A DNA stretch of 57,125 bases, taken from positions 1-57,125 of the forward strand of contig DAOTKE010000002.1 in the NCBI GenBank assembly GCA_035449085.1, written 5' to 3'. Each line of letters starts with the position of its first letter. Position 1 is the stretch's first letter. A program made the position numbers and the translations under genes. Of the stretch, positions 1-57,125 are shown piece by piece. The notes beneath the pieces were generated by a model. The model did not search any database. It saw only the letters and a program-made list of their open reading frames with translations, and had not been told where the DNA came from. This stretch comes from Kiritimatiellia bacterium. GTDB taxonomy: Bacteria; Verrucomicrobiota; Kiritimatiellia; RFP12; UBA1067.

Positions 1-35
1 AGCAAATACGCATGGGTAAGGGCTGATTGCGCGGC

Positions 36-485
36 CTATGGGATGCTAGTGTCTTGATCCAGATAAGGGTTGAGGGCCTCAGCGTCAACCTCGTCGGGAT
101 CTTGTCCTTCCGTACAGGCGTAACCCTTGATGAGGCGACCGTCTTCCGCCACGAACAAGGCGAGATGAACCGGCGTGGTGTCAGAGCCGGAAGAGCGGCA
201 CACGCCCCGGAGCATGTCGGCCAGGCGGCTGTCTTCCTCGGACGATCCATGTTCCGCGAGCCGCTTGGCCAGCAGACTCAGCCGCCTGAGTTCGGCATGC
301 ACAAGCCGTTTGATGTCGTCCCCGACCATCTGCATGCTCTCTTCGGTCTGGCGGATCATTTGAACCACAATGTACCGGCCGCCGACATAGACAGAGAAAA
401 GCAGGACCAGCAACATCAGCCCCGTCATCAAGCTGAAGCGTGACCGGACACTGTTTAAAACAGAGGTTTCTTGGGAGGAACGCAT
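36..485 (-). CDS. hypothetical membrane-anchored protein
   Basis: ORF 36..518 opens with TTG. An ATG at 485 (MRSSQETS...) is followed by the hydrophobic helix LMTGLMLLVLLFSVYV. No catalytic motif recognised. Confidence 0.45.
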   Translation of the reverse strand: MRSSQETSVLNSVRSRFSLMTGLMLLVLLFSVYVGGRYIVVQMIRQTEESMQMVGDDIKRLVHAELRRLSLLAKRLAEHGSSEEDSRLADMLRGVCRSSGSDTTPVHLALFVAEDGRLIKGYACTEGQDPDEVDAEALNPYLDQDTSIP

Positions 486-540
486 GGGAAAAGAACGAGA
501 GAGGGGCCTAGGATTCAACGAAAAACCTCACGAATGCATT

Positions 541-2091
541 TCAGTACGCAGGTTGCACAGGAGCAGGGGTTTCCATCGAGGAGGAGTTCAATGCGGCCGG
601 CATCGCGAATAAACCGATTTCACTGATGCAGGGACAGGCTGCGGCCTGGATGATACGCAAACGTACGCGGTCGCTCTTGACTTTGGGGCCCCAGAAGAGT
701 CGGCACGCGCCGATACTTTGACCCTTGGCGTACTCGCGCCAAGCGCCCTCCTGCCAAGTGTCGACCGCAAAGGCGTCCACGCGGTGGCCGAGCTTGATGT
801 TTTCGCGCAGGCGGATCACATTGAATTCGGAGACGGCCGGCAGCGTGAGTGTCAGGATGGCGTTGGTCACGCCGTCGTCTGTCGACCAGAAACTGTACCG
901 GTCTCCGTCAAGCACGCGCGACGGCGCATAGGTCGCGGGATCGCCCTGGTCCACTGCCAGTGCGGCACGCACGTGGTCGGCGGTGGCCACCGCGCCGCGC
1001 GCGAGGTCGTTCGCGAAGAGCGTGCGCAACAGGCCGCCGAACGCGTCCAGCGAACGGATGTCGGCTTCACACACCAGACCGTCGCGGTTGGGCGCCACGC
1101 CGAGGTTCATGCAGCCGCCCTTGCCGACGCTGTTGAAGTAGATCGCCATGAGCTGGGCCGGACTGCGCACGGTGGCGTCTTCGTTCGGGTGCCAGAACCA
1201 TCCCTTGCGCAGCGGCACGTCGCACTCCGCCGGGATCCAAGCGATCCCGTCGCGATGGCCGGCCGGCCCTTCAATGTGATTCATGGAGTCACCGTTGGCC
1301 GGCCGTGCCGGATCGGTCTGGCCCTTGGGCGTGAAGGTGGCCCAGCACTCCTCGGCGGCGAAACCCTTCTCGTTCCCGACCCAGCGGCAGTCCGGCCCGA
1401 CGTCTCCGAAGATACAGGCCGAGGGCTGAAGCTGGCGCACAAGCCCCCAGGTGGCTGGCCAGTCGTAGTAAGTGAAGCGGTCGATGTTGCGTTTTTCGCG
1501 GGCGCCGCCGTAGTAGCCGTCGCCGCCGTTGGCACCGTCGAACCAGACCTCGAACAGGGTGCCGTAGCGGGTGAGCAGCTCACGGAGCTGGCCGTGATAG
1601 ATCGGCAGGTAGGCCGGTGTACCGTAGGCCGCGCTGTTGCGGTCCCAAGGCGAACAGTAGATGCCGAAGCGAAGGCCGTGCTTCTTGGCGGCATCGGCAT
1701 ACTCGCGCACAAGATCACCTTTGCCGCCGCGCCAGGGTGACCGCGAGATGTTGTGTTCGGTGGTCTGGGTAGGCCAGAGACAAAAGCCGTCGTGGTGCTT
1801 GGCCACCAGGATCACGCCGTTCATACCGCCGCGCTTGAGCGCTGCCATGACCTGTCCAGCATCGAAATGCGCCGGATTGAAGAGCGCGGGATCTTCCCCG
1901 CCGTAGCCCCACTCGCGGTCGGTGTAGGTGTTTAGGCCGTAGTGAACCAGTGCAAAGATTTCGGTCTCGTGCCAACGCAACTGGCGCTCGGACGGCACGG
2001 GGCCGTAGGGCGCAGGCGCATGGGTCTGCGCGGTCACGGGGGCGACGAGACAGGCCAGAAGCAGAGAGAGCGTCAGAAATCGGCTTTTCAC
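541..2091 (-). CDS. alpha-L-fucosidase (GH29) with C-terminal F5/8 type C (discoidin)-like domain
   Basis: Signal peptide MKSRFLTLSLLLACLVAPVTAQT. GH29-type motifs HYGLNTYTDREWGYG, VAKHHDGFCLWPT and FEVWFDGANG. GTG start with AGGAG about 8 nt upstream. Confidence 0.9.
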   Translation of the reverse strand: MKSRFLTLSLLLACLVAPVTAQTHAPAPYGPVPSERQLRWHETEIFALVHYGLNTYTDREWGYGGEDPALFNPAHFDAGQVMAALKRGGMNGVILVAKHHDGFCLWPTQTTEHNISRSPWRGGKGDLVREYADAAKKHGLRFGIYCSPWDRNSAAYGTPAYLPIYHGQLRELLTRYGTLFEVWFDGANGGDGYYGGAREKRNIDRFTYYDWPATWGLVRQLQPSACIFGDVGPDCRWVGNEKGFAAEECWATFTPKGQTDPARPANGDSMNHIEGPAGHRDGIAWIPAECDVPLRKGWFWHPNEDATVRSPAQLMAIYFNSVGKGGCMNLGVAPNRDGLVCEADIRSLDAFGGLLRTLFANDLARGAVATADHVRAALAVDQGDPATYAPSRVLDGDRYSFWSTDDGVTNAILTLTLPAVSEFNVIRLRENIKLGHRVDAFAVDTWQEGAWREYAKGQSIGACRLFWGPKVKSDRVRLRIIQAAACPCISEIGLFAMPAALNSSSMETPAPVQPAY

Positions 2092-2118
2092 ATCATGGTC
2101 TCCTCGTGTTCAGACAGG

Positions 2119-2832
2119 CTACCGTAGCGTGACCGGCGTGGCGTCTTTCTCCCACCACGGTTGCGAGAGGAAGACGGTATCAAGGTCAGCGGCGAGGTTG
2201 ATGACCGAACGTTGCGTCAGGTCGTCCTTGGAGCCGGGGTAGGCGTGCCAGTAGCAGCGCACGACCGGGAATCGGTTGCTGGGGTAAGCGGAGGGTGCGT
2301 TGGTCTGCGTGACATCGCCGTGAGCGAGCTGCCAGAGCTTGGCCTCCTGCCAGGAGACCTCGCCATTCTTGTCCGTGTCGAGCGCTGCCACCGTCGGCTT
2401 GCCGGCGAGATAGGACTTCCAGTCCCACATGGCGACTGCGCCGCTGAGTTCGTAGAGGAAACTGCTGTTGGCCTCATCGGTCTCGGCAGACTGCTGCCAA
2501 GTGTCGTAACGGTCGGGCACGCCACCTTCGCGGCCGCCGCTAGGGTCGGCAGCGGAGATGAGCGCGCCGACGGGGAGCAACCCTTCGACGATGAGCGAGG
2601 AGAGGCTGGTGGGCCAACGGCCGTCGTGCTTCGCCCGGTACGCCCGGATCGCGGTGCCGATGGTTTTGAGTTCGGCGGAGACAATGGCCATGCGTTCGAC
2701 AGGCGCGAGCACAGCGCAGGCTTCTGGCGTCACGGCCGGCGCGACCGGCGCGGAGGCGACGTCAACATCGCGCACCGAGCGGCATCCCACCCATGCAGCG
2801 AACGCGACGAACAGTGCGAGCGGCAGCTTCAT
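2119..2832 (-). CDS. hypothetical lipoprotein with EF-hand-like Ca-binding loop
   Basis: Signal peptide plus lipobox-like AAWVGC. Canonical EF-hand loop DTDKNGEVSWQE. No other recognisable domain. Confidence 0.6.
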   Translation of the reverse strand: MKLPLALFVAFAAWVGCRSVRDVDVASAPVAPAVTPEACAVLAPVERMAIVSAELKTIGTAIRAYRAKHDGRWPTSLSSLIVEGLLPVGALISAADPSGGREGGVPDRYDTWQQSAETDEANSSFLYELSGAVAMWDWKSYLAGKPTVAALDTDKNGEVSWQEAKLWQLAHGDVTQTNAPSAYPSNRFPVVRCYWHAYPGSKDDLTQRSVINLAADLDTVFLSQPWWEKDATPVTLR

Positions 2833-2923
2833 GGTTCCGATCCTCCTTTGGCGTTCCTAACAGCGGGCACACCCCCCCTGAACTAACACACTTCTGCCCC
2901 CCCAATACCCATGCACTCACGCA

Positions 2924-4117
2924 CTAATGCACGAATGAACTCACAAAAGTCCTCATGCGATCCATCGCCTCCTTGAGCGGCTCCATACCCGTGGCGTAGG
3001 CGCAGCGCAGGAAACCCTCGCCGCAAGCGCCGAAAGCATCTCCCGGTACACACGCGACGTTATACTCGTTGAGCAGGCGCAGGGCGAACTCCTTGGAGGA
3101 GAGCCCGGTGCATTGGATCGACGGGAACACATAGAACGCACCACGCGGCATGAAACAGTCTAGCCCCATCCCGTTGAGCGAGGCAACAACGAAGTTGCGC
3201 CGCAGGTGGTAGGAGTCGCGCATTTCTGCGATCGCCTTGTCGCCATGACGTACCGCCTCGAGGCCAGCGGTCTGGCTGATCGACGAAGCGCACATCATGC
3301 CGAACTGGTGGATCTTCATCATGGCGTCGGTCAACGGTGCCGGGGCGCAGGCATAACCCAAACGGAAACCGGTCATCGACCACGCCTTGGAAAAGCCGTT
3401 GAGAAAGATCAGGCGGTCACGCAGGCGCGGGATGGCCGCCATGGAATGGCGCCCACCCTCGTAGGTCAGTTCCGAATAGACTTCGTCAGAGATCACCAGC
3501 AAGTTGTGGCGGATCGCGAAATCGGCCAGCGCCTCGGTGTCCGCGCGGTCAAGCGTGGCACCGGTGGGATTGTTCGGGAAATTGAGCAGCAGCACACGGG
3601 TGCGCGGCGTGACCTTTTTCTCCAGTTCCGCGACCGTCAGGCGGAAGTTGTCCTTGCGGAACGTCTCGACCGGCACCGGCACCCCATGGGCCATACGGAT
3701 CAGCGGGGCGTACGCCACGAAGCAGGGCTCGTGGTAGAGCACCTCGTCGCCCGGCGAGAGGACGGCGCGGATCGCGAGGTCGAACGCCTCGCTGACGCCG
3801 ACAGTCACGAGGATCTCGTGCTGCCAGTCATAGTCGCACTGGAACGACTGGCGCATGTACGCGGCCAGCGTCTGACGCAGTTCGGGGGTTCCGAGATTCG
3901 AGGTGTAACGCGTGGCGCCACGCTCAAGCGCCTCGATCGCCCGTTCGCGGATGTGCCACGGCGTCTGGAAGTCCGGTTCGCCGATACCCAGCGAGATCAC
4001 GTCTTTGCGGCCGGCGACGATATCAAAGAAATCGCGGATGCCGGATTTGGGCAGGCTCCGCACGTGCGGAGCCACAAAATCAGGGGCAGACTTGGAGTCG
4101 GTCGTCATGGGGTTCAC
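2924..4117 (-). CDS. PLP-dependent aminotransferase, class I/II (AspC/PatA-like)
   Basis: Full-length 397-aa ORF. Motifs ISLGIGEPDF and NPTGA, and PLP-lysine context SKAWSMTGFRLGY. Start ambiguous (GTG 4117 or ATG 4108). Overlaps the upstream Lrp gene end. Confidence 0.88.
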   Translation of the reverse strand: MNPMTTDSKSAPDFVAPHVRSLPKSGIRDFFDIVAGRKDVISLGIGEPDFQTPWHIRERAIEALERGATRYTSNLGTPELRQTLAAYMRQSFQCDYDWQHEILVTVGVSEAFDLAIRAVLSPGDEVLYHEPCFVAYAPLIRMAHGVPVPVETFRKDNFRLTVAELEKKVTPRTRVLLLNFPNNPTGATLDRADTEALADFAIRHNLLVISDEVYSELTYEGGRHSMAAIPRLRDRLIFLNGFSKAWSMTGFRLGYACAPAPLTDAMMKIHQFGMMCASSISQTAGLEAVRHGDKAIAEMRDSYHLRRNFVVASLNGMGLDCFMPRGAFYVFPSIQCTGLSSKEFALRLLNEYNVACVPGDAFGACGEGFLRCAYATGMEPLKEAMDRMRTFVSSFVH

Positions 4118-4565
4118 TTTCCATCAGGACGCCTTGGTCCTTATAGGTTTTCAGCATGAAATGGGTAGCCGTCGAGAGCACCCCGTCAAGCGGAGCGAGC
4201 CGGGCACTGACAAAATTCGCGACTTCCTGCAGGCTCGCACCCTTGACGAAGAGCAGCAGGTCATACGCGCCGGACATCAGGTACATCGACTCGACCTGGG
4301 GAAACTTGCTGATACGCGCCGCCACACGGTCAAAGCCGCCTTCGTGTTCCGGACGGATGCGCAACTCGATGACCGCGCGCACGTCATGGGTGTCGAGACG
4401 GTCGGTGTTGAGCAATGCCTGGAAACCACGAATCACGCCCTCCTGTTCATAGGCGGCAATACGCGCGCGCACTTCCTGCTCGCTGATACCGAGCAGCTTG
4501 GCGAGTGTCGCGTCTGATTCGCGGGCGTTTTTTTTCAATAGCTCTAGCAGGGCATCCATGGCCAT
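4080..4565 (-). CDS. Lrp/AsnC family transcriptional regulator
   Basis: 161 aa. N-terminal HTH (LLELLKKNARESDATLAKLLGISEQEVRARI) and C-terminal RAM-like domain. ATG preceded by AGGAAGG. Confidence 0.88.
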   Translation of the reverse strand: MAMDALLELLKKNARESDATLAKLLGISEQEVRARIAAYEQEGVIRGFQALLNTDRLDTHDVRAVIELRIRPEHEGGFDRVAARISKFPQVESMYLMSGAYDLLLFVKGASLQEVANFVSARLAPLDGVLSTATHFMLKTYKDQGVLMESEPHDDRLQVCP

Positions 4566-4626
4566 TCACCTTCCTGTTTGATAATAGTCCTCAGTGTAGC
4601 GTAAACAGGGTGCTTAGGCAAAACTA

Positions 4627-5115
4627 TTAGAGCACTTCGACCTGATCGATTTCAGCGGTCACCGAAATCGCTTGCCCGATCATTTCAACGTTCAATACAA
4701 CTTTCAGTGTACCGGCCAGCCGTGCGACACGCCCCTCCACCCCCTGGAACGGACCGTCGATGATGCGCACCAGACGTCCCGCAGTCAGCGGCTTAGCCGA
4801 CTCGAGCGCCGGATTGACGCGTAGCGCACGCCGGACCATCACCAGATCGCGCAGCATCCGGCGCGGGGACTCCGGCGCCAGGATACGCACGAGCAGGTTG
4901 GTCTGGAGCAACGCGAGACGCTGGCCGGATATGACACGGGCGAAGACGTAACCCGGGAATACCGGCAGACGGACAGTGATTTTGCGGCGTTGCGCGACGC
5001 GCGTTTTTTCGCGTAACGGCAGATAATACGAGATCCCGTAGAGTTGGCAGTATTCGGCGATCTTCTTCTCTGTCCGGGGTTTTACGAAAAGAACCTTCCA
5101 GTGTTGCATACACAT
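4627..5115 (-). CDS. NusG-family transcription antitermination paralog (UpxY/RfaH-like)
   Basis: NGN-like N-terminus WKVLFVKPRTEKKIAEY...LPVFPGYVFARV. KOW-like segment GRLVRIIDGPFQGVEGRVARL. Confidence 0.75.
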   Translation of the reverse strand: MCMQHWKVLFVKPRTEKKIAEYCQLYGISYYLPLREKTRVAQRRKITVRLPVFPGYVFARVISGQRLALLQTNLLVRILAPESPRRMLRDLVMVRRALRVNPALESAKPLTAGRLVRIIDGPFQGVEGRVARLAGTLKVVLNVEMIGQAISVTAEIDQVEVL

Positions 5116-5292
5116 CCCATCATAGGCTGAAAGAGCGGGGTGGGCAATAGGGGAATCGCGAATCCGGACTTGTATTCCTGCTTGGGATCGGGTTTAATTC
5201 CTCAATCTTCGATTCTTATCAGGTGTCAAGTCAACGCAACACGTTCAACGCCGGCCGATGGACGCTGGGGCGGAAGGTGAGGAGTGGAACCG

Positions 5293-7662
5293 ATGCGAAT
5301 GTCTATTCGTGCGTGGGCGGTGGCCGTCGTATTCACGGCTGCTTGTGTGATGGGTGCCGATACCCTGGTGAAAGATGTGTCGGTCCGCGTGCTGGACCAG
5401 TTCGGAACCGACGCGACGGACGTTTTGTCTTTCTGTAGTACGCAACCTGGCACTGATCTGTCACAAGAGGCGCTCAACAAGGATGTGCGCGCGTTGCTGG
5501 ACACCGGCCGCTACGCATATGCCGGCGTAGAAGTGGAGAAGGTTGAAGGTGGCGTGCGTGTGGTCTATGTGGTGAAGCGCCGCTATCGCTTCCAGGAGCC
5601 GCTGGCCATCAAGGGCGCCGAGTATCTGAGCGAGCGTAAGATCCGCAAGCTCTCTGAACTGAAGAGCGGAGATTACATTGATGAGCCGATCCTCTCCTCC
5701 AAAGCCTCAAAGATCCGCGACGAGTATGTGAAGAAGTTTTTCCCCAACGTCAAGATCGGCGCCGAAATCCAGCCGATCCCGAATAGCGCTGGCGCCGCGA
5801 ATGTGGTCTTCACCATTGAGGAGGGCGAGCGCGCCAAGGTCCGCAAATACCGTTTCGCCGGCAACGTCTCGATCCCTGACAAGGAACTGCGATCCTCTTT
5901 TGGTCAGCGCCCGTGGTACGATCCGCGCGGCTGGTTCTCTGACACCCCCGTCTCGGCGCAGGATCTCGAGGACGCGCGCCAGATGGCCGAGGACGTCTAC
6001 AAGAACGCCGGCTACCTGGACGCGCGCGTGTCCGCGCCGGTCATGGAAAAGGTCGGCAAAGAGAAGGTGGATGTGGTGTTCACGGTCACCGAGGGCGATC
6101 AGTATACGGTTGAGTCAACGGCGATTCGTGGCGTGAAACTCTTCCCCGAGCGCGAGGTGCTGGCGGCGGGCGAACGGCTCAAGGTGGATGCCGTGGCCGG
6201 CCAGCAGACGATCGACGACGCGGCCAAGGACATCCGCGACTACTACGGCTCGCGCGGTTACGTGGACACCGCCGTGCGCGCGATCAAAGAGACCGTGCCG
6301 GGCAAACCGGGACGCATGGCGGTCACCTATGAGGTGCGCGAGGGCGAGCTGGTTTACATCCGCAACATTGTGATCCGCGGCAACAACAAGACCAAGGACA
6401 AGGTGATCCGCCGCGAGATCATGGTCAATCCCGGCGAGATCATGAATGAGCCGCGCATCGATCGCAGTGAGAATCGCCTGAAGAACCTGCAATACTTCAA
6501 AACTGTGCGCCACTACTCCGAGCAGACCGACAAGCCCGGCGTGCGCGATCTGGTATACGAGGTCGAAGAGCAGCGCACCGGCAACTTCATGATCGGCGCG
6601 GGTGTGTCCAGTATCGATAACGTGGTCGGCTTCCTGGAAATCACCCAGAGCAACTTCGACATCCTGAACTGGCCGAACTTCACGGGTGGCGGGCAGAAGG
6701 CGCGTTTGGGCGTGGAACTCGGCTCGCGCCGTCAGACGGCCGAGGTTTCCTGGACCGAACCCTGGTTCTTGGATCGTCCGCTGGCGCTGACCGTCGAGGC
6801 CTATCGCCGCATGCGCTGGTACGATGAGTACGACGAGATCCGCACCGGCGGCTCGGTCGGGATCTCCTATCCCGTCAAGGTCGGCCGCGTCGGCATGCGC
6901 TATACGCTCGAATTGGTTGAGATGGACGACGTCGACAACAGCGAATGGTACGCTGACGCCGACGGCATGGATTCCGCCGTGCCCGACAGTTGGGATGGTG
7001 ACACCGACAAATATTTCAAGTGGCAGGAGAAGGAGTACGGTGACGCACTCAACAGCGTGCTGCGCCTCTACTGGGCGCACGACACGCGTGACCACGCCTT
7101 CATTCCGACCAAGGGTTACCAGACGACGGTCTTTGGCGAGGCCTCTGAGAGCGGCATCGGTGAGACCGAGTACTACAAGTTGGGAGCCAGCCACCGCCAC
7201 TGGTTCCGCATGCCGTGGTATAAGCACGTGCTGAGCCTGCGCGGCCGCGTTGAGACTGTGGATTCGTATGGCGACGACGAGGTGCCGATCTACGAGCGCC
7301 TCTTCCTGGGCGGCCCGCGCACCGTGCGTGGCGTCGAGTACCGTGACATCGGCCCTAAAGTGTTCCGCGGCAACGACAGCAAGGGCCATGCCCCGATTGG
7401 CGGCGAGACGCTGGCGCTGGTGTCGGCCGAGTACACGATCCCGGTCTTCAAGGCGGTACGTTTCGCGACCTTCGTTGACGTGGGCTCGATCGGCGCGGAC
7501 GCCTTTGACCCTGAGCTTTCCGACGTGTGCGTGACGGCCGGCGTGGGCCTGCGCATCGATATCCCCGGCTTCCCGATCCGCTTCGACTTCGCCGTGCCGG
7601 TGGTCGAGGATGACGACTACACGGACGACGAGGTCTTCTCGTTTGCGATCGGTTTTGAATAA
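5293..7662 (+). CDS. bamA: outer membrane protein assembly factor BamA (Omp85 family)
   Basis: About 790 aa. Signal peptide, repeated POTRA-like units, C-terminal beta-barrel ending FSFAIGFE. Followed by skp and lpxD as in the canonical cluster. ATG 5293 has GAGGAG upstream (the ORF opens with GTG at 5284). Confidence 0.9.
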   Translation: MRMSIRAWAVAVVFTAACVMGADTLVKDVSVRVLDQFGTDATDVLSFCSTQPGTDLSQEALNKDVRALLDTGRYAYAGVEVEKVEGGVRVVYVVKRRYRFQEPLAIKGAEYLSERKIRKLSELKSGDYIDEPILSSKASKIRDEYVKKFFPNVKIGAEIQPIPNSAGAANVVFTIEEGERAKVRKYRFAGNVSIPDKELRSSFGQRPWYDPRGWFSDTPVSAQDLEDARQMAEDVYKNAGYLDARVSAPVMEKVGKEKVDVVFTVTEGDQYTVESTAIRGVKLFPEREVLAAGERLKVDAVAGQQTIDDAAKDIRDYYGSRGYVDTAVRAIKETVPGKPGRMAVTYEVREGELVYIRNIVIRGNNKTKDKVIRREIMVNPGEIMNEPRIDRSENRLKNLQYFKTVRHYSEQTDKPGVRDLVYEVEEQRTGNFMIGAGVSSIDNVVGFLEITQSNFDILNWPNFTGGGQKARLGVELGSRRQTAEVSWTEPWFLDRPLALTVEAYRRMRWYDEYDEIRTGGSVGISYPVKVGRVGMRYTLELVEMDDVDNSEWYADADGMDSAVPDSWDGDTDKYFKWQEKEYGDALNSVLRLYWAHDTRDHAFIPTKGYQTTVFGEASESGIGETEYYKLGASHRHWFRMPWYKHVLSLRGRVETVDSYGDDEVPIYERLFLGGPRTVRGVEYRDIGPKVFRGNDSKGHAPIGGETLALVSAEYTIPVFKAVRFATFVDVGSIGADAFDPELSDVCVTAGVGLRIDIPGFPIRFDFAVPVVEDDDYTDDEVFSFAIGFE

Positions 7663-7725
7663 GGACCTGACACGGGCGGGCGGCTCATCCGTCCGCCCGT
7701 TTGCCCTGTGGCAAGAAGGACACGT

Positions 7726-8328
7726 ATGAAACAGATGATGGTGATGCTGGCGGCGGCTCTGGCCGCAACCGTGATGCTGGCGCAGGAAAAGACCGCAGTG
7801 GTCAACATGGTGGATCTGGTGCGCTTTCACCCGAGCCGCGAGCGCGACCGCAAGCTGATGCAGGAGACCGAAAAGGAGTTTCAGGCCAAGCTCGACAAGC
7901 AGCGCGACCGCTTTGAGGAACTGCGTGACGAATATGAAAAAGCGGTTAAAGAAGCACGTAACCCCGCCCTCAACGAGAAGGCCAAGGCCGAGGCCGAGGA
8001 CAAGGCCATGAAGCACCGCGACGTGCTGGCCGAAGCTGACCGCGACCTGCGTCAGGAAATGCAGAAACTGCAGCGCGAGCTGGGAGATCTCGATGCGCGC
8101 CTGTTGCGCCAGGTGACCGGCGACATCCGCGAGGTTCTGACCAAGTACGCGCAGGAAAACAAAATCAGCATGATCTTTGACGGCACGACCATGGCCTTTT
8201 TTGATCCCAAGCTGGACGTGACCGACGAGATCCTTAAGCGTATGGGTGTTGATCCCAAACTGCGCAAAGAGGCGCAGGAGAAGGCCGACAAAGAGAGGGC
8301 CGAGAAGGCTGCCGCCGAGAAAAAGTAA
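7726..8328 (+). CDS. skp: OmpH/Skp-family periplasmic chaperone
   Basis: Signal peptide MKQMMVMLAAALAATVMLAQ, then a long Lys/Glu-rich helical region. Sits between bamA and lpxD. Confidence 0.85.
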   Translation: MKQMMVMLAAALAATVMLAQEKTAVVNMVDLVRFHPSRERDRKLMQETEKEFQAKLDKQRDRFEELRDEYEKAVKEARNPALNEKAKAEAEDKAMKHRDVLAEADRDLRQEMQKLQRELGDLDARLLRQVTGDIREVLTKYAQENKISMIFDGTTMAFFDPKLDVTDEILKRMGVDPKLRKEAQEKADKERAEKAAAEKK

Positions 8329-8427
8329 TTTTTGGGAACAGCCGCAAAGAACACTGAGGGCACAGGGGAAACCCCATTCTTATCCGTGACCTCCGTGTTC
8401 TCTGCGTTTTAGGAAGAGGGCGATGTG

Positions 8428-9462
8428 ATGACCGTCAGGGAATTGTCTGAGCGGCTGGGGGGCGAACTGGTCGGCGACGGTGCGTTGGAAGTCTGTGCAC
8501 TGGCCAGCCTGCTGGAGGCGCGTCCCGGCGACGTGTCGTTTGTGAAAGACGCGAAATACGCCCGCCAGGCGACAGCCACCCGCGCGAGCGCCGTGCTGAT
8601 GCCACAGGACTGGCAAGGCGAATGCCCGGCACCGGCACGGATCTACGTCAAAGATCCGGACGCCGCCTGCACACAAGTGGCGCAGTGGTTCGCGCCGCCG
8701 CCCGTGGTGCGCGTTCCCGGCATCCATCCCACCGCCGTGATCGCGGAAGATGTCCGGCTGGGGCGTGACGTGTACGTCGGGCCTTGGACGGTCATCGAGG
8801 CGGGTGCCGAGATCGGCGACGGCTCAGTCATCGAGGCACAGGTTTTCATCGGGCAGCGTGTCCGGCTGGGTGAGGGTTGCCATCTTTATCCGCAGGTCAC
8901 GGTCCGTGAGGGTTGTCTGCTCGGACGGCGCGTGATCCTCCACTCGGGCGTGCGCATCGGCGGCGACGGTTACGGGTACAACCCCGTGTTCAAGCCGGAC
9001 GGCACAATCACAGTCGAGAAGATCCCCCAGCTTGGCATTGTTGAGCTGGGCGATGATGTGGAAATCGGTTGCAACACGACGATCGACCGCGCGCGCTTCG
9101 GCCGCACCCGCATCGGCAATTCCACAAAGATCGACAATCTGGTGCAGATCGGCCACAACGTTCAGATCGGGGACTTCAGCGGTGTCATCGCGCAGGCGGG
9201 CGTGGCGGGAAGTACGCGCATCGGGTCGGGCTGCCTGATCTGGGCGCAGGCCGGCATCTCCGGCCACCTCACGATCGGCGACCGCGCCCAGGTCGGGCCC
9301 AAAAGCGGCCTCTCCAAGGACGTGCCGCCCGGCGAGTATGTGCTCGGGCTGCCGGCCCTGCCCAAGCGCGAGTTCGCCAACACGCTGCTCCTGCCGCGCC
9401 TGGTCGAAAAGCTCAAGGCGCGCATTGAGGCGCTGGAGGCCCGGCTGAAGCGTGACGCCTGA
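8428..9462 (+). CDS. lpxD: UDP-3-O-acylglucosamine N-acyltransferase
   Basis: N-terminal LpxD domain, then long hexapeptide-repeat (left-handed beta-helix) region and a C-terminal helix. Synteny with bamA-skp. Confidence 0.9.
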   Translation: MTVRELSERLGGELVGDGALEVCALASLLEARPGDVSFVKDAKYARQATATRASAVLMPQDWQGECPAPARIYVKDPDAACTQVAQWFAPPPVVRVPGIHPTAVIAEDVRLGRDVYVGPWTVIEAGAEIGDGSVIEAQVFIGQRVRLGEGCHLYPQVTVREGCLLGRRVILHSGVRIGGDGYGYNPVFKPDGTITVEKIPQLGIVELGDDVEIGCNTTIDRARFGRTRIGNSTKIDNLVQIGHNVQIGDFSGVIAQAGVAGSTRIGSGCLIWAQAGISGHLTIGDRAQVGPKSGLSKDVPPGEYVLGLPALPKREFANTLLLPRLVEKLKARIEALEARLKRDA

Positions 9463-9527
9463 CTGCGGCATCGGGCCAAACGACGGGAAAACTTTCAACG
9501 CTCAAGTTGAGGACGGGGAGGGGGCGC

Positions 9528-10175
9528 GTGCATGATTCATGGATGCCGTTCATGGAAGCCGAATCACGGCAACCGTATTTCGCGGCGCTGATGCGTTTCG
9601 TGGATGACGCCTATGCCTCATGCACGGTTTACCCGCCCAAAGAGGACATCTGTAACGCCTACGCGCTGGATCCCGATGCCGTGAAAGTCGTCATCCTCGG
9701 CCAGGACCCCTACCACGGCCCGGGGCAGGCGCACGGGCTGGCCTTTTCGGTGAACGACGGAGTGCCCCTGCCGCCGAGCTTGCGCAACATCTTCCTCGAA
9801 GTTCAGCGGGACACCGGCGCGCCGATGCCTGCGACGGGCCATCTGCGGCGCTGGGCCGACCAGGGCGTGATGCTGCTGAACACCACCCTGACCGTCGAGG
9901 CCGGACGTGCGGGCAGCCACCGCGGACGGGGGTGGGAACGCTTCACCGATGCGACGATCCGGTGGTTGGCAGCCCGACGTGACTCGCTGGTCTTCATGCT
10001 GTGGGGCAACGACGCGCGCCGCAAGAAGGCCTTGATCGATGTGTCGCGGCATCTGGTTCTTGAAGCCGCGCACCCCTCGCCGCTCTCGGCGCACGCCGGT
10101 TTTTTCGGGTGCGGGCATTTTTCGCAGGCGAACGACTACCTGTTGGCGCATGGTCACAAGCCGATCATCTGGTGA
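9528..10175 (+). CDS. ung: uracil-DNA glycosylase, family 1
   Basis: Motifs GQDPYHGPGQAHGLAFSV and HPSPLSA. GTG 9528 is preceded by GGAGGGGG (the ORF track opens at TTG 9507). Confidence 0.9.
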   Translation: MHDSWMPFMEAESRQPYFAALMRFVDDAYASCTVYPPKEDICNAYALDPDAVKVVILGQDPYHGPGQAHGLAFSVNDGVPLPPSLRNIFLEVQRDTGAPMPATGHLRRWADQGVMLLNTTLTVEAGRAGSHRGRGWERFTDATIRWLAARRDSLVFMLWGNDARRKKALIDVSRHLVLEAAHPSPLSAHAGFFGCGHFSQANDYLLAHGHKPIIW

Positions 10176-10179
10176 GAGG

Positions 10180-10238
10180 CCCTTTTTTTCAAAAAAGGGG
10201 GTGCAAAATAAAAAAATTGCGATTTTTTTCGTTTTGCA
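10180..10238 (+). terminator. two A/T-rich hairpins downstream of ung (possible terminator / bidirectional element)
   Basis: CCCTTTTTTT-C-AAAAAAGGG palindrome, followed by TGCAAAATAAAAAAAT-tgcg-ATTTTTTTcgTTTTGCA. No classical GC stem plus U-tract. Confidence 0.3.
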
Positions 10239-10393
10239 CTTGAACACCCTTAAGAAAAAGTCAAAAATGCGCACTTTTAATTGCCCCTTGATAGGGGGTA
10301 AAATGGCCGGGATAAAACTTCCGGCCCACATCCGGACACGTCGATCAGCGACTGAGACCCGGAAGCGAGTAATGACCCAAGGAGTCCAAGACT

Positions 10394-12481
10394 ATGCCCA
10401 GAACCATACCGCTGGCTAAGATCCGCAACATCGGCATCATGGCGCACATCGACGCGGGGAAGACGACAACCAGCGAACGCATTCTCTTCTATTCCGGCAA
10501 AAACTACAAAATCGGCGAAGTGCACGAGGGCGCCGCCACCATGGACTACATGGTGCAGGAGCAGGAGCGCGGCATCACGATCACCTCGGCTGCGACCGCC
10601 GTGATGTGGCGCGATCACCAGATCAGCCTGATTGACACCCCCGGACACGTGGACTTCACGGCCGAGGTGGAACGCTCGCTGCGCGTGCTTGACGGCGCGA
10701 TCGCCCTGTTCTGCGCGGTGGGCGGCGTGCAGCCGCAGACCGAGCAGGTGTGGCGCCAAAGCGAGAAGTACTCCGTGCCCAAGCTGTGCATGGTCAACAA
10801 GATGGACCGCATCGGCGCCAACTTCTTCAACGTGGTCAACGAGATCCGCGACACGCTCGGCGGCAATCCGGTGGTCATGGTCTATCCGATGGGCGCGGGT
10901 GAGACGTTCCGCGGCGTGATCGACCTGCTGACGATGAAGGCGCTGACGTTTGACGAAGCCTCGCGCGGCGTCAAGATCATTGAGAGCGAGATCCCCGAAG
11001 AGTACCGCGAAGAGTGCGAGCGCCTGCGCGTGGAGTTGGTCGAGAAGGCCGCCGAGCAGGACGACGAACTGATGAACAAGTACTTTGAGACCGGTGAACT
11101 GACCCTCGCCGAGATCAAGCGGGGCCTGCGCAAAGGCACGATCGCGCGCACGATCGTCCCGACCTACTGCGGCACGGCGTTCAAGAACAAGGGCGTTCAG
11201 CCGCTGCTCGACGGCGTGATCGACTATCTGCCCTCGCCGCTGGACATTGGCGCCGTGGCTTCCGCGGATAATCCTGAGGCCAAGCGGCAACCCGACGACA
11301 AAGAGCCCTTCGCCGGCCTGGCGTTCAAGATCGTCTCCGACAAGCACATGGGCAAGATCACCTTTGTGCGCATTTATTCCGGCACGTTGCGCGTGGGCGA
11401 CACGATCCTCAACAGCACGATGGGGCAGGAAGCCCGCATTGGCCGCCTCTTCCGCATGCACGCCAACCATCAGGAGGCTCTGGAAGAGGCGCATGCGGGA
11501 GACATTGTGGCGACGGTCGGCCTGTCAAAGACCCGTACCGGCGACACGATTTGCGATCTTCAGCATCCGATCGTGCTGGAGTCGATCGAATTCCCCGCAC
11601 CGGTGATCTCTATCGCCATCCGGCCGGCCTCGCGCGGGGACAACGAGAAGCTCGGCAGCGCGCTGCATTCGCTGGCGCAGGAAGACCCGACCTTCGTTGT
11701 GACCTTTGACCAGGAGACGGGCGAAACGGTTATCTCAGGCATGGGCGAACTGCATCTCGAAATCATCGTGGACCGCCTGCGCCGCGAGTTCGGTGTGGCC
11801 TGTGAGGTTGGCAAGCCGGAGGTCGCCTATCGTGAGACGATCCGCCACCAGGTCGAGGGCGAATACAAGCACGTCAAGCAGTCCGGCGGACGCGGCCAGT
11901 ACGCGCACGTCTGCCTGCGCCTCGAGCCCCAGGAGCCCGGGCGCGGGTTCTCTTTCGTCAACGAGGTCAAGGGCGGCGTGATCCCCAGCGAGTACATCCC
12001 GGCCGTCGAAAAAGGCGTCATCAAAGCCATGGAAAGCGGTCCCTGCGGCGGTTTCCCGGTGGTGGACGTCAAAGTCACGGTCTTTTTCGGCTCTTACCAC
12101 GAGGTCGACTCGAACGAGTTCGCTTTCATCGAATGCGCGCGGCAGTGCTTCAGGCAGCTCTTCCTTAAGGGCAATCCGCAGCTTCTCGAGCCGGTCATGA
12201 ATGTCGAAGTGGCCGTGCCCGAAGAGTACATGGGCACGGCGACCGGTTCGATCTGCTCGCGCCGCGGGCGTGTCGAAGGCATGGACGACAAGGGCGGCAA
12301 CAAGCTGGTGCACGGCTTCGTGCCGCTCGGCGAGATGTTCGGCTACTCCAACGCGATCCGTACGGTCACGCAGGGACGCGGCACCTTCACGATGACCTTC
12401 GAGCGCTACGAGGGCGTGCCCTTCGAACTCGCCGAGGCGATCATCGAGAAGCGCAAGAAGGAAGGCAAAGTCCGCGGCTGA
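10394..12481 (+). CDS. fusA: translation elongation factor G
   Basis: 695 aa. G1 AHIDAGKTT, G3 DTPGHVDF, G4 NKMD. AAGGAG upstream of the ATG. Not flanked by rpsL/rpsG/tuf in this window. Confidence 0.95.
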   Translation: MPRTIPLAKIRNIGIMAHIDAGKTTTSERILFYSGKNYKIGEVHEGAATMDYMVQEQERGITITSAATAVMWRDHQISLIDTPGHVDFTAEVERSLRVLDGAIALFCAVGGVQPQTEQVWRQSEKYSVPKLCMVNKMDRIGANFFNVVNEIRDTLGGNPVVMVYPMGAGETFRGVIDLLTMKALTFDEASRGVKIIESEIPEEYREECERLRVELVEKAAEQDDELMNKYFETGELTLAEIKRGLRKGTIARTIVPTYCGTAFKNKGVQPLLDGVIDYLPSPLDIGAVASADNPEAKRQPDDKEPFAGLAFKIVSDKHMGKITFVRIYSGTLRVGDTILNSTMGQEARIGRLFRMHANHQEALEEAHAGDIVATVGLSKTRTGDTICDLQHPIVLESIEFPAPVISIAIRPASRGDNEKLGSALHSLAQEDPTFVVTFDQETGETVISGMGELHLEIIVDRLRREFGVACEVGKPEVAYRETIRHQVEGEYKHVKQSGGRGQYAHVCLRLEPQEPGRGFSFVNEVKGGVIPSEYIPAVEKGVIKAMESGPCGGFPVVDVKVTVFFGSYHEVDSNEFAFIECARQCFRQLFLKGNPQLLEPVMNVEVAVPEEYMGTATGSICSRRGRVEGMDDKGGNKLVHGFVPLGEMFGYSNAIRTVTQGRGTFTMTFERYEGVPFELAEAIIEKRKKEGKVRG

Positions 12482-12576
12482 GCGACGGCTCCTGGTCCAG
12501 GTTACCAGTGACTGGTTACAGGTTCTTGGCTGAGTGAGACGGGTCGGACTTTCCGACAAGGGTCTATCAAAGCGTT

Positions 12577-12610
12577 GGGGCGGTCTCAATGAGATCGCCC
12601 CCGCGTTTTT
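12577..12610 (+). terminator. intrinsic terminator downstream of fusA
   Basis: GGGGCGGTCTC-aat-GAGATCGCCCC (11-bp stem, one G:U), followed by CGCGTTTTT. Confidence 0.55.
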
Positions 12611-12647
12611 GAGTTTCGAGCTTTCCGGTCGGCGTGCTGCTTTGTGA

Positions 12648-15600
12648 TCAACGCACGCTGAGACATGTGCCGCCGGCCGGGCCGGTCTCCAATACAGTCA
12701 GCATGCCGCCGCCCGTAAAGACGGTATCGTCGATATTGTCGGCACCACTGCCGGTGGCGCCCCAGGTTCCCGCTGTTTTGAAAACGCCGTCAATCGCGAA
12801 GTGCAGCACAGTCACAGTAACTCCTGCCGGGATTTTGATTTTCGCCTGCTCGCCCTGCGTTGACGTGTCAATTCCCGCGTAGAGCCGCGTCTGTGAAGCA
12901 CTGCCGCCGAACACCGCAGCATGGCTCAATTCAAGGGTTCCACCGCGCTTCACCAGCAGCTTTTTCGATGCGACCGAGCAGTTTCCGACAAGCGCCAGCG
13001 TGCCGCCCTCGATCACCGTATCGGCCAGACTGCCGCATACTCCAGCCAGAATCTGTGTGCCGGCGCCAATCTTCACCAAGGCGACAAGACCGCCGATCGC
13101 ACCGCTGTAGCTGCCGTCAGCATCATCCGCGCCGACAGTCAGAGTTGCGACAGGAGCGGCTGAATTGGTGATCAGGACGCTTGCCGATTGTGAGTTGAAT
13201 CCGTTAACCGTTTCATCAAAGCCGTTCAGATCCAGCACCGCGCTGTTTTCAAGGCTCAAATCACCCTTGCCGGCGCCGTGCGGGATCACCTCGGGTGCGC
13301 CCAGCTTCAAGGTGGCGGCATTGCCCGTATAACCCTCCCACTGCACGCCGACGACCGTGCCGCCGCTGTAATCATTGGCCGTGTTGGCCAAAATAACAGT
13401 GCCGTTATCACAGTTGATGTTGACCGGGCCGCTGCCGGTCAATCGGGACAGCACGCTTAATGTCTGAGACCCGCCGGCTTCAAATGCCACACCGCCCTGA
13501 TTCACGGTGATCGTGCGATCAGCCGACAGAACCGGCGCATTGCTGTTGTTTTTGATCGTGGTTCCATTGAGAATCAGCGGCGCGTCAACCGGGCCGAAGA
13601 CTGAGTCGCCCGCGGCACCGGTCAGCCCCATGCGCACCACCCCGCCTGCCAGGATCAGGCCATTGGGCAATGCCGCAGAGTTGTCGGTGTCGATCAAAGC
13701 ATGACCACTGTAATAAAACGCTCTGTCTGAATCAGCCGCCGTTACATCCCATGCGTCGTAAAGACCGACCGGAGAGGCGGCATGGATGGTGAAGCGCGCG
13801 TCGGCGCGCAATGCGTCAAGAGTCGCTTGATTCGGCGCCAGCAGAGCGCCGCCGGCATGCACCGTGACGGTTTTGTCTGCACTAAGTATGTCCGTGCCTG
13901 ACAGACCGAGCGCCCCGTTATTGACAATCACATTCGCATTAACCACATTGGTGCCGACAGATGTGTTGTCGATCCAGGTAAACGGGCTGCCCTTGATGAA
14001 AATCTGGGCGCCGGGCCCCTCTTTAACCAGGTCGACAGCACCGGGCGAGACACAGATGCCGCTCTCTCCGATAACCCCCTCGAATTTCGCAGTGCCGCCA
14101 AGCGTGTTGATCGTCAGCGTGCTGGTTGTATCAGCCACGGAGTTGACCACCGCGCGGCACTGCACCGCCTTGCCGGCCGAAATCAGCGCACCGACGCGCT
14201 GCGCGGACGTGCCCATCAGATCAAGCCGGCAGAAAGCCTGACTCCAACTGGCGTTAAAGCGCACCGGAACGGCATCAGGCAGAATATTGTCGGCGCCGCT
14301 GAGTTTAAGCGTCAGGGAAGCACCGGACGAGGCATCCAGAACAACGGCACCCTTAAAGGTTGCCGGTTTGGTGATAACATAAACGTTCTCATGGTTCAGA
14401 GCACCGCCTCCTGCCCAGATGTTCAGCGTGCCGCTGCCAGCAATGACGCCATTGATTGTTTTAGACATGATACCGCCGGTGTATGCGCCGATGCGGGCAT
14501 AGCCGTCGATCGTGATGTCACCGTTCCAGGTGTCATGTTTGTCATTTTCGAAGAGCAATGCTCCCCTGCCCACAGCATTGCCCAAACCGGAGAGCGTGAC
14601 GTGCCGGACATTGACGTTCGTATCCAACGGGATGATCTGACCGCCGTCGAAGACACGGACATCTGTATTTACAACCGTATTGGAACCGATCCACACCACG
14701 CCCTCCTCAATGAACAGTGTGCCATTCCAGTCGCTGCCGTCACCCAGCAGGCGTTGTATGCCAATTCCGCGTTTTACCACATTGATGGTGTCCCGAAATT
14801 TGCCGGTGAAACTGAGATCATGATCGGCCGCGACATTTAGTTCCAGCGTCGCCGGCGTTTCGGCACTGTTGACAAAGTCGCGGACAATGCTGATTTTGCG
14901 CGGCGCATCAGCGACACCGGCGGTCTGCTGGGTAAAGCCTCTCAAATCCAGTTCGGTGGTTCGGGCAGTTTCATTGCCACCGACGCTGAGAATCGCGGTC
15001 GCAGGCAATGCATTGTCCACATGCCAGTTAAAGAAGGCGTTGCAAGTGTTTTCATTCTGCAGAATGACATCGCCGTCAAAGGTGCTGGCGACATTGAAAT
15101 TCAATGTCTGCTGATGAGCAGGGCCTGCACCGCCGCCGCCAATGATCAGATTCCCGCTGCCGATGATCGGCGCATTGAAATTGACAGTCGAAATTGAGGA
15201 GTAGGCCTTGATCTTGGTGGCATCCAGCAAAGTTATCGGAGCGTTCAAATTTATGGTAATAGCGTCTCTGTAAATATATAAAGCCCCCTTGACCGCACTG
15301 TCCGAGCTGTAATTGCCGGAAAGGAAAAGCGGTTTTTCAAAATCGTATTCAGCCTGCTGTTGCAACGAAATATGCAGGGTGGCTCCATCATGGACCCTAA
15401 TCGGAGTGCCTGCCGGAATCATATAGTCAGAAGTGGTCGTCCCTTCCCTGATAAATAGAATACCCTCCACCACCTCGATCCCGGCGGTCACGCTTGCCAG
15501 AGACCGCAACGGTCTTTGAATCAGCAACGTCCCGTTGCCCAGCTTCAGGAAACGCTGATCACCGAAATTGATCGCGTCCATAGCGGGATTGGTCACGACA

Positions 15601-16190
15601 TGTGCTGGAGCATAGATGCCGACCATCGCGCCCGCCGCAAACTGATTTGCGGAATGGCCCAAGGCACTCGCCAGATCCGCACCCTGCTCAAAAGCCACTC
15701 CCGCGCCTGCACCGACACTCATAGTGCCTCCCAACGCATGAAGCAGACTCAGATAGCCACTTTGCACATCAAGCGCGCCGGTAAACGCATTGTTGACAAT
15801 CAGATGTCCGCCGCCTGTCTTGCTGACTCCACCGGCACCGGTCAGCGACTCGGATATTTTGGCGGTGCAGTGATCCGCCACACTGATCAGTGTGGGCGCC
15901 CCCGTCATCTCCAGCGCGCCATCGTTGTCGGCATCGGCGACCGCGTAGCCGTCAACCTCGAACGTCATGCTGCTCACGGTCAAAGCCGCGCCGACCTCGA
16001 CTGTTTCGCCGCTACCGCCGAAGACGGCGCTGTTGCCATTGGTCCAGACCGTGCCGCCCTCCCAGTTGGCGTTTTCCAGATTCCAAATATTATTGGCATC
16101 CGCGGCATTCCACCTCTGTTCAATCGCCTGTGCATCGAGAGAAGTGGCAATGATCAGTATTGCCGAGACCATTTGACACCGAGTTTTCAT
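12648..16190 (-). CDS. large secreted autotransporter-associated beta-strand repeat protein (adhesin-like, no barrel domain seen)
   Basis: Signal peptide MKTRCQMVSAILIIATSLDAQA (ATG 16190, AGGAG upstream). Gly/Thr/Asn-rich beta-strand repeats throughout. W..ANWEGG head motif. C-terminal tail GGTCLSVR. Confidence 0.85.
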   Translation of the reverse strand: MKTRCQMVSAILIIATSLDAQAIEQRWNAADANNIWNLENANWEGGTVWTNGNSAVFGGSGETVEVGAALTVSSMTFEVDGYAVADADNDGALEMTGAPTLISVADHCTAKISESLTGAGGVSKTGGGHLIVNNAFTGALDVQSGYLSLLHALGGTMSVGAGAGVAFEQGADLASALGHSANQFAAGAMVGIYAPAHVVTNPAMDAINFGDQRFLKLGNGTLLIQRPLRSLASVTAGIEVVEGILFIREGTTTSDYMIPAGTPIRVHDGATLHISLQQQAEYDFEKPLFLSGNYSSDSAVKGALYIYRDAITINLNAPITLLDATKIKAYSSISTVNFNAPIIGSGNLIIGGGGAGPAHQQTLNFNVASTFDGDVILQNENTCNAFFNWHVDNALPATAILSVGGNETARTTELDLRGFTQQTAGVADAPRKISIVRDFVNSAETPATLELNVAADHDLSFTGKFRDTINVVKRGIGIQRLLGDGSDWNGTLFIEEGVVWIGSNTVVNTDVRVFDGGQIIPLDTNVNVRHVTLSGLGNAVGRGALLFENDKHDTWNGDITIDGYARIGAYTGGIMSKTINGVIAGSGTLNIWAGGGALNHENVYVITKPATFKGAVVLDASSGASLTLKLSGADNILPDAVPVRFNASWSQAFCRLDLMGTSAQRVGALISAGKAVQCRAVVNSVADTTSTLTINTLGGTAKFEGVIGESGICVSPGAVDLVKEGPGAQIFIKGSPFTWIDNTSVGTNVVNANVIVNNGALGLSGTDILSADKTVTVHAGGALLAPNQATLDALRADARFTIHAASPVGLYDAWDVTAADSDRAFYYSGHALIDTDNSAALPNGLILAGGVVRMGLTGAAGDSVFGPVDAPLILNGTTIKNNSNAPVLSADRTITVNQGGVAFEAGGSQTLSVLSRLTGSGPVNINCDNGTVILANTANDYSGGTVVGVQWEGYTGNAATLKLGAPEVIPHGAGKGDLSLENSAVLDLNGFDETVNGFNSQSASVLITNSAAPVATLTVGADDADGSYSGAIGGLVALVKIGAGTQILAGVCGSLADTVIEGGTLALVGNCSVASKKLLVKRGGTLELSHAAVFGGSASQTRLYAGIDTSTQGEQAKIKIPAGVTVTVLHFAIDGVFKTAGTWGATGSGADNIDDTVFTGGGMLTVLETGPAGGTCLSVR

Positions 16191-16270
16191 ACGATGACTC
16201 CTGGTTGAAAATGAACAACCTATGACATGAGCACCGCGCAACGTTATAAAAAATTAAATCGCATCATCTT

Positions 16271-16299
16271 TTTTTACGTATGTTTGTTGAATATGTCAA
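16271..16299 (-). promoter_or_regulatory. candidate sigma70-type promoter for the 12648..16190 gene
   Basis: On the minus strand: TTGACA (16299..16294), 17 nt, TAAAAA (16276..16271). Lies in an about 100-bp A/T-rich block within an otherwise GC-rich region. Confidence 0.35.
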
Positions 16300-16456
16300 A
16301 CAAAAATCCAAAATTTTTAAAGTTCGGGTGCGATTTTATCCTGTTGAAGGTTAGGAGGCCTTGTGGCGCGAGCGGTGGCGGGTGTGGATGTCCGCCATGA
16401 AGACCGCGTTGGCGTGGCGCCAGACTGGCAATCGGGGGCAGCCCGCGCCGGACTGC

Positions 16457-17335
16457 TTACGGAGCGCGGGAGCTTGCGCCCGCTTTCACCGGCGGCGGGG
16501 TGCGCCCGAGTTGCGCGAGCACGCGTTTGAGCGCGTGCCAGACCTCGGTCTTGGCGCGCTTGAGGCCTGCGGCATCGCCCAGCGATTCAAACCGCAGAAT
16601 ATAGGCGGGGTGGTAGGTCGGCATCACAGGAATACCCTCATAGCGGGTCCAATGCCCTTGCAGGCGCGTGACGCCGACCTGCGTTTCCAGCAGGCCGCGG
16701 ATCGCCGTCCCCCCCAGCAACACGATGGTTTTGGGCTGCACGATGCGGATCTGCTCGCGCAGGAAGGGCAGGCACGCCCGCATCTCGTCGGCCTCGGGCG
16801 TGCGGTTACCCGGCGGACGGCACTTGCAGATGTTCGCGATGAACACGTCGTCGCGCGTGTACCCCATCGCCGCAATCATCTTGGTCAGAAACTGGCCGGC
16901 CGCGCCGACAAACGCCAGGCCCTCGCGGTCTTCGTCCGCTCCAGGTGCTTCACCGATGAACATCACGTCCGGCGAGAACGGGTTTCCCTGCCCCGGCACG
17001 CAGCGGTTGCGCTGTTGGCGCAGGACGCACGCCTCGCACGCCTCGATACGCGCGGCGATCTCGGCCAGTGCCTCACGCCGCTGCTCCAGCGTGCGGAGAG
17101 CGGGCTCAGTGGATGGGATCGTGAAGGTTGCTGTGGACGGGGCGGGTGTCGCGGCGGGACGTTGCGCGGCGGGTGCTGCCGCCGGTGTAGGCGCACCGCG
17201 CGACGCTCCGCCCGCTTTGCGAGGCGCCAGATCACGGATCACCTCGGGGGCGACCTGCACCGAACGCACGCCCAACTCTTTGAGCAGCGTCAGATGGTCG
17301 GCCAGCCCGTCGATGACCTCGGTCCAGTCGGACAT
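16457..17335 (-). CDS. uracil-DNA glycosylase, family 4 (Fe-S type) with Ala/Pro-rich N-terminal extension
   Basis: Motif A FIGEAPGADED, motif B HPAYILR, Cys cluster CEACVL...C. Start ATG 17335 (or 17353). The rest of ORF 16457..17848 overlaps galE out of frame. Confidence 0.85.
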   Translation of the reverse strand: MSDWTEVIDGLADHLTLLKELGVRSVQVAPEVIRDLAPRKAGGASRGAPTPAAAPAAQRPAATPAPSTATFTIPSTEPALRTLEQRREALAEIAARIEACEACVLRQQRNRCVPGQGNPFSPDVMFIGEAPGADEDREGLAFVGAAGQFLTKMIAAMGYTRDDVFIANICKCRPPGNRTPEADEMRACLPFLREQIRIVQPKTIVLLGGTAIRGLLETQVGVTRLQGHWTRYEGIPVMPTYHPAYILRFESLGDAAGLKRAKTEVWHALKRVLAQLGRTPPPVKAGASSRAP

Positions 17336-17339
17336 CACG

Positions 17340-18362
17340 TCATGCCTTTGCATAACCGTTGGGGTTCTGAGACTGCCAGCGCCAGGCGTCTTCGCACATG
17401 ACGCGCAGGTCGCGTTCGGCGCGCCAGCCCAGTTCGCGGGCGGCCTTCGAAGGGTCGGCCCAGCACTCGGCCACATCGCCGGGGCGGCGGGGTTTGATCG
17501 TGTAGGGGATCTTGCGTCCTGACGCCTGTTCAAACGCGGCGACCACCTCCAGCACGCTCGACCCCCTGCCGGTCCCGAGATTGTAGACCGCGAGACCGGG
17601 CTTCGATGGCAATTTGTCCAGCGCCTTGAGATGGCCGAGCGCAAGATCGACCACGTGGATGTAGTCGCGGACGCCGGTGCCGTCGGGCGTCGGGTAGTCG
17701 TTGCCGAAGACCGACAGGCTCGGGAGACGTCCGACCGCCACCTGCGCCACAAAGGGCAGAAGGTTGTTGGGGATGCCGGCGGGGTCTTCGCCGATCCGGC
17801 CGCTGGGATGCGCCCCGATCGGGTTGAAGTAGCGCAGCAGGATGACATTCCAGTCGGGGTCGGCCTTCTGCACGTCGCGGAGAATCTGCTCCATCATCAG
17901 CTTCGACCAGCCGTACGGGTTGGTCGCGCCGGGCGTGGGGAAATCCTCGCGGATCGGCACCGACGCGGGATCGCCGTAGACGGTGGCGGAGGAGCTGAAC
18001 ACGAGATTGCGGCAACCTGCGGCGGCCATCGCCTCGCACAGCGTGATCGTTCCCGTGATGTTGTTCCCGTAGTAGGCCAGCGGGATGCGCACCGACTCTC
18101 CGACCGCCTTGAGCGCGGCGAAATGAATCACGGCGTCGATGGGGCCTTCCGCCTGAAAAACGTGGCCAAGCGCCGCCCGGTCCCGGATGTCGACCTGGCG
18201 GAACGATACCGCCTTGCCGGTAATCTCGGCCACACGGCACAGACTTTCCTGACTGCTGTTGCAGAGGTTATCGACCACCGCGACCGCATGTCCGGCGTTC
18301 AACAATTCAACGATCGTATGGCTGCCGATGAATCCGGCACCGCCCGTGACTAAAACTTTCAT
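17340..18362 (-). CDS. galE: UDP-glucose 4-epimerase
   Basis: [15 protein letters not shown] Rossmann motif, catalytic Y-x-x-x-K (YGWSK), full-length similarity pattern to GalE. Confidence 0.92.
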
Positions 18363-18571
18363 GGGAATCCTTTTTGAAAACAAGTCCCCAGTTTAGCGCA
18401 ATCCACAGTGAAAACAACCGCGAAGTTACCTCCCCGCTTCAACTCGGCGGCATGTTCACTCCTCCGCCACGGTCATTATTTGACGCGTCACATTATTCCG
18501 GGCCCGAAAAGCGGCCGGAGGTTCGCGGGTGGCCAATGGCCGACAGATCCGTAACCAAACGGCGGTAGAGG

Positions 18572-19138
18572 TCATTCGGCGTGTCGGTGCCCCAATATCC
18601 GAAGGCGCGGAAAGCCTGAGGAACGAACACGAAGGCCGCCAGAGTGACAAGCCCGTAGAGGTCCGTCTGGCAGCCAGGCGTCGGCCTCCACCGGGTGCAG
18701 TGCCAGAATTTCCGGCGCCGTTTGGGATAGGGATCCGACGAATCGGTGGAACTGGACCGCGGTCAGGATGGCACCGATCGCGGGAAACAAAATTTGCTCT
18801 TCCTTCATCAGATGCGCTTCGAGTTCGGCCCGCAGCGGATCGAAGGCGTTTCTCAACGAATCGAGCATCGCGCCGTACCGGCTGCGGTGGGCGTTCTGTA
18901 CCTTAGCCAGCAGCGTATCGATTCGATCCAGTTGCGTTCTGGTAAAGGCGTGGTGCGTGTCGAGAATGTGGTCGGCAAGGACGGTGAGCGGGACTACGGT
19001 CCAGTCGGTTGCGGGTGCGGCCGCCTGCTTCCGGAGCAGAGCTTGCTCTAAGTCCGCCAAGACTGTTTTCAGGTAAAGACGCCATCCTGAACACGCTTGT
19101 CGTAGCCGGGAAGGTGTCTGCCGAGTGCGTTGCTGCAC
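18572..19138 (-). CDS. hemerythrin/RIC(YtfE)-like domain protein, probably a truncated remnant
   Basis: Carries only one half-domain of the di-iron motif set (DHILDTHH ... ELEAHLMKEEQILFP). The sequence after EEQILFPAI has no second H/E set. The GTG start overlaps the 3' end of the upstream gene by 70 nt. Confidence 0.45.
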   Translation of the reverse strand: MQQRTRQTPSRLRQACSGWRLYLKTVLADLEQALLRKQAAAPATDWTVVPLTVLADHILDTHHAFTRTQLDRIDTLLAKVQNAHRSRYGAMLDSLRNAFDPLRAELEAHLMKEEQILFPAIGAILTAVQFHRFVGSLSQTAPEILALHPVEADAWLPDGPLRACHSGGLRVRSSGFPRLRILGHRHAE

Positions 19139-19536
19139 GATGCGCCGGTATTCACTCCTGCCCCGTCCTCAAAATGCAGCAGGAGCCACAGCTCGAACTT
19201 TGGATTGCTGACCGCCAGCCCCCTTTTGACAACCTCTTTGGTCTGATCGACAACCCAGTCGTGCAACTCCTTCAATTGCGCATCGGCCCACCGGTCTTTA
19301 TCGACAACCAGCCAGGCTTCATCACCCTCACGCATACTCTCGCGGTCGATGCGTCCTTTCATCCGCTTCAGCACGTCGCGCGGAGAACTCTTGCCCTTCG
19401 CGCGCAGGCACTCCACCTTGAGAGTCTGACAATCAAAAATGTCGAAATAGCCCGGCTCCGTCACGGCACCCTCCACCGCGATCAGATAGAGCCGTCCATA
19501 TCGTCTGACTCCATAAGGTCTTGTGAACCGGGACAT
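19069..19536 (-). CDS. RloB-like (Toprim-like) protein, AbiLii/AriB-like partner
   Basis: 155 aa. Motifs LIAVEGAVTEPGYF, WLVVDKD and VSNPKFELWLLLHF. Its ATG overlaps the upstream ATPase stop (TAATG). Confidence 0.8.
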   Translation of the reverse strand: MSRFTRPYGVRRYGRLYLIAVEGAVTEPGYFDIFDCQTLKVECLRAKGKSSPRDVLKRMKGRIDRESMREGDEAWLVVDKDRWADAQLKELHDWVVDQTKEVVKRGLAVSNPKFELWLLLHFEDGAGVNTGASCSNALGRHLPGYDKRVQDGVFT

Positions 19537-20885
19537 TACTTACACACCCTCCGTGACACCCCCTCGGCCTCTCTGAAACGGACCATCGGCCGGATGCGCG
19601 GCACGCCGCCGAGCCGCCCTTGCAGGTAACTCTTGCGCACGTCCTTGTCGTAGCGGATATCCGAATTGAACTCGCTGAACGCCACCAGACTGGACGCGCC
19701 GTGCCGGTCGCGCTCCACCACCCACATCTCGTCACGCCGCAACAGGTCCTGATCCATCAGCAGCACGTCATGCGTGGTCAGCAGCACCTGCGCCCGGCTC
19801 TCGGCGCCGCAACAGTCGAGGTATGCCTCCATCAACTGCCGGGTCAAAAGCGCATGCAAGCTGCGGTCCAGCTCGTCGATCACGAACACCTTCTTCGCGC
19901 CCAAAGCCGAGGCTCCCAGGAAAGCCGGCAAGAGGTCGATGACGCGCTGCGAACCGTCCGACTCGCTGGCCATGTCGAACTTCACATCGCCCCCGCCTTT
20001 TTTTGCATGGTACGTCACCAACTTGCGGGCAGATAGCTCTGCCCCCCGTCGGACCACCACATACCGCTCGTTCAACGGCTCATGCCGGATCCTGATCGTT
20101 CCGCCGTCGGGCAGTTCTTTCTGGATCTTCTCCCGCAGGTCATCCGGAATCGGTATGTTCGCGAACGGCAGCTCGTCCCCCCCCAGATGGCTGATCCCCG
20201 TGTCCAAAGCCGGCAACAGCTTGTTCATGGTCTCGCAAAGGGGCGAATTCTCATCCAAAAACAGTTCGAACGGGTCAAACCGCGTGTCCGGTGCAACCAG
20301 TTCCAGAGCATCCTTGAACCAGAGGTAAACAGGCCTGAACTGCGGCCCCTTCTGCAGGACCGAATTCGTCAGGAAAAGCTGGTTGTCCTGCGTGCCCTTG
20401 AAGGCGAACTCCAGAAACTTCTTGTCCACCAGCGCAGACGCGAAGTCCACTTTCCCGTCCTTGCGGTGGTAGAGCACCTTGTCGGCCGTGCGCCCCATCC
20501 TCACGAGTTTCTCCTCGATCACGGTCTTCGCCGTGACCGCGAAACTGAACTCGTACATCACTTCTTCGACAAGAATCTGGAACAGGAACCGGCACGGACG
20601 CCGGGCCGCATCGTCGTCGAGCCTGAACGGCTGGACAGCAATGGGAACCTCCGGTTGGGTGCCTTTGACAACCAGTTCCTTCGCGAAGTGGATCGCCTTG
20701 AAGAAATTCGACTTGCCCGAGGCGTTGCCGCCGTAGAACGCCGCGATCGGCAACACTTTGGCCGGAAAGTACTTCGGCAAACGCGTGATGCGTTCGCTAT
20801 GCTGCCGCTCCTTGCTCGCCAGCATCGTAAACACAGCCCGGTCCCGGAAAGACATCCAGTTCTCGACCTCGACTCTGACCAACAT
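19536..20885 (-). CDS. AAA/ABC-type ATPase (AAA_21/RloA/AbiLi-like)
   Basis: Start MLVRVEVENWMSF with GAGGTG 4-5 nt upstream. Walker A GGNASGKSNF. Walker B/D-loop region VFVIDELDRSLHALL. The ORF track start 20987 is probably too long. Confidence 0.85.
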   Translation of the reverse strand: MLVRVEVENWMSFRDRAVFTMLASKERQHSERITRLPKYFPAKVLPIAAFYGGNASGKSNFFKAIHFAKELVVKGTQPEVPIAVQPFRLDDDAARRPCRFLFQILVEEVMYEFSFAVTAKTVIEEKLVRMGRTADKVLYHRKDGKVDFASALVDKKFLEFAFKGTQDNQLFLTNSVLQKGPQFRPVYLWFKDALELVAPDTRFDPFELFLDENSPLCETMNKLLPALDTGISHLGGDELPFANIPIPDDLREKIQKELPDGGTIRIRHEPLNERYVVVRRGAELSARKLVTYHAKKGGGDVKFDMASESDGSQRVIDLLPAFLGASALGAKKVFVIDELDRSLHALLTRQLMEAYLDCCGAESRAQVLLTTHDVLLMDQDLLRRDEMWVVERDRHGASSLVAFSEFNSDIRYDKDVRKSYLQGRLGGVPRIRPMVRFREAEGVSRRVCK

Positions 20886-21119
20886 ATCCCACCTCACATG
20901 ACTCAATAAGCCCGATGTTTGACCGTGAATATACTGCTTTTTCTCAAAATTGTCCGTTCCAAAGAGATAATATCTCATTAACAGCAACTTTTTGCATTTC
21001 GCGGTAAAGTTGTTTTTGAAAATCCGTACTCAGTATGCAACAAGAGTCTGACCTGTTCATCAACCGAACCTCGTGGTTTGGTTTGATAGGGTCGCAACAA
21101 GACAAAAAGAGGAGTAGAA

Positions 21120-21323
21120 ATGACAGTACCGAACGAAAGAAAGCTACCCGGTCTAGAATCAAAATATGCCGCGAATGACAGACCATCGGGGTTCACCGAC
21201 CCCGAAGAAGTGTGGTACTTCTTCTACGGCAATAAGTTGCCGCAGGAGTTCGGCGAGACGCTCAGCAATGACGCGAAGCACGGCCACCTCGTGCTTCTGA
21301 CCGAGCGCTCTGTTTCCGACTAG
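21120..21323 (+). CDS. hypothetical small protein (67 aa)
   Basis: ATG preceded by AAGAGGAG. Divergent from the ATPase gene across an A/T-rich spacer. No recognisable domain. Confidence 0.45.
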   Translation: MTVPNERKLPGLESKYAANDRPSGFTDPEEVWYFFYGNKLPQEFGETLSNDAKHGHLVLLTERSVSD

Positions 21324-21348
21324 CCGGTTGCCGTCAAATAGACGCAGC

Positions 21349-21729
21349 TTAGCGCTTGGTCTCGGGTGCGGATGCCGCTTTCTTGGCAAGGTCTTTCCGC
21401 TGGGCTTGCCTGCCGTTGATGAAAGCGTATACGAGACTTCCGATCAGCGTTGTTGCCAGAATGCCGGCAACAGCCTCAGCACCGTGTACAGCCATGTAAG
21501 CGCAAACCAGCAGCCCCACAACCGCTATGACGAAGGCCAGAATCTGGCCGGTTTGGGACTGTCGCTGCTGACTGGAAACAACGATGCTCTCGATCCGGAT
21601 ACGATGCTCCTGCTGGTGTTCAACCAGCTTAAGCAAGCGGTCGGCGCCATCCGGAATGATCTCGTTGTACTTGGCAAGCGCTTCAGGCGGCGGAAGCGGC
21701 CCCATCTTTAATTCTTGGCGAACGATCAA
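21349..21729 (-). CDS. DUF2335-like membrane protein
   Basis: GPLPPPEALAKYNEIIPDGADRLLKLVEHQQEHR, followed by two TM helices. Start is either TTG 21729 or ATG 21705. The N-terminus may be truncated. Confidence 0.65.
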   Translation of the reverse strand: MIVRQELKMGPLPPPEALAKYNEIIPDGADRLLKLVEHQQEHRIRIESIVVSSQQRQSQTGQILAFVIAVVGLLVCAYMAVHGAEAVAGILATTLIGSLVYAFINGRQAQRKDLAKKAASAPETKR

Positions 21730-21828
21730 GGCCGAGCCGTTCCCGTTAGAACCGCGGTCGGGCTACATGCGTTGCGGCGTTCCGACTGGTGTCTGGTTTC
21801 GGCGGTGTTCTCCCATGCCTCAAATCCT

Positions 21829-22056
21829 TCACTTCGCGGCAGAAGCAATCTTTTCTGGGGGCATGGACTCCATGACAACAGCGAAATCACTGGCTACAAC
21901 AGCCACGTCGTTACGTAGAGCGCGGCGGTCCGCTTCTTCCGGACTGTGCGAGCGATTGTACAAGAAATAGTCTCCTCCAACCGCAAGAACGCTGCCAACG
22001 CCAGTTAAGAAACTGGACGTCGGAACGAGAAAATCTGTAAATGCGGTCTTACCCAT
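21829..22056 (-). CDS. hypothetical small protein (75 aa)
   Basis: ATG 22056 with AAGAGGTG upstream. Sequence MGKTAFTDFLVPTSSFLTGVGSVL... No domain assigned. Confidence 0.45.
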   Translation of the reverse strand: MGKTAFTDFLVPTSSFLTGVGSVLAVGGDYFLYNRSHSPEEADRRALRNDVAVVASDFAVVMESMPPEKIASAAK

Positions 22057-22143
22057 AGGAAACACCTCTTTCAGTAAATCACCGTGATTTTATTACAGGG
22101 GTGTCGGTCAACGCAAGCGGCAATTTGACCGCGCGCAAGCCCG

Positions 22144-22950
22144 GTGAAGTGCAAAATAAAACGCACGCTTTTGGAAAAACAGAAAAAAGGGTGTATGGGT
22201 GAGAGGAAGCCCCGGGGTCCGGGAAGCCCGGAGGGCTTTCCGGGGGGGCTGACGCAGCCATGCCCCCAGGGGCGTCGGCCCGAGAAAAAGGAGTGCCCCA
22301 AGGGCCGGATTTTGGTTCTTGGGAAACACCGCTCTTCGGTCAGCCGCGAATACCGCAGGGGGAAGACCGTGAACCGGGACAGCCAGTTGAGGGAGTTCCC
22401 AGTCTATTCGGCCCAGAAAGCGCAGGAGGCCGCGGGCCAAGCGGCCCTGAACAAGGGGCCCCGCCCGCGGCTGACCACGGGAATCGCCGAACGGATCCGT
22501 GACCTGATCCTGCGGGAGCGCCTGTCGCCGTACGCCGCCGTCATGAGACTGCGCGCGTGCGGTGACCTGCCGTGGGTGCCGTGCGAACGGTCGGTCTACT
22601 ATGCGCTCGACGACGGCCTGATCGGCGTGGCCAGGTCGCAGCTGCCCTACAGGCCGGCGGGCAAACGGCGCAAACGGTCGGGCGTGCGCATGGCCTACAC
22701 CAACGCCAGGGGCAGGCCCATCACCGAACGCCCCCCGGGCGCTGAGGACCGGAGCGAGTACGGGCACTGGGAGGCGGATACCGTCCGCATCGTCCGCCGC
22801 TTCATCCCCAAAGGCGCCGACATCTCGAAGTTCACGCGGGCGCAAGTCCAAGCCATCGAGGACTGGATCAACGCCCTGCCGCGCAAAGTGCTCGACGGCC
22901 TTTCCGCCGCGGAGATGGTCAAACGCCACTTCGAGGAGAACGTCGCATGA
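22144..22950 (+). pseudogene. IS30-family transposase remnant with internal deletion of the DDE core
   Basis: N-terminal and linker IS30 landmarks (SSVSREYRRG, YSAQKAQ, GHWEADTV) run directly into the C-terminal landmark RRFIPKGADIS...INALPRKVL. The segment that should carry the 2nd D and the E is missing. No inverted repeats identified. Confidence 0.75.
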
Positions 22951-23051
22951 AGATCGTAGATCCATTCTTCCGACTGCGTGCATTTATTATTGCAAGTCAG
23001 GCCTCTGACTGGAAGTCAAGAGGTTACGACTTGGAACCCGAAACCGCGCCA

Positions 23052-25178
23052 TCAGGATGCCTGCCGCACGATCCGATCCGTCACGAGCTTGCGGAAGTCG
23101 GGCGAGAGGTTGGCGAAGTAGGCCGTGAAGCCGGTCACGCGCACGATCAGATCGGGAAACGCCTCTGGATTTTTGCTCGCCTCCAGGATCTGCTGCGCGT
23201 CCACGATGTTGATGTTCATGAGCGTCCCGCCCATCGCGAAATGCGAGCGGATCAGCGCTTTCAGGCAGGATGCCGCCTGCGCGTTGTCCAGACTCCCGAA
23301 GTCCACTTCCAACTGCAGCGGCGCGGTGTTGCCGTATCCCGGCTGCACGGACGCCACCGCCGCGGCCATCGCCGTGACCGCCCCGTCACGCCGGAAGCCG
23401 ACGCTGGGATTCGCGCCCTGCGAGATCGGCTCGCCCGCATACCGACCGTTCGGCAACGCACCCACGCTCTTGCCGAGACGCACCGTGTCCGCCCACGAGA
23501 AGAGCCCCGGGATCAAGACGATCGGCTTGACGAACGGAATGTTTTTGGCCTCCGCCCGCACCTTGTCGCTGAAGTCGCGCGTGATCCGCTGCGCCCAAGC
23601 GTCGCCGCGCTCGGAATTGCCGAATTTATCCGACAGCGACAACAGCTTTTGCATCTGCGGCGCGTCTTTGAAATTGCGCTCGGTCGCGCGGAACACATCG
23701 TCGAAGGTCAGGAGCCTCTCGCGCTCGACCCGCTGCTCCAAAGCGGCGAACGAGTCCGCCACGGTCGCCAGTGCCGCGCCGTCGATTGCGAGGTTGTAGT
23801 ACTGCGCCCCGCCATGCGAGGCGTCCAAGCCCGTCTCGATCGGACCGACCGACAGCAGGTTCAGCATGAGTTCCGGTTCGTTTTCCCACTGGTGCGCCAG
23901 ATGGAAGGCGATCCCTTGCCCCGTGATGCGGATGGCTTCCTGCAAGTGCGCCGAAAACGCCTGATACAATGCTTCGGTCGAGGCGTACTGCTTCTCTTTC
24001 CATGCGACCTCGAACACCTTGGCGAAGTTCACCTTGATCAGGTCGTTCATGCAGTACTCGAGCCCCGGCAGGCTCATCCAGTTGCAGCCCAGCGCGATCC
24101 GCCGCCGGGCCAACTCAATGGGATAGCCGTTCTTGACGAAACCGCTGCACAGCGCCGCATCGCCTGAGAAACGCGGGAAGGACTGCCGCTCTTCCACCAG
24201 GCAACGCACGCCTTCGTCGAGCAGCTTTTCCGGTAGACCGTCATGCACACGGATGGTGATGTTGCAGGTGCTTTTCAGCAGCCGCGCCGCCTTCAGAATC
24301 AGATACGACAATTCACAGGTCTGATCGGCCCCGCTCTCGTCAGGCCCACCGATCTGATAGTAGTGCGGATCGTTGAGCAAGAGGCAGAAGAGATAGAAAA
24401 CCGCGTCGTCATCGTCAATCAGCCCTGCGGCTTTGTCTCTCTCATAGTAGGGCCGCAGAAGCGTATCCAACTGCCCGCCGGCACCGTCGCGGTTATAGGT
24501 GCGCGAGGCGATATTGAACCATGCGATCCATTGGCACGCCTCGCGCATCGTTTGCGGCGGCTGCTCGATCAAGCGCGCGTTGATACACGCCAGTTCGGCC
24601 AGTCCCCGTTCCCGCGCTTCCCGCGCCGTGCGCCGGATCAGATCCTGCACACCGAGAATCGCGTCCTCCTCGGCCCGATAAAGGTCTAGACTCTCTGGGT
24701 TCGACGGCGGTGTCTGCGCGAGCCGGTCACGCACCTTGGCCAAAAGCCCGCCCCAACCGAGCCTCAGCCCGATAGAGTAGTCCGGCGCAAAGTGGGCATC
24801 CTTTCCGATGCCCGGCGTGATATCGTACTTGATCTGCCCGGGACGCAGATGACTGTAGTCAAAACCGAACGGCGACAGCTCCAGCCGATAGTGCGCGCGC
24901 ATACGCGACAGCATGAACATCCACCGCCCCGCCAGCGCGTCATTGGGATCGATGTAGACCGGATGGTGCTCCATCAGATAGCGGAAATTCGTGCCCCACG
25001 CCCGCACACCGTGAAATGAGCCGTTGTCGTCGATACAGGGCAGGGTCAGCTTCAGCGACTCCGGCGGCAGCACCCAGCCATAGTCGTCCTCGTCCATCGC
25101 GCCCAGGCGGCGGCGTTTCTCCTCAGTCTGCCGCAACTTCGCTTCGCGCAAACGCTGGATCTGTTCTGCGTATTTCAT
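23052..25178 (-). CDS. glycyl radical enzyme (PFL2/dehydratase-like fold), divergent
   Basis: 708 aa. C-terminal glycyl radical motif IVRVTGFTAYF (G683). Cys loop ALGCNWMSLPG (C365). Also FPRFSGD and ALPNGRYAGEP. Confidence 0.88.
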   Translation of the reverse strand: MKYAEQIQRLREAKLRQTEEKRRRLGAMDEDDYGWVLPPESLKLTLPCIDDNGSFHGVRAWGTNFRYLMEHHPVYIDPNDALAGRWMFMLSRMRAHYRLELSPFGFDYSHLRPGQIKYDITPGIGKDAHFAPDYSIGLRLGWGGLLAKVRDRLAQTPPSNPESLDLYRAEEDAILGVQDLIRRTAREARERGLAELACINARLIEQPPQTMREACQWIAWFNIASRTYNRDGAGGQLDTLLRPYYERDKAAGLIDDDDAVFYLFCLLLNDPHYYQIGGPDESGADQTCELSYLILKAARLLKSTCNITIRVHDGLPEKLLDEGVRCLVEERQSFPRFSGDAALCSGFVKNGYPIELARRRIALGCNWMSLPGLEYCMNDLIKVNFAKVFEVAWKEKQYASTEALYQAFSAHLQEAIRITGQGIAFHLAHQWENEPELMLNLLSVGPIETGLDASHGGAQYYNLAIDGAALATVADSFAALEQRVERERLLTFDDVFRATERNFKDAPQMQKLLSLSDKFGNSERGDAWAQRITRDFSDKVRAEAKNIPFVKPIVLIPGLFSWADTVRLGKSVGALPNGRYAGEPISQGANPSVGFRRDGAVTAMAAAVASVQPGYGNTAPLQLEVDFGSLDNAQAASCLKALIRSHFAMGGTLMNINIVDAQQILEASKNPEAFPDLIVRVTGFTAYFANLSPDFRKLVTDRIVRQAS

Positions 25179-25987
25179 ACTCTTTCCCCATCCACAAACA
25201 GCGGCATGCCCGCATCACGGACGATTCGGCGCAGGTGCTTCATGCGCTCGTCCGAAGGCGCTTGAAACGAAGGCACCTCGCGGCCCAAGGCAGCGTACTT
25301 CTCCTGGCCTAAAGGTTGATACCGCAGTAACTCGTAATACATCAACGTCTTCAGCGGCTTCAGCCGCTCGACAATCTGCGCGATGTTCGCGTCATCGTCG
25401 TTCACCCCCGCAACCAACGGCGTGCGGATGATCAGCGGAAGCCGTGCCGTTTGCACAGCGGCAAAGTTTTTCAAAATCAGCTCATTGGACACGCCCGTCG
25501 CGCGGCGGTGGCGTTCGGGATCAGCCAGCTTCAGATCCGCCATCAGTATGGACAGCAACGGAAGCACCTTCGCCAGCACTTCAGTCGGCACATGCAGGCT
25601 CGTCTCGATGGCGGCGGGGATCGCTTCCGCCCGGCACCTCTCCAGCAAAGCCAGCAGAAAATCCGGCTGACAGCAGGGCTCGCCGCCGGAGACCGTCACG
25701 CCGCCTTCCGGCGCGTAGAACGGCCGATCCTTGAGGATGACCGTCATGACCTCTTCCACCGTCCGCGCTGTGGATGTCAGGCTGCGCGCGCCGAAGCGGC
25801 ACCGCTCGGCATGCTCCGCCGAACCGCCGCATGCCCCGCAGCCCATGCACCGACTTGGATAAAACAGCGGGACGGGGCGTGCTGTCCACGTCTCAGGATT
25901 GTGACACCACGCGCAACGCAGCGGGCATCCCTGCAAGAACACGACCGTACGGATACCCGGACCGTCGTGGAACGAGCCCCGCACCAT
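25175..25987 (-). CDS. glycyl radical enzyme activating enzyme (radical SAM)
   Basis: GIRTVVFLQGCPLRCAWCHNPE (CxxxCxxC), extra Cys cluster CMGCGAC, GGEP motif. Its stop overlaps the GRE start (ATGA). Confidence 0.9.
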   Translation of the reverse strand: MVRGSFHDGPGIRTVVFLQGCPLRCAWCHNPETWTARPVPLFYPSRCMGCGACGGSAEHAERCRFGARSLTSTARTVEEVMTVILKDRPFYAPEGGVTVSGGEPCCQPDFLLALLERCRAEAIPAAIETSLHVPTEVLAKVLPLLSILMADLKLADPERHRRATGVSNELILKNFAAVQTARLPLIIRTPLVAGVNDDDANIAQIVERLKPLKTLMYYELLRYQPLGQEKYAALGREVPSFQAPSDERMKHLRRIVRDAGMPLFVDGERV

Positions 25988-26010
25988 GTCTGTCACCCAT
26001 CCCGTCACTG

Positions 26011-27195
26011 CTACGCCTCCACGGCCTTGGGGTCTTTCCCGCCGATGCCGAACAGGATGCAGGCGACCAGCGCGATCAACGCGCCCCACCCCCAAATCGC
26101 CGCCCAGTCGTACAGTTGGTCCCCCTCGCCTCGATAGGCATCACCGACAAAGCCCGCGAGTTGCGCGCCCAGGAACATGCCCACCCCGAAAATCAGCATT
26201 GAAATGAAGCTCTGGGCGCGTGCGCTCATGGCCGACGGCACCAGCCGCGCCGCATAAATGGACGCTCCTGTGACCACCAATCCATACGAAAGACCGTGAA
26301 GCAGAAGCCCCGCGATCACGACCGGTCCGTGCATACTGCCGAACGCGAAGAACCGAAGCGCCCAGACGGCCATGCCGATCATCAGAATCCGCTTCAAGCC
26401 GAGCTTGGCAATGAACCACGGCAACACGATCATCGTCAGCAATTCCGAGATCTGGCACAGCGTCATCAGCGCCGTCGGCTTCGGCATCTTGATCTCGGCC
26501 AGAAACGCATTGGTCCACGTCGTGTAGAAGGTCTTGGAGATCGTGACCAGCGGAATCGATACGGCAAACACAAGAAAAGCGGGGTCCTTCAGCAGCTTAA
26601 CGGCGGTCAGGCCGAAGATGTCCCGGCCCTCCTTGCCGGCCCCTCGCGGCGGCGTATGCGGCAGGGTCAGACAGTACACGGCCAGCACGGCCTGGGCGCC
26701 GGCAGCCAGATAAAAGAAAGCGCCGTCTTTCTCCCCGAAAAAGAACCCGACCATCAGTCCTGCGACGATCCATCCGGTCGTGCCGCCGATCATGAACCAT
26801 GAAAAACGCTCCGACTTGTCAATGTGGCGGAACACCAGATTGTTGCACAGGGACAGCGTCGGCATATAGCAGAGCGCATCGATGACGATCAGCGTCATGA
26901 GTGCCGGGAATGTGGTCTGCTGCGGCGCGAGACAGTGACAGACCGCCCCCGCCAGATGCAGCGCGGCGAGCAGGCGTTCCGTGGCAAAGAAGCGGTCCGC
27001 CACATAGCCGAGGAACAGCGGCGAGATCAGTGCGCCCAGCGCGGAGGCGCCGCAGATCCAGCCGATCTGTGCGCCGGTGAACGCCAGCGTGGCATTCATG
27101 TAACTGCTGATCGGAACAATCCACGCGCCCCAGATAAAGAACTCCAGGAACATCAACGCCATCAGCCGCAAATAATTGACCGGGGTGTTTGACAT
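26011..27195 (-). CDS. MFS transporter, nucleoside:H+ symporter (NupG/XapB/YegT)-like
   Basis: 12-TM pattern. The N-terminus LRLMALMFLEFFIWGAW...SYM...GAQIGW closely follows the NupG-family pattern. ATG 27195 lies 4 nt after the upstream stop. Confidence 0.82.
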   Translation of the reverse strand: MSNTPVNYLRLMALMFLEFFIWGAWIVPISSYMNATLAFTGAQIGWICGASALGALISPLFLGYVADRFFATERLLAALHLAGAVCHCLAPQQTTFPALMTLIVIDALCYMPTLSLCNNLVFRHIDKSERFSWFMIGGTTGWIVAGLMVGFFFGEKDGAFFYLAAGAQAVLAVYCLTLPHTPPRGAGKEGRDIFGLTAVKLLKDPAFLVFAVSIPLVTISKTFYTTWTNAFLAEIKMPKPTALMTLCQISELLTMIVLPWFIAKLGLKRILMIGMAVWALRFFAFGSMHGPVVIAGLLLHGLSYGLVVTGASIYAARLVPSAMSARAQSFISMLIFGVGMFLGAQLAGFVGDAYRGEGDQLYDWAAIWGWGALIALVACILFGIGGKDPKAVEA

Positions 27196-27199
27196 GTGA

Positions 27200-28330
27200 T
27201 CACCCCACGGTCGGATCGTTGACGGTCTCCACACGTCCGCTCGCCGCAGAGCGCAGGCCCGCGTCAAACGCCGCCGTCATCTCGAGATTGAAATCCGCGC
27301 GCAGCGTCTCATGCACCGGCTCCCCGGTTTCAAGATGATGGATAAACGCTTCGGCCAGCGTGGCGCGCCCCTTCGGCAGGGGCTCCGCCTCGAAGATTTC
27401 AACCTCATGACCGGCTCCGCGCGTGAGCTGCACCACCGGTTTCTCGCCGTAGATTTCAAAGGAGAGCGCGCCGGTCGAGCCGAAGAGCATCAGGGGCCCG
27501 GCGGTGAGGAACGTCTTGCCCAAGGTCGTCCATGAACCTTGCGCGACAGCGATGGCGCCCGGGAAACGCACGAGCATCACGCCGTTGTCGTCGGCGTCGC
27601 ACCATGCGCTGTCCAGATTGGCGCGCAGGCCCTGCGCGGAGACCGCGCGCTCGCCGGTGTACCAGCGGCCGTACATCACGCCGTAGCAGCACAGGTCGAT
27701 CATCGCGCCGCCGCCCGCCGCCTTCTGGTGCAGCCAGATCGCGGCGCGTTCCTTCTCGGTGAGCGGCTCGGCCGATTCGCTGACGCCCTTATGCGAAGCG
27801 CCCGGCCCGTACGGCCCGGAATGGCCCACGCGGTAATGGATCTCGAGCAACTTCCCGATGGTGCCCGCGTCGATCAGCGCCTTGGCCTTGCGCGCATGGG
27901 GCAGCCAGGTCGCCGGCCAGTTGACGATCAGCGTGGTGCCCGCGCCGCGGCACGCCTTGACCATCCGCTGCGCGTCGTGCAGTGAAATGGCCATCGGCTT
28001 CTCCACGCAGACATGGACGCCCGCGCGGGCGCAGGCCTCGACCACGTCAGGGTGCTGATTGTTTTCGGCATTGATGGCCACGATGTCCAGCTTCTCATGC
28101 GCCAGCATCTCGTGGTAATCCGCGTAGCACTGGGTGATGCCCGTCAGCCGCATGACATTGTTGCGGTTCCACTCGCGCGTGTACGGCACGCTTCGCAACT
28201 CCGGACACAACGGCACCGTGTCCGCGCACGCGACCATTTCCGCCTGCGGATGCGCGGCGAACAGCGACGCCACATGGTTGATGTGCGGATGTGCAAACCC
28301 GATGATTCCGACTCTGTATTTTTTGCCCAT
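27200..28330 (-). CDS. Gfo/Idh/MocA family oxidoreductase
   Basis: N-terminal Rossmann YRVGIIGFAHPHINH and a C-terminal alpha/beta domain typical of the family. Confidence 0.85.
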   Translation of the reverse strand: MGKKYRVGIIGFAHPHINHVASLFAAHPQAEMVACADTVPLCPELRSVPYTREWNRNNVMRLTGITQCYADYHEMLAHEKLDIVAINAENNQHPDVVEACARAGVHVCVEKPMAISLHDAQRMVKACRGAGTTLIVNWPATWLPHARKAKALIDAGTIGKLLEIHYRVGHSGPYGPGASHKGVSESAEPLTEKERAAIWLHQKAAGGGAMIDLCCYGVMYGRWYTGERAVSAQGLRANLDSAWCDADDNGVMLVRFPGAIAVAQGSWTTLGKTFLTAGPLMLFGSTGALSFEIYGEKPVVQLTRGAGHEVEIFEAEPLPKGRATLAEAFIHHLETGEPVHETLRADFNLEMTAAFDAGLRSAASGRVETVNDPTVG

Positions 28331-28358
28331 TTAAAAGCCCTTTCCTGACACCTGTAAC

Positions 28359-28386
28359 TTGAGCGTTGAACGTTGAGCGTTGAGCG
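28359..28386 (-). repeat. heptad tandem repeat (4 x TTGARCG on plus strand, CGYTCAA on the sense minus strand)
   Basis: TTGAGCG TTGAACG TTGAGCG TTGAGCG lies between two cistrons, 29 nt upstream of the 28330 start codon. Confidence 0.6.
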
Positions 28387-28401
28387 TTCTGATTTCATCG
28401 T

Positions 28402-29523
28402 TCAGCGTTCACCATCCAGCCGCACCTCACGTCCCTCTTCCGCCGACCGGTAGACGGCCTCCAGCGCGCGGATGACGTTCAGCGCCTCCTCTTTTTTCAC
28501 GCGGATCTCCTCTTCGCCCTTGATGACCCGCATGAAATGCGCGACCTCATGCCAGTGCGCGTAGAAGGGGTGGTTCGGCTCGGGCGGCAGGATTTTCGGC
28601 GTCACGTCAACCTGGTACCGGCCCATGTTCCGAACGACGCGCAGATCCAGAGCACGCGGATCGAACGACAGCCCGCCCTCCGTGCCCATGATCATCACGC
28701 CGCCGGCACTATCGGGGACATTCGCCGCCCAGCAGACCTTGAGATGGATCGTCCCGCCGTGGTCGAGCCGCAGAAACGCGCTGGCGAAGTCCTCCACGTC
28801 AAACGTGGCGGGATTGTAAGAGGCACTCGACACGCCGCCGGCAAAGGCGCCGCTTTCGACGGATGAGGTGATCAGGTTTTCGTTGCGCGGGCCGATCTTC
28901 GAATACGTCGCGCCGGAGACCGCCACGACCTTGGGGTTCCCCATGATCCAGAGCACCATGTCCAGCATGTGCGCACCGAGATCGTACAACACGCCGCCGC
29001 CCGAGAGTTTCTTGATGTGGAACGAACCGTGGGTCGGAATGCCGCGCCGGCGCATCCGCGCCGCATCCGCGCAGTAGATGTCGCCGAGCTGTCCGTCCGC
29101 GGCGAAAGCCTTAGCGGCGGCGACCTGGTTGTAAAAGCGCATGGACTGCCCCACCAGCAGATGCCGGCCGGTCTCTTCCGCCGCCTTGAAAATGTCCGCC
29201 GCGTCTTGGCTGGTGACCGTCAGCGGTTTCTCGCAGAGCACATGCGCACCGGCGCGGAGCGCCGCCGTGGCGTGCGCCTTGTGCAGCCCGGCCGGTGTGC
29301 AGACCGACACGACATCGGGGGACAGCTCATTCAACATCCTGTCGACGTCATCATACACGCCGGGGATCGCGAATTTGCCGGCCGTCGATTGCGCACGGCT
29401 GAGATCCGCGTCCATGACCCCGACAAGCTCCACACCGCGCTGCGACTGCCAGGCCGGGATATGCGCCGAGTTGGCGATCATGCCGCAGCCGACCACGGCC
29501 ACTCTGAGTGTGCTATCCGCCAT
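28402..29523 (-). CDS. Gfo/Idh/MocA family oxidoreductase
   Basis: LRVAVVGCGMIANSAHIPAW Rossmann motif, EKP motif (LCEKPL). Confidence 0.88.
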   Translation of the reverse strand: MADSTLRVAVVGCGMIANSAHIPAWQSQRGVELVGVMDADLSRAQSTAGKFAIPGVYDDVDRMLNELSPDVVSVCTPAGLHKAHATAALRAGAHVLCEKPLTVTSQDAADIFKAAEETGRHLLVGQSMRFYNQVAAAKAFAADGQLGDIYCADAARMRRRGIPTHGSFHIKKLSGGGVLYDLGAHMLDMVLWIMGNPKVVAVSGATYSKIGPRNENLITSSVESGAFAGGVSSASYNPATFDVEDFASAFLRLDHGGTIHLKVCWAANVPDSAGGVMIMGTEGGLSFDPRALDLRVVRNMGRYQVDVTPKILPPEPNHPFYAHWHEVAHFMRVIKGEEEIRVKKEEALNVIRALEAVYRSAEEGREVRLDGER

Positions 29524-29535
29524 TGTTGCTCCTTA

Positions 29536-30777
29536 TCAGGCCTTGAGGCCGTCCAACTGCAGGTCCATCACTTCGTCCGATTTCAGAATCTCCTCCCACG
29601 TGACCAGCCGCTGCTCGTAGCCCGCCTTGCGCCCCATGATGGCGACCAGGTTGCTCTCGATGCTAGATTCGACCGTCACGTTCCGGCAGTCGCCGGAGGT
29701 GATCAGCGTGTAGAAGGTGGCGATGTTCGAGATGGCGCCGCTCTGGTACAGCGTGGTCGTTTTACCGCCTTTATACAGATTCTTGCCGAGGATCATGCAC
29801 TTGCCGCCGTATTTCGCATGGAGCCGGCCCTCCGTGCCGTAGAGCTCGACGATCTGATGTTTGTCCTGTTCGCCGACGCCATCATTGTACCGCTTGGACG
29901 TGAAGGTCACGGGCACGTTACCCGGATACTGGTATATGACGCCGAAATAGTCCCAGTTGTCGCCGACCCGGTTCAACCCCGTTCGTCCTCCGGTACCGAA
30001 GGCGCTCAGCGGCGGCTTCTGGAACATCCATTGCACCATGTCAATCGTGTGAACATTGATCTCCACCATATAGTCGCCGGACAGCGCCTTGTAGCAGAGC
30101 CAGTTCCTGAGGCGCGTCTCGGGCGAGTCCGGCCCGGCTTTATGGCCGAATTCGCCAGAGTGATTGAAAACTTCACCGAACGTGATCCGTCCCAGCGCGC
30201 CCTCATGCAGCCGTTTCACCGTCTCCTGGAAGAAGGGATCGGTACGGTGCTGGAAGTCCACGAAAACGACCTGCTTGTTCTGCATCGCCTTTTTGTTCGA
30301 CTCTGCGACGGTCCGGCATCCGGGAACGTCCACGGAGACAGGCTTGGCCGTGTAGACATGCTTGCCGGCATCCACGGCGTCGGCGATCTGCTGCGGGTGG
30401 AAGCAGGGCGGCGACTTGATGACGACGGCATCGAGATCCTGACATTCGAGCAGCCGCTGATACCCGTTCAACCCCGTGAAGCGCCGCGCGGCGCCGATGC
30501 CGTGCTTCTCGCCAAATGCGTCGACCTTATCCTGGAAGTAGTCGGCGCAGGCCGTCACCTGAAAGCCGCCGTGCGCATTGAAAAGGCTGCCGATCCAGGC
30601 ACCGCGTGAACCGCAGCCGATCAGCCCCACGTTGATCTTGCCGTTGGCCGATGCGCCGCGAACCACATGCGGTGCCACGAGCATGCCCGATAATGCCGCT
30701 GTGCTGCGGGATACGAATGTGCGCCTTGAGAATAACTCCCCCGAATCCAGTCCGGACGTCTCTGCGGTTTTTTTCAT
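29536..30777 (-). CDS. Tat-exported Gfo/Idh/MocA oxidoreductase (GH109-like architecture)
   Basis: ATG 30777 with AAGGAG upstream. Twin-arginine motif SRRTFVSRSTAALSGMLVA. Rossmann INVGLIGCGSRGAW. Confidence 0.82.
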   Translation of the reverse strand: MKKTAETSGLDSGELFSRRTFVSRSTAALSGMLVAPHVVRGASANGKINVGLIGCGSRGAWIGSLFNAHGGFQVTACADYFQDKVDAFGEKHGIGAARRFTGLNGYQRLLECQDLDAVVIKSPPCFHPQQIADAVDAGKHVYTAKPVSVDVPGCRTVAESNKKAMQNKQVVFVDFQHRTDPFFQETVKRLHEGALGRITFGEVFNHSGEFGHKAGPDSPETRLRNWLCYKALSGDYMVEINVHTIDMVQWMFQKPPLSAFGTGGRTGLNRVGDNWDYFGVIYQYPGNVPVTFTSKRYNDGVGEQDKHQIVELYGTEGRLHAKYGGKCMILGKNLYKGGKTTTLYQSGAISNIATFYTLITSGDCRNVTVESSIESNLVAIMGRKAGYEQRLVTWEEILKSDEVMDLQLDGLKA

Positions 30778-30859
30778 GAGATGAGGCTCCTTTCCCTGTG
30801 TGGTTGACCGTAATGTAGCCTGAATCGCATGGTCAAACTTGTAATCAGAGGCCTTTTTT

Positions 30860-31624
30860 ATGTATTTTATGACCATGAATCAGCAACAGTTTAAGCATGC
30901 CTTCCTGAGACGGCTTGGTGGCATCGAGGCATTTGAGCAGTTGATGGACCTGTTGCCCGACGTGGCGTTCTACGTCAAGGACAGCAAAAGCCGGTTTGTC
31001 ATGTCGAACCGGCGTCATAATGAGATCTGCCATGCGGCGTCGGAGTTGCAGGTCATCGGGAAGACCGACTATGATTTCTTCCCGAAGGATCGGGCGGATC
31101 TCTACGTGGCGCGCGACCGGCAGGTCATGGAGACCGGCATCCCCACCATCAACGTTGTCGCGCCCGCGCCCGAGGAAGAGGGCTCGAACCGCCTGATCAT
31201 CGGCAGCAAGTTCCCGTTGCGGGACCGCCAAGGGAAGATCGTCGGCGTCGCGGGCATCCATCGTTCCGTGGACGAAACGCGCGCGACACCTCAGTCTTAC
31301 GGGCCGTTTGCCAAGGCCATGCAGTACATTCACGAGCATTACCACGAGCCCCTCCACACGCAAGAGATCGCGTCGATGGTCGGACTGTCGCACCGCCAGT
31401 TCAACCGGCGTTTCCACCGCTTCTTCAACACCTCGCTCTGCCAGTACCTGATGCGGGTGCGGATCAACGCGGCGTGCCGGTTACTTGCTGAAACCGACCA
31501 GAGCGTCACCCGTATTGCCGGCGAGGTCGGCTTTTATGACCAGAGCCATTTCTCCAGAACCTTCACCCGCCTGATGGGACTCTCCCCGCTCAAATACCGC
31601 AAGCGGCATATTCCGGGGGCGTGA
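30860..31624 (+). CDS. AraC-family transcriptional regulator with N-terminal PAS-like sensor
   Basis: C-terminal AraC HTH (IAGEVGFYDQSHFSRTFTRLMGLSPLKYR). N-terminal about 130 aa is PAS-like (FYVKDSKSRFVMSN...). Divergent from the oxidoreductase/GRE operon. Confidence 0.85.
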   Translation: MYFMTMNQQQFKHAFLRRLGGIEAFEQLMDLLPDVAFYVKDSKSRFVMSNRRHNEICHAASELQVIGKTDYDFFPKDRADLYVARDRQVMETGIPTINVVAPAPEEEGSNRLIIGSKFPLRDRQGKIVGVAGIHRSVDETRATPQSYGPFAKAMQYIHEHYHEPLHTQEIASMVGLSHRQFNRRFHRFFNTSLCQYLMRVRINAACRLLAETDQSVTRIAGEVGFYDQSHFSRTFTRLMGLSPLKYRKRHIPGA

Positions 31625-31751
31625 TTCCACGTTTTTCCGTCCGGTGCGGCGCGGTGGAATCCGCCATTGCCGGATCGCGACTCCTCCGGCACGGGTGCGA
31701 TCTTTTTGTGTTGAAGTTGAGCGGCAGGAAAGCGGTTGGGGGGCGGTCTGT

Positions 31752-31805
31752 GGAGTGCGGGTGCTTGCTCCCGCTTTCCAAAGCGGCGGCAAGCCGCCGC
31801 ACTCC
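31752..31805. other. extended GC-rich interrupted hairpin between convergent genes
   Basis: GGAGTGCGG..GCTTGC..CCGCTTT-cc-AAAGCGG..GCAAGC..CCGCACTCC. No flanking U-tract. Confidence 0.45.
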
Positions 31806-31864
31806 AACCCCGCCTCTGCATCCCGCCCCTCGCGCTTCTACCGCGTCACCTTCCCTCAGTAAAT

Positions 31865-31892
31865 TGGACGTTCGATGTTCGACGTTCGGCGT
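31865..31892 (-). repeat. degenerate heptad tandem repeat immediately 3' of the AKR stop codon
   Basis: TTGGACG TTCGATG TTCGACG TTCGGCG on the plus strand. On the minus strand this reads CGCCGAA CGTCGAA CATCGAA CGTCCAA, followed by TTTAC. Confidence 0.4.
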
Positions 31893-32773
31893 TATCCGGC
31901 TCGGCCCCACAGCGCCGGGCGGACCAGCGGCTCCGGCAGGTCGGGCACGCACGCCTGCACGCGGCCGAGCACCGCCGCCGGCAGCGGCCCCAGGGCGGCC
32001 ACGCGCAGGTTCTCGCGCATCTGCTCTGGCGTGTCCACTCCGGTCAACACGCTCGCGACTGCCGGATTGGACAGCACGTAGCGCATGCAGAGTTCAGCCA
32101 TCGTGCAGCCGGCCTCGCGCGCCACCGCCTCCAGGCCGCGCCGAACCGGAATGACTGTAGACAGGTTCGGGCGGATGCGCGCTTCCGGCATCAGCAGCAG
32201 CCCCTGCAGATAGACGCTCCGGGCGAACACATGAATCTTCTTCTGTATCGCCACGGGCCAGAAGGCCTCGAAGCGGCGGTCCAACAGGTTGCAGGGAAGC
32301 TGAAGGTAGCGCACGGTTGCCGCCTCCGCCAGAAAGCGGTCACTGTCCAGCGACACCCCCACCCCGTCCGTCAGCCCGCGCCCCACCATCTTCTCCAAGA
32401 GCGGAAGACGGCGCAGGTCTTCTTCGCGGTGCAGCAGACAGACGGCCAACCGTTCAAGCCGCAGACGCCGCAACGACTCGCGGATGGAACTTTCAATGAA
32501 GCGCTCCGCCTCGGCATCGGCACCATCCGGAATGGGCGGGACTTTGCTGACCACCGTCATCGCCTCGCGCAACCCGAGCCGATCCAGCGCGGCGCCCAGC
32601 ACCTCCTCGCTCGTTCCATACGCGGCGGCTGTGTCCAGCGCGCTCACGCCGCCCTCGAAGGCCGTCTTCACGATTTCGCAGACGCGGTCAAAAGAGGGCT
32701 TGCCCGCGACATTCGCGATCCCATACTCCAGACCGAACTGTACCGTCCCCAGCATCAATCTCGAAAATTGCAT
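31892..32773 (-). CDS. aldo/keto reductase
   Basis: MQFSRLMLGTVQFGLEYGIAN..., AKR TIM-barrel pattern. ATG 32773 with GGAGG upstream. The ORF track start 32845 lies inside the repeat. Confidence 0.85.
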   Translation of the reverse strand: MQFSRLMLGTVQFGLEYGIANVAGKPSFDRVCEIVKTAFEGGVSALDTAAAYGTSEEVLGAALDRLGLREAMTVVSKVPPIPDGADAEAERFIESSIRESLRRLRLERLAVCLLHREEDLRRLPLLEKMVGRGLTDGVGVSLDSDRFLAEAATVRYLQLPCNLLDRRFEAFWPVAIQKKIHVFARSVYLQGLLLMPEARIRPNLSTVIPVRRGLEAVAREAGCTMAELCMRYVLSNPAVASVLTGVDTPEQMRENLRVAALGPLPAAVLGRVQACVPDLPEPLVRPALWGRAG

Positions 32774-32786
32774 CCCGACCTCCAAA

Positions 32787-32944
32787 CCAACGCGGGCGAA
32801 GCCCGCAACCCAATTCAATCTCACACAAAGGCACAAAGGCCACAAAGGCTTCTTTTAAAACGGCATCCACCTTCGTGCCCTTCGTGGCTTCGTGTGAGAA
32901 ACAACTTGTTTTTTATTGCTGGTGTTGGTTCGTAAGGCACTAAC
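32787..32944 (-). repeat. 158-bp repeat, copy 1 (5' of the AKR gene)
   Basis: Identical to 34909..35066 by direct comparison. Contains hairpin 32819..32899 and the GCGGGC-gaa-GCCCGC stem at 32792..32806. Confidence 0.95.
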
Positions 32945-33161
32945 GCAGACGGAGCCCACCACCTGAAATTCTCACCACGAAGTCACTAAGACCCCGACAT
33001 ATTGTTAAATGCCTGCTGTTCCCTCTCTCTGTGATCAAGTGATTAAACCACAGAGGCACGGAGACACGGAGGCTTTTTGCATCACCCTTCCTCACCTCTC
33101 TTCGTGCCTTTCGAATCTTCGTGGTGCAACCACCTCTCGCGCTGCAGAACTTGAGAACTTC

Positions 33162-33947
33162 TCACTTCGCCGTATACCCGCCGTCCACCGGGATGTTCGT
33201 GCCGGTCAGATAACAAGAGGCGTCCGAGGCCAGAAACACGACCGCGCCTTTCAGATCGCTGTCATTGGCCAGCCGCCCCAGCATCGTGTTGGCACTGTAG
33301 TTCTTGATGAACGCCTCGGGCTGGTTGTTCAGGAAACCGCCCGGATGGAGTGCGTTGACGCGAATGCCGAACGGCCCCAGCACACTCGCCGCGAACCGGG
33401 TGAAATTGACCATGCCGCCTTTTTCGAAAAAATAGATCGGCGAGGGCGTCTTCATCATCTCGGTGCCGACGTAATTCAGCGGATCAGGTCCGCGCAACCC
33501 CATATATGAGCCGATGTTGATGATCGAGCCGGACTGATGCCGCTTCATCAACTCGGCCGCCAACCGCGTCAGGCAGAAGAGCGCCGAGCCGTTGACATGC
33601 AGACTCCGGTCAAACACTGCCATCGGCTGGTCCCAGTCCGCGCACGCGCAGCGTGTCACCGCGTTGTTGACCAGCACGTCCAAGCGCCCCCACCGCCGTT
33701 CAATCTCCGTGATCAGCGCATGAATCGACGCTTCGTCCTCCAGGTCCAGCGGCAGCGCCGTCACGTCGCCGCCAACGGCGCGCAACGTTTCGGCCACCTT
33801 CTCCAGCTCGGCGACGTTGCGTGATGCGATCACCGTCACGGCACCCGCCTCGGCCAACGCCTCCGCGAGCTGGCGTCCGTACAGTCCGGCCCCGCCGGTC
33901 AGCAGCGCCACCTTACCGTTCAGCGAAAAACTTTCCAGCACATTCAT
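33162..33947 (-). CDS. SDR-family oxidoreductase
   Basis: KVALLTGGAGLYG (TGxxxGxG), NNAV, YFFEK (YxxxK). Its ATG overlaps the upstream stop (ATGA). Confidence 0.88.
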   Translation of the reverse strand: MNVLESFSLNGKVALLTGGAGLYGRQLAEALAEAGAVTVIASRNVAELEKVAETLRAVGGDVTALPLDLEDEASIHALITEIERRWGRLDVLVNNAVTRCACADWDQPMAVFDRSLHVNGSALFCLTRLAAELMKRHQSGSIINIGSYMGLRGPDPLNYVGTEMMKTPSPIYFFEKGGMVNFTRFAASVLGPFGIRVNALHPGGFLNNQPEAFIKNYSANTMLGRLANDSDLKGAVVFLASDASCYLTGTNIPVDGGYTAK

Positions 33948-34888
33948 AGCATGACCTCCCTTCCGCCGCGTGCACGACTTTCGATTCCCGCGATCACCAG
34001 CCGCATCAACTCTTCGGTATGGCTGAACGGATAGGGACGAACGCCGCTCCGCAGATACCCGATGAACGCCGCGAGCTGCGCCTTGAAGGACGCGAAGGTG
34101 TCTTTCGTCACGACCGTCGCGTTGCCGGACGCGCCGCACAGCGTCATGGCACCGCCGTACACCATGCCGGTGCCGCACGCGATCACCACATCCGCACCGC
34201 AACGGTGCTTCAGATGCACCACGTTCCGTTCCGCCGTACCGGTGTTACGCACCGACACATAGCCCGGCCCCGTAATGCTGTAGACCGCCTCGAGCGCGTG
34301 AATGCCATACGTCTCCCACTTTTTCGCCATGGGCATGGCGATGAATCGCCACGCGCCCAGCGGCGCGTTGGGGGCCTGAAACGGCGCGTATTCGGCGGCA
34401 TAGCGTGTAGAACTGGAGGACAGGATCGCCGCGCCGTCCGCCACCCAGCGCTGGAACTGCGCCAGATCCGCCGCCGTGTCGCACAGCGGTTTGTCAATGA
34501 AGAGCGGCACGCCCGCCTCCACAAAGGGACGCGCACGCCGCACATGCTCACCGCCGATGTCAGTCGCAATCAGCACCGCATCGACTGCGCCAATCAGCGC
34601 TTCCGGCGTCTCCGCGACGTGCGGGATATGCGACAGCGCCGCCACATGCTCCGCGTCGCTGCGCGCGTCGCAGAACACATGCGTGACGCGCGCGCCCGCG
34701 ATCCCGAACGCTTCGGGCGGCTGGAGGTTCAGATAGCCCGGAATGCCCGGGAAAGGGCACTCCGCCGTCATACGAGCACGGTCGTAACCGTTCAAGATCG
34801 CGCTCCACGAATAGGGATGCCCGTTGCCTTCGGTCATCCCGATCACACCCAGCCGGATGTCATTCGCATCTCTCACGACTGCACGCAT
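33944..34888 (-). CDS. Gfo/Idh/MocA-like oxidoreductase (atypical N-terminal motif)
   Basis: IRLGVIGMTEGNGHPYSWSAI. ATG 34888 preceded by AGGAGAGGAG. Confidence 0.78.
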   Translation of the reverse strand: MRAVVRDANDIRLGVIGMTEGNGHPYSWSAILNGYDRARMTAECPFPGIPGYLNLQPPEAFGIAGARVTHVFCDARSDAEHVAALSHIPHVAETPEALIGAVDAVLIATDIGGEHVRRARPFVEAGVPLFIDKPLCDTAADLAQFQRWVADGAAILSSSSTRYAAEYAPFQAPNAPLGAWRFIAMPMAKKWETYGIHALEAVYSITGPGYVSVRNTGTAERNVVHLKHRCGADVVIACGTGMVYGGAMTLCGASGNATVVTKDTFASFKAQLAAFIGYLRSGVRPYPFSHTEELMRLVIAGIESRARGGREVML

Positions 34889-34908
34889 ACCTTCTCCTCT
34901 CCTAACTC

Positions 34909-35066
34909 CCAACGCGGGCGAAGCCCGCAACCCAATTCAATCTCACACAAAGGCACAAAGGCCACAAAGGCTTCTTTTAAAACGGCATCCACCTTCGTGC
35001 CCTTCGTGGCTTCGTGTGAGAAACAACTTGTTTTTTATTGCTGGTGTTGGTTCGTAAGGCACTAAC
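34909..35066 (-). repeat. 158-bp repeat, copy 2 (5' of the Gfo/Idh/MocA-SDR pair)
   Basis: Identical to 32787..32944, offset 2122 bp. Hairpin at 34941..35021. Confidence 0.95.
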
Positions 35067-35068
35067 TC

Positions 35069-37786
35069 CTAATTCCTAATTCCTAACTGCTTCCCGCCCC
35101 GCCACACCAGTCCCTCGATCCCGGTTTTCCTGTTAGGGCACACCACACTCACCACCAGCGCGACCACCAGGCAGGTGACGATGCCAATCGCCCCATACAG
35201 GAGCAGATGCGGTTTCCAAGACAGCGAGACGGCGTCCAGCCCGATGCACACCACGTAATTCGCGACCAATCCACACAGTGCCGCCATCGCACCCACACGT
35301 GGTGCAAAAATCCCCAACATGAAGAGGCAGGCCAGACCGCTGGTCAGAATACCGATGAATTTCAGAAACTGGTCATAGACCGCGCGGATGTCGATATTGG
35401 CCAAGATCAGTGCGCCCGCCATGCCGGCCAGACCGACCGCCACGGTGCAGCCTTGCGCAATGCGCACCTGCGCGCGGTCGCCGGTCGCGCCGCGCCGCAG
35501 CCTGACGAACCAATCGCCGGTGATCGCCGTCGCCGATGAATTCAGATTGGCCGCCAGCGTGGTGATCGTCGCGGCGAAAAGGCCGGCCAGCACAAGGCCG
35601 GCCGCTCCGACCGGCAGCTCGTGGGTCATGAACATCGGCAGGATGGAATCCGCTTTGGGCATGGTCACCGCGAGGCGTTCAGGATGGGACCGGTAATAGG
35701 TGAACAAGGCGGTGCCGATGCTGAAGAAAATCGCGCCGGTGCCGATGCCCAGCGGCACATTGAGCCAGAGGCTGCGGCCGGCCGCGCGCACGTCGCGGGT
35801 GGTCATGTAGCGCTGGATCACGCACTGATCGCTGGTGTAGGAGATCAGGCACTCCGCCAGCCCCCCGATCAGCACGACCCAGATCACCGGGCGAGAGAAA
35901 TCGAACGCGGCGTCGATCATGCGGAGCTTGCCGGCTCCGCCGGCCGCCGCGGCCACGCCCGCGACACCGCCGTCGCTGCCGGCCGCCAGCAGCACAAGGA
36001 TCAACAGTGCGCCGCCCAGCAGCACCGCCCCCTGTACCACGTCGCTCCAGATCACGGCTTCGATGCCGCCGAACGCGCAGTACACGATCGTCAGCAGACA
36101 GACCGCCACGATGCACGCATTGACATCGGCACCGGTCGCGGCAGAGACCGCCAGCGCGGGCAAATAGGCCACGACCGCCACGCGCGCCACCATGAACAGA
36201 TTGAAGGCCAGGCTCGCGAACAGGCGGCACGCGAGATTGAAGCGCAGTTCGAGATACTCGTAGGCGCAGGTGAGATTCAATTTGCGGAAGAACGGTAGAT
36301 AGCAGCCGATCACCAGCGGCGGGATCAAGGCGATGCAGGCGCATTTGGGGGCGTAGCGCCAGTCCGACATGTAGGCCAGCGCCGGCACCGCCAGAAACGT
36401 GATCGAACTGAACATCGCCGCGAAGATGCTGATGCCCGCCGCCCACCACGGAATGCGCCCCCCGCCCTTGAAGTAATCGTCGGCGCTCTTTTTCTTGCGC
36501 ATGAACCACCCGCCCATCACGGCCAACCCACAGAAATATCCGCCCATGACCGCCCAGTTGACAGGGTGGAACCTACGGCGCGCGACAAACCGTCCGACTG
36601 CGCACAGCGGCGTGCGGACGCCGGGCTGCACCTCGCCCGACGCCAGCAGGATGTCCCCGTTCGCGCGTCTGATCGCCGCGCCCGCCACAGTCGGCGGAAA
36701 CGGCACCTCGCCCAGTTCAAACCAGCGGTCGGTGACCGTGTGGTAAACGAGCGCGTTACGGTTCCAGGTTGTCGGCAGGGTGGATTGATAGGCGATGCGC
36801 TGCGCCTCGCGCGCCGCGCCCGTGAGCGTCGCCATCTTGCGCTGGTTATCGTCGAAATAGGCCGCGTCCAGCCCGCCGAAGAACAGCACATGCTGATCGC
36901 CGACTGTCACACACGTTGCGCCGATCAGCGGCCATGCCGCCGCCGGGGACGCGGACGATCCGTCCGCAACAGGCACCGCCGCCGCAATCGGTCGCCAGAC
37001 ACCGGCGTGATCCGGCTGCGCCAGGTCATACACATACCCATCCGTCAGTGCCACCCATCCGCCATCCGCATGCTTGGCATATCCGCCGACCACGTACAGG
37101 CACGTCCGTTTCTGGTCGCCGTTCTGAACGAAGGCCTGCGCCTGCATGCGCCCCTTGACGCCCGGCAGCGGCGGCAACGCGCGCCAGCCTTTTTCCGGCG
37201 CATCAAGATCCAGCCGCCACACGTCGCTGGACAGCTTGTCAGTCCCTTCGCCGCCCGCCACAAACACCAAGGACTCCCGCGCCGCCGCCGCGCCCAGCCG
37301 TGTTGGGCAAGGGAAATCCGGCAGCGCACGTTCCACCGCTTGACCGCGCACGCCGTCCCAAGTCAACAAAAACGCACGTGCGGAGGTCTCGCCATCCGTC
37401 GCACCGCCGACACACGCGATCCCCTTGCCTGTCGTGGCCGACACGCCCTCCGCGACCGGTCGCGACAGCCGTCCGGCGGCCACCCAGTTCGTGCTGCCTG
37501 CGGACAACGCGACGATATCGGCGCAGTACCGTTTGGGGCCGCCCACCAGCAGCGGCGCTTCCGGAAAGTTTGAGCCGCCCGCCAGCAGAGCGACACCGTT
37601 ATGCTCCCCGTAAAACGGCGCACCCACACCGATCGCTGGACGGCCAGACGGCTGCTGCGGCAGGCCGAACCCTTCAGACCATTCCAGCGTGACCGGCGGG
37701 CTGCCGCGTGTCGCGCCCGGCGCGAACAACAATAAAACTCCCGTCGCCATCAACGCGCCTGACAGGCTGAAACCCTTTTTTGACAT
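35069..37786 (-). CDS. fusion protein: NanM/YjhT-like Kelch mutarotase domain + sodium:solute symporter (SSS)
   Basis: Signal peptide MSKKGFSLSGALMATGVLLLFAPGA. About 430 aa of beta-propeller (GGSNFPEAP..., repeated GG/W blades), then about 13 TM helices with the SSS pattern. Alternative ATG at 37819. Confidence 0.82.
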   Translation of the reverse strand: MSKKGFSLSGALMATGVLLLFAPGATRGSPPVTLEWSEGFGLPQQPSGRPAIGVGAPFYGEHNGVALLAGGSNFPEAPLLVGGPKRYCADIVALSAGSTNWVAAGRLSRPVAEGVSATTGKGIACVGGATDGETSARAFLLTWDGVRGQAVERALPDFPCPTRLGAAAARESLVFVAGGEGTDKLSSDVWRLDLDAPEKGWRALPPLPGVKGRMQAQAFVQNGDQKRTCLYVVGGYAKHADGGWVALTDGYVYDLAQPDHAGVWRPIAAAVPVADGSSASPAAAWPLIGATCVTVGDQHVLFFGGLDAAYFDDNQRKMATLTGAAREAQRIAYQSTLPTTWNRNALVYHTVTDRWFELGEVPFPPTVAGAAIRRANGDILLASGEVQPGVRTPLCAVGRFVARRRFHPVNWAVMGGYFCGLAVMGGWFMRKKKSADDYFKGGGRIPWWAAGISIFAAMFSSITFLAVPALAYMSDWRYAPKCACIALIPPLVIGCYLPFFRKLNLTCAYEYLELRFNLACRLFASLAFNLFMVARVAVVAYLPALAVSAATGADVNACIVAVCLLTIVYCAFGGIEAVIWSDVVQGAVLLGGALLILVLLAAGSDGGVAGVAAAAGGAGKLRMIDAAFDFSRPVIWVVLIGGLAECLISYTSDQCVIQRYMTTRDVRAAGRSLWLNVPLGIGTGAIFFSIGTALFTYYRSHPERLAVTMPKADSILPMFMTHELPVGAAGLVLAGLFAATITTLAANLNSSATAITGDWFVRLRRGATGDRAQVRIAQGCTVAVGLAGMAGALILANIDIRAVYDQFLKFIGILTSGLACLFMLGIFAPRVGAMAALCGLVANYVVCIGLDAVSLSWKPHLLLYGAIGIVTCLVVALVVSVVCPNRKTGIEGLVWRGGKQLGIRN

Positions 37787-37874
37787 AAGCCCCCTTGATA
37801 CGTTAAGCGTACCTAACATACCCGTTTCCCCGCTGTCTTACGTTCACAAAAAAGCAATTGTAATAACGTTGTAT

Positions 37875-38702
37875 TTAACGGGCCTTCTCGCAGCCGCCAT
37901 ACACGCGGACGCCACCGGGTTCCGGATGCTTCGCAAACGCGGCCATCAGCGTGCCGCAATACTGCGACAGCCCGACCACATCCGCGCCCACAGAAAGAAA
38001 GCGGTACCCCATGTCCACCCACGCATCGATTTGATCAGGCCCGGCCACCGTGCCCGCGAACTTGCCGTGCGCGAGCGCCGCCTCCGCCACGCGCCGCCGC
38101 GCCTCCAGGAGCCGCGGATGCGTCCATTCGCCTGGCGCACCGATCCCCTGGCTGAAATCGCCCGGCCCGAAAAAGAGCATGTCGATGCCGTCCAGCGCCG
38201 CAATCGCATCGAGATCGTCCAGCGGCTCCGGGTCTTCGATCTGGACAATGACCATTCGCTGTTCATTCGCCTGCAGCAGATAGTCGTTGAACGCCACCCC
38301 GCAATAGGCGCCGTCCGCATTCCCGCCGTCGACCGGTCGCCGTCCGACCGGATGAAAGCGGGTCATGCGCACCACGTTCTGCGCATCCGCCAAGCTCATG
38401 ACATGCGGCACCATGATGCCGGCCGCATCCAACTCAAGCGGCCGGATGTAATCGCTGTAGCCGCCGCGCGACACGCGCACGATCACATCGGTGTCATGCG
38501 CTTTGGCCGCCCAGATGCAGGCCTCGACCGCCGACAGGTCATTCGGCACATGTTCACGGTCCGTCCACAAACAGTCAAAGCCCGCCAGCGCGGCGATTTC
38601 CGCCGCGCGCGCATCGGCTAGGTTCAGTTTGAAACAACTCGCGATTCCGCCCGCACGCAGCTTCGCCAACGTCCGGCTGGGACGCATCCGACACAGACTC
38701 AT
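37875..38702 (-). CDS. HpcH/HpaI-family class II (pyruvate) aldolase
   Basis: FDCLWTDREH, IVQIEDPEPLDDLDAI and DMLFFGPGDFS, typical of 2-keto-3-deoxy-acid aldolases (GarL/YfaU/HpaI). Confidence 0.85.
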   Translation of the reverse strand: MSLCRMRPSRTLAKLRAGGIASCFKLNLADARAAEIAALAGFDCLWTDREHVPNDLSAVEACIWAAKAHDTDVIVRVSRGGYSDYIRPLELDAAGIMVPHVMSLADAQNVVRMTRFHPVGRRPVDGGNADGAYCGVAFNDYLLQANEQRMVIVQIEDPEPLDDLDAIAALDGIDMLFFGPGDFSQGIGAPGEWTHPRLLEARRRVAEAALAHGKFAGTVAGPDQIDAWVDMGYRFLSVGADVVGLSQYCGTLMAAFAKHPEPGGVRVYGGCEKAR

Positions 38703-38737
38703 ACCGTTTTCCTTTTTTTGAAACCAAATCCCGCTTT

Positions 38738-40387
38738 TTATTCCGCCGAGTGCTTACCGGTGCCCTCTGGCGTCTCCAGCGTCAACCATTCGATCCCTTG
38801 AGGCGTCGCGCGGAAGCGCTTGGCGCGGATGCTCGAACCGTGGCCCTCCTCGTAGTACACGATCAGGATCGAACCGTCCTTGAGCGTCACCATGCTGGGG
38901 TACGCGCCGCCGACCGAGTCGACCGGCACATTGGCGCTCCAGGATTTGCACTCGTCCAGACTGTAATGCAGGCTCGTGGCCGGCAGGCGGTGCGCCATCA
39001 GGATGATATCGCCCGGCGCACGGTGCAGATAATGGCAATGCCCGGGAAAACCGAAAAGCTCGGCCGTCGTCCAACTTTTCCCGCCGTCCTTGCTGACCGA
39101 CCAGCCGGAATGCTTTTGGCCGCGCAGCACCGCGAACAGCGCCCCGTCTTTCAGTTCAATCACATCGGTCTCCGCCTCATACCGTAGGCCGCCGGTCGGT
39201 ATATTGGCCGGCACCGACCACGATGCGCCGCCGTCGCCGCTGAACGTCACCGCGCCGCACGCCCCTGAAGCATCCTGCTTGTAGAGGCCCAGCGCGAGCC
39301 TCCCGTCAGACAGTTCACGAATCGGAGAGGAGCAGTAATACGCTTTCGCGATCTGACGCGGCTCCCGTTCCCAGGTCCTGCCGCCGTCCGCGCTGGTCAC
39401 GATGAAGGAACCCAAGCCGTCAAACCCCTTGGCCCCGTCCGGTTTAGGTTTCAACGTGAAAAAGACACAAGCGATCCGGCCGTCTTTCAAGAGTGTGACC
39501 GACGGATCACGGTCGTCGTACGGGCCGTCAAACAGAATAAACGGTTCAGACCAGGTCCTTCCCTCGTCCGCGGAATAGCAGCCGCTGATCCTGCCGCCTT
39601 TCGGCAAAGCGTCGTTGGGCATGGCCACATGGCCGTAGCCGGCGTAAAAAACCGCCAGCAGCCGTCCATCCGCAAGCCGGCACACATCCGGGAAAGCCTC
39701 GTAGGCGCCCGCGCCCGCATCGGCACAGACATGTATCCAGTTCTTCACCTCCACGATCTTCCGCCAAGGAGCCGCCAACTCGGCGGGTTCCCCCTGCACC
39801 GTGATGTCGCGCAGGTGCGCGACGGTCTGGCTCGCGTAGAACCCGACCCGCCCGGGCTTGCCGGCGCACGCCACGTCAAACAGCAGCGCGTCGTTGAAGA
39901 ACACACGCACGTGCGTTCCTCTGCGCTCGACGCGCGCGGTGTGCCAGGTGTCGGGAGCCTGCGGTTTGCCGGCCCGCTTGACCTCTTGCCAGGGGGTCTC
40001 GCCATCCCCGCGGCACAGGATCGCCGACCGGGAATCGAAATGGACGTACGTCGACGTCGCAGAATCGGTCGAACCCAGCACAAAACCGACCGCCATCACG
40101 CCCGCGCTTTTCTCCACGCGGTACGACGCCGACAGTGTGACATCGCCGAAAGCGGGCTCCTTCAGGAAAACGCGGCACGGCGTCTGCCTCCCGTCCAAAA
40201 CCAGCTCGCCTCCCGCCACACGCGCCCGGTTGTCTCCCGAATGCCATTGCTCAAAAGCTTTTGCGTCACGAAGATCGATCTCTACCCGCCGCTCCTCAGC
40301 CCCGCGCCCTACCCGCGCAGACAGACACAAACAAACCAAGCCCCCCGCCACCACAAAACCGCCCGCCATTCTCTTTTCCTTCGTCAT
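38738..40387 (-). CDS. DUF1080/LamG-like jelly-roll domain fused to BNR/Asp-box sialidase-like beta-propeller
   Basis: Asp-boxes SADEGRTWS, SADGGRTWE, SGDGGASWS and SKDGGKSWT. The N-terminal about 200 aa is DUF1080-like (WHTARVERRGTHVRVFFND). Start uncertain (40387, 40426 or 40459). Confidence 0.78.
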   Translation of the reverse strand: MTKEKRMAGGFVVAGGLVCLCLSARVGRGAEERRVEIDLRDAKAFEQWHSGDNRARVAGGELVLDGRQTPCRVFLKEPAFGDVTLSASYRVEKSAGVMAVGFVLGSTDSATSTYVHFDSRSAILCRGDGETPWQEVKRAGKPQAPDTWHTARVERRGTHVRVFFNDALLFDVACAGKPGRVGFYASQTVAHLRDITVQGEPAELAAPWRKIVEVKNWIHVCADAGAGAYEAFPDVCRLADGRLLAVFYAGYGHVAMPNDALPKGGRISGCYSADEGRTWSEPFILFDGPYDDRDPSVTLLKDGRIACVFFTLKPKPDGAKGFDGLGSFIVTSADGGRTWEREPRQIAKAYYCSSPIRELSDGRLALGLYKQDASGACGAVTFSGDGGASWSVPANIPTGGLRYEAETDVIELKDGALFAVLRGQKHSGWSVSKDGGKSWTTAELFGFPGHCHYLHRAPGDIILMAHRLPATSLHYSLDECKSWSANVPVDSVGGAYPSMVTLKDGSILIVYYEEGHGSSIRAKRFRATPQGIEWLTLETPEGTGKHSAE

Positions 40388-40476
40388 ACCTTTCTTTCCC
40401 CCTTCATGAATCTTCATGTCTTTCATGGTTAAAACCAACCGAGCACTGCCAATCTCCACTCGCTAATCGCCACTAG

Positions 40477-41790
40477 CTACTCTCCACGCTCCGCACCGCT
40501 CGGCTGCGTACCCGTGTCCGACACAATCGTAAGCCTGTTCGTCTCGCCGGCGAACACGGGATTGTAGTGGATCTCGCCGACCGTCACATCCCCCGTTAAC
40601 ATCAATTCGCCGGTCGCCAGCGACAGATCCGCGATCTCGCCGGGGCCCGGCAGGATCCCGTCCGCCCAATCGGCCGTGTTGGTCCATCGTCCCCCGTCCG
40701 CGTTCAAATACGCGCGGACCGCCGGCCAGCCGGGTGCCGGTGAAAGCCACTGAACGCCAGCGGGTGTCACCTGGAACCGCTTCGCGCGGATACTCGACCC
40801 TGTCCCCTCTTCGTAATACACGATCAGCGTCGAGCCGTCCTTCAGCGTCACCATGCTGGGATAGGCGCCGATGACCGTATCGACCACGATATTGGTGCTC
40901 CAGGTCTGCCCCTCGTCCAGACTGACGTGCAGACTCGTGTCCGGCAGGCGGTGCGCCATGAGGATGATATCGCCCGGTGTGCGGTGCAGATAGTGACAGT
41001 GGCCCGGAAAGCCGAACAGCGCGGCGGTCGACCAGGTCAGGCCCCGGTCCCGGCTGACCGACCAGCCCGAGTGGTTCTGGCCGCGCAGCGCAGCGAACAG
41101 CGCCCCGTCCTTCAGCTCGATCACATCGGTCTCAGCCTCATACCGCAAGCCGCCGTTCGGAATGATCACCGGCGCACTCCAGGTCATGCCGCCATTCTCA
41201 CTGATCGTCACCGCGCCCCACGCGTCTGTCGATGTCTGCTTGTAGAGCCCCAGAATCAGGCGACCGTCCGCCAGCTCGCGCACCGGCGACGAACAGTAGT
41301 AATCGGCTGAGATTTGTTGCGGCACGGTGTCCCACGTCACGCCTCTGTCGGCACTGGTCACCGCGAACGTGCCGAGCCCCGTATAGGAGGTTTCGCCGGT
41401 CGGCTTCAAGATAAAGAAGGTGCAGATCAGACGGCCGTCCCGAAGCTGGGTGACGGACGGATCGCGGTCATCGTACGGCCCGTCGAACAACGTCCGCGCG
41501 GCCGTCCAGGTCTGGCCTTCGTCCGCCGAGGTGCAGAGCGCGATGCGCCCGCCGTTCGGCAGGGATTCGTTCGGCAGCGAGACGTGCCCGTAACCGGCGT
41601 AGAAGACCGCCATCAGACGCCCGTCGGCCAGCCGGCACACATCGGGAAAAGCCTCGTATCCACCCGCGCCCGCATCGGTGCAGACGTGCAGCCAGTCCTG
41701 CTGCGCCGCCGCGACCAAGGCTCCCAGAGCCCACACGCTCAGCACGGCTACGCACCTCATTTTCACATGATTCCTTTTCGCGATCTTCAT
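40477..41790 (-). CDS. BNR/Asp-box sialidase-like beta-propeller with C-terminal exoprotein 'head' module
   Basis: Close paralog of the propeller in 38738..40387 (SADEGQTWT, SADRGVTWD, SENGGMTWS, SRDRGLTWS). The last about 85 aa resemble the N-terminal head of the giant exoproteins. Confidence 0.8.
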   Translation of the reverse strand: MKIAKRNHVKMRCVAVLSVWALGALVAAAQQDWLHVCTDAGAGGYEAFPDVCRLADGRLMAVFYAGYGHVSLPNESLPNGGRIALCTSADEGQTWTAARTLFDGPYDDRDPSVTQLRDGRLICTFFILKPTGETSYTGLGTFAVTSADRGVTWDTVPQQISADYYCSSPVRELADGRLILGLYKQTSTDAWGAVTISENGGMTWSAPVIIPNGGLRYEAETDVIELKDGALFAALRGQNHSGWSVSRDRGLTWSTAALFGFPGHCHYLHRTPGDIILMAHRLPDTSLHVSLDEGQTWSTNIVVDTVIGAYPSMVTLKDGSTLIVYYEEGTGSSIRAKRFQVTPAGVQWLSPAPGWPAVRAYLNADGGRWTNTADWADGILPGPGEIADLSLATGELMLTGDVTVGEIHYNPVFAGETNRLTIVSDTGTQPSGAERGE

Positions 41791-41830
41791 CCGTCACTCT
41801 CACACTGCCTGCGGGACCGGGCTTCACACA

Positions 41831-44818
41831 TCAAAGCAACAACAGCACGGTCCCCTTTGGGGGCGGCGGCGGCGGCGGTGCGGGCGGCTCCGGCGGATCC
41901 GGCCACAGCACACTGAACTGCACCAGCGCGTAATGTGCGCAACCGGTGCTGCTCGACTGGTTCGCGCCCCACAGGACACGCTTGTACGCGCCTCCGCCCT
42001 TCGCGATGCCCGCCTGGAGTTGGGCGCCGTCGCACGACAGACTCGCCGTGCCGGACACCGGGTCGTACGCCAACTCGTAGGTGTGGTAAACGCTGCCGCC
42101 CGCCACCGTGTGGATAATCGGCTCGCTGTTCACCCGGACACGCGCGTTACCGGTCGCATCGCTGCCGTAACTCAGCGAGTAGGTATAGCTGTCTGTCGAA
42201 ATCTGCACGCCCACGGAACCGTCCAAGGCGTCGTTTTCACCTATCACGCGCAGCCGTGCGGTCAGCCGCCAGCCGTTCGTGTTCGCCCCCTCGATCTCCC
42301 GGTCCAGCAGGGTCGTGGTGTAGTAGGCCAACGTCGATGTCGAGATGTCGTCGACCCGCCACGCGTCGACCGTCTCACCGCCGACCGTCTCGGTGACCGG
42401 ACTCACCGGCACCAGATTGGTGTTGCCGCCCAAGATCCAATTCTCGCGCGGTGACTCGGCCGCGATGTTCGGATCGAAGCGACCGACATGGCGGATCACA
42501 TACGGCAGCGTCACCACCGAAAATTCATCATAGTAGGCGTCGTGGGCCTCGACATTTCCGTTCGATGCCCGGTTCTTCCAAAATCCCGGCGCGCTCTCGG
42601 GCGACGCGCTGACGGCGGCAAAGCCGTTGTGCGCCATGACCGGCTCGCCGTTGACCAGCACCTGCAAGCGGTTGCCCGAGAGCAGCGTCTCAAACGTAAA
42701 CGGTTCGTTGTCGCCGAGGCGACCGTCGCCATCCGCGTCAAAGGGAAGACCGTTGACCGAGATCGGCAGCGAGCCCGCCGTGCCGTAGGTCAGGTAATCG
42801 CCGCCCGTGAACGGGTTTTTTATATATTTGTTGTTGTCGAAGTTTTCGCGCAGAAACAACCCGCCGGCCGCCGTCATCTGCACATGGACCGCCCCCAGGA
42901 AGTCGGCCCCCGTGTTCGTGCGCAGGCTCGGGGTCGCCCTCAGCAAGAAACCGCACGTATTCTTGACCGTCGCGCCGGACGCGCCGGATCGCACGAAACG
43001 CAGCCGCGTCTTGAACAGGCCGTTCGGCCAGGACGCCGCAGCCAAGGCCAAGGCCGGATCGCTACTTCCGTTACCCAGGCGCAACTCGCCGTTTGCCACG
43101 GAAGCGATGTCTCCCATACGCTGATACGGCATGTATTCACTCCAGTCAGCGGCACCCGACTCGGTGCGGCCCAGGCTGTCGTAGGTCGGTGCGGCGTCAT
43201 CGCGCGAGAAACCGTCCGCGAGTAGCCGCCCCGGCCGTTGCAGTTCTACCGACAACGTACCCGTCCCGGAAAGCGCTTCATGGTCGACGGCCCGATAAAG
43301 CCCTGCATCCAATTCCAGGCCGCCGATCCTTGCCCGGAACACCGTGGCCGTGCCGCCCGTCAGTGCAACCGTCCCTTGTTCTGAAACATCCAGGCAAACC
43401 AGACGCGCGCCGTCATTCAATTCAAGCGTACCCTCCCCTGCGACACGTGCCCAAGAGTCGTTCCCTGTGACCACCACCGCACTGTTGGTGTTCAATCGGA
43501 ACACGCCGCCGGTCACCATCAGCGCACTGAGTTTCGCGAACACGCCGGGTGCCAGATCGAGGAGCCCGCCGGCCACCGTCACCGCGTTCAAGCCATTCAG
43601 CGTTCCTGTCGCGGTCACCGTGCCGTTGCTGACAAGGAGCGGGCCGGCGAAGCTCGCGCCAGCCAGGACCAGCGTGTCCGCGCCCTCCTTCACGAGCCCG
43701 CCTGGCCCGGCCAGCGCACTGATCGTGTTGGTGAAACCGCTGCCCTCTGAGCAGAAACGAACCAGCCCGTTGGTCAGTTTGGGCGTCGTGTCGGCGTTGA
43801 TCGTATAGCCGGCGTTGAACGGCCGCAGAATCGCGCCCCCTCCGAGATTGAGCGTGCTACCAACGCCTGCCCCGCGGTTGACAACGCCTCCGAGCCACAG
43901 CTCGCCGCCCGTCAGATTGTAGGTCCCGAGCCCGCGGGCATCCGCCGAAAGGTGCATGGTTGCGGTACGCAGCACGCCGGCACTCTGATTGACAACCCCT
44001 GTGCCACGGAAGCTGACGTACATCGTCTTGTTGTTCAAATTCACTTCGCCGCCCGACAGATTGTATTCCGAGTACCCGCCGATCGCATAACCGTTCAGAA
44101 AGATGCCCTGCGTCAAGGCGGTGGTCATGTCGAGCAGGCCGCCTTCGTGCGTCACGACGGTGCGCGAACCTGTGCCGTCCTCCAACAGACGATTACCGCC
44201 CCACAGCAGATCGGCATGTTGCCCAGAGTTGTATGATGCATAGGTTGCCCCATCACGCATCACGAACTCGGCAGGCCCGCCCGTATCCGGTTCCACCGTT
44301 CCCAGATGTAGGTGCGTACCCGTAGCGTCGATCGAGCCTTCATTTACGAGCCGTCCCTGCTCGACATAACAACGACCGACTGTTTTCAATTCCCGTCGTA
44401 CCACCAGCGTGCCGTAACCGTCCTTGGTCATCTCGCCGTCGGGAGCGATGTCTGCTTCTATCCGTAATTCCGCCCCCGTGCCCACACGTATCCGCCTCAT
44501 CCCGGAAGTGGTCAGGAACACTTTCCGTGACACGGGCACCTCGATATCAGACAACACCGTCAGCACATTTGTCACCTCGCCGGGCGCGGGCGCATAGTGG
44601 ACTTCACCGACTGTCACATTTTCGGAGAGCACGACCGTCCCAACCGCTGCGGACAGCTCGGCCACATCGTCAGGGCCCGGCTTGACACCGCCTTCCCAAT
44701 TCGCGCTGTTTACCCATGCTGAATCCACACCGCCCTGCCAGATGCGCGTAGCGGCCTGTACGGCACACGCCGCACTGACGAGCAGGACACATCCCAAGCG
44801 TATTCCCGTATGCTTCAT
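41831..44818 (-). CDS. 995-aa secreted beta-strand-repeat exoprotein with C-terminal lectin-like (LamG/DUF1080-type) regions, poly-Pro and GT tail
   Basis: Signal peptide, then ATRIWQGG...ANWEGGVKPG head. The N-terminal about 500 aa are paralogous to 47401..51900. Ends PPEPPAPPPPPPPKGTVLLLL. Confidence 0.85.
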   Translation of the reverse strand: MKHTGIRLGCVLLVSAACAVQAATRIWQGGVDSAWVNSANWEGGVKPGPDDVAELSAAVGTVVLSENVTVGEVHYAPAPGEVTNVLTVLSDIEVPVSRKVFLTTSGMRRIRVGTGAELRIEADIAPDGEMTKDGYGTLVVRRELKTVGRCYVEQGRLVNEGSIDATGTHLHLGTVEPDTGGPAEFVMRDGATYASYNSGQHADLLWGGNRLLEDGTGSRTVVTHEGGLLDMTTALTQGIFLNGYAIGGYSEYNLSGGEVNLNNKTMYVSFRGTGVVNQSAGVLRTATMHLSADARGLGTYNLTGGELWLGGVVNRGAGVGSTLNLGGGAILRPFNAGYTINADTTPKLTNGLVRFCSEGSGFTNTISALAGPGGLVKEGADTLVLAGASFAGPLLVSNGTVTATGTLNGLNAVTVAGGLLDLAPGVFAKLSALMVTGGVFRLNTNSAVVVTGNDSWARVAGEGTLELNDGARLVCLDVSEQGTVALTGGTATVFRARIGGLELDAGLYRAVDHEALSGTGTLSVELQRPGRLLADGFSRDDAAPTYDSLGRTESGAADWSEYMPYQRMGDIASVANGELRLGNGSSDPALALAAASWPNGLFKTRLRFVRSGASGATVKNTCGFLLRATPSLRTNTGADFLGAVHVQMTAAGGLFLRENFDNNKYIKNPFTGGDYLTYGTAGSLPISVNGLPFDADGDGRLGDNEPFTFETLLSGNRLQVLVNGEPVMAHNGFAAVSASPESAPGFWKNRASNGNVEAHDAYYDEFSVVTLPYVIRHVGRFDPNIAAESPRENWILGGNTNLVPVSPVTETVGGETVDAWRVDDISTSTLAYYTTTLLDREIEGANTNGWRLTARLRVIGENDALDGSVGVQISTDSYTYSLSYGSDATGNARVRVNSEPIIHTVAGGSVYHTYELAYDPVSGTASLSCDGAQLQAGIAKGGGAYKRVLWGANQSSSTGCAHYALVQFSVLWPDPPEPPAPPPPPPPKGTVLLLL

Positions 44819-44918
44819 CTGTCACCTCCATGCTGGTTGCGTAAACTGTCGCCCTTCACGGCAAACTTCCTTCAATGCCCGACGTTCCGAGTACTCGTTC
44901 AGGTTATCCTCTCGTTCA

Positions 44919-47261
44919 TTACCGCTCAGTGCACGGCGGGCTTGCCTCGTGATACGCCTCGATTTCACGCAAAACAAGAAAGCGCTTGCCGATGTCCGAG
45001 CTGCGCGTGACCGTCACGCGCAGCCGCTCCACCGTGACCGGCTCGAACGCGCACACCAGCGGCACGGCGTTGGTGTGGCCGCGCCGCGTCGCCGCATCGC
45101 GCACATCGGCCAGAACCTGCCAGGCACCGTTCACACGTCCCTCCACCTTGACATCTTCGGGTGCGCATTGATTTTTCCAGCTCAGGTTGCCGCCCTTCAA
45201 TGCCACCCGGTTTACGGCGGCAGGCCGCGCGGGTGCCAGTTCGATGGTCACCGGCCAGTGCTCGAACGTGACGGACGAGTGAGTCGAGTCATCGCCGTCG
45301 ATCAGCTCGGTCACAAATTCGCTCTCCTTCCCTGACCCGGTTTCACACGCGCTGCCGCCTTTATCCACCGCCAGCACATTGCGCAGCCGGCGCGGACGCG
45401 CGCCCGGCTCGGCCGTCTTCGGCGGCGGTGCAGCCAGGATGGCGCGCCGCGCCTCGCCAAGCATCGGCCAGACGTTGGGCTTCACCAGGCACATCTCTTC
45501 ATACACGCCCAAATAATCAAAGCCGGCCTGCGCCAAATCGATCAACCGGTCGCGCATATACACGCCGCGCCCGGCCGGCTTGACCTCTGCTGGCAGACCT
45601 GGAATCCAGAAATCAAACCCGGCGCGCACGCCGTTGCGCCGGCACAGCCAGAGCAGCGCGCGGATGCGTTCGCTGTCGCGCACGAGCTGAACCGAGTCGC
45701 CGCAGTGCCGCGGCTCGATCAGAAAATCCTCGCACAGCCGCTCTTCAATCAACCGTTCCGGCGGCACCACCCAGCCGCCGCAACTCGTATCCAGCAGCGA
45801 GGTCGGGGCCTGAAACAGACAGAGCCGTTTGCCGCGCGCGGCAAACAGGGGACGAAGCTCGCGCAGCCACTGCACCACATACTCCCCATAGATCATGCGC
45901 AGTTTATACGTGTCGTAGCGGCCGTCCGCGGGCTGTCCCCAACGTGCGTGGTAATCGGCCAACGCGACATCGTTGTAGAGATAGCCGCCGTAGTCATGCC
46001 GGTTGCCGTCCCAGATGACGTTGTGCTGATAGTGCAGCTTGAGGGCCACGCCGGCCACGCCTTCACGCGCCAGCAGTTCTTTAACGACAGCGGTCTTGTA
46101 GGCGCGCACCTCCGGATAGCCGAAGCAGAGCAGGCCCCAGCGGGAACGGCCTTCACGGTCCACGCAGCGGAAGTGCGGATGCTCTTCCAGAAATTTGGAA
46201 CTCCACGCCTGGACAGGCGGCAGCGCGCGCCGGCCGTCATCGATCGGATCGAACCACGCATAGAGCGCCACGCCGTTGCTCAGCGCGGCCCGGCCCGCGC
46301 AGGCCAGCGGGTCGCCGGCGGCGATGGCGCGCGTGAACAGCTCCTCAGTGTGGGGACGGTGCAGGATCTTGAACGCCGCGTCGCCATGGGGAAAGGCGCG
46401 TGCCTTTTCTGCCGCGTCCAGTGCCCGGAAGTCTCCGTTGAGCGTCACGAAATTCGCGCCGCTCTGCCGCCAGCCCTCGGGCTCCAGCAAGGCGTCGCTC
46501 GCCTCCATGCCGCCGTTGACCAGCCGTTCCTTTCCGGTGCTGTCCCGCAGCGACAGCGCGTCGGCCACAAACACATGGATGTCGGAACGGCCATATGAAA
46601 ACACGCCGACAAAGAAGGGACGTTCCGCCGCGAAGCGCAGGGCCGCATGCCGGAACGCTTCGCCGGCCACCTCGTCGCTGCGCGCGAGCACCTTGCCGCT
46701 GGCGGCGTCCACCGCAGCCAGAAAGGCCCCGCGCGCCATCCGCGGCCCCAGGCCGAGCGCGGCGAGCGCGCGCGCGGGCCACGGCACCGCCGGCAAGACC
46801 GGCGAGCTGAGCGCGGCGCGGAACACGAAGGTGTCCGGTGTCGTCACGTCGACGCGCTGCACCAGCCCGCCGAACGGCAGCGCATCCAGCGCCGCCACGC
46901 GCGGACGCGCGCCGGGCGACACGCCGACCTTGGCGGCGAACGCGCCCTCGGCCCGCCGCGCGTCGGTATTCGAACGGATGCGCGGCACCTCGTGGATGCC
47001 GTAGGTCAGGCGCGACGGGTAGCTGGCGATCTGACACACCGCGCGCCAGGTCGCCATGGTCACGCCGTTGCTGGCACAGGCCGCGAACAGGGCGTCGATC
47101 TGCGCCGGCCCGTAGAACGGCGCGTCATAATGGCTCTGCGCCACGGTCTGGTTGTCGAACACGTCCACGTCCACGCAGAGCGCGGCGCACTCCTGCGCCC
47201 TTGCGGCAAGAACGGATCCGATAACGATCCCCGCCATCCGCCATGTGTTTTTTCTCAGCAC
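44919..47261 (-). CDS. secreted hypothetical protein, TIM-barrel glycoside-hydrolase-like region + C-terminal F5/8 type C (discoidin) domain
   Basis: GTG start, signal peptide. The C-terminal about 150 aa is discoidin-like (...ERLRVTVTRSSDIGKRFLVLREIEAY). The central region resembles 53765..55681. Confidence 0.7.
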   Translation of the reverse strand: MLRKNTWRMAGIVIGSVLAARAQECAALCVDVDVFDNQTVAQSHYDAPFYGPAQIDALFAACASNGVTMATWRAVCQIASYPSRLTYGIHEVPRIRSNTDARRAEGAFAAKVGVSPGARPRVAALDALPFGGLVQRVDVTTPDTFVFRAALSSPVLPAVPWPARALAALGLGPRMARGAFLAAVDAASGKVLARSDEVAGEAFRHAALRFAAERPFFVGVFSYGRSDIHVFVADALSLRDSTGKERLVNGGMEASDALLEPEGWRQSGANFVTLNGDFRALDAAEKARAFPHGDAAFKILHRPHTEELFTRAIAAGDPLACAGRAALSNGVALYAWFDPIDDGRRALPPVQAWSSKFLEEHPHFRCVDREGRSRWGLLCFGYPEVRAYKTAVVKELLAREGVAGVALKLHYQHNVIWDGNRHDYGGYLYNDVALADYHARWGQPADGRYDTYKLRMIYGEYVVQWLRELRPLFAARGKRLCLFQAPTSLLDTSCGGWVVPPERLIEERLCEDFLIEPRHCGDSVQLVRDSERIRALLWLCRRNGVRAGFDFWIPGLPAEVKPAGRGVYMRDRLIDLAQAGFDYLGVYEEMCLVKPNVWPMLGEARRAILAAPPPKTAEPGARPRRLRNVLAVDKGGSACETGSGKESEFVTELIDGDDSTHSSVTFEHWPVTIELAPARPAAVNRVALKGGNLSWKNQCAPEDVKVEGRVNGAWQVLADVRDAATRRGHTNAVPLVCAFEPVTVERLRVTVTRSSDIGKRFLVLREIEAYHEASPPCTER

Positions 47262-47298
47262 GTAAAATGCCTCTTACTTTCTTTCGTTCGTCCATAAC

Positions 47299-47333
47299 TT
47301 GAGAGTTGTAAGTTGAACGTTGAGCGTTGAAGG
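47299..47333 (-). repeat. heptad tandem repeat (5 degenerate copies), homologous to 28359..28386
   Basis: TTGAGAG TTGTAAG TTGAACG TTGAGCG TTGAAGG. The same TAACTTGAG lead-in as at 28356. Lies 38 nt upstream of the 47261 start. Confidence 0.5.
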
Positions 47334-47400
47334 TTACCCCCTCGATCATTCGTATTACGGTCGCGCGGTAGGCTCGTCCCTCCCGAACCCAAGCCGCGCG

Positions 47401-50400
47401 TCATCGCAGCCCGAACAGCGTTCCCTGCGGTCCTTGAGGCCCGACCACTTTCAACACGCCGGTTCCCGTAAAAGTCTCGTCCAGCACCTTGTCCACCTCG
47501 CCGGTGCAGGCTGACGAGCCGTAACGCTGGCCGCGTCCGGGGCAGGCGTATCCATTGATCACCAGCGCCCCGACTTCAACCTCGCCCTCGAAATTCAGGT
47601 GGATCCGTCCTTCCGCCGCGGCCCTGAGCACCAGGTTGGTGTTCAGCGCCTCGCCGCTTCGCCGCAAGTCCAGATGGGCACCGGTGTCCACCCACAGATT
47701 GGTGCACTGCGTCAGGCATCCCGCTGCCGCGACGGTGCACGTCCCTGCCAGGATCAGCGCTGACCCGCCGAAGGCATTGGTGTTGGAGAGATAGAGCTGG
47801 CCCTCTCCCTCCTTCACGAAACCGCCCGCACCCGCCGCAGGCGCCGCCGCCGTAAACTGGAGCGTGCGTCCTGCGGACGGCGCGAAGGACACGTCGCCGT
47901 TGAGACCGGTCAACTCGATCGGCGAACGCAAGACCAGCCACGTCGGGCCGCGCGGCTCGACCCGTCCTCCGCCCAAACGGAAGAGCACGCGCGCGTCCAT
48001 ATCTGTGGTCGTTTCACCGACTTTGAGCAGCCCGCCGCTCAGGTTCACCTCGCCCGGCGTCCCGGCGAGACGCTGGATATCCGCCACGCCGCCCGACTGG
48101 TTGAAAATGCCGTAATGGCCGTTATGCAGAGGGCCGTTCCTGCCGAAACGAAGCTCATTGGTCACGGCCAGCGTGCCGTTGACCAGATTGTAGGTGCCGG
48201 TCCCGGTGACCTCTGTGTAGGCGGCGGTGTGCCCCAGCGCAATGCGCACACCCCAGTTGATGCCCGGCACCACCGTGCCGCCGTTCTGCGTGAAGACGCC
48301 GGGCCCCGGCTCGGACGCCAAGGCATTGAGCGCCGTGATGAAACAGGTACCGCTGAGCGACGCGCCCGGAGTGTCGGCCATGATAAATTCGGGCGTCAGT
48401 CCGGGATCGAACCGCGAGAGCTTGCCGACCGAGATCAGCACGTTGTTCATCGCCCCTTCGTTGATCACCTTCCCGCCGTCGACATACAGGTAGATGACCG
48501 AGGCCGACGTGACCAGCGACGGATACGCATAGGTGCTCCGGCGCAGGATCAGCGTGCCTGCGCCGCGCTTATGGATCGATCCCATGATGCAGAGATCGTG
48601 ATCCAGCACCAGCGTCTCACCGACCGCGACATCCAACACGCCGTTGTCCGCCAAATAGAGCGTGCTGGTCGCGTCTTGCGGCGAGGCGTTGGACACAATC
48701 GCCCCCGCAACGCCCGAAGCCAGGACAAGCTGCCGATTGGTGACGGCTGCGAGATCCAGCATCACGGTGGCGACCGGCGCCTCGTTCGAAACGGCCGCCG
48801 ACAGATCGGCCGCCAGATACGGGCTGTTCGGCAGAATCCCGGCGACCCAGTTCGCCGCCGTGCTCCACAGTCCGTCGCCAGCCGCGCCGGTCCACTGCCC
48901 GGGCTCGGCACCCACGATCAGAACGCCGTCACCCGTCAGCGCCGCGCAGTTCGACGCCGTGTAGACGTCCGCCGGCCATTCCGCGCCGGCCACGAAGAAT
49001 CGCTCGGCGGTGATCACCACGCCGGACTCAAGCGTGATCATGCCGTTCGTCACCGCCAGCGTCCCCAGCTTGGCGGTGCCGGTTGATGTGACGGTGAGAC
49101 TTCCTTCGAGCAGCAGCAGGTCATTGGTGCCGACAAGCGAGCCGCTGACCGTCAGGGTGCCGTTGCTCACCGTTACCAGCCCGGACAAGGCACCGGCTCC
49201 CGCAAGCGCGAGCGTGCCGTCGCCCGTTTTGGCAAATCCTCCGCTGCCGGAGGTCGCGCCTGAAAGGGTCAGCGAACGGGCGTCCTCCAACGCGAAGCAC
49301 ATGTCGCCGCCCTCGCCTGTAAAGACTACGGGGCTGGCGAGCGTCACCGCTGCGGTCGTGAACGCTTTGGTCTCCAAGCGCCCGCCGCCCAAAAACCACG
49401 TGCAATAGACCGAGGACGCATTGTCAAAACGATCCACCCGCAGCAGCCCGCCGGTCAGCCGCACCTCGCCGCCCCGCGGCACGAAGTTGTCGATGTCGGC
49501 CACGCCGCCCGACTGATTGAAGGCGCCCCGTCCGGCATTGGCCGCCAGCACAAACGAATGGGTCACGCGCAGCATGCCGTTCACCAGGTTGTAGGTGCCG
49601 GTGCCGCCGAGCGACGCGCCCGCAGCCGCAAATCCGATCTGTGCGCGCGTCAGCCAACTGATGCCGGGCTCGACCGTCCCCCCGAGCTGCGTGAACACGC
49701 CGTTGCCGGGATGCAGCGAAGTCGCAAGCCAGCTCATGGCGCTCAGGAATGTCGTGCCGCGGATCTCCGCCTGCGGCGTATCCGCCAGAATGAAGACCGG
49801 CTCATTCCCCGCGACACTCCGGTCCGGCTTGCCGGGCATGACCAACACGTTCGTGACGGCGCCACACCCGACCACCGTCCCCGCTTCGACGGCGAGCGTG
49901 ATGGTGGAACTTGCCGTCACCAGCGACGGCAGCGCGAAGGTCGTGCCGGCCAGAACCAGCGTGCCTTCGCCGCGCTTGTAGAGCGTGCCCATCAGACAGA
50001 GGTCGTGCTCCAGCACCAGCGTTTCACCCGCACCCACATGAACGGCGCCCGATGCACTCATGTACAGCGTGTTGGTCACACCCGCCGGGCTCGCGTTGGT
50101 CACCGCCGCGCCCGCGATGCCCGCATCCAGAACCAGCAAACTGTTGGTGAGGCCGCCGACATCCAGCAGCAGCGTGGCCGAAGGCGTTTCGGTCGAGACC
50201 GCGCCGGAGAGATCCGCCACCGCCTTCACACCGGCCGGCATCACGCCGGACTGCCAGTTGGCGCCCGTGCTCCACAGGCCGTCGCCGCCCGCGCCGGTCC
50301 AATAGCCGCCGTTGACGAGCAACGTGCCTGTGCCGGTGATCGCCGGACAGGTCGCGGCCGTGTAGGCGCCGGGCGCCTGCGCCACGCCGTCAATCCTCAA

Positions 50401-51900
50401 GCCATACACTGCGGCTGTTCCGCCTGCGCTCAGATCGATGCTGCCCGATTCCGACACATCCAGCACCGTCACGCCGGGCAGCAGCGCGCCGCTCAACAGC
50501 CGCAGCGTGCCGTTCCCCAGCACGCGCACGCGGGGCACAAGGCCGGTCAACGACAACGTGCTGTTCGCGGCGACCTGAAACACGCCGCCCGTGACGGTCA
50601 GCGCGCTGAAGGTCACGGCTACTCCGCCGAGATTCACGGTCCCGCCCGCGACCGTCACCGCGTTGCCGCCGGTCATCGCCTGGCTGATGTTCACCGTGCC
50701 GTTGCTGACGATCACGGGGCCGGTGAAACTATGCGCGCTGCCGGCGATATTCAAGGTGTCCGCGCCCGCCTTGATGAAGCCGCCCGGCCCCTTGAGGCCG
50801 CTGACGGTGTTTGTGAACGCGCTGCCGTCCGAACAGAACTGCGTGAGGCCGCCGATCCCGGTCAACTGCGGGGCCGTGTTGTCATAGATGTTGAATCCCG
50901 CGTTCAGCGGATAGACTCGCGCGCCGCCGATGTTGAACGCCGCCTTGCCGCCGCCCTTTTGCGCGATGCCGCCGAGCCAGAGTTCGCCGCCGGTCAGGTT
51001 GTAGGTGCCATCGCCCGTCGTGGACGAAAAATTCATATACGAGGCACGCAGGATGCCGCCGCTCTGGTTGACGACGCCGGTGCCGTTAAAGCCGATGAAG
51101 ACCCCTTTGGTGCGCAGGTTGATTTCGCCGCCCGAAAGGTTGTAGACACTGTGTCCGCCGGCCGCGTAACCGTTCAGAAACACGCCGCCGGTAACGTTGG
51201 TGGTCAAGTCCAGCAGGCCGCCTTCGTGAGTGACGATACCACGCGACCCGGTGCCGCTTGCCAACAGACGGTTGCCGCCCCAGAGGAGGTCTGAGCCTTG
51301 GGTCGGGATATACGACGCATAGGTCGAGCCGGCACGCATCACGAACTCCGGGGCCGCGCCGGGGTCTGGCTCGACGGTTCCCAGATGCATGCGGCAGGCA
51401 TAGATCGACAGATCGCCCTCGTTGATGACGCGGCCCTGTTCGATCAGGAGGTCGGTCCGAACAGTAGCGGGCATCCTGCGTTTGAACACCAGCGTGCCGT
51501 AGCCGTCCTTGCGCAGCGTGCCGGTCGGCTTGACGTCTGCGTCCAGCCGCAGTTCCGCGCCTGCCCCGACCTGGATGCGGCGCGTCGCCGTGGTGGTCAG
51601 GGTGATCAGCCGCGAAGAGGGCGCGGCCGTGTCCGAGAGGATCGTCAGCACGTTGGTCGTGGCGCCGGCCGCCGGATTATAGAGAATCTCGCCGACGGTC
51701 TGGTCGACCGTGAGATCGATCGTGCCGGTCGCGGCCGAAAGATCCGCCGTGTCGTTCACGCCCGGTAGGACCCCGTCCTGCCAGTTGGCGGTACTGGTCC
51801 ACAGTCCGCCCACGCTGCTCAGCCACGTCCGCGTCGCGGCCTGCAGCGATCCCGTCAGGCCGATCATCATCAACACGACTCCGAGTATCCGTTTGCTCAT
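47401..51900 (-). CDS. 1499-aa secreted beta-strand-repeat exoprotein built from three about 470-530-aa modules
   Basis: Signal peptide MSKRILGVVLMMIGLTGSLQA. The module head W..GLWST.ANW..G..P...ADLS recurs 3 times. Ends GPQGPQGTLFGLR. Confidence 0.88.
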   Translation of the reverse strand: MSKRILGVVLMMIGLTGSLQAATRTWLSSVGGLWTSTANWQDGVLPGVNDTADLSAATGTIDLTVDQTVGEILYNPAAGATTNVLTILSDTAAPSSRLITLTTTATRRIQVGAGAELRLDADVKPTGTLRKDGYGTLVFKRRMPATVRTDLLIEQGRVINEGDLSIYACRMHLGTVEPDPGAAPEFVMRAGSTYASYIPTQGSDLLWGGNRLLASGTGSRGIVTHEGGLLDLTTNVTGGVFLNGYAAGGHSVYNLSGGEINLRTKGVFIGFNGTGVVNQSGGILRASYMNFSSTTGDGTYNLTGGELWLGGIAQKGGGKAAFNIGGARVYPLNAGFNIYDNTAPQLTGIGGLTQFCSDGSAFTNTVSGLKGPGGFIKAGADTLNIAGSAHSFTGPVIVSNGTVNISQAMTGGNAVTVAGGTVNLGGVAVTFSALTVTGGVFQVAANSTLSLTGLVPRVRVLGNGTLRLLSGALLPGVTVLDVSESGSIDLSAGGTAAVYGLRIDGVAQAPGAYTAATCPAITGTGTLLVNGGYWTGAGGDGLWSTGANWQSGVMPAGVKAVADLSGAVSTETPSATLLLDVGGLTNSLLVLDAGIAGAAVTNASPAGVTNTLYMSASGAVHVGAGETLVLEHDLCLMGTLYKRGEGTLVLAGTTFALPSLVTASSTITLAVEAGTVVGCGAVTNVLVMPGKPDRSVAGNEPVFILADTPQAEIRGTTFLSAMSWLATSLHPGNGVFTQLGGTVEPGISWLTRAQIGFAAAGASLGGTGTYNLVNGMLRVTHSFVLAANAGRGAFNQSGGVADIDNFVPRGGEVRLTGGLLRVDRFDNASSVYCTWFLGGGRLETKAFTTAAVTLASPVVFTGEGGDMCFALEDARSLTLSGATSGSGGFAKTGDGTLALAGAGALSGLVTVSNGTLTVSGSLVGTNDLLLLEGSLTVTSTGTAKLGTLAVTNGMITLESGVVITAERFFVAGAEWPADVYTASNCAALTGDGVLIVGAEPGQWTGAAGDGLWSTAANWVAGILPNSPYLAADLSAAVSNEAPVATVMLDLAAVTNRQLVLASGVAGAIVSNASPQDATSTLYLADNGVLDVAVGETLVLDHDLCIMGSIHKRGAGTLILRRSTYAYPSLVTSASVIYLYVDGGKVINEGAMNNVLISVGKLSRFDPGLTPEFIMADTPGASLSGTCFITALNALASEPGPGVFTQNGGTVVPGINWGVRIALGHTAAYTEVTGTGTYNLVNGTLAVTNELRFGRNGPLHNGHYGIFNQSGGVADIQRLAGTPGEVNLSGGLLKVGETTTDMDARVLFRLGGGRVEPRGPTWLVLRSPIELTGLNGDVSFAPSAGRTLQFTAAAPAAGAGGFVKEGEGQLYLSNTNAFGGSALILAGTCTVAAAGCLTQCTNLWVDTGAHLDLRRSGEALNTNLVLRAAAEGRIHLNFEGEVEVGALVINGYACPGRGQRYGSSACTGEVDKVLDETFTGTGVLKVVGPQGPQGTLFGLR

Positions 51901-51921
51901 GTGCGTTTTCTCCTTGTGAAA

Positions 51922-52215
51922 TCAGTTCAAAATAAAAACCGTGCCGGTCGGGGGTGGAGGCGGCGGGGGCGGTGGCGTGTACACCCATTCCGCCTCAATG
52001 TCGTCCACCCAATAGACGGTGGTGCTCATTCCGGACGTGAGGAAAAGCTGGTTCAGGACGTCGGGGATGCCGCCGAAGAACGGCGCGGACTCGAAGTCGT
52101 CATAAAACAGGAGCTGGCCGGTGGTCCGGTTGATGACCGTGACCGCCTGCGCGCAGAGTGCCGAGCACGCGGCCGCCGCCCAGATCCCTGCCTTTACGAT
52201 TCGCTGTGTTCTCAT
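51922..52215 (-). CDS. 97-aa secreted mini-protein with poly-Pro and GT tail
   Basis: AAGGAGGTG 4 nt upstream of the ATG. Signal peptide MRTQRIVKAGIWAAAACSALCAQA. Ends PPPPPPPPPPTGTVFILN. Lies 21 nt upstream of the giant exoprotein gene. Confidence 0.65.
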   Translation of the reverse strand: MRTQRIVKAGIWAAAACSALCAQAVTVINRTTGQLLFYDDFESAPFFGGIPDVLNQLFLTSGMSTTVYWVDDIEAEWVYTPPPPPPPPPTGTVFILN

Positions 52216-52250
52216 TCACCACCTCCTTGAAGGATGGTTTGCCGATGGAC

Positions 52251-53768
52251 TCACTTTTCACGGTTCGCGGACACCGCCCCGAAACGGTAGGCGAACAGAT
52301 CCGCGTCTTTCAGTTCGATATGCAAGACAACCGGTTTCCCGGCCAGCGCCCCCACATCGAGGCCGCCTTTCCACGCGACCGGCAGCTCGATCCCGTCGCC
52401 GTAGAGCGGCACGCATTCCGCCAGCGAGAACCCCGGCAGCGGCTGACCCGCCGCGTCACGGATTTCGCAACGGAACTGGCCCGGCACTGAGGTTGAAAGA
52501 TTCACCAGCAGCGCCGTGGGCGCGCCCACGGCGGCCGTGAAGGTCATCGGCACGGTCGTGAGCGTGCCGCCTTTTTCATCCGCCTGAGCGGAGACAAAGC
52601 CGTCCAGCCGCACCGTCATGCGGCGCAGGCGGGCCGGCCCCTGCGCGTAGTAGTTTTCCGTCGAATAGAGGGAGAGTTCACGCGGCGCGCCGGGAAATTC
52701 CGGCGCGGTCTCGACCAACCCCCAGGCGATCATGTTGTTACGGTTCACCCAACGCTCGCGTTGCAGGCCGGGACGCAGAAAGGCCCGTTGCCAACGCGAG
52801 AAGTGCCGGCCATCGCGACTGCTCATGAAGACTCCATCCGAGAGCCCCGGAATGCCGCCTCCGCCGCTGGAATCCCACGGCGTGGTGCGTGACGCCACAA
52901 ACCGCTTCGGGAATCCGACATAGATCCACGGCGCGCGCGGATACGGGAGAATGGCGTTGGTGTAGAGTTCCTCAGTCGGCGTATTCTCGCCATAGGTCAG
53001 CCACTCCGGCTCGCTCCACGAGAGGAAATCTTTCGAGATGCAGGTTTTGATCGCCCGCACACCGTTCCGGGCGTTGCCCTTTTGGAAGTCGCGGAAAAAG
53101 GCGACGTAACACTGTTTGCCGGCATCCCAAAAAGCGACGTTCTGCGAATCAAAGGCACCCTTCGTGATGACCGGTTCAGGCCGCAGCCTGCGCCAGCGGA
53201 CGGCGTCGGCCGACACGAACGCGAGCAGCCCGGCCTTGGCCGAACCGTCATTCCCGAGCGCCTTGTAGCGCTGCTCCGGCGGACAGGCCGGATTATTGTC
53301 TCGGAACGGCGCGAAGTTGTGGCTGCCCAATTGATCCCACACGATGTTGTTCGCCTTCGAACCTTCGAATTCGACCAGCCCGAGTTCGGGTTTGCGCCAG
53401 ACGATGCCGTCATCGCTCTCGGCATAGCAGACCACCTCGGGATGCGTCGCTTTCTTGTCCCAGTTCGCCCCGCGGTAATACATACGGTAAAGCGGTCCGT
53501 CCTGGAACACCGTGTGGTAGCAACAGACGTTGCCTTCCCACGGCGCATCGTGAACGAGGGACACCTCGCGCTGTTTGGGCGCGTGCAGGGTCAGACGGAC
53601 ATCATTCAGGGCGGACAGCCGGTCCATGTCCCAGACCGGTTCCAGACGGTTCCCCGGCGCCGTGTCCGTCTGCGCCAACCCCGTTATGCTCAGGCACGCT
53701 ACCGCCGCACACGCCCGCGTTTGCCGCATCATCATGATACCTTTGCCTTTCTGCCTGTCCACTCTCAT
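52251..53768 (-). CDS. secreted beta-propeller glycoside-hydrolase-like protein (Asp-box containing, family unassigned)
   Basis: Signal peptide. ESDDGIVWRKP Asp-box. HDAPWEGNVCCYHTVFQD...YRMYYRG pattern. Its start overlaps the upstream stop (ATGA). Confidence 0.7.
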   Translation of the reverse strand: MRVDRQKGKGIMMMRQTRACAAVACLSITGLAQTDTAPGNRLEPVWDMDRLSALNDVRLTLHAPKQREVSLVHDAPWEGNVCCYHTVFQDGPLYRMYYRGANWDKKATHPEVVCYAESDDGIVWRKPELGLVEFEGSKANNIVWDQLGSHNFAPFRDNNPACPPEQRYKALGNDGSAKAGLLAFVSADAVRWRRLRPEPVITKGAFDSQNVAFWDAGKQCYVAFFRDFQKGNARNGVRAIKTCISKDFLSWSEPEWLTYGENTPTEELYTNAILPYPRAPWIYVGFPKRFVASRTTPWDSSGGGGIPGLSDGVFMSSRDGRHFSRWQRAFLRPGLQRERWVNRNNMIAWGLVETAPEFPGAPRELSLYSTENYYAQGPARLRRMTVRLDGFVSAQADEKGGTLTTVPMTFTAAVGAPTALLVNLSTSVPGQFRCEIRDAAGQPLPGFSLAECVPLYGDGIELPVAWKGGLDVGALAGKPVVLHIELKDADLFAYRFGAVSANREK

Positions 53769-55681
53769 TCACCCAGCCGCAGCGCATGGCCGAAGCCCAT
53801 CTGTCCCTCTTCCAGCGCGGCGGCATCGAGTCCCTTCAGCGCGCTGCGCAGACGGCTCGCCGGCACGCTGTTCGCGCAGGTCGAACCGTCCGTCAGCGCA
53901 TCGAAGTGATAAAGCGCCAGCGTGCCGGGCTCCTGCCCCGTATACGGCGCGCGCGGTGCCCCGTCAAAAGTGCGAGCCACCGTGCTGATTCGCAGCTCAT
54001 CGAGCAGCCCGCTCGCAAAACTCATCGCCGAACCGGCATAGCGGCCGATGACCAGATCCTGATCCGGATTCGACCGCAGCGGTTGATCCGGAATGGCGCG
54101 CCGCGCCTCCAGCCTGCCGTCGAGGTAAAGCCGTATCTCCCGCCGGGGCCGGTCATACACCGTCGCCACGTGCGTCCAGCGCTCTGCCGCCAGCGGAGCC
54201 CCCGAATCCACCGTGACATCCGCGCCGGCCCCGGCGCCGCTTCCGTGATGCAGATTGAGCCGGAAGCGGAACTTGCCGCCCGGCAGGATGATCCATTCCC
54301 AACCGCGTTCCAGATGATCGTTCTCGTGATTGTATTTGCTGAGGAGGCGCTGCCAGTCCTTGTAGCCGTTCCTGCCGGGCTTGACGAAGGCCTCCACCGT
54401 CATTTCGCCGCCCGAAAAATCGAGCGCGGGGTCATGCGCCAGGGCCGGCGCGGGCACCGAAGCGGGACAGCCGATCATGAAGCCCGCCAGTTTGGACTCG
54501 CGCCGCGCCCAGCGCATCTGGCGCGAGCTGAATCCGCTCTGTAGATACAGCCGCACCCCGCTCGCCTCGCACAGCGGCCCGTAGACATCCTCCACGCACG
54601 CCTGATAGGTCGGGATCGCGATCTGGTCATCTTCGCTGGAACGATACCCGATCGTGCGGTGCGGCACATACAACGGCGGGTGCAGGCCGGCCCCGGACCG
54701 TACGCCCAACACAAGCCCGTCGACCAGCCGCGCCCGCGCCAAGCCCTCCCAGTCGAGCTGAAGATTGCCATAGGGCGGCCCGAGCGCGCGGCCGCGCGGG
54801 ATACCCGTAATGATCTCCTTGCCCGGCAGCGCCGCGCGCAGCTCGCGGTAGAAGCTCACGAGATATTCCCCGCGCAACTGCCGCCATTGCTCCACCGCGG
54901 GATCGTCGGGCGCGTAGCGCGGCGATGTGAAGTCAAAGCGGGGATCGCGCAACAGGTCGATCCCCGTCCGCTGCTTGAACGCGGCGGCGACATGCGGTCC
55001 GAACCCGAACTGGTCGGCGTGCAGCGCGGGCAGCGAATGCGTGCGCGTGCAGACATAGACGCCGTCGCACGCGAAGCGGTTCACATAGTCGCGGATGCGG
55101 TCAACCATCAGGGCGCGTGCCTCGGGCCATGAAAAATCTAGCACACCGTGATGCCGGTTGCCGCGCAGATCCACCTCCTGCCATTCCGGATGCGCGATCG
55201 TAGCGCGGTCCTGCCAGGGGAACGGCTGGGTACCGCCGTAGAGCGCGTTGGTCGGCGCGCCGTGGTCGAATACCGTCATGTAGATCAGCATGCGCAGGCC
55301 GTGCTTGCGTGTCTCGCGCCGCACCACATCCAGCGGCTGGAACCGCGCCTCGATCTCATCGACTTTCTTGTAGTAGTCGCTGATGAATCCTTTAAAAGGG
55401 CGCTGCTCGTAATGCTCTTTGATATAGAGCGACGCGCCGCGCCACAAGACTGCGCCCGCGTCGTAATGACGCGCCCAGCCCGCGACGCTGCGCACGATCT
55501 TCTCTTCGGTGTCGAGTTGCGCGTCGCCCTTGGCCACCATGATCTGGTCGCCCCAACTGACATAGATCAGGTTGCCATCACGTCGTGTGCGCGGGATCCC
55601 GCCAAGATGCAACAGCGAGCATCCGGCGAGCAGAAGCGCGACGCCGGCACAACCTGCCCTCAATCCATGTTTTTGTTTCAC
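53765..55681 (-). CDS. lipoprotein: TIM-barrel glycoside-hydrolase-like domain + C-terminal LamG (concanavalin-A-like) domain
   Basis: Lipobox LLLAGCS (GTG start). The C-terminal about 200 aa is LamG-like (WTHVATVYDRPRREIRLYLDG...LDELRIS). Confidence 0.78.
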   Translation of the reverse strand: MKQKHGLRAGCAGVALLLAGCSLLHLGGIPRTRRDGNLIYVSWGDQIMVAKGDAQLDTEEKIVRSVAGWARHYDAGAVLWRGASLYIKEHYEQRPFKGFISDYYKKVDEIEARFQPLDVVRRETRKHGLRMLIYMTVFDHGAPTNALYGGTQPFPWQDRATIAHPEWQEVDLRGNRHHGVLDFSWPEARALMVDRIRDYVNRFACDGVYVCTRTHSLPALHADQFGFGPHVAAAFKQRTGIDLLRDPRFDFTSPRYAPDDPAVEQWRQLRGEYLVSFYRELRAALPGKEIITGIPRGRALGPPYGNLQLDWEGLARARLVDGLVLGVRSGAGLHPPLYVPHRTIGYRSSEDDQIAIPTYQACVEDVYGPLCEASGVRLYLQSGFSSRQMRWARRESKLAGFMIGCPASVPAPALAHDPALDFSGGEMTVEAFVKPGRNGYKDWQRLLSKYNHENDHLERGWEWIILPGGKFRFRLNLHHGSGAGAGADVTVDSGAPLAAERWTHVATVYDRPRREIRLYLDGRLEARRAIPDQPLRSNPDQDLVIGRYAGSAMSFASGLLDELRISTVARTFDGAPRAPYTGQEPGTLALYHFDALTDGSTCANSVPASRLRSALKGLDAAALEEGQMGFGHALRLGE

Positions 55682-55704
55682 CGATCACCCCATCCCGTTG
55701 CCAC

Positions 55705-56922
55705 TCACTTCGTCACCCGCCACAGCGTTCCCATCAGACCGGTCATCTCGCCCTTGTTCTCCGCCTGGTAGTAAACTGTCAGGATGCTGCCGTCCGACAG
55801 TTCGGCCGAAGCCGGATAGCCTAGGTCGCTGTTGAAATGCCCGGCCAGCTTGATCTCGTTCGCGGTGTCCCATGTGCGCCCGTGGTCGTCGCTGATGCAG
55901 GCGTACTCGCCGAAGGCGCCGAAGCGCCGCCCGTAGACCGACACCAGCTTGCCGCTGCGCAGCCGCAGCAGGTGCGGCGGCAGCCCCGCCAGCTCGGTGG
56001 GCCGCGCCGGCTGCCATGTCTGCCCACCGTCAGCGCTCTCGGATTGCCACAGCCGCACAGCCGCCCCCTGGCCCTTGCCGTGATAGCGGATCTGCGCCAC
56101 CAAGCGTCCGTCCGCCGTCTCGACGGCGTGCGGCTCGTGGAAATCGCCGGGCTTCTCGCCCGCAGGCAGCGGAATCGCGCCGATGCGCCGCCACGAGCGC
56201 GCGCCGTCGCGCGATTCGGCGACCGACACCTCGTTGGCCGCCCCGCTGAAGATCCCGAAATGTCCGGAGTAGGTGATCCCGACATAGAGCAACCGCCCGT
56301 CCTTCAAGACGATCGGCCCGTGCGGCGCGGTGCCGGGCGTGCGCACCGGCGCCTCCCAGTTTTTGCCGCCATCCGACGAGCGGATCGTGAAGTAGCCCAA
56401 GCCGTCCCGCTTGGTCTGCGCCGGGATCTTCTCGTCATGCAGCCACCAATAGAAGCGCGGCGAGCCGGGCTTCAGCTTGGCTCGGTCGCGGATGCTGGCC
56501 GTGTAGGCCAGCGAGGTGAACCACGACGCCACCAGGTCGCCGCCGGACAGTTCCACAAGGCCCGCGTCACGGTCGTCCAGCGGCGTGTTGCCGATGTTGA
56601 CCGCCGGCGACCAAGTCGCGCCACCGTCCGCGCTGCGCACCATCTGCACCTTGCCGAACGGACAGACGTGCCCGTCGCGGTCGCCCGAAAAAACCGCCAG
56701 CAGTTCGCCGTTGGCGCGGGCGCAGACCGTCGGCCAGCCGATGTACCGTCCCGGCTGCTTGCACAGCACCCGTGTCCACACGATCTCCGCGCGGGCCTGC
56801 CGCGACGGCACCCCGCGGATCTCCGCCGGCGTCTCCTGCCCATCCGCCGCCATCGCGCCGAACAGGCCACCCAGTATCACCGCCCACACGCCTTGCCAGT
56901 TTCTCACGTCGTCGCTCTCCAT
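55705..56922 (-). CDS. BNR/Asp-box sialidase-like beta-propeller
   Basis: Asp-boxes SADGGATWS, SSDGGKNWE, SRDGARSWR, SADGGQTWQ and SDDHGRTWD. Start ATG 56922 (MESDD...), with alternatives further upstream up to 56991. Confidence 0.8.
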   Translation of the reverse strand: MESDDVRNWQGVWAVILGGLFGAMAADGQETPAEIRGVPSRQARAEIVWTRVLCKQPGRYIGWPTVCARANGELLAVFSGDRDGHVCPFGKVQMVRSADGGATWSPAVNIGNTPLDDRDAGLVELSGGDLVASWFTSLAYTASIRDRAKLKPGSPRFYWWLHDEKIPAQTKRDGLGYFTIRSSDGGKNWEAPVRTPGTAPHGPIVLKDGRLLYVGITYSGHFGIFSGAANEVSVAESRDGARSWRRIGAIPLPAGEKPGDFHEPHAVETADGRLVAQIRYHGKGQGAAVRLWQSESADGGQTWQPARPTELAGLPPHLLRLRSGKLVSVYGRRFGAFGEYACISDDHGRTWDTANEIKLAGHFNSDLGYPASAELSDGSILTVYYQAENKGEMTGLMGTLWRVTK

Positions 56923-57125
56923 ACACACATACCATCCGCCCCCTCCGCCCCGGTACATTCGGAGCGTCCAGCATGGATCACCTAGTCCCATTCATAACCG
57001 TAGCGTACCATACCCGCGATGAGAGAAAAGCAGTGAAAATAGAAATGCAATTTCATTGCATTGTTGAATTGGCAGGGCGTTTTTATTTGAACGGTTTTTG
57101 TGCGGTGAGGGATCGCATGGCGTAC

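Follow-up and report, generated by a model that had tools for sequence, protein, structure and literature searches.

What does an oxygen-sensitive glycyl radical enzyme (GRE) do when it carries a tryptophan at the place of the catalytic glutamate? All 13 characterised GRE eliminases and isomerases keep a CXE motif, namely the 1,2-eliminases GD, PD, HpfG, HypD, HpyG, HpzG, CutC, IslA, IseG and HpsG and the isomerases HplG, YbiW and PflD, and in the 1,2-eliminases the Glu of this motif hydrogen-bonds or deprotonates a hydroxyl group of the substrate (PMC13450708). The gene that raises the question lies on a 57,125-nucleotide stretch of DNA from a Kiritimatiellia bacterium (GCA_035449085.1, DAOTKE010000002.1:1-57125). 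This whole stretch was analysed and is called the window here; the contigs most closely related to it are Kiritimatiellia MAGs. Features are listed in Table 1.

Table 1. Features of the GRE locus, in positions of the window.
Feature	Position	Strand	Basis or remark
GRE, 708 aa, Cys-x-Trp clade (GCNWM family)	23052..25178	-	Pfam, fold and homologues
Thr682-Gly683 of RVTGF	23130..23135	-	Gly683, glycyl radical site; Thr682, clade-specific (RVTG vs RVAG/RVSG)
Glu436, clade-specific carboxylate at the GD Leu519 position; second candidate base	23871..23873	-	Alignment only, no 3D placement
Asp379, equivalent of GD Asp447; candidate replacement base	24042..24044	-	Alignment
Cys loop core, Cys365-Asn366-Trp367	24078..24086	-	Thiyl-radical Cys; Trp in the place of the catalytic Glu; aligned with GD C433-V434-E435
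His129, equivalent of GD His164 (proposed acid for the leaving oxygen)	24792..24794	-	Alignment
GRE-activating radical SAM enzyme, 270 aa from ATG	25175..25987	-	TIGR02494, 271 bits (cutoff 174)
NupG-like MFS importer	26011..27195	-	PF03825, 2.6e-85; TIGR00889, 270 bits (below the cutoff of 446)
Gfo/Idh/MocA oxidoreductase G3	27200..28330	-	Pfam
Gfo/Idh/MocA oxidoreductase G2, DgpA-like (sugar/glycoside 3-oxidoreductase type; function inferred)	28402..29523	-	DgpA homology
Gfo/Idh/MocA oxidoreductase G1, twin-arginine signal (SRRTFVSRSTAALSG...)	29536..30777	-	Translation
AraC-family regulator with PAS sensor domain, divergent, upstream of the operon	30860..31624	+	PF12833, PF00165, PF08448

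Our data show that the gene encodes a genuine PFL-like GRE with its own activase; formation of the radical itself is inferred. The translation carries SFPRFSGD, ALGCNWMSLPG, GALPNGRYAGEP and IVRVTGFTAYF, and Pfam matches to the PFL-like domain (PF02901, 1.1e-77) and the Gly_radical domain (PF01228, 3.7e-13) agree with an earlier note on this DNA, which had described a 708-aa GRE with the hallmark motifs. The codons given there for Cys, Trp and Gly were exact on rechecking (Cys365, TGC, 24084-24086; Trp367, TGG, 24078-24080; Gly683, GGC, 23130-23132). For comparison, 82 representatives with Trp or Glu two residues after the loop Cys were aligned (24 CxW and 58 CxE sequences), and Gly at the radical position is invariant in all of them. 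An AF2 model of the GRE (pTM 0.84), with low confidence at the active-site loops 375-380 and 561-599, gave Foldseek TM values of 0.70-0.75 to CutC, GD, HypD and PflD, and at least 10 solved GREs fall in that range. The protein had been described as about 100 aa or more shorter than its relatives. This is roughly right: it is about 140 aa shorter than CutC of D. alaskensis, but only 79 aa shorter than GD (787 aa) and 57 aa shorter than PflD (765 aa). The missing segments are, in GD numbering, 78-139 (about 49 aa), 229-239, 320-339 and 464-478.

The activase carries CPLRCAWC (C21/C25/C28), with the CX3CX2C motif at 25904-25927, and as judged from Cys counts in relatives its ferredoxin insert is shortened and retains four Cys only (C47, C50, C53 and C63). 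With the end of its ORF at 25175 and the start of the GRE at 25178, the ATGA overlap reported earlier for the CPLRCAWCHN protein is indeed present (in GTATGAAA). In-frame GTG codons at 25996 and 26008 are possible alternative starts of the activase. Activase and GRE genes are clustered in at least 56 of about 80 loci.

To place the loop, we used HMMER alignments to solved structures and a MAFFT L-INS-i alignment that included GD, PflD and YbiW, with the GD sequence verified against 1r8w_A. The earlier note had claimed Trp instead of Glu in the GCxE loop and had proposed alignment with characterised GREs as a check. In the HMMER alignments GCNW stands opposite GCVE of CutC and PflD and GCTE of HpsG; in the MAFFT alignment C365 corresponds to GD C433 and W367 to GD E435. 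Both therefore bear out Trp, not Glu, at the catalytic position. A mis-assigned loop can be excluded because the downstream P-G and the Asp corresponding to GD D447 are spaced identically in the GRE and in GD. The equivalents of C365, among them GD C433, the PflD C431-equivalent and the YbiW Cys, are invariant in 82 of 82 representatives, and both Cys and Trp are invariant in the 24 CxW sequences. The loop IA[TVL]GC[NS]WM was found in 120 of the 120 relatives listed, followed nearly always by S[LM], which argues that Trp367 is not a sequencing quirk.

Other active-site positions are partly shared and partly specific to the CxW sequences. His is found at the His129 position in 21 of 24 CxW and 53 of 58 CxE representatives, whereas Asp at the Asp379 position occurs in 24 of 24 CxW but only 14 of 58 CxE representatives. 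At the position of Glu436 all 24 CxW sequences carry Glu, and T, S, D and L are commonest among the CxE sequences. Alignment with GD indicates a gain of aromatic residues in the pocket (W367, W562, Y273 and F560; Trp at 562 in 17 of 24 CxW sequences). W142, W367, E436, N590, P620 and T682 are clade-specific, with Thr682 in 22 of 24 representatives. How Asp379, Glu436 and the Trp residues lie with respect to Cys365 is inferred from sequence alignment only.

A database search returned 2,643 homologues of the GRE. All 24 full-length CxW representatives fell into one clade of a neighbour-joining (NJ) tree computed without support values, with the CxE enzymes, PflD and YbiW among them, lying outside it, and the window GRE was placed within this clade. 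Nested in it is the GCNWM family (GC[N/S]WM loop), which occurs in at least 203 species genomes of PVC phyla, Bacillota, Bacteroidota and others. The Cys-x-Trp clade, which was defined in the present analysis and is not a curated family, is sister to the sampled CxE eliminases and isomerases. The loop containing GD Tyr339 is gapped in 24 of 24 representatives, and the window GRE shares this deletion as well as the other marks of the clade (Trp at Cys+2, Asp379, Glu436 and RVTG). None of the CxW representatives reached an NCBIfam equivalog cutoff. The window GRE is far below every one of them, the best being the generic TIGR01774 (200 vs 678 bits), with 149/1100 for the HypD model, 144/1050 for CutC (TIGR04394), 171/1000 for HpsG and 70/994 for TIGR01255. 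Its PDB relatives are about equally distant (1e-39 to 1e-34), and a profile of the clade likewise matched GD, CutC, PD and PflD about equally (GD best, 2.4e-131), which indicates that no solved structure lies within the Cys-x-Trp clade. No paper on the clade was found in the literature, and these results show that none of its members has been characterised. The lack of an assigned function, which tight clustering with a known GRE would have refuted according to the earlier note, is supported.

The GRE is the last gene of a six-gene minus-strand operon that runs from a TAT-exported Gfo/Idh/MocA (Gfo) enzyme through a DgpA-like Gfo, a third Gfo and the NupG-like MFS transporter to the activase. 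The described context of sugar dehydrogenases and a NupG-like transporter was found as three Gfo genes and a Nuc_H_symport-type MFS gene upstream. The six genes are tightly packed with no room for an extra small gene, such as those for the small accessory subunits that accompany X-succinate synthases and arylacetate decarboxylases, although small ORFs were not specifically searched; the likely ATG of the transporter, at 27195, follows the stop of the upstream gene by 4 nt. G1, whose start was taken at Met34 of a longer ORF (the orthologue in locus L001 has 411 aa), is probably periplasmic because of its twin-arginine signal. G2 matches DgpA (7xr9) over its full length (2.6e-53, residues 4-362 to 3-361). 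For G3 the best PDB match is GFOR (8e-15) and the best NCBIfam match a xylose 1-dehydrogenase, and it is the paralogue that most often adjoins activase and GRE in other phyla. The divergent AraC/PAS arrangement is also seen in four other loci (L001, L009, L010 and L012). Among the window ORFs scanned we detected neither a microcompartment-shell domain nor a domain of the 1,3-propanediol- or aldehyde-dehydrogenase type, and the activase does not reach the curated cut-off of any of the activase models for choline, sulfopropanediol or hydroxyproline, in line with the earlier view that this is neither a microcompartment nor a choline, isethionate or hydroxyproline cluster. The window operon also contains no PTS, kinase or phosphate-sugar gene.

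Conservation of the neighbourhood, a further check that had been proposed, supports a link to sugars. Gfo genes lie beside the GRE in 33 of about 80 loci from four lineages, with 43 Gfo ORFs inside predicted operons, but over half of the loci lack them and the gene contexts differ. Genes best matching G2 or G3 of the window adjoin activase and GRE in Clostridia, Anaerolineales and Planctomycetota (30-53% identity for the G3 type). Enzymes encoded in other loci include AGE epimerase, HpcH aldolase, ROK kinase, GH130, GH92, GH47 and BNR_2 (sialidase-like) proteins, and the transporters are of the Sugar_tr, RhaT-like, SSF and ABC sugar types. In another CxW subclade (P0133) the GRE is accompanied by a TAXI/TRAP-type transporter, which we take as a hint of an organic acid rather than a sugar; the clade is thus not uniformly sugar-linked. 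An oxidised-sugar or nucleoside-like substrate had been inferred before. The sugar link has become stronger, given the DgpA-like G2 and the Gfo genes with the GRE in several phyla, whereas the nucleoside idea rests on the transporter family only.

Our preferred reading, for which we see about even chances, is that the GRE cleaves a C-O bond of a carbohydrate by radical chemistry, with the base relocated; biochemical evidence is lacking, and it is not established which substrate is used. Given its link to sugar dehydrogenases, the enzyme probably performs an undescribed step in anaerobic carbohydrate breakdown. The substrate would be an imported carbohydrate, that is a pyranose-like sugar, an anhydro- or keto-sugar or a sugar acid, and the Gfo dehydrogenases would supply it or use up the product. 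The activase would put the radical on Gly683, and the Cys365 thiyl radical would then take a hydrogen atom from a carbinol carbon. The hydroxyl group would be deprotonated by a carboxylate other than the lost loop Glu, with Asp379 as the first and Glu436 as the second candidate. His129 might protonate the oxygen on the adjacent carbon, and the C-O bond would break, either with loss of water or with opening or loss of an ether or glycosidic oxygen. Return of the hydrogen atom by Cys365 would yield a deoxy-keto sugar. Trp367, Trp562, Tyr273 and Phe560, all at positions that are polar in GD, may stack on the sugar ring without an acid-base role. Against this reading, polar beta-elimination is usually open to keto-sugars made by Gfo enzymes, and the need for radical chemistry is unclear. 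The chemistry had previously been called probably non-canonical. The function is unassigned, but non-canonical chemistry is not shown, and since the dehydratase-type His and Asp are retained, the reaction could be an ordinary 1,2-elimination with a relocated base. It is possible, if rather doubtful, that the Cys-x-Trp GREs make up an additional functional class, which performs a carbohydrate transformation without a known anaerobic enzyme and whose Trp platform and Asp379/Glu436 apparatus are unlike the universal CXE. Examples for such a class would be glycosidic, ether or C-C radical cleavage in a Gfo-made keto-sugar, or deoxygenation of a pyranose or cyclitol.

A sugar-acid dehydratase would be a special case of the preferred reading with a named substrate class; we consider it unlikely. 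The GRE would convert an aldonate or nonulosonate-type acid to a 2-keto-3-deoxy acid, which an HpcH/HpaI aldolase would split into pyruvate and an aldehyde, and the Gfo enzymes would be aldose 1-dehydrogenases, as the best NCBIfam match of G3 suggests. An HpcH aldolase gene lies directly upstream of activase-GRE in three loci (L006, L015 and L027) and nearby in L022 and in the window (37875-38702), where a NanM-SSF fusion and BNR_2 sialidase-like genes are also present. An Amidohydro_2 gene (L003) and one Lactonase-domain ORF were found within operons; the Amidohydro_2 fold includes sugar lactonases. Arg230 takes the GD His281 position in the GCNWM family, but no Arg or Lys is conserved across the 24 representatives of the CxW clade. 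Moreover, the operon transporter is of the neutral-solute type, the reaction is already easy for polar dehydratases, and the sulfonate- and carboxylate-using GREs known so far retain Glu (PMC13450708).

A reaction class new to GREs also has only a small chance of being correct. Here a keto-sugar would undergo C-C cleavage or rearrangement, or a glycosidic, ether or C-glycosidic bond would be cleaved by radical chemistry, and loss of the Glu would reflect a different mechanism. The position of the clade as a deep sister to the sampled CxE enzymes, its specific invariants and the linkage with a DgpA-like enzyme, whose family readies C- and O-glycosides for cleavage, fit this explanation. However, the retained dehydratase His and Asp most simply indicate eliminase chemistry, and nothing positive speaks for any specific alternative.

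It seems quite unlikely that the GRE is a radical dehydratase of cyclitols that removes a ring hydroxyl from an inositol-type substrate, with the Gfo enzymes acting as inositol or inosose dehydrogenases that interconvert stereoisomers. Inositol gene clusters contain several Gfo paralogues together, as this operon does, and a distant CxW subclade (P0171) adjoins an Inos-1-P_synth-like gene. G1 and G3 match inositol dehydrogenases, but only weakly and generically (1e-13 to 1e-11), and they match other Gfo enzymes at least as well; G2 is clearly of the DgpA type. The operons contain no further recognisable gene of the inositol pathway, and the glycoside hydrolases, AGE, ROK and aldose-type transporters elsewhere point to aldoses.

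Very little weight can be given to an RNR-like enzyme acting on nucleosides, for example by 2'-dehydration to a 3'-keto-2'-deoxynucleoside that a Gfo enzyme reduces after import by the NupG-like carrier. This carrier matches Nuc_H_symport (2.6e-85) but stays below the nucleoside-permease cutoff (270 vs 446 bits), and such a carrier is found in 8 of about 80 loci only; other loci have the sugar-type transporters named above. The only nucleoside-metabolism gene found was a PNP_UDP_1 gene, close to the GRE of L006 but not within the predicted operon; the operons contain none.

We can practically rule out that the GRE simply belongs to one of the characterised families (such as PFL, glycerol/propanediol dehydratase, PflD/YbiW or CutC) and shows an artefactual loop, or that it is an inactive relic, even though relatives are named 'formate acetyltransferase' or 'pyruvate formate lyase family protein' in databases. 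It scores far below the cutoff of every equivalog model, has one Cys where PFL has a Cys-Cys pair, and its loop is fixed in the alignment from either side. Gly, Cys and many further positions do not vary over hundreds of species, and the GRE has a coupled activase.

A clade in at least 203 species genomes that replaces the Glu implies either a second route for ketyl-type elimination or a new reaction. The GCNWM family is common among anaerobes that degrade glycans in guts, rumen, digesters and sediments, with hosts in Kiritimatiellia, Victivallales, Verrucomicrobia, Planctomycetota, Oscillospiraceae and Bacteroidales. For these uncultured groups the mislabel 'pyruvate formate lyase' skews fermentation reconstructions, and its recurrent association with Gfo/Idh/MocA sugar dehydrogenases leads us to predict an anaerobic sugar pathway that has not been described. 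Hosts available in culture are Victivallis vadensis DSM 14823, Labilibaculum filiforme, Puteibacter caeruleilacunae and Carboxylicivirga fragile.

Compared with known systems, the window GRE resembles GD (C. butyricum DhaB1, 1R8W) and propanediol dehydratase in the C-O-cleaving 1,2-eliminase fold (Foldseek TM 0.71), in the Gly loop, the Cys loop and the His164 and Asp447 equivalents, all with the same spacing, and in the PFLE_PFLC type of its activase. It differs from GD, at about 20% identity, by Trp367 for Glu435, Arg230-Asp231 for His281-Ser282, Phe for Tyr640 and Trp for Ser642, by the deleted Tyr339 loop and by its place outside the CxE clade of the NJ tree. Despite the dehydratase His and Asp, membership of the GRE 1,2-eliminases was rejected on account of the C-N-W motif, the scores below model cutoffs and the position outside the CxE radiation. 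CutC is the top single-sequence PDB match (1.3e-39) and the top Foldseek match (7.5e-29), but its essential Glu491 (PMC13450708) is absent from the window GRE, and no cut gene cluster was seen at the window. A formate lyase (PFL, TdcE) was rejected because of the single Cys (G-C-N-W) as opposed to CCVSP of E. coli PflB, and an X-succinate synthase or arylacetate decarboxylase because of the much weaker matches (BSS 2.9e-13 and HPAD 6.2e-9, vs 1e-39 for eliminases). Aminoacyl radical enzymes, in which Ala, Ser or Thr replaces the radical-storage Gly (PMC13450708), are excluded by Gly683.

PflD and YbiW are the only characterised GREs acting on sugar rings. These 'anhydroglycolysis' isomerases convert 1,5-anhydromannitol-6-P and 1,5-anhydroglucitol-6-P, break the C-O bond beside a carbinol radical and bind the C2-OH through the Glu of their CXE motifs (Glu433 and Glu443) (PMC13450708). 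The likeness of PflD to the window GRE is comparable with that of other GREs (8.7e-39, TM 0.73). Both isomerases lie inside the CxE radiation rather than in the CxW clade and use sugar phosphates, with PTS or aldolase genes alongside in the E. coli loci, whereas the window operon is without PTS or kinase genes; this context and Trp367 at the Glu of CXE also exclude the GRE from the isomerases (HplG, YbiW and PflD). Finally, DgpA (7XR9), the sugar 3-oxidoreductase of C-glycoside cleavage in gut bacteria, serves as a comparison for the neighbour G2 rather than for the GRE. The window operon differs from the DgpA system in having no DgpB/DgpC-type (xylose-isomerase-like) C-deglycosidase, and the GRE takes the place of that gene in the gene order.

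The 708-aa protein under study is a glycyl radical enzyme (GRE). Pfam assigns it a PFL-like domain at 1.1e-77 and a glycine-radical domain at 3.7e-13, and a codon check confirmed the positions that the earlier note had given for Cys365 (24084-24086), Trp367 (24078-24080) and Gly683 (23130-23132). An AlphaFold2 model (pLDDT 77.9, pTM 0.84) was found by structure search to resemble CutC, glycerol dehydratase, HplG, propanediol dehydratase (PD), HypD and PflD, with TM-scores of 0.70-0.75. Every testable criterion of the PFL-like GRE superfamily is passed. Within the superfamily, the protein lacks the defining CXE motif of both the eliminases and the isomerases, and it scores below the curated cutoffs of the eliminase models. 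It has no Cys-Cys pair of PFL and is remote from the succinate synthases and decarboxylases; it retains the Gly and is thus not an AARE. Its working mode is most like that of a GRE dehydratase/eliminase, and it belongs to no characterised family.

The CXE motif is kept in all six C-O eliminases, CutC, three C-S lyases and three isomerases, and its Glu touches the substrate hydroxyl (PMC13450708). HMMER alignments to solved structures paired the GCNW of our protein with GCVE in CutC and PflD and with GCTE in HpsG. An L-INS-i alignment was made of 87 full-length representatives, the B12-independent glycerol dehydratase (GD, PDB 1R8W; the recovered sequence is identical to 1r8w_A) and three proteins taken from the E. 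coli K-12 genome (PflD, YbiW, PflB). Here, Cys365 corresponds to GD Cys433 and Trp367 to GD Glu435, with equal spacing to the downstream Pro-Gly and Asp (GD Asp447). Mis-assignment of the loop is rejected, as both alignments concur and the anchors G-C, P-G and Asp lie at fixed spacing. The two alignments therefore bear out the earlier proposal that Trp occupies the position of the catalytic Glu.

A search of 5.8 billion proteins returned 2,643 matches. The first eight are 77-91% identical and are followed by a very large group of sequences (57-61% identity, 709-759 aa, mostly 715-725), for which database names go no further than 'pyruvate formate lyase family protein'. IA[TVL]GC[NS]WM was present in 120 of the 120 matches listed, with S[LM]P next in almost every case, and RVTGF[ST]AYF in nearly all of them. 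Scanning one genome per species revealed relatives in 203 genomes, from Kiritimatiellia, Victivallales, Opitutaceae, Chthoniobacteraceae, Planctomycetota and Phycisphaerae to Oscillospiraceae, Acutalibacteraceae, Bacteroidales, Marinilabiliales, Anaerolineales, Spirochaetales and Chlorobiota. Cultured hosts are Victivallis vadensis (Victivallales) and Labilibaculum, Puteibacter and Carboxylicivirga (Bacteroidales/Marinilabiliales); closest to our protein (92-87% identity) are sequences from Kiritimatiellia MAGs of digester origin. Proteins with as little as 23-30% identity were reached in an exhaustive HMMER search against 1.84 billion cluster representatives. In a neighbour-joining tree of full-length representatives rooted on PflB, all proteins with Trp at Cys+2 (CxW) form one clade, with the motifs GCNWM, GC[NH]W[TFSC], GCHWW, GCQWM, GCFWY and GC[QGP]W[YF]. 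This clade is sister to all sampled proteins with Glu at Cys+2 (CxE), including PflD and YbiW. Its monophyly rests on this neighbour-joining tree only, which carries no support values.

None of 24 CxW clade representatives reached an NCBIfam equivalog cutoff. Membership of a named family is rejected by these cutoffs, for our protein and the 24 representatives alike, and by the tree; in neither did the protein group tightly with a GRE of known function, and its description as a GRE of unassigned function stands. A clade profile matched GD, CutC, PD and PflD about equally (1e-131 to 1e-130) and retrieved no solved structure of any clade member. No paper on this family was found in a literature search that did not cover subscription-only papers, and no such enzyme is among those described in a 2026 review of the superfamily (PMC13450708). 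Since the same review reports that whole GRE clades are still unannotated, the existence of an uncharacterised clade is in itself unsurprising. Separately, the clade representative P0130 (1052 aa, outside the window) is an apparent activase-GRE fusion with its GRE part starting at residue 314; a TIGR02494 match (3.1e-91) is seen in one of the 24.

Three Gfo/Idh/MocA oxidoreductase genes (G1, G2 and G3) and a NupG-like MFS gene lie upstream of the activase and GRE genes (see table), in agreement with the sugar-dehydrogenase and NupG-like context described earlier. Intergenic gaps are at most 71 bp, or the genes overlap, if the MFS starts at ATG 27195, whichever of its three candidate starts the activase uses. 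Scanning the operon for promoters and terminators yielded no more matches than shuffled sequence did. The activase is indeed coupled to the GRE, its TGA stop overlapping the GRE start codon as ATGA and its TIGR02494 score exceeding the cutoff. The absence of a microcompartment, also claimed in the earlier note, is supported in that no microcompartment-shell domain was detected among the scanned window ORFs. The long ORF of G1 (29536-30876, minus strand) probably starts at Met34 (30777). Given the twin-arginine signal of G1, the first oxidation step would be periplasmic. Such an oxidation resembles that by GFOR and the Bacteroides glycoside 3-dehydrogenases. G2 matches DgpA (PDB 7XR9), a sugar 3-oxidoreductase of gut-bacterial C-glycoside cleavage. 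Upstream of the operon lies a glycan-use region. It encodes an aldo-keto reductase, an SDR, an HpcH/HpaI aldolase and a Gfo-like protein, as well as a NanM(Kelch)-SSF fusion and large PATR-repeat proteins. Also encoded there are three sialidase-like proteins of the BNR_2 type, of which one is joined to a 3-keto-disaccharide-hydrolase domain, and a sialidase lectin-insertion-domain protein.

Features of the window and of related loci (locus name before the colon where outside the window)
Feature	Coordinates	Strand	Remarks
AraC/PAS regulator	30860-31624	+	divergent
G1, Gfo/Idh/MocA	29536-30777	-	twin-arginine signal SRRTFVSRSTAALSG
G2, Gfo/Idh/MocA	28402-29523	-	DgpA match over full length, 2.6e-53
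G3, Gfo/Idh/MocA	27200-28330	-	generic matches only
NupG-like MFS	26011-27195	-	score below nucleoside-permease cutoff
Activase	25175-25987	-	TIGR02494 271 bits, cutoff 174
Activase insert	25799-25849		residues 47-63; ferredoxin-like, shortened to four Cys (CX2CX2CX9C)
GRE	23052-25178	-	708-aa translation with FPRFSGD, ALGCNWMSLPG, ALPNGRYAGEP, RVTGFTAYF
ORFs downstream of GRE	22108-22983; 22144-22950	-; +	overlapping; plus-strand ORF 268 aa
AAA_21 ATPase	19536-20987		between glycosylase/galE region and GRE locus
galE	17340-18383	-	
Glycosylase ORF	16457-17848	-	463 aa; family-4 uracil-DNA glycosylase domain (~262-441); ~500-bp overlap with galE
NanM-SSF fusion	35069-37819	-	916 aa; NanM-type Kelch (~130-411), sodium:solute symporter (449-852)
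BNR_2 sialidase-like cluster	38738-40459; 40477-41790; 41831-44818; 55705-56991	-	
PATR-repeat proteins	12648-16241; 41831-44818; 47401-51900	-	995-1499 aa; PATR autotransporter-type repeat the only Pfam match
Protein after GRE, Bacteroidota	L078:7581-8033; L079:8596-9024; L064:12172-12600; L081:12157-12573; L086:8091-8516		conserved, 138-150 aa
DUF5696/DUF6259 proteins	L003/L016:6654-8651; L005:4801-6918		~670-700 aa; head operons

Several further observations were made around these genes. The activase insert has room for one auxiliary cluster, most activase relatives (L001-L086) have eight Cys and room for two, and six gut Verrucomicrobia/Kiritimatiellae activases have no insert, like PFL-AE; because the Cys number differs in this way, the auxiliary cluster count varies within one GRE family. 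NanM belongs to the N-acetylneuraminate epimerase family, and the NanM-SSF fusion adjoins the HpcH/HpaI aldolase, not a NanA-type lyase. Within the BNR_2 cluster, one protein carries an N-terminal 3-keto-disaccharide-hydrolase domain and another a Vibrio sialidase lectin-insertion domain together with a PATR repeat; BNR_2 genes recur near the GRE in other lineages. Neither of the two overlapping ORFs downstream of the GRE has a Pfam or NCBIfam match, and the plus-strand one has a GC3 like that of real genes (0.83 versus 0.63). The true start of the glycosylase ORF is probably far downstream.

To compare gene contexts, ORFs from about 80 loci with GRE relatives were clustered and recurrent clusters were annotated with Pfam. 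ORF clusters 3, 5, 11, 19, 22 and 23 were left out as apparent artefacts of GC-rich DNA, three being opposite-strand to or overlapping activase or GRE genes and three having Arg-rich low-complexity translations. The GRE has an activase ORF clustered with it in at least 56 loci; in 47, the activase belongs to the predicted operon. Gfo/Idh/MocA proteins occur in 33 loci (71 proteins, 43 of them within the predicted operon), often two to four per operon, and the association spans Kiritimatiellia, Victivallales, Clostridia and Planctomycetota. Gfo genes adjoin activase-GRE in Clostridia (L052, L054, L056; best match G2 at 33-43% or G3 at 30-38%), in Anaerolineales (L069; G3-type, 53% identity) and in Planctomycetota (L063, L065, L072; best window match G2 or G3, ~30%). 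An AGE-family epimerase/isomerase accompanies the GRE at 10 loci, at 7 of them within the predicted operon. Other recurrent partners are a PF12831 FAD oxidoreductase (9 loci), NupG-like MFS (8), GH130 (5), ROK kinase (5), HpcH aldolase (4-5), LacI and AraC regulators and BNR_2 proteins. The Bacteroidota unit comprises AraC, activase and GRE genes, next a small protein without annotation and then a symporter (Sugar_tr or RhaT-like), with GH47 behind it in some cases.

These recurrent neighbours tie the family to a carbohydrate of monosaccharide size that is taken up and converted. Mannose/N-glycan-type (GH130, GH92, GH47, AGE), sialic-acid-type (BNR_2, NanM-SSF, HpcH, ROK, AGE) and 3-keto-sugar-type (DgpA-like, TAT-Gfo) signals are all present; the carbohydrate signal is consistent, without one single pathway, and does not single out the substrate. 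For the other CxW subclades, three of six look-ups were informative, the others being short contigs. The GRE has a class II aldolase as neighbour in L090 and a TAXI/TRAP-type transporter in L094. In L091 its neighbours are an Inos-1-P_synth-like protein and an SDR epimerase, together with beta-helix proteins and an ABC transporter of the binding-protein-dependent type. The CxW clade as a whole may not be limited to sugars.

Two neighbour families deserve separate mention. The small Bacteroidota protein has no Pfam match; visual inspection suggests a cupin-like sequence (DIHHxTDElFvLLeGxAvLIAA ... WHxIA), and it could be a sugar isomerase, a mutarotase or an accessory subunit. Operons headed by DUF5696/DUF6259 proteins, in a Planctomycete and, beside SusC/SusD, in a probable Bacteroidota locus, continue with AGE epimerase, GRE and activase. 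The DUF gene immediately precedes the AGE gene in L003/L016, and an SSF transporter lies between them in L005. Nothing on DUF5696/DUF6259 was found in the searchable literature; possibly they constitute a glycoside hydrolase family not yet recognised as such.

We rate the GRE clade as deep, widespread and uncharacterised; its catalytic loop is altered and its link to sugar dehydrogenases is conserved. Loss of a universal Glu together with Gfo coupling makes it a specific, testable lead among unannotated GRE clades. In the alignment, His129 stands at the position of GD His164, which has been proposed to act as acid towards the departing hydroxyl; 21 of the 24 clade representatives have His here. 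Asp379 corresponds to GD Asp447 and is Asp in all 24, versus 14 of 58 CxE representatives. In this family, GD His281-Ser282 is replaced by Arg230-Asp231. GD Tyr640 is replaced by Phe560 and GD Ser642 by Trp562 (Trp in 17/24), the loop with GD Tyr339 is deleted, and Tyr273 takes the position of GD Asn341. Missing relative to GD are about 49 residues within 78-139, as well as 229-239, 320-339 and 464-478. Clade-specific invariants are Trp142, Trp367, Glu436 (GD Leu519), Asn590, Pro620 and Thr682 (giving RVTG). As judged from these correspondences, the pocket would keep one dehydratase acid and one carboxylate, gain a clade-invariant Glu elsewhere and be enriched in aromatics, and aromatic-rich pockets are typical of sugar-binding sites. 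The AlphaFold2 active-site loops 375-380 and 561-599 are of low confidence (pLDDT <50), and the putative placement of Glu436, Asp379 and Trp367 in space relies on alignment alone, not on model geometry.

Gly683, Cys365, the activase and the operon are established; the substrate and the catalytic steps are inferred. A sugar, or a keto or anhydro derivative from periplasmic G1, would be imported by the MFS. The Cys365 thiyl radical would take the carbinol hydrogen, and Asp379, or Glu436, would remove the hydroxyl proton instead of the lost Glu. His129 might protonate the oxygen on the adjacent carbon, where the C-O bond would be cleaved, and return of hydrogen from Cys365 would yield a deoxy-keto sugar, to be reduced or oxidised by G2 and G3. 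The ring would be held by Trp367 and other aromatics. A ketone beside the carbinol, as in a DgpA-type product, would make the radical intermediate far more acidic and a strong base less needed; by chemical reasoning only, this would rationalise the loss of Glu. Such keto-sugars usually eliminate via polar chemistry, so that nothing yet explains why a radical enzyme should be needed, and for this reason a truly different reaction remains in play. The elimination proposed here would follow the logic of GD, PflD and CutC with the base relocated (PMC13450708).

Follow-up and report, generated by a model that had tools for sequence, protein, structure and literature searches.

The two copies of a perfect direct repeat in a 57,125-nt stretch of Kiritimatiellia DNA (the whole of which is called the window here) go back to recent and independent insertions of a non-autonomous mobile element that is 153 nt long. 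A probability of about 0.8 is given to the explanation as a whole, which combines recent mobile-element insertions with movement as single-stranded DNA by an HUH enzyme, held at roughly even odds, and with no dedicated regulatory role. As described in the first-pass annotation, positions 32787-32944 and 34909-35066 form a 158-nt direct repeat with 100% identity and a spacing of 2122, and one such family was found in the repeat search of the window. The repeat goes far beyond chance because it is a member of a multi-copy family. Copy 1 (32787..32939, minus strand, subfamily A) reads 5'-TGCCTTACGAACC...GCGGGCTTCGCCCGCGTTGG-3' on the minus strand, termed S in the following, and is matched by the covariance model R1 with 191.7 bits. 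Copy 2 (34909..35061, minus strand) has the same sequence.

Each copy is in S-sense, is flanked by co-directional genes, and comes within 13-20 nt of a Shine-Dalgarno sequence. Copy 1 is followed downstream by an aldo/keto reductase (AKR) gene (31892..32773, minus strand; PF00248, E 8.7e-35). Between the copies, a GFO_IDH_MocA gene (33944-34888, minus strand) and an SDR gene (33162-33947, minus strand) form a pair identified by Pfam (PF01408 and PF13561), and a gene for a fusion of a NanM-like protein with a sodium:solute symporter (35069..37732, minus strand; PF24996, PF00474) is located upstream of copy 2. With gene starts taken from codon-based gene calls and Pfam, the distances between the copies and the minus-strand starts at 32773 (AKR) and 34888 (GFO_IDH_MocA) are 13 and 20 nt, respectively, as had been noted before.

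A search for further copies yielded 45 BLAST matches in this MAG, of which at least 25 are nearly full-length and several are located at contig ends. Two subfamilies differ in a variable module (32919..32933 in copy 1 and 35041-35055 in copy 2, minus strand), which reads GCTGGTGTTGGTTCG in subfamily A and GTGCTTGTCGAGCCG in subfamily B, while the remaining backbone is 99% identical. Subfamily A comprises 7 copies with a mean identity of 98.9%; among the 13 copies of subfamily B, 11 of exactly 158 nt average 99.2%. Members of the family are present in 24 of 41 relatives; for the taxonomic family the count is 32 of 61 genomes, with a patchy distribution even within genera. G006, a genome that is 92% complete in 20 contigs, has 60 or more matches (61 with E <= 0.01), and the longer "elements" of this genome have the same ends with other hairpin modules, not genes, nested in the loop. 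Dozens of copies adjoin unrelated genes in both orientations, also after stop codons. Many dispersed copies, empty sites in sister species and the patchy distribution strongly support one of the possibilities raised in the first-pass annotation, a small non-autonomous repeat element. A literature search found nothing on Kiritimatiellia repeats, and this repeat family of uncultured Kiritimatiellia is undescribed.

Orthologous sites without the element were found in sister species for both window copies and for the copies at the sites C67, C106, C104, C155, C64, C139, and C20. For copy 1, the empty site in G005 (L080) reads CCTCCAAA^CTAACGCAGACGG, and for copy 2 the empty sites in G003 (L077) and G001 (L078) read CTCCTAACTC^CTAAATCCTAAT. 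Alignment with these sites sets the length of the element at 153 nt. An exact single CTAA is present at the empty sites of C155, C64, and C139, heptamer arrays surround those of C106 and C20, and a diverged tetranucleotide is seen at the remaining ones. A duplicated or collapsed contig segment, which had been named as a possible source of the repeat, would fit perfectly identical repeats that are longer than typical k-mers and the location of other copies at contig ends. Both copies have unique flanks, however, and gene order around them matches that of sister genomes from which nothing but the insert of 153 nt is missing, so that an assembly artefact can practically be dismissed. The Gfo-SDR pair is present in G001, G003, and G005, each without one or the other element copy. 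Judging from these orthologous loci, the pair is ancestral and not cargo of the two copies, because the two copies are missing from different sister genomes. A composite transposon carrying the pair was rejected, since sister genomes encode both genes with just one of the two sites occupied. The two copies might recombine with each other.

Comparison of filled and empty sites at nine loci, together with the ends of 80 copies, showed that the element is inserted in one orientation, directly 3' of a host TTAG and without target-site duplication. On S, the arrangement is 5'-(host TTAG)^TGCCTTAC...long hairpin...GCGGGC-TTC-GCCCGC-GTTRG^-3', with a TTAG-like 3' end of the element that is either GTTAG or GTTGG. 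The target tetranucleotide of copy 1 (32940..32943, minus strand), which is CTAA on the plus strand and TTAG on S, occurs singly at the empty site of G005. For copy 2, the CTAA target (TTAG on S; 35062..35065, minus strand) is located within a heptamer array. Across the 80 copies, TTAG is conserved at 70-83% per position, the tetranucleotides at the two ends vary without regard to each other, and conservation does not extend into the flanks. Insertion favours heptamer arrays (RTTAGGA)n and the ends of older copies, since both provide TTAG. In G000, all 44 such arrays are intergenic and 14 adjoin element copies; the array next to copy 2, (TCCTAAY)3 at 35067..35087, reads (RTTAGGA)n on the minus strand and overlaps the stop codon of the NanM-symporter gene. 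Copy 1 is inserted exactly at the left end of an old degenerate related element (32940..33135, minus strand), which is also present in G005. In the alignment of the window with L080, this older element has CTAACGCAGACGGAGCCCAC...CACGAAG hairpin words, and it is covered by the direct-repeat family D3.

Most older copies are flanked by CTAA on both sides and empty sites carry one CTAA, as expected for a cut-and-paste MITE that is moved by a DDE transposase (e.g. IS5-like with the target YTAR) and duplicates CTAA. Against this reading, a search for terminal inverted repeats in the element found none, and six young copies with 99-100% identity combine a CCAA end with a CTAA end, although their host sites had CTAA. 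This polymorphism, together with the uncorrelated end tetranucleotides of the 80 copies, rules out CTAA as a target duplication and makes a DDE-type MITE highly improbable. Correia elements of Neisseria, ERIC elements of enterobacteria, and RUP/BOX elements of pneumococcus have terminal inverted repeats and TA duplications, which are typical of DDE-type MITEs. The element resembles them in its size class (100-160 nt), its intergenic location, frequent co-transcription, long hairpins, and the ability to fit between a stop codon and the Shine-Dalgarno sequence that follows, but it has neither terminal inverted repeats nor TA duplications.

Orientation-specific insertion without duplication at a short conserved core, as well as the strand-asymmetric hairpin, would also be compatible with a site-specific recombinase, either IS110-like (DEDD) or an integron-like tyrosine recombinase. 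In integrons, the attC core consensus is GTTRRRY, and the inverted R'' (RYYYAAC) and R' (GTTRRRY) boxes of attC pair at the hairpin base, and exchange takes place at G^TT. The RTTAGGA heptamers resemble such core sites, and GTTAGGA fits six of the seven positions of GTTRRRY. However, the end motifs of the element are direct repeats and not inverted R''/R' boxes as in attC sites of gene cassettes, and exchange at G^TT would place the polymorphic, element-borne TTGG on the side opposite to the one observed. IS110 is sporadic, with none in G006 despite its at least 60 matches, and it is present in two element-free genomes; as a candidate it was rejected. Movement by a site-specific recombinase is thus quite unlikely.

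Both hairpins reported in the first-pass annotation were confirmed. The small GC hairpin GCGGGC-GAA-GCCCGC (32792..32806 in copy 1 and 34914-34928 in copy 2, minus strand) lies five nt from the 3' end of S. A hairpin at the 5' end is found in subfamily B only, and it differs from the one at the 3' end. The long hairpin (32819..32899 in copy 1 and 34941-35021 in copy 2, minus strand) has arms of three octamer-like units (approximately 32819-32849 and 32869-32899 in copy 1), in which the unit CACGAAGG on S pairs with CCTTTGTG. Folded as RNA, the S strand forms 29 pairs in the long hairpin with -64.5 kcal/mol (z -5.0) compared to 25 pairs and -50.5 kcal/mol (z -2.9) for the plus strand, and the three A-C mismatches of the plus strand are indeed G.U pairs on the minus strand.

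Structure statistics for 80 distinct copies of the family extend this observation and show compensatory changes. In the small hairpin, 96.6% of cells are paired and a compensatory change from CG to UA occurs in five copies. In the long hairpin, helices 3 and 4 have 29 pairs, of which 22 are changed on both sides across the whole family, and whole units have been lost from an arm in some copies. On S, 91.1% of cells are paired versus 86.1% in shuffles, and 139 cells are changed on both sides versus 46 +/- 5 in shuffles (reached in 0 of 500) and 25-43 with the partners slid. Wobbles favour S, with 273 G.U versus 63 A.C cells; at three unit positions, which have the states G.U, G:C, and A:U, the ratio is 109 to 4. 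Thus, the earlier claim that structure matters on the minus strand is supported.

The further step from this asymmetry to a transcribed RNA is not justified. Between co-directional flanking genes, 22 copies are in S-sense and 15 of the 37 are antisense, and the bias is not significant (14:6 in G000 and 8:9 in relatives). The asymmetry is no proof of a transcribed RNA because it would equally be expected from a single-stranded DNA intermediate. A dedicated 5'-UTR element that is common to AKR and Gfo-SDR and regulates them in cis, in a riboswitch-like manner or by protein binding, would fit the position just upstream of two oxidoreductase genes and the conserved sense-strand structure. This reading has been largely refuted and is scarcely credible, as dozens of copies have unrelated genes as neighbours, occur in both orientations, and are also found behind stop codons, insertion was recent and lineage-specific, and the element is missing from the orthologous leaders of sister species. 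In Rfam searches of the window at gathering and permissive thresholds, no family matched at gathering and the remaining hits were all chance matches to miRNA-like hairpins, the best of them to a plant miRNA model (E = 0.12). The results do not indicate that the element is a dedicated regulator of AKR or Gfo-SDR.

RNA-level roles have been reported for REP, ERIC, and Correia elements, and an exapted role of this kind would mean that S-sense copies in operons serve as mRNA stabilizer, processing site, or translational modulator, while in the opposite orientation the stem followed by UUUUUUAUU could terminate transcription. The S-sense position of both window copies near Shine-Dalgarno sequences, the very stable RNA fold of S, the wobble asymmetry, and a nearly invariant A-rich/T-rich tract flanking the stem are in line with such a role. 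It is nevertheless doubtful given the antisense copies, the element-free leaders of sister species, and the lack of Rfam matches; furthermore, the consensus scan revealed no promoter in the element and a terminator-like site only where the flank had supplied T residues by chance.

The reading preferred here is that the element is moved as single-stranded DNA by an HUH (Y1-type) enzyme, a mechanism that is inferred and held at about even odds. The S strand would be excised and inserted as single-stranded DNA by a transposase supplied in trans, as with the PATEs (palindrome-associated transposable elements) of IS200/IS605 and with REPINs, and the conserved hairpins would be the recognition structures. 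Both window copies are probably co-transcribed in S-sense, and as a side effect such copies would put a very stable hairpin into polycistronic mRNA. IS200/IS605-derived PATEs and IS608, which uses 'peel-and-paste' single-strand transposition with TTAC as target tetranucleotide (PMC3597680, PMC3201880, PMC10055086), share several features with the element: it is short and non-coding, has neither terminal inverted repeats nor target duplications, is inserted in one orientation directly 3' of a tetranucleotide (here TTAG), ends with a related tetranucleotide that closely follows a subterminal hairpin, and has a structure that is constrained on one strand. In contrast to these systems, the 5' and 3' ends of the element do not carry similar hairpins as in the IS608 type, a long central hairpin built from octamers dominates the element, and no lagging-strand bias is detectable, as the GC skew on S is positive for 17 and negative for 11 cases (p = 0.34). 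In contrast to PATEs, whose ends are shared with an autonomous IS encoding a Y1 TnpA (with or without TnpB), no parent IS with matching ends was found in G000, and TnpB (PF07282) is absent from 16 genomes, G006 among them.

In REP and REPIN-RAYT systems (PMC3116915, PMC3337134), the REPIN hairpin is formed by two inverted REP palindromes, each with a GTAG head. They resemble the present family in that the repeats are abundant, intergenic, hairpin-forming, and about 100-150 nt long, a GC hairpin adjoins a short and conserved head motif, and RAYT-like Y1 genes are encoded in the same genomes. The head motif of the element is TTAG/CTAAC instead of GTAG, however, and its arms consist of three tandem octamers and not of two inverted REPs. 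Moreover, a RAYT is single-copy, vertically inherited, and flanked by its repeats, whereas the RAYT-like genes found here are multi-copy and horizontally moving, with 95-96% amino-acid identity between genera, and an element copy lies within 300 nt at only 4 of 16 of them, in no fixed arrangement.

Y1_Tnp genes are encoded in G000 and G006, and no transposase linked to the element was found. Homologues of a 341-aa RAYT-like Y1 gene with at least 70% identity occur in 16 genomes, all of which are element-positive, and in 0 of 29 element-free genomes, a co-occurrence that is confounded by phylogeny. This gene is part of an IS200-like unit of its own, whose ends and target are not those of the element. 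Rejected as partners were the C75-type RAYT-like gene, which is a separate IS200-like unit, and the C6-type Y1 gene, which has its own 25-bp inverted ends, ATGTCTAATGTCAAACTACGACCCC. IS91-type Y2 genes are present in only three of eight element-rich genomes, at loci without similarity to the element. A search for an autonomous partner in G000 revealed no paired ends 0.5-6 kb apart, no multi-copy IS, and no longer element with the same ends.

A more far-reaching proposal, which is speculative and rather improbable, is that this family and sibling octamer-built hairpin repeats of Kiritimatiellia represent a previously undescribed kind of single-strand-mobilized element that would be recognized through a long tandem-octamer rod and a terminal GC hairpin. 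In such elements, the swappable A/B module might set partner or site specificity, and horizontally moving RAYT-like Y1 transposases of about 340 aa might drive movement in a partnership like REPIN-RAYT, with a new architecture in the PVC superphylum.

A striking perfect repeat is thus explained as ordinary genome dynamics, which is a warning against annotating such hairpins as riboswitch-like leaders. The repeat family is now defined with base-level boundaries and a covariance model; it causes breaks in MAG assemblies of Kiritimatiellia and is a marker of recent activity within genomes. Because TTAG-specific, duplication-free, orientation-fixed insertion and a strand-asymmetric structure are combined here, yet with no recognizable IS605-type parent, the family lends itself to asking which HUH enzymes mobilize REP-like DNA in bacteria other than Proteobacteria. 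Its copies also provide a natural test of the effects of inserted hairpins on operon expression.

A repeat search of the window detected a single perfect direct repeat of 158 nt, located at 32787-32944 (copy 1) and 34909-35066 (copy 2). According to codon-usage gene calls and Pfam, the neighboring genes all lie on the minus strand and encode a NanM-like/SSF fusion (35069-37732), a GFO_IDH_MocA protein (33944-34888), an SDR (33162-33947), and an AKR (31892-32773). The start codons of the AKR and GFO_IDH_MocA genes are 13 and 20 nt past the respective repeat ends. The repeat contains a small hairpin, GCGGGC-GAA-GCCCGC, and a long hairpin; repeat search, gene calls, and folds confirmed the description of the repeat, the genes, and both hairpins in the first-pass annotation. 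In the sister genome G003 (L077:1-718), collinearity with the window ends exactly at the SDR stop codon (window ~33162), beyond which the repeat-rich spacer and the AKR gene give way to different sequence. The SDR-AKR spacer is therefore a rearrangement point.

The search for further copies by BLASTN, which the first-pass annotation had proposed, yielded 45 matches in the window's own assembly (G000, an 82%-complete MAG with 218 contigs and a total of 3.27 Mb). Roughly 25 are near-full-length and spread over many contigs, several at contig ends. Subfamily A, to which both window copies belong, comprises seven copies with a mean pairwise identity of 98.9%, and subfamily B 13 copies with a mean identity of 99.2% over the 11 of exactly 158 nt. 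Both subfamilies are 99% identical over 132 nt, while a 13-15-nt module near one end (32919-32933 and 35041-35055; also in other copies of the assembly) is exchanged wholesale for unrelated sequence at the same place, which at the sequence level looks like a swap rather than drift. In the youngest A copies, the element end GTTGG (on S, the minus strand of the window) is exactly complementary to CCAAC within module A. Nearly all public records that contain an exact 31-mer from the element are MAGs of Kiritimatiellia. BLAST detected the family in 24 of 41 relatives, and a covariance model derived from 26 copies detected it in 32 of 61 genomes and 16 of 27 genera of the taxonomic family, element-positive and element-free genomes alternating within genera. 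A search of Rfam, also proposed earlier, gave no matching family. In one relative (G023), eight copies with about 75% identity to the window copy occur within ~40 kb of one contig (C32:9800-48060), a density far above that in other places.

Orthologous empty sites fix both boundaries, so that the element is 153 nt long. The copy 2 site reads ...CTCCTAACTC^CTAAATCCTAAT... in the sister genomes G003 and G001 and ...CTCCTAACTC[CCAAC...AAGGCA]CTAACTCCTAAT... in the window; the copy 1 site reads CCTCCAAA^CTAACGCAGACGG in the sister genome G005 and CCTCCAAA[CCAAC...AAGGCA]CTAACGCAGACGG in the window. For seven other copies, queries of joined flanks gave matches in sister genomes that run through the junction without the element. 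These empty sites have an exact single CTAA (C155, C64, C139), lie inside heptamer arrays (C106, C20), or have a diverged tetranucleotide in the sister genomes (C67, C104); site C104 carries one extra CTAA. With its many dispersed copies, empty sites, and patchy distribution, the repeat is thus the small repeat element that the first-pass annotation had listed among its options.

On S, a host TTAG directly precedes the element, whose own 3' end is GTTAG. In the six youngest copies, the element-borne end carries CCAA and the host end CTAA, and their host sites had CTAA. Among 80 distinct copies, the two end tetranucleotides vary independently and the flanks beyond them are not conserved. This mismatch and the independent variation show that the tetranucleotides are not a target duplication, and argue against a DDE mechanism, which would leave duplications. 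Exchange at G^TT, the mode of integrons, would leave the TTGG of the element on the side opposite to the observed one. No terminal inverted repeats were found in the element.

Insertion is not evenly spread over sites. Copy 1 landed precisely where an older, degenerate relative ends (32940 to ~33135), which is also present in G005, and 11 of ~30 copies lie within or adjoin heptamer arrays (TCCTAAY)n, which as landing sites supply several TTAGs. Such arrays, reading (RTTAGGA)n on the other strand, are found at 35067-35087 and 34900-34908. The assembly G000 has 44 of them, with 2-5 units each, all intergenic and in both orientations, frequently adjoining start or stop codons; 30 have no associated element. 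In appearance they are similar both to Shine-Dalgarno sequences and to the GTTRRRY core. For several copies, the upstream gene has as its stop codon the TAG of the target TTAG.

The minus-strand RNA is predicted to fold with -64.5 kcal/mol (z -5.0) and a long stem of 29 pairs, the plus-strand RNA with -50.5 kcal/mol (z -2.9) and a long stem of 25 pairs. Covariation, a further check proposed at first pass, was analyzed in 80 distinct copies from ~25 genomes aligned to the covariance model. Standard pairs fill 91.1% of pair cells compared to 86.1% in shuffles, and 28 of 42 pairs have changes on both sides. Such changes occur in 139 cells compared to 46 +/- 5 in shuffles (139 reached in 0 of 500) and 25-43 after sliding of the 3' partners. 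Examples at separate pairs are UA 51/AU 24, CG 68/GC 6, and AU 66/GC 9, and a pair of the small hairpin has CG 70/UA 5. Complete octamer units are missing from one arm in some copies and from both arms in one copy. On S, G.U cells number 273 versus 63 A.C cells, which are G.U on the opposite strand, in an alignment that leans slightly towards S as it was fitted to the S-strand model; three repeated unit positions with the states G.U, G:C, and A:U have 109 G.U versus 4 A.C. Because many copies share ancestry, all these cell counts overstate independent events. Folds and wobble counts agree with the better minus-strand pairing originally noticed.

This asymmetry marks one strand as functional in single-stranded form without telling RNA from DNA, so that the transcribed RNA structure initially proposed does not follow from it. 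Of the G000 copies between co-directional genes, 14 of 20 have S as the sense strand, but in relatives only 8 of 17 do (overall 22 versus 15). Orthologous leaders in sister species lack the element, and the better-folding strand is the same strand that sets insertion polarity (3' of TTAG). For these reasons, a single-stranded DNA transposition intermediate is favored, in which the S strand would move and be handled by an HUH enzyme. The same single-strand logic applies to IS608, ISDra2, their PATEs, and REPINs (PMC3597680, PMC3201880, PMC6006769, PMC3116915). No replication-strand signal was seen (GC skew on S positive for 17, negative for 11). The mobile part of the earlier interpretation is thus retained, while a dedicated leader role is contradicted by the empty leaders and the strand split.

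Several candidate enzymes were considered, and none was linked to the element. TnpB is absent from 16 genomes searched. IS110 genes are sporadic, with none in the near-complete G006, yet present in element-free genomes. IS91-type Y2 genes occur in three of eight element-rich genomes, at loci without similarity to the element, and Y1_Tnp genes in all seven genomes tested, two of them without the element. Close homologs (at least 70% identity) of a RAYT-like Y1 type of 341 aa occur in 16 element-positive genomes, as compared to 0 of 29 without the element; 4 of 16 such genes have an element copy no more than 300 nt away. However, this gene resides in its own IS200-like unit of ~1.5 kb (G000 C75:~7985-9450, L196; relatives G010 C415, L191, and G009 C507, L183), with a different flank and different ends (left CAAAGGGACAGGTCTTTAG..., right a GCGGATTGG/CCAATCCGC subterminal hairpin), and the co-occurrence is also confounded by relatedness. 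Proteins from different genera share 95-96% identity, which suggests recent horizontal transfer; some copies have in-frame stops. A second Y1 type (328 aa; G000 C6:33599-34719) is bounded by 25-bp inverted repeats ATGTCTAATGTCAAACTACGACCCC and has internally deleted derivatives of ~170-310 bp with both ends kept (C35:16788-17100, C157:4731-5038, C48:4330-4502); an element copy (C1:20541-20697) is inserted at CTA(A/C) of one such unit end.

Several families of octamer-built repeats exist in these genomes. In the long-read relative G006, the same element ends as in the window family enclose 200-400 nt (L058-L069, e.g., C4:114438-114840 and C17:826619-827014), with other GC-rich hairpin modules, e.g., GGGAGGGGCAAGCGTCTGCTTGCCCGCGGACGAGCGACGCTCGTCCCTCCC and CTCTGCGTCTCTGCGTTAAA words, nested in the loop. 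A sibling in G000 (C75:8068-8200, L196) shares the A-rich and module segment, has other arms with CGCGAAG instead of CACGAAG units, and is absent from an otherwise 96%-identical locus in G010.

Taken together, the element represents a previously undescribed family with the behavior of HUH-mobilized PATE/REPIN elements, but neither the parent IS nor the regularly flanking RAYT expected for these was found. Judged from sequence comparison, the two window copies inserted independently into a row of minus-strand genes that already existed; Gfo-SDR is not cargo, because a different sister genome lacks each copy. As 153-bp substrates, the copies can possibly serve for deletion or duplication of Gfo-SDR. 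Scanning the element for consensus motifs detected no promoter. Being oriented in S-sense and flanked by co-directional genes, both copies probably put hairpins that are predicted to be very stable into the transcript. By analogy to REP, ERIC, and Correia elements, effects on transcript stability, processing, or translation are plausible.
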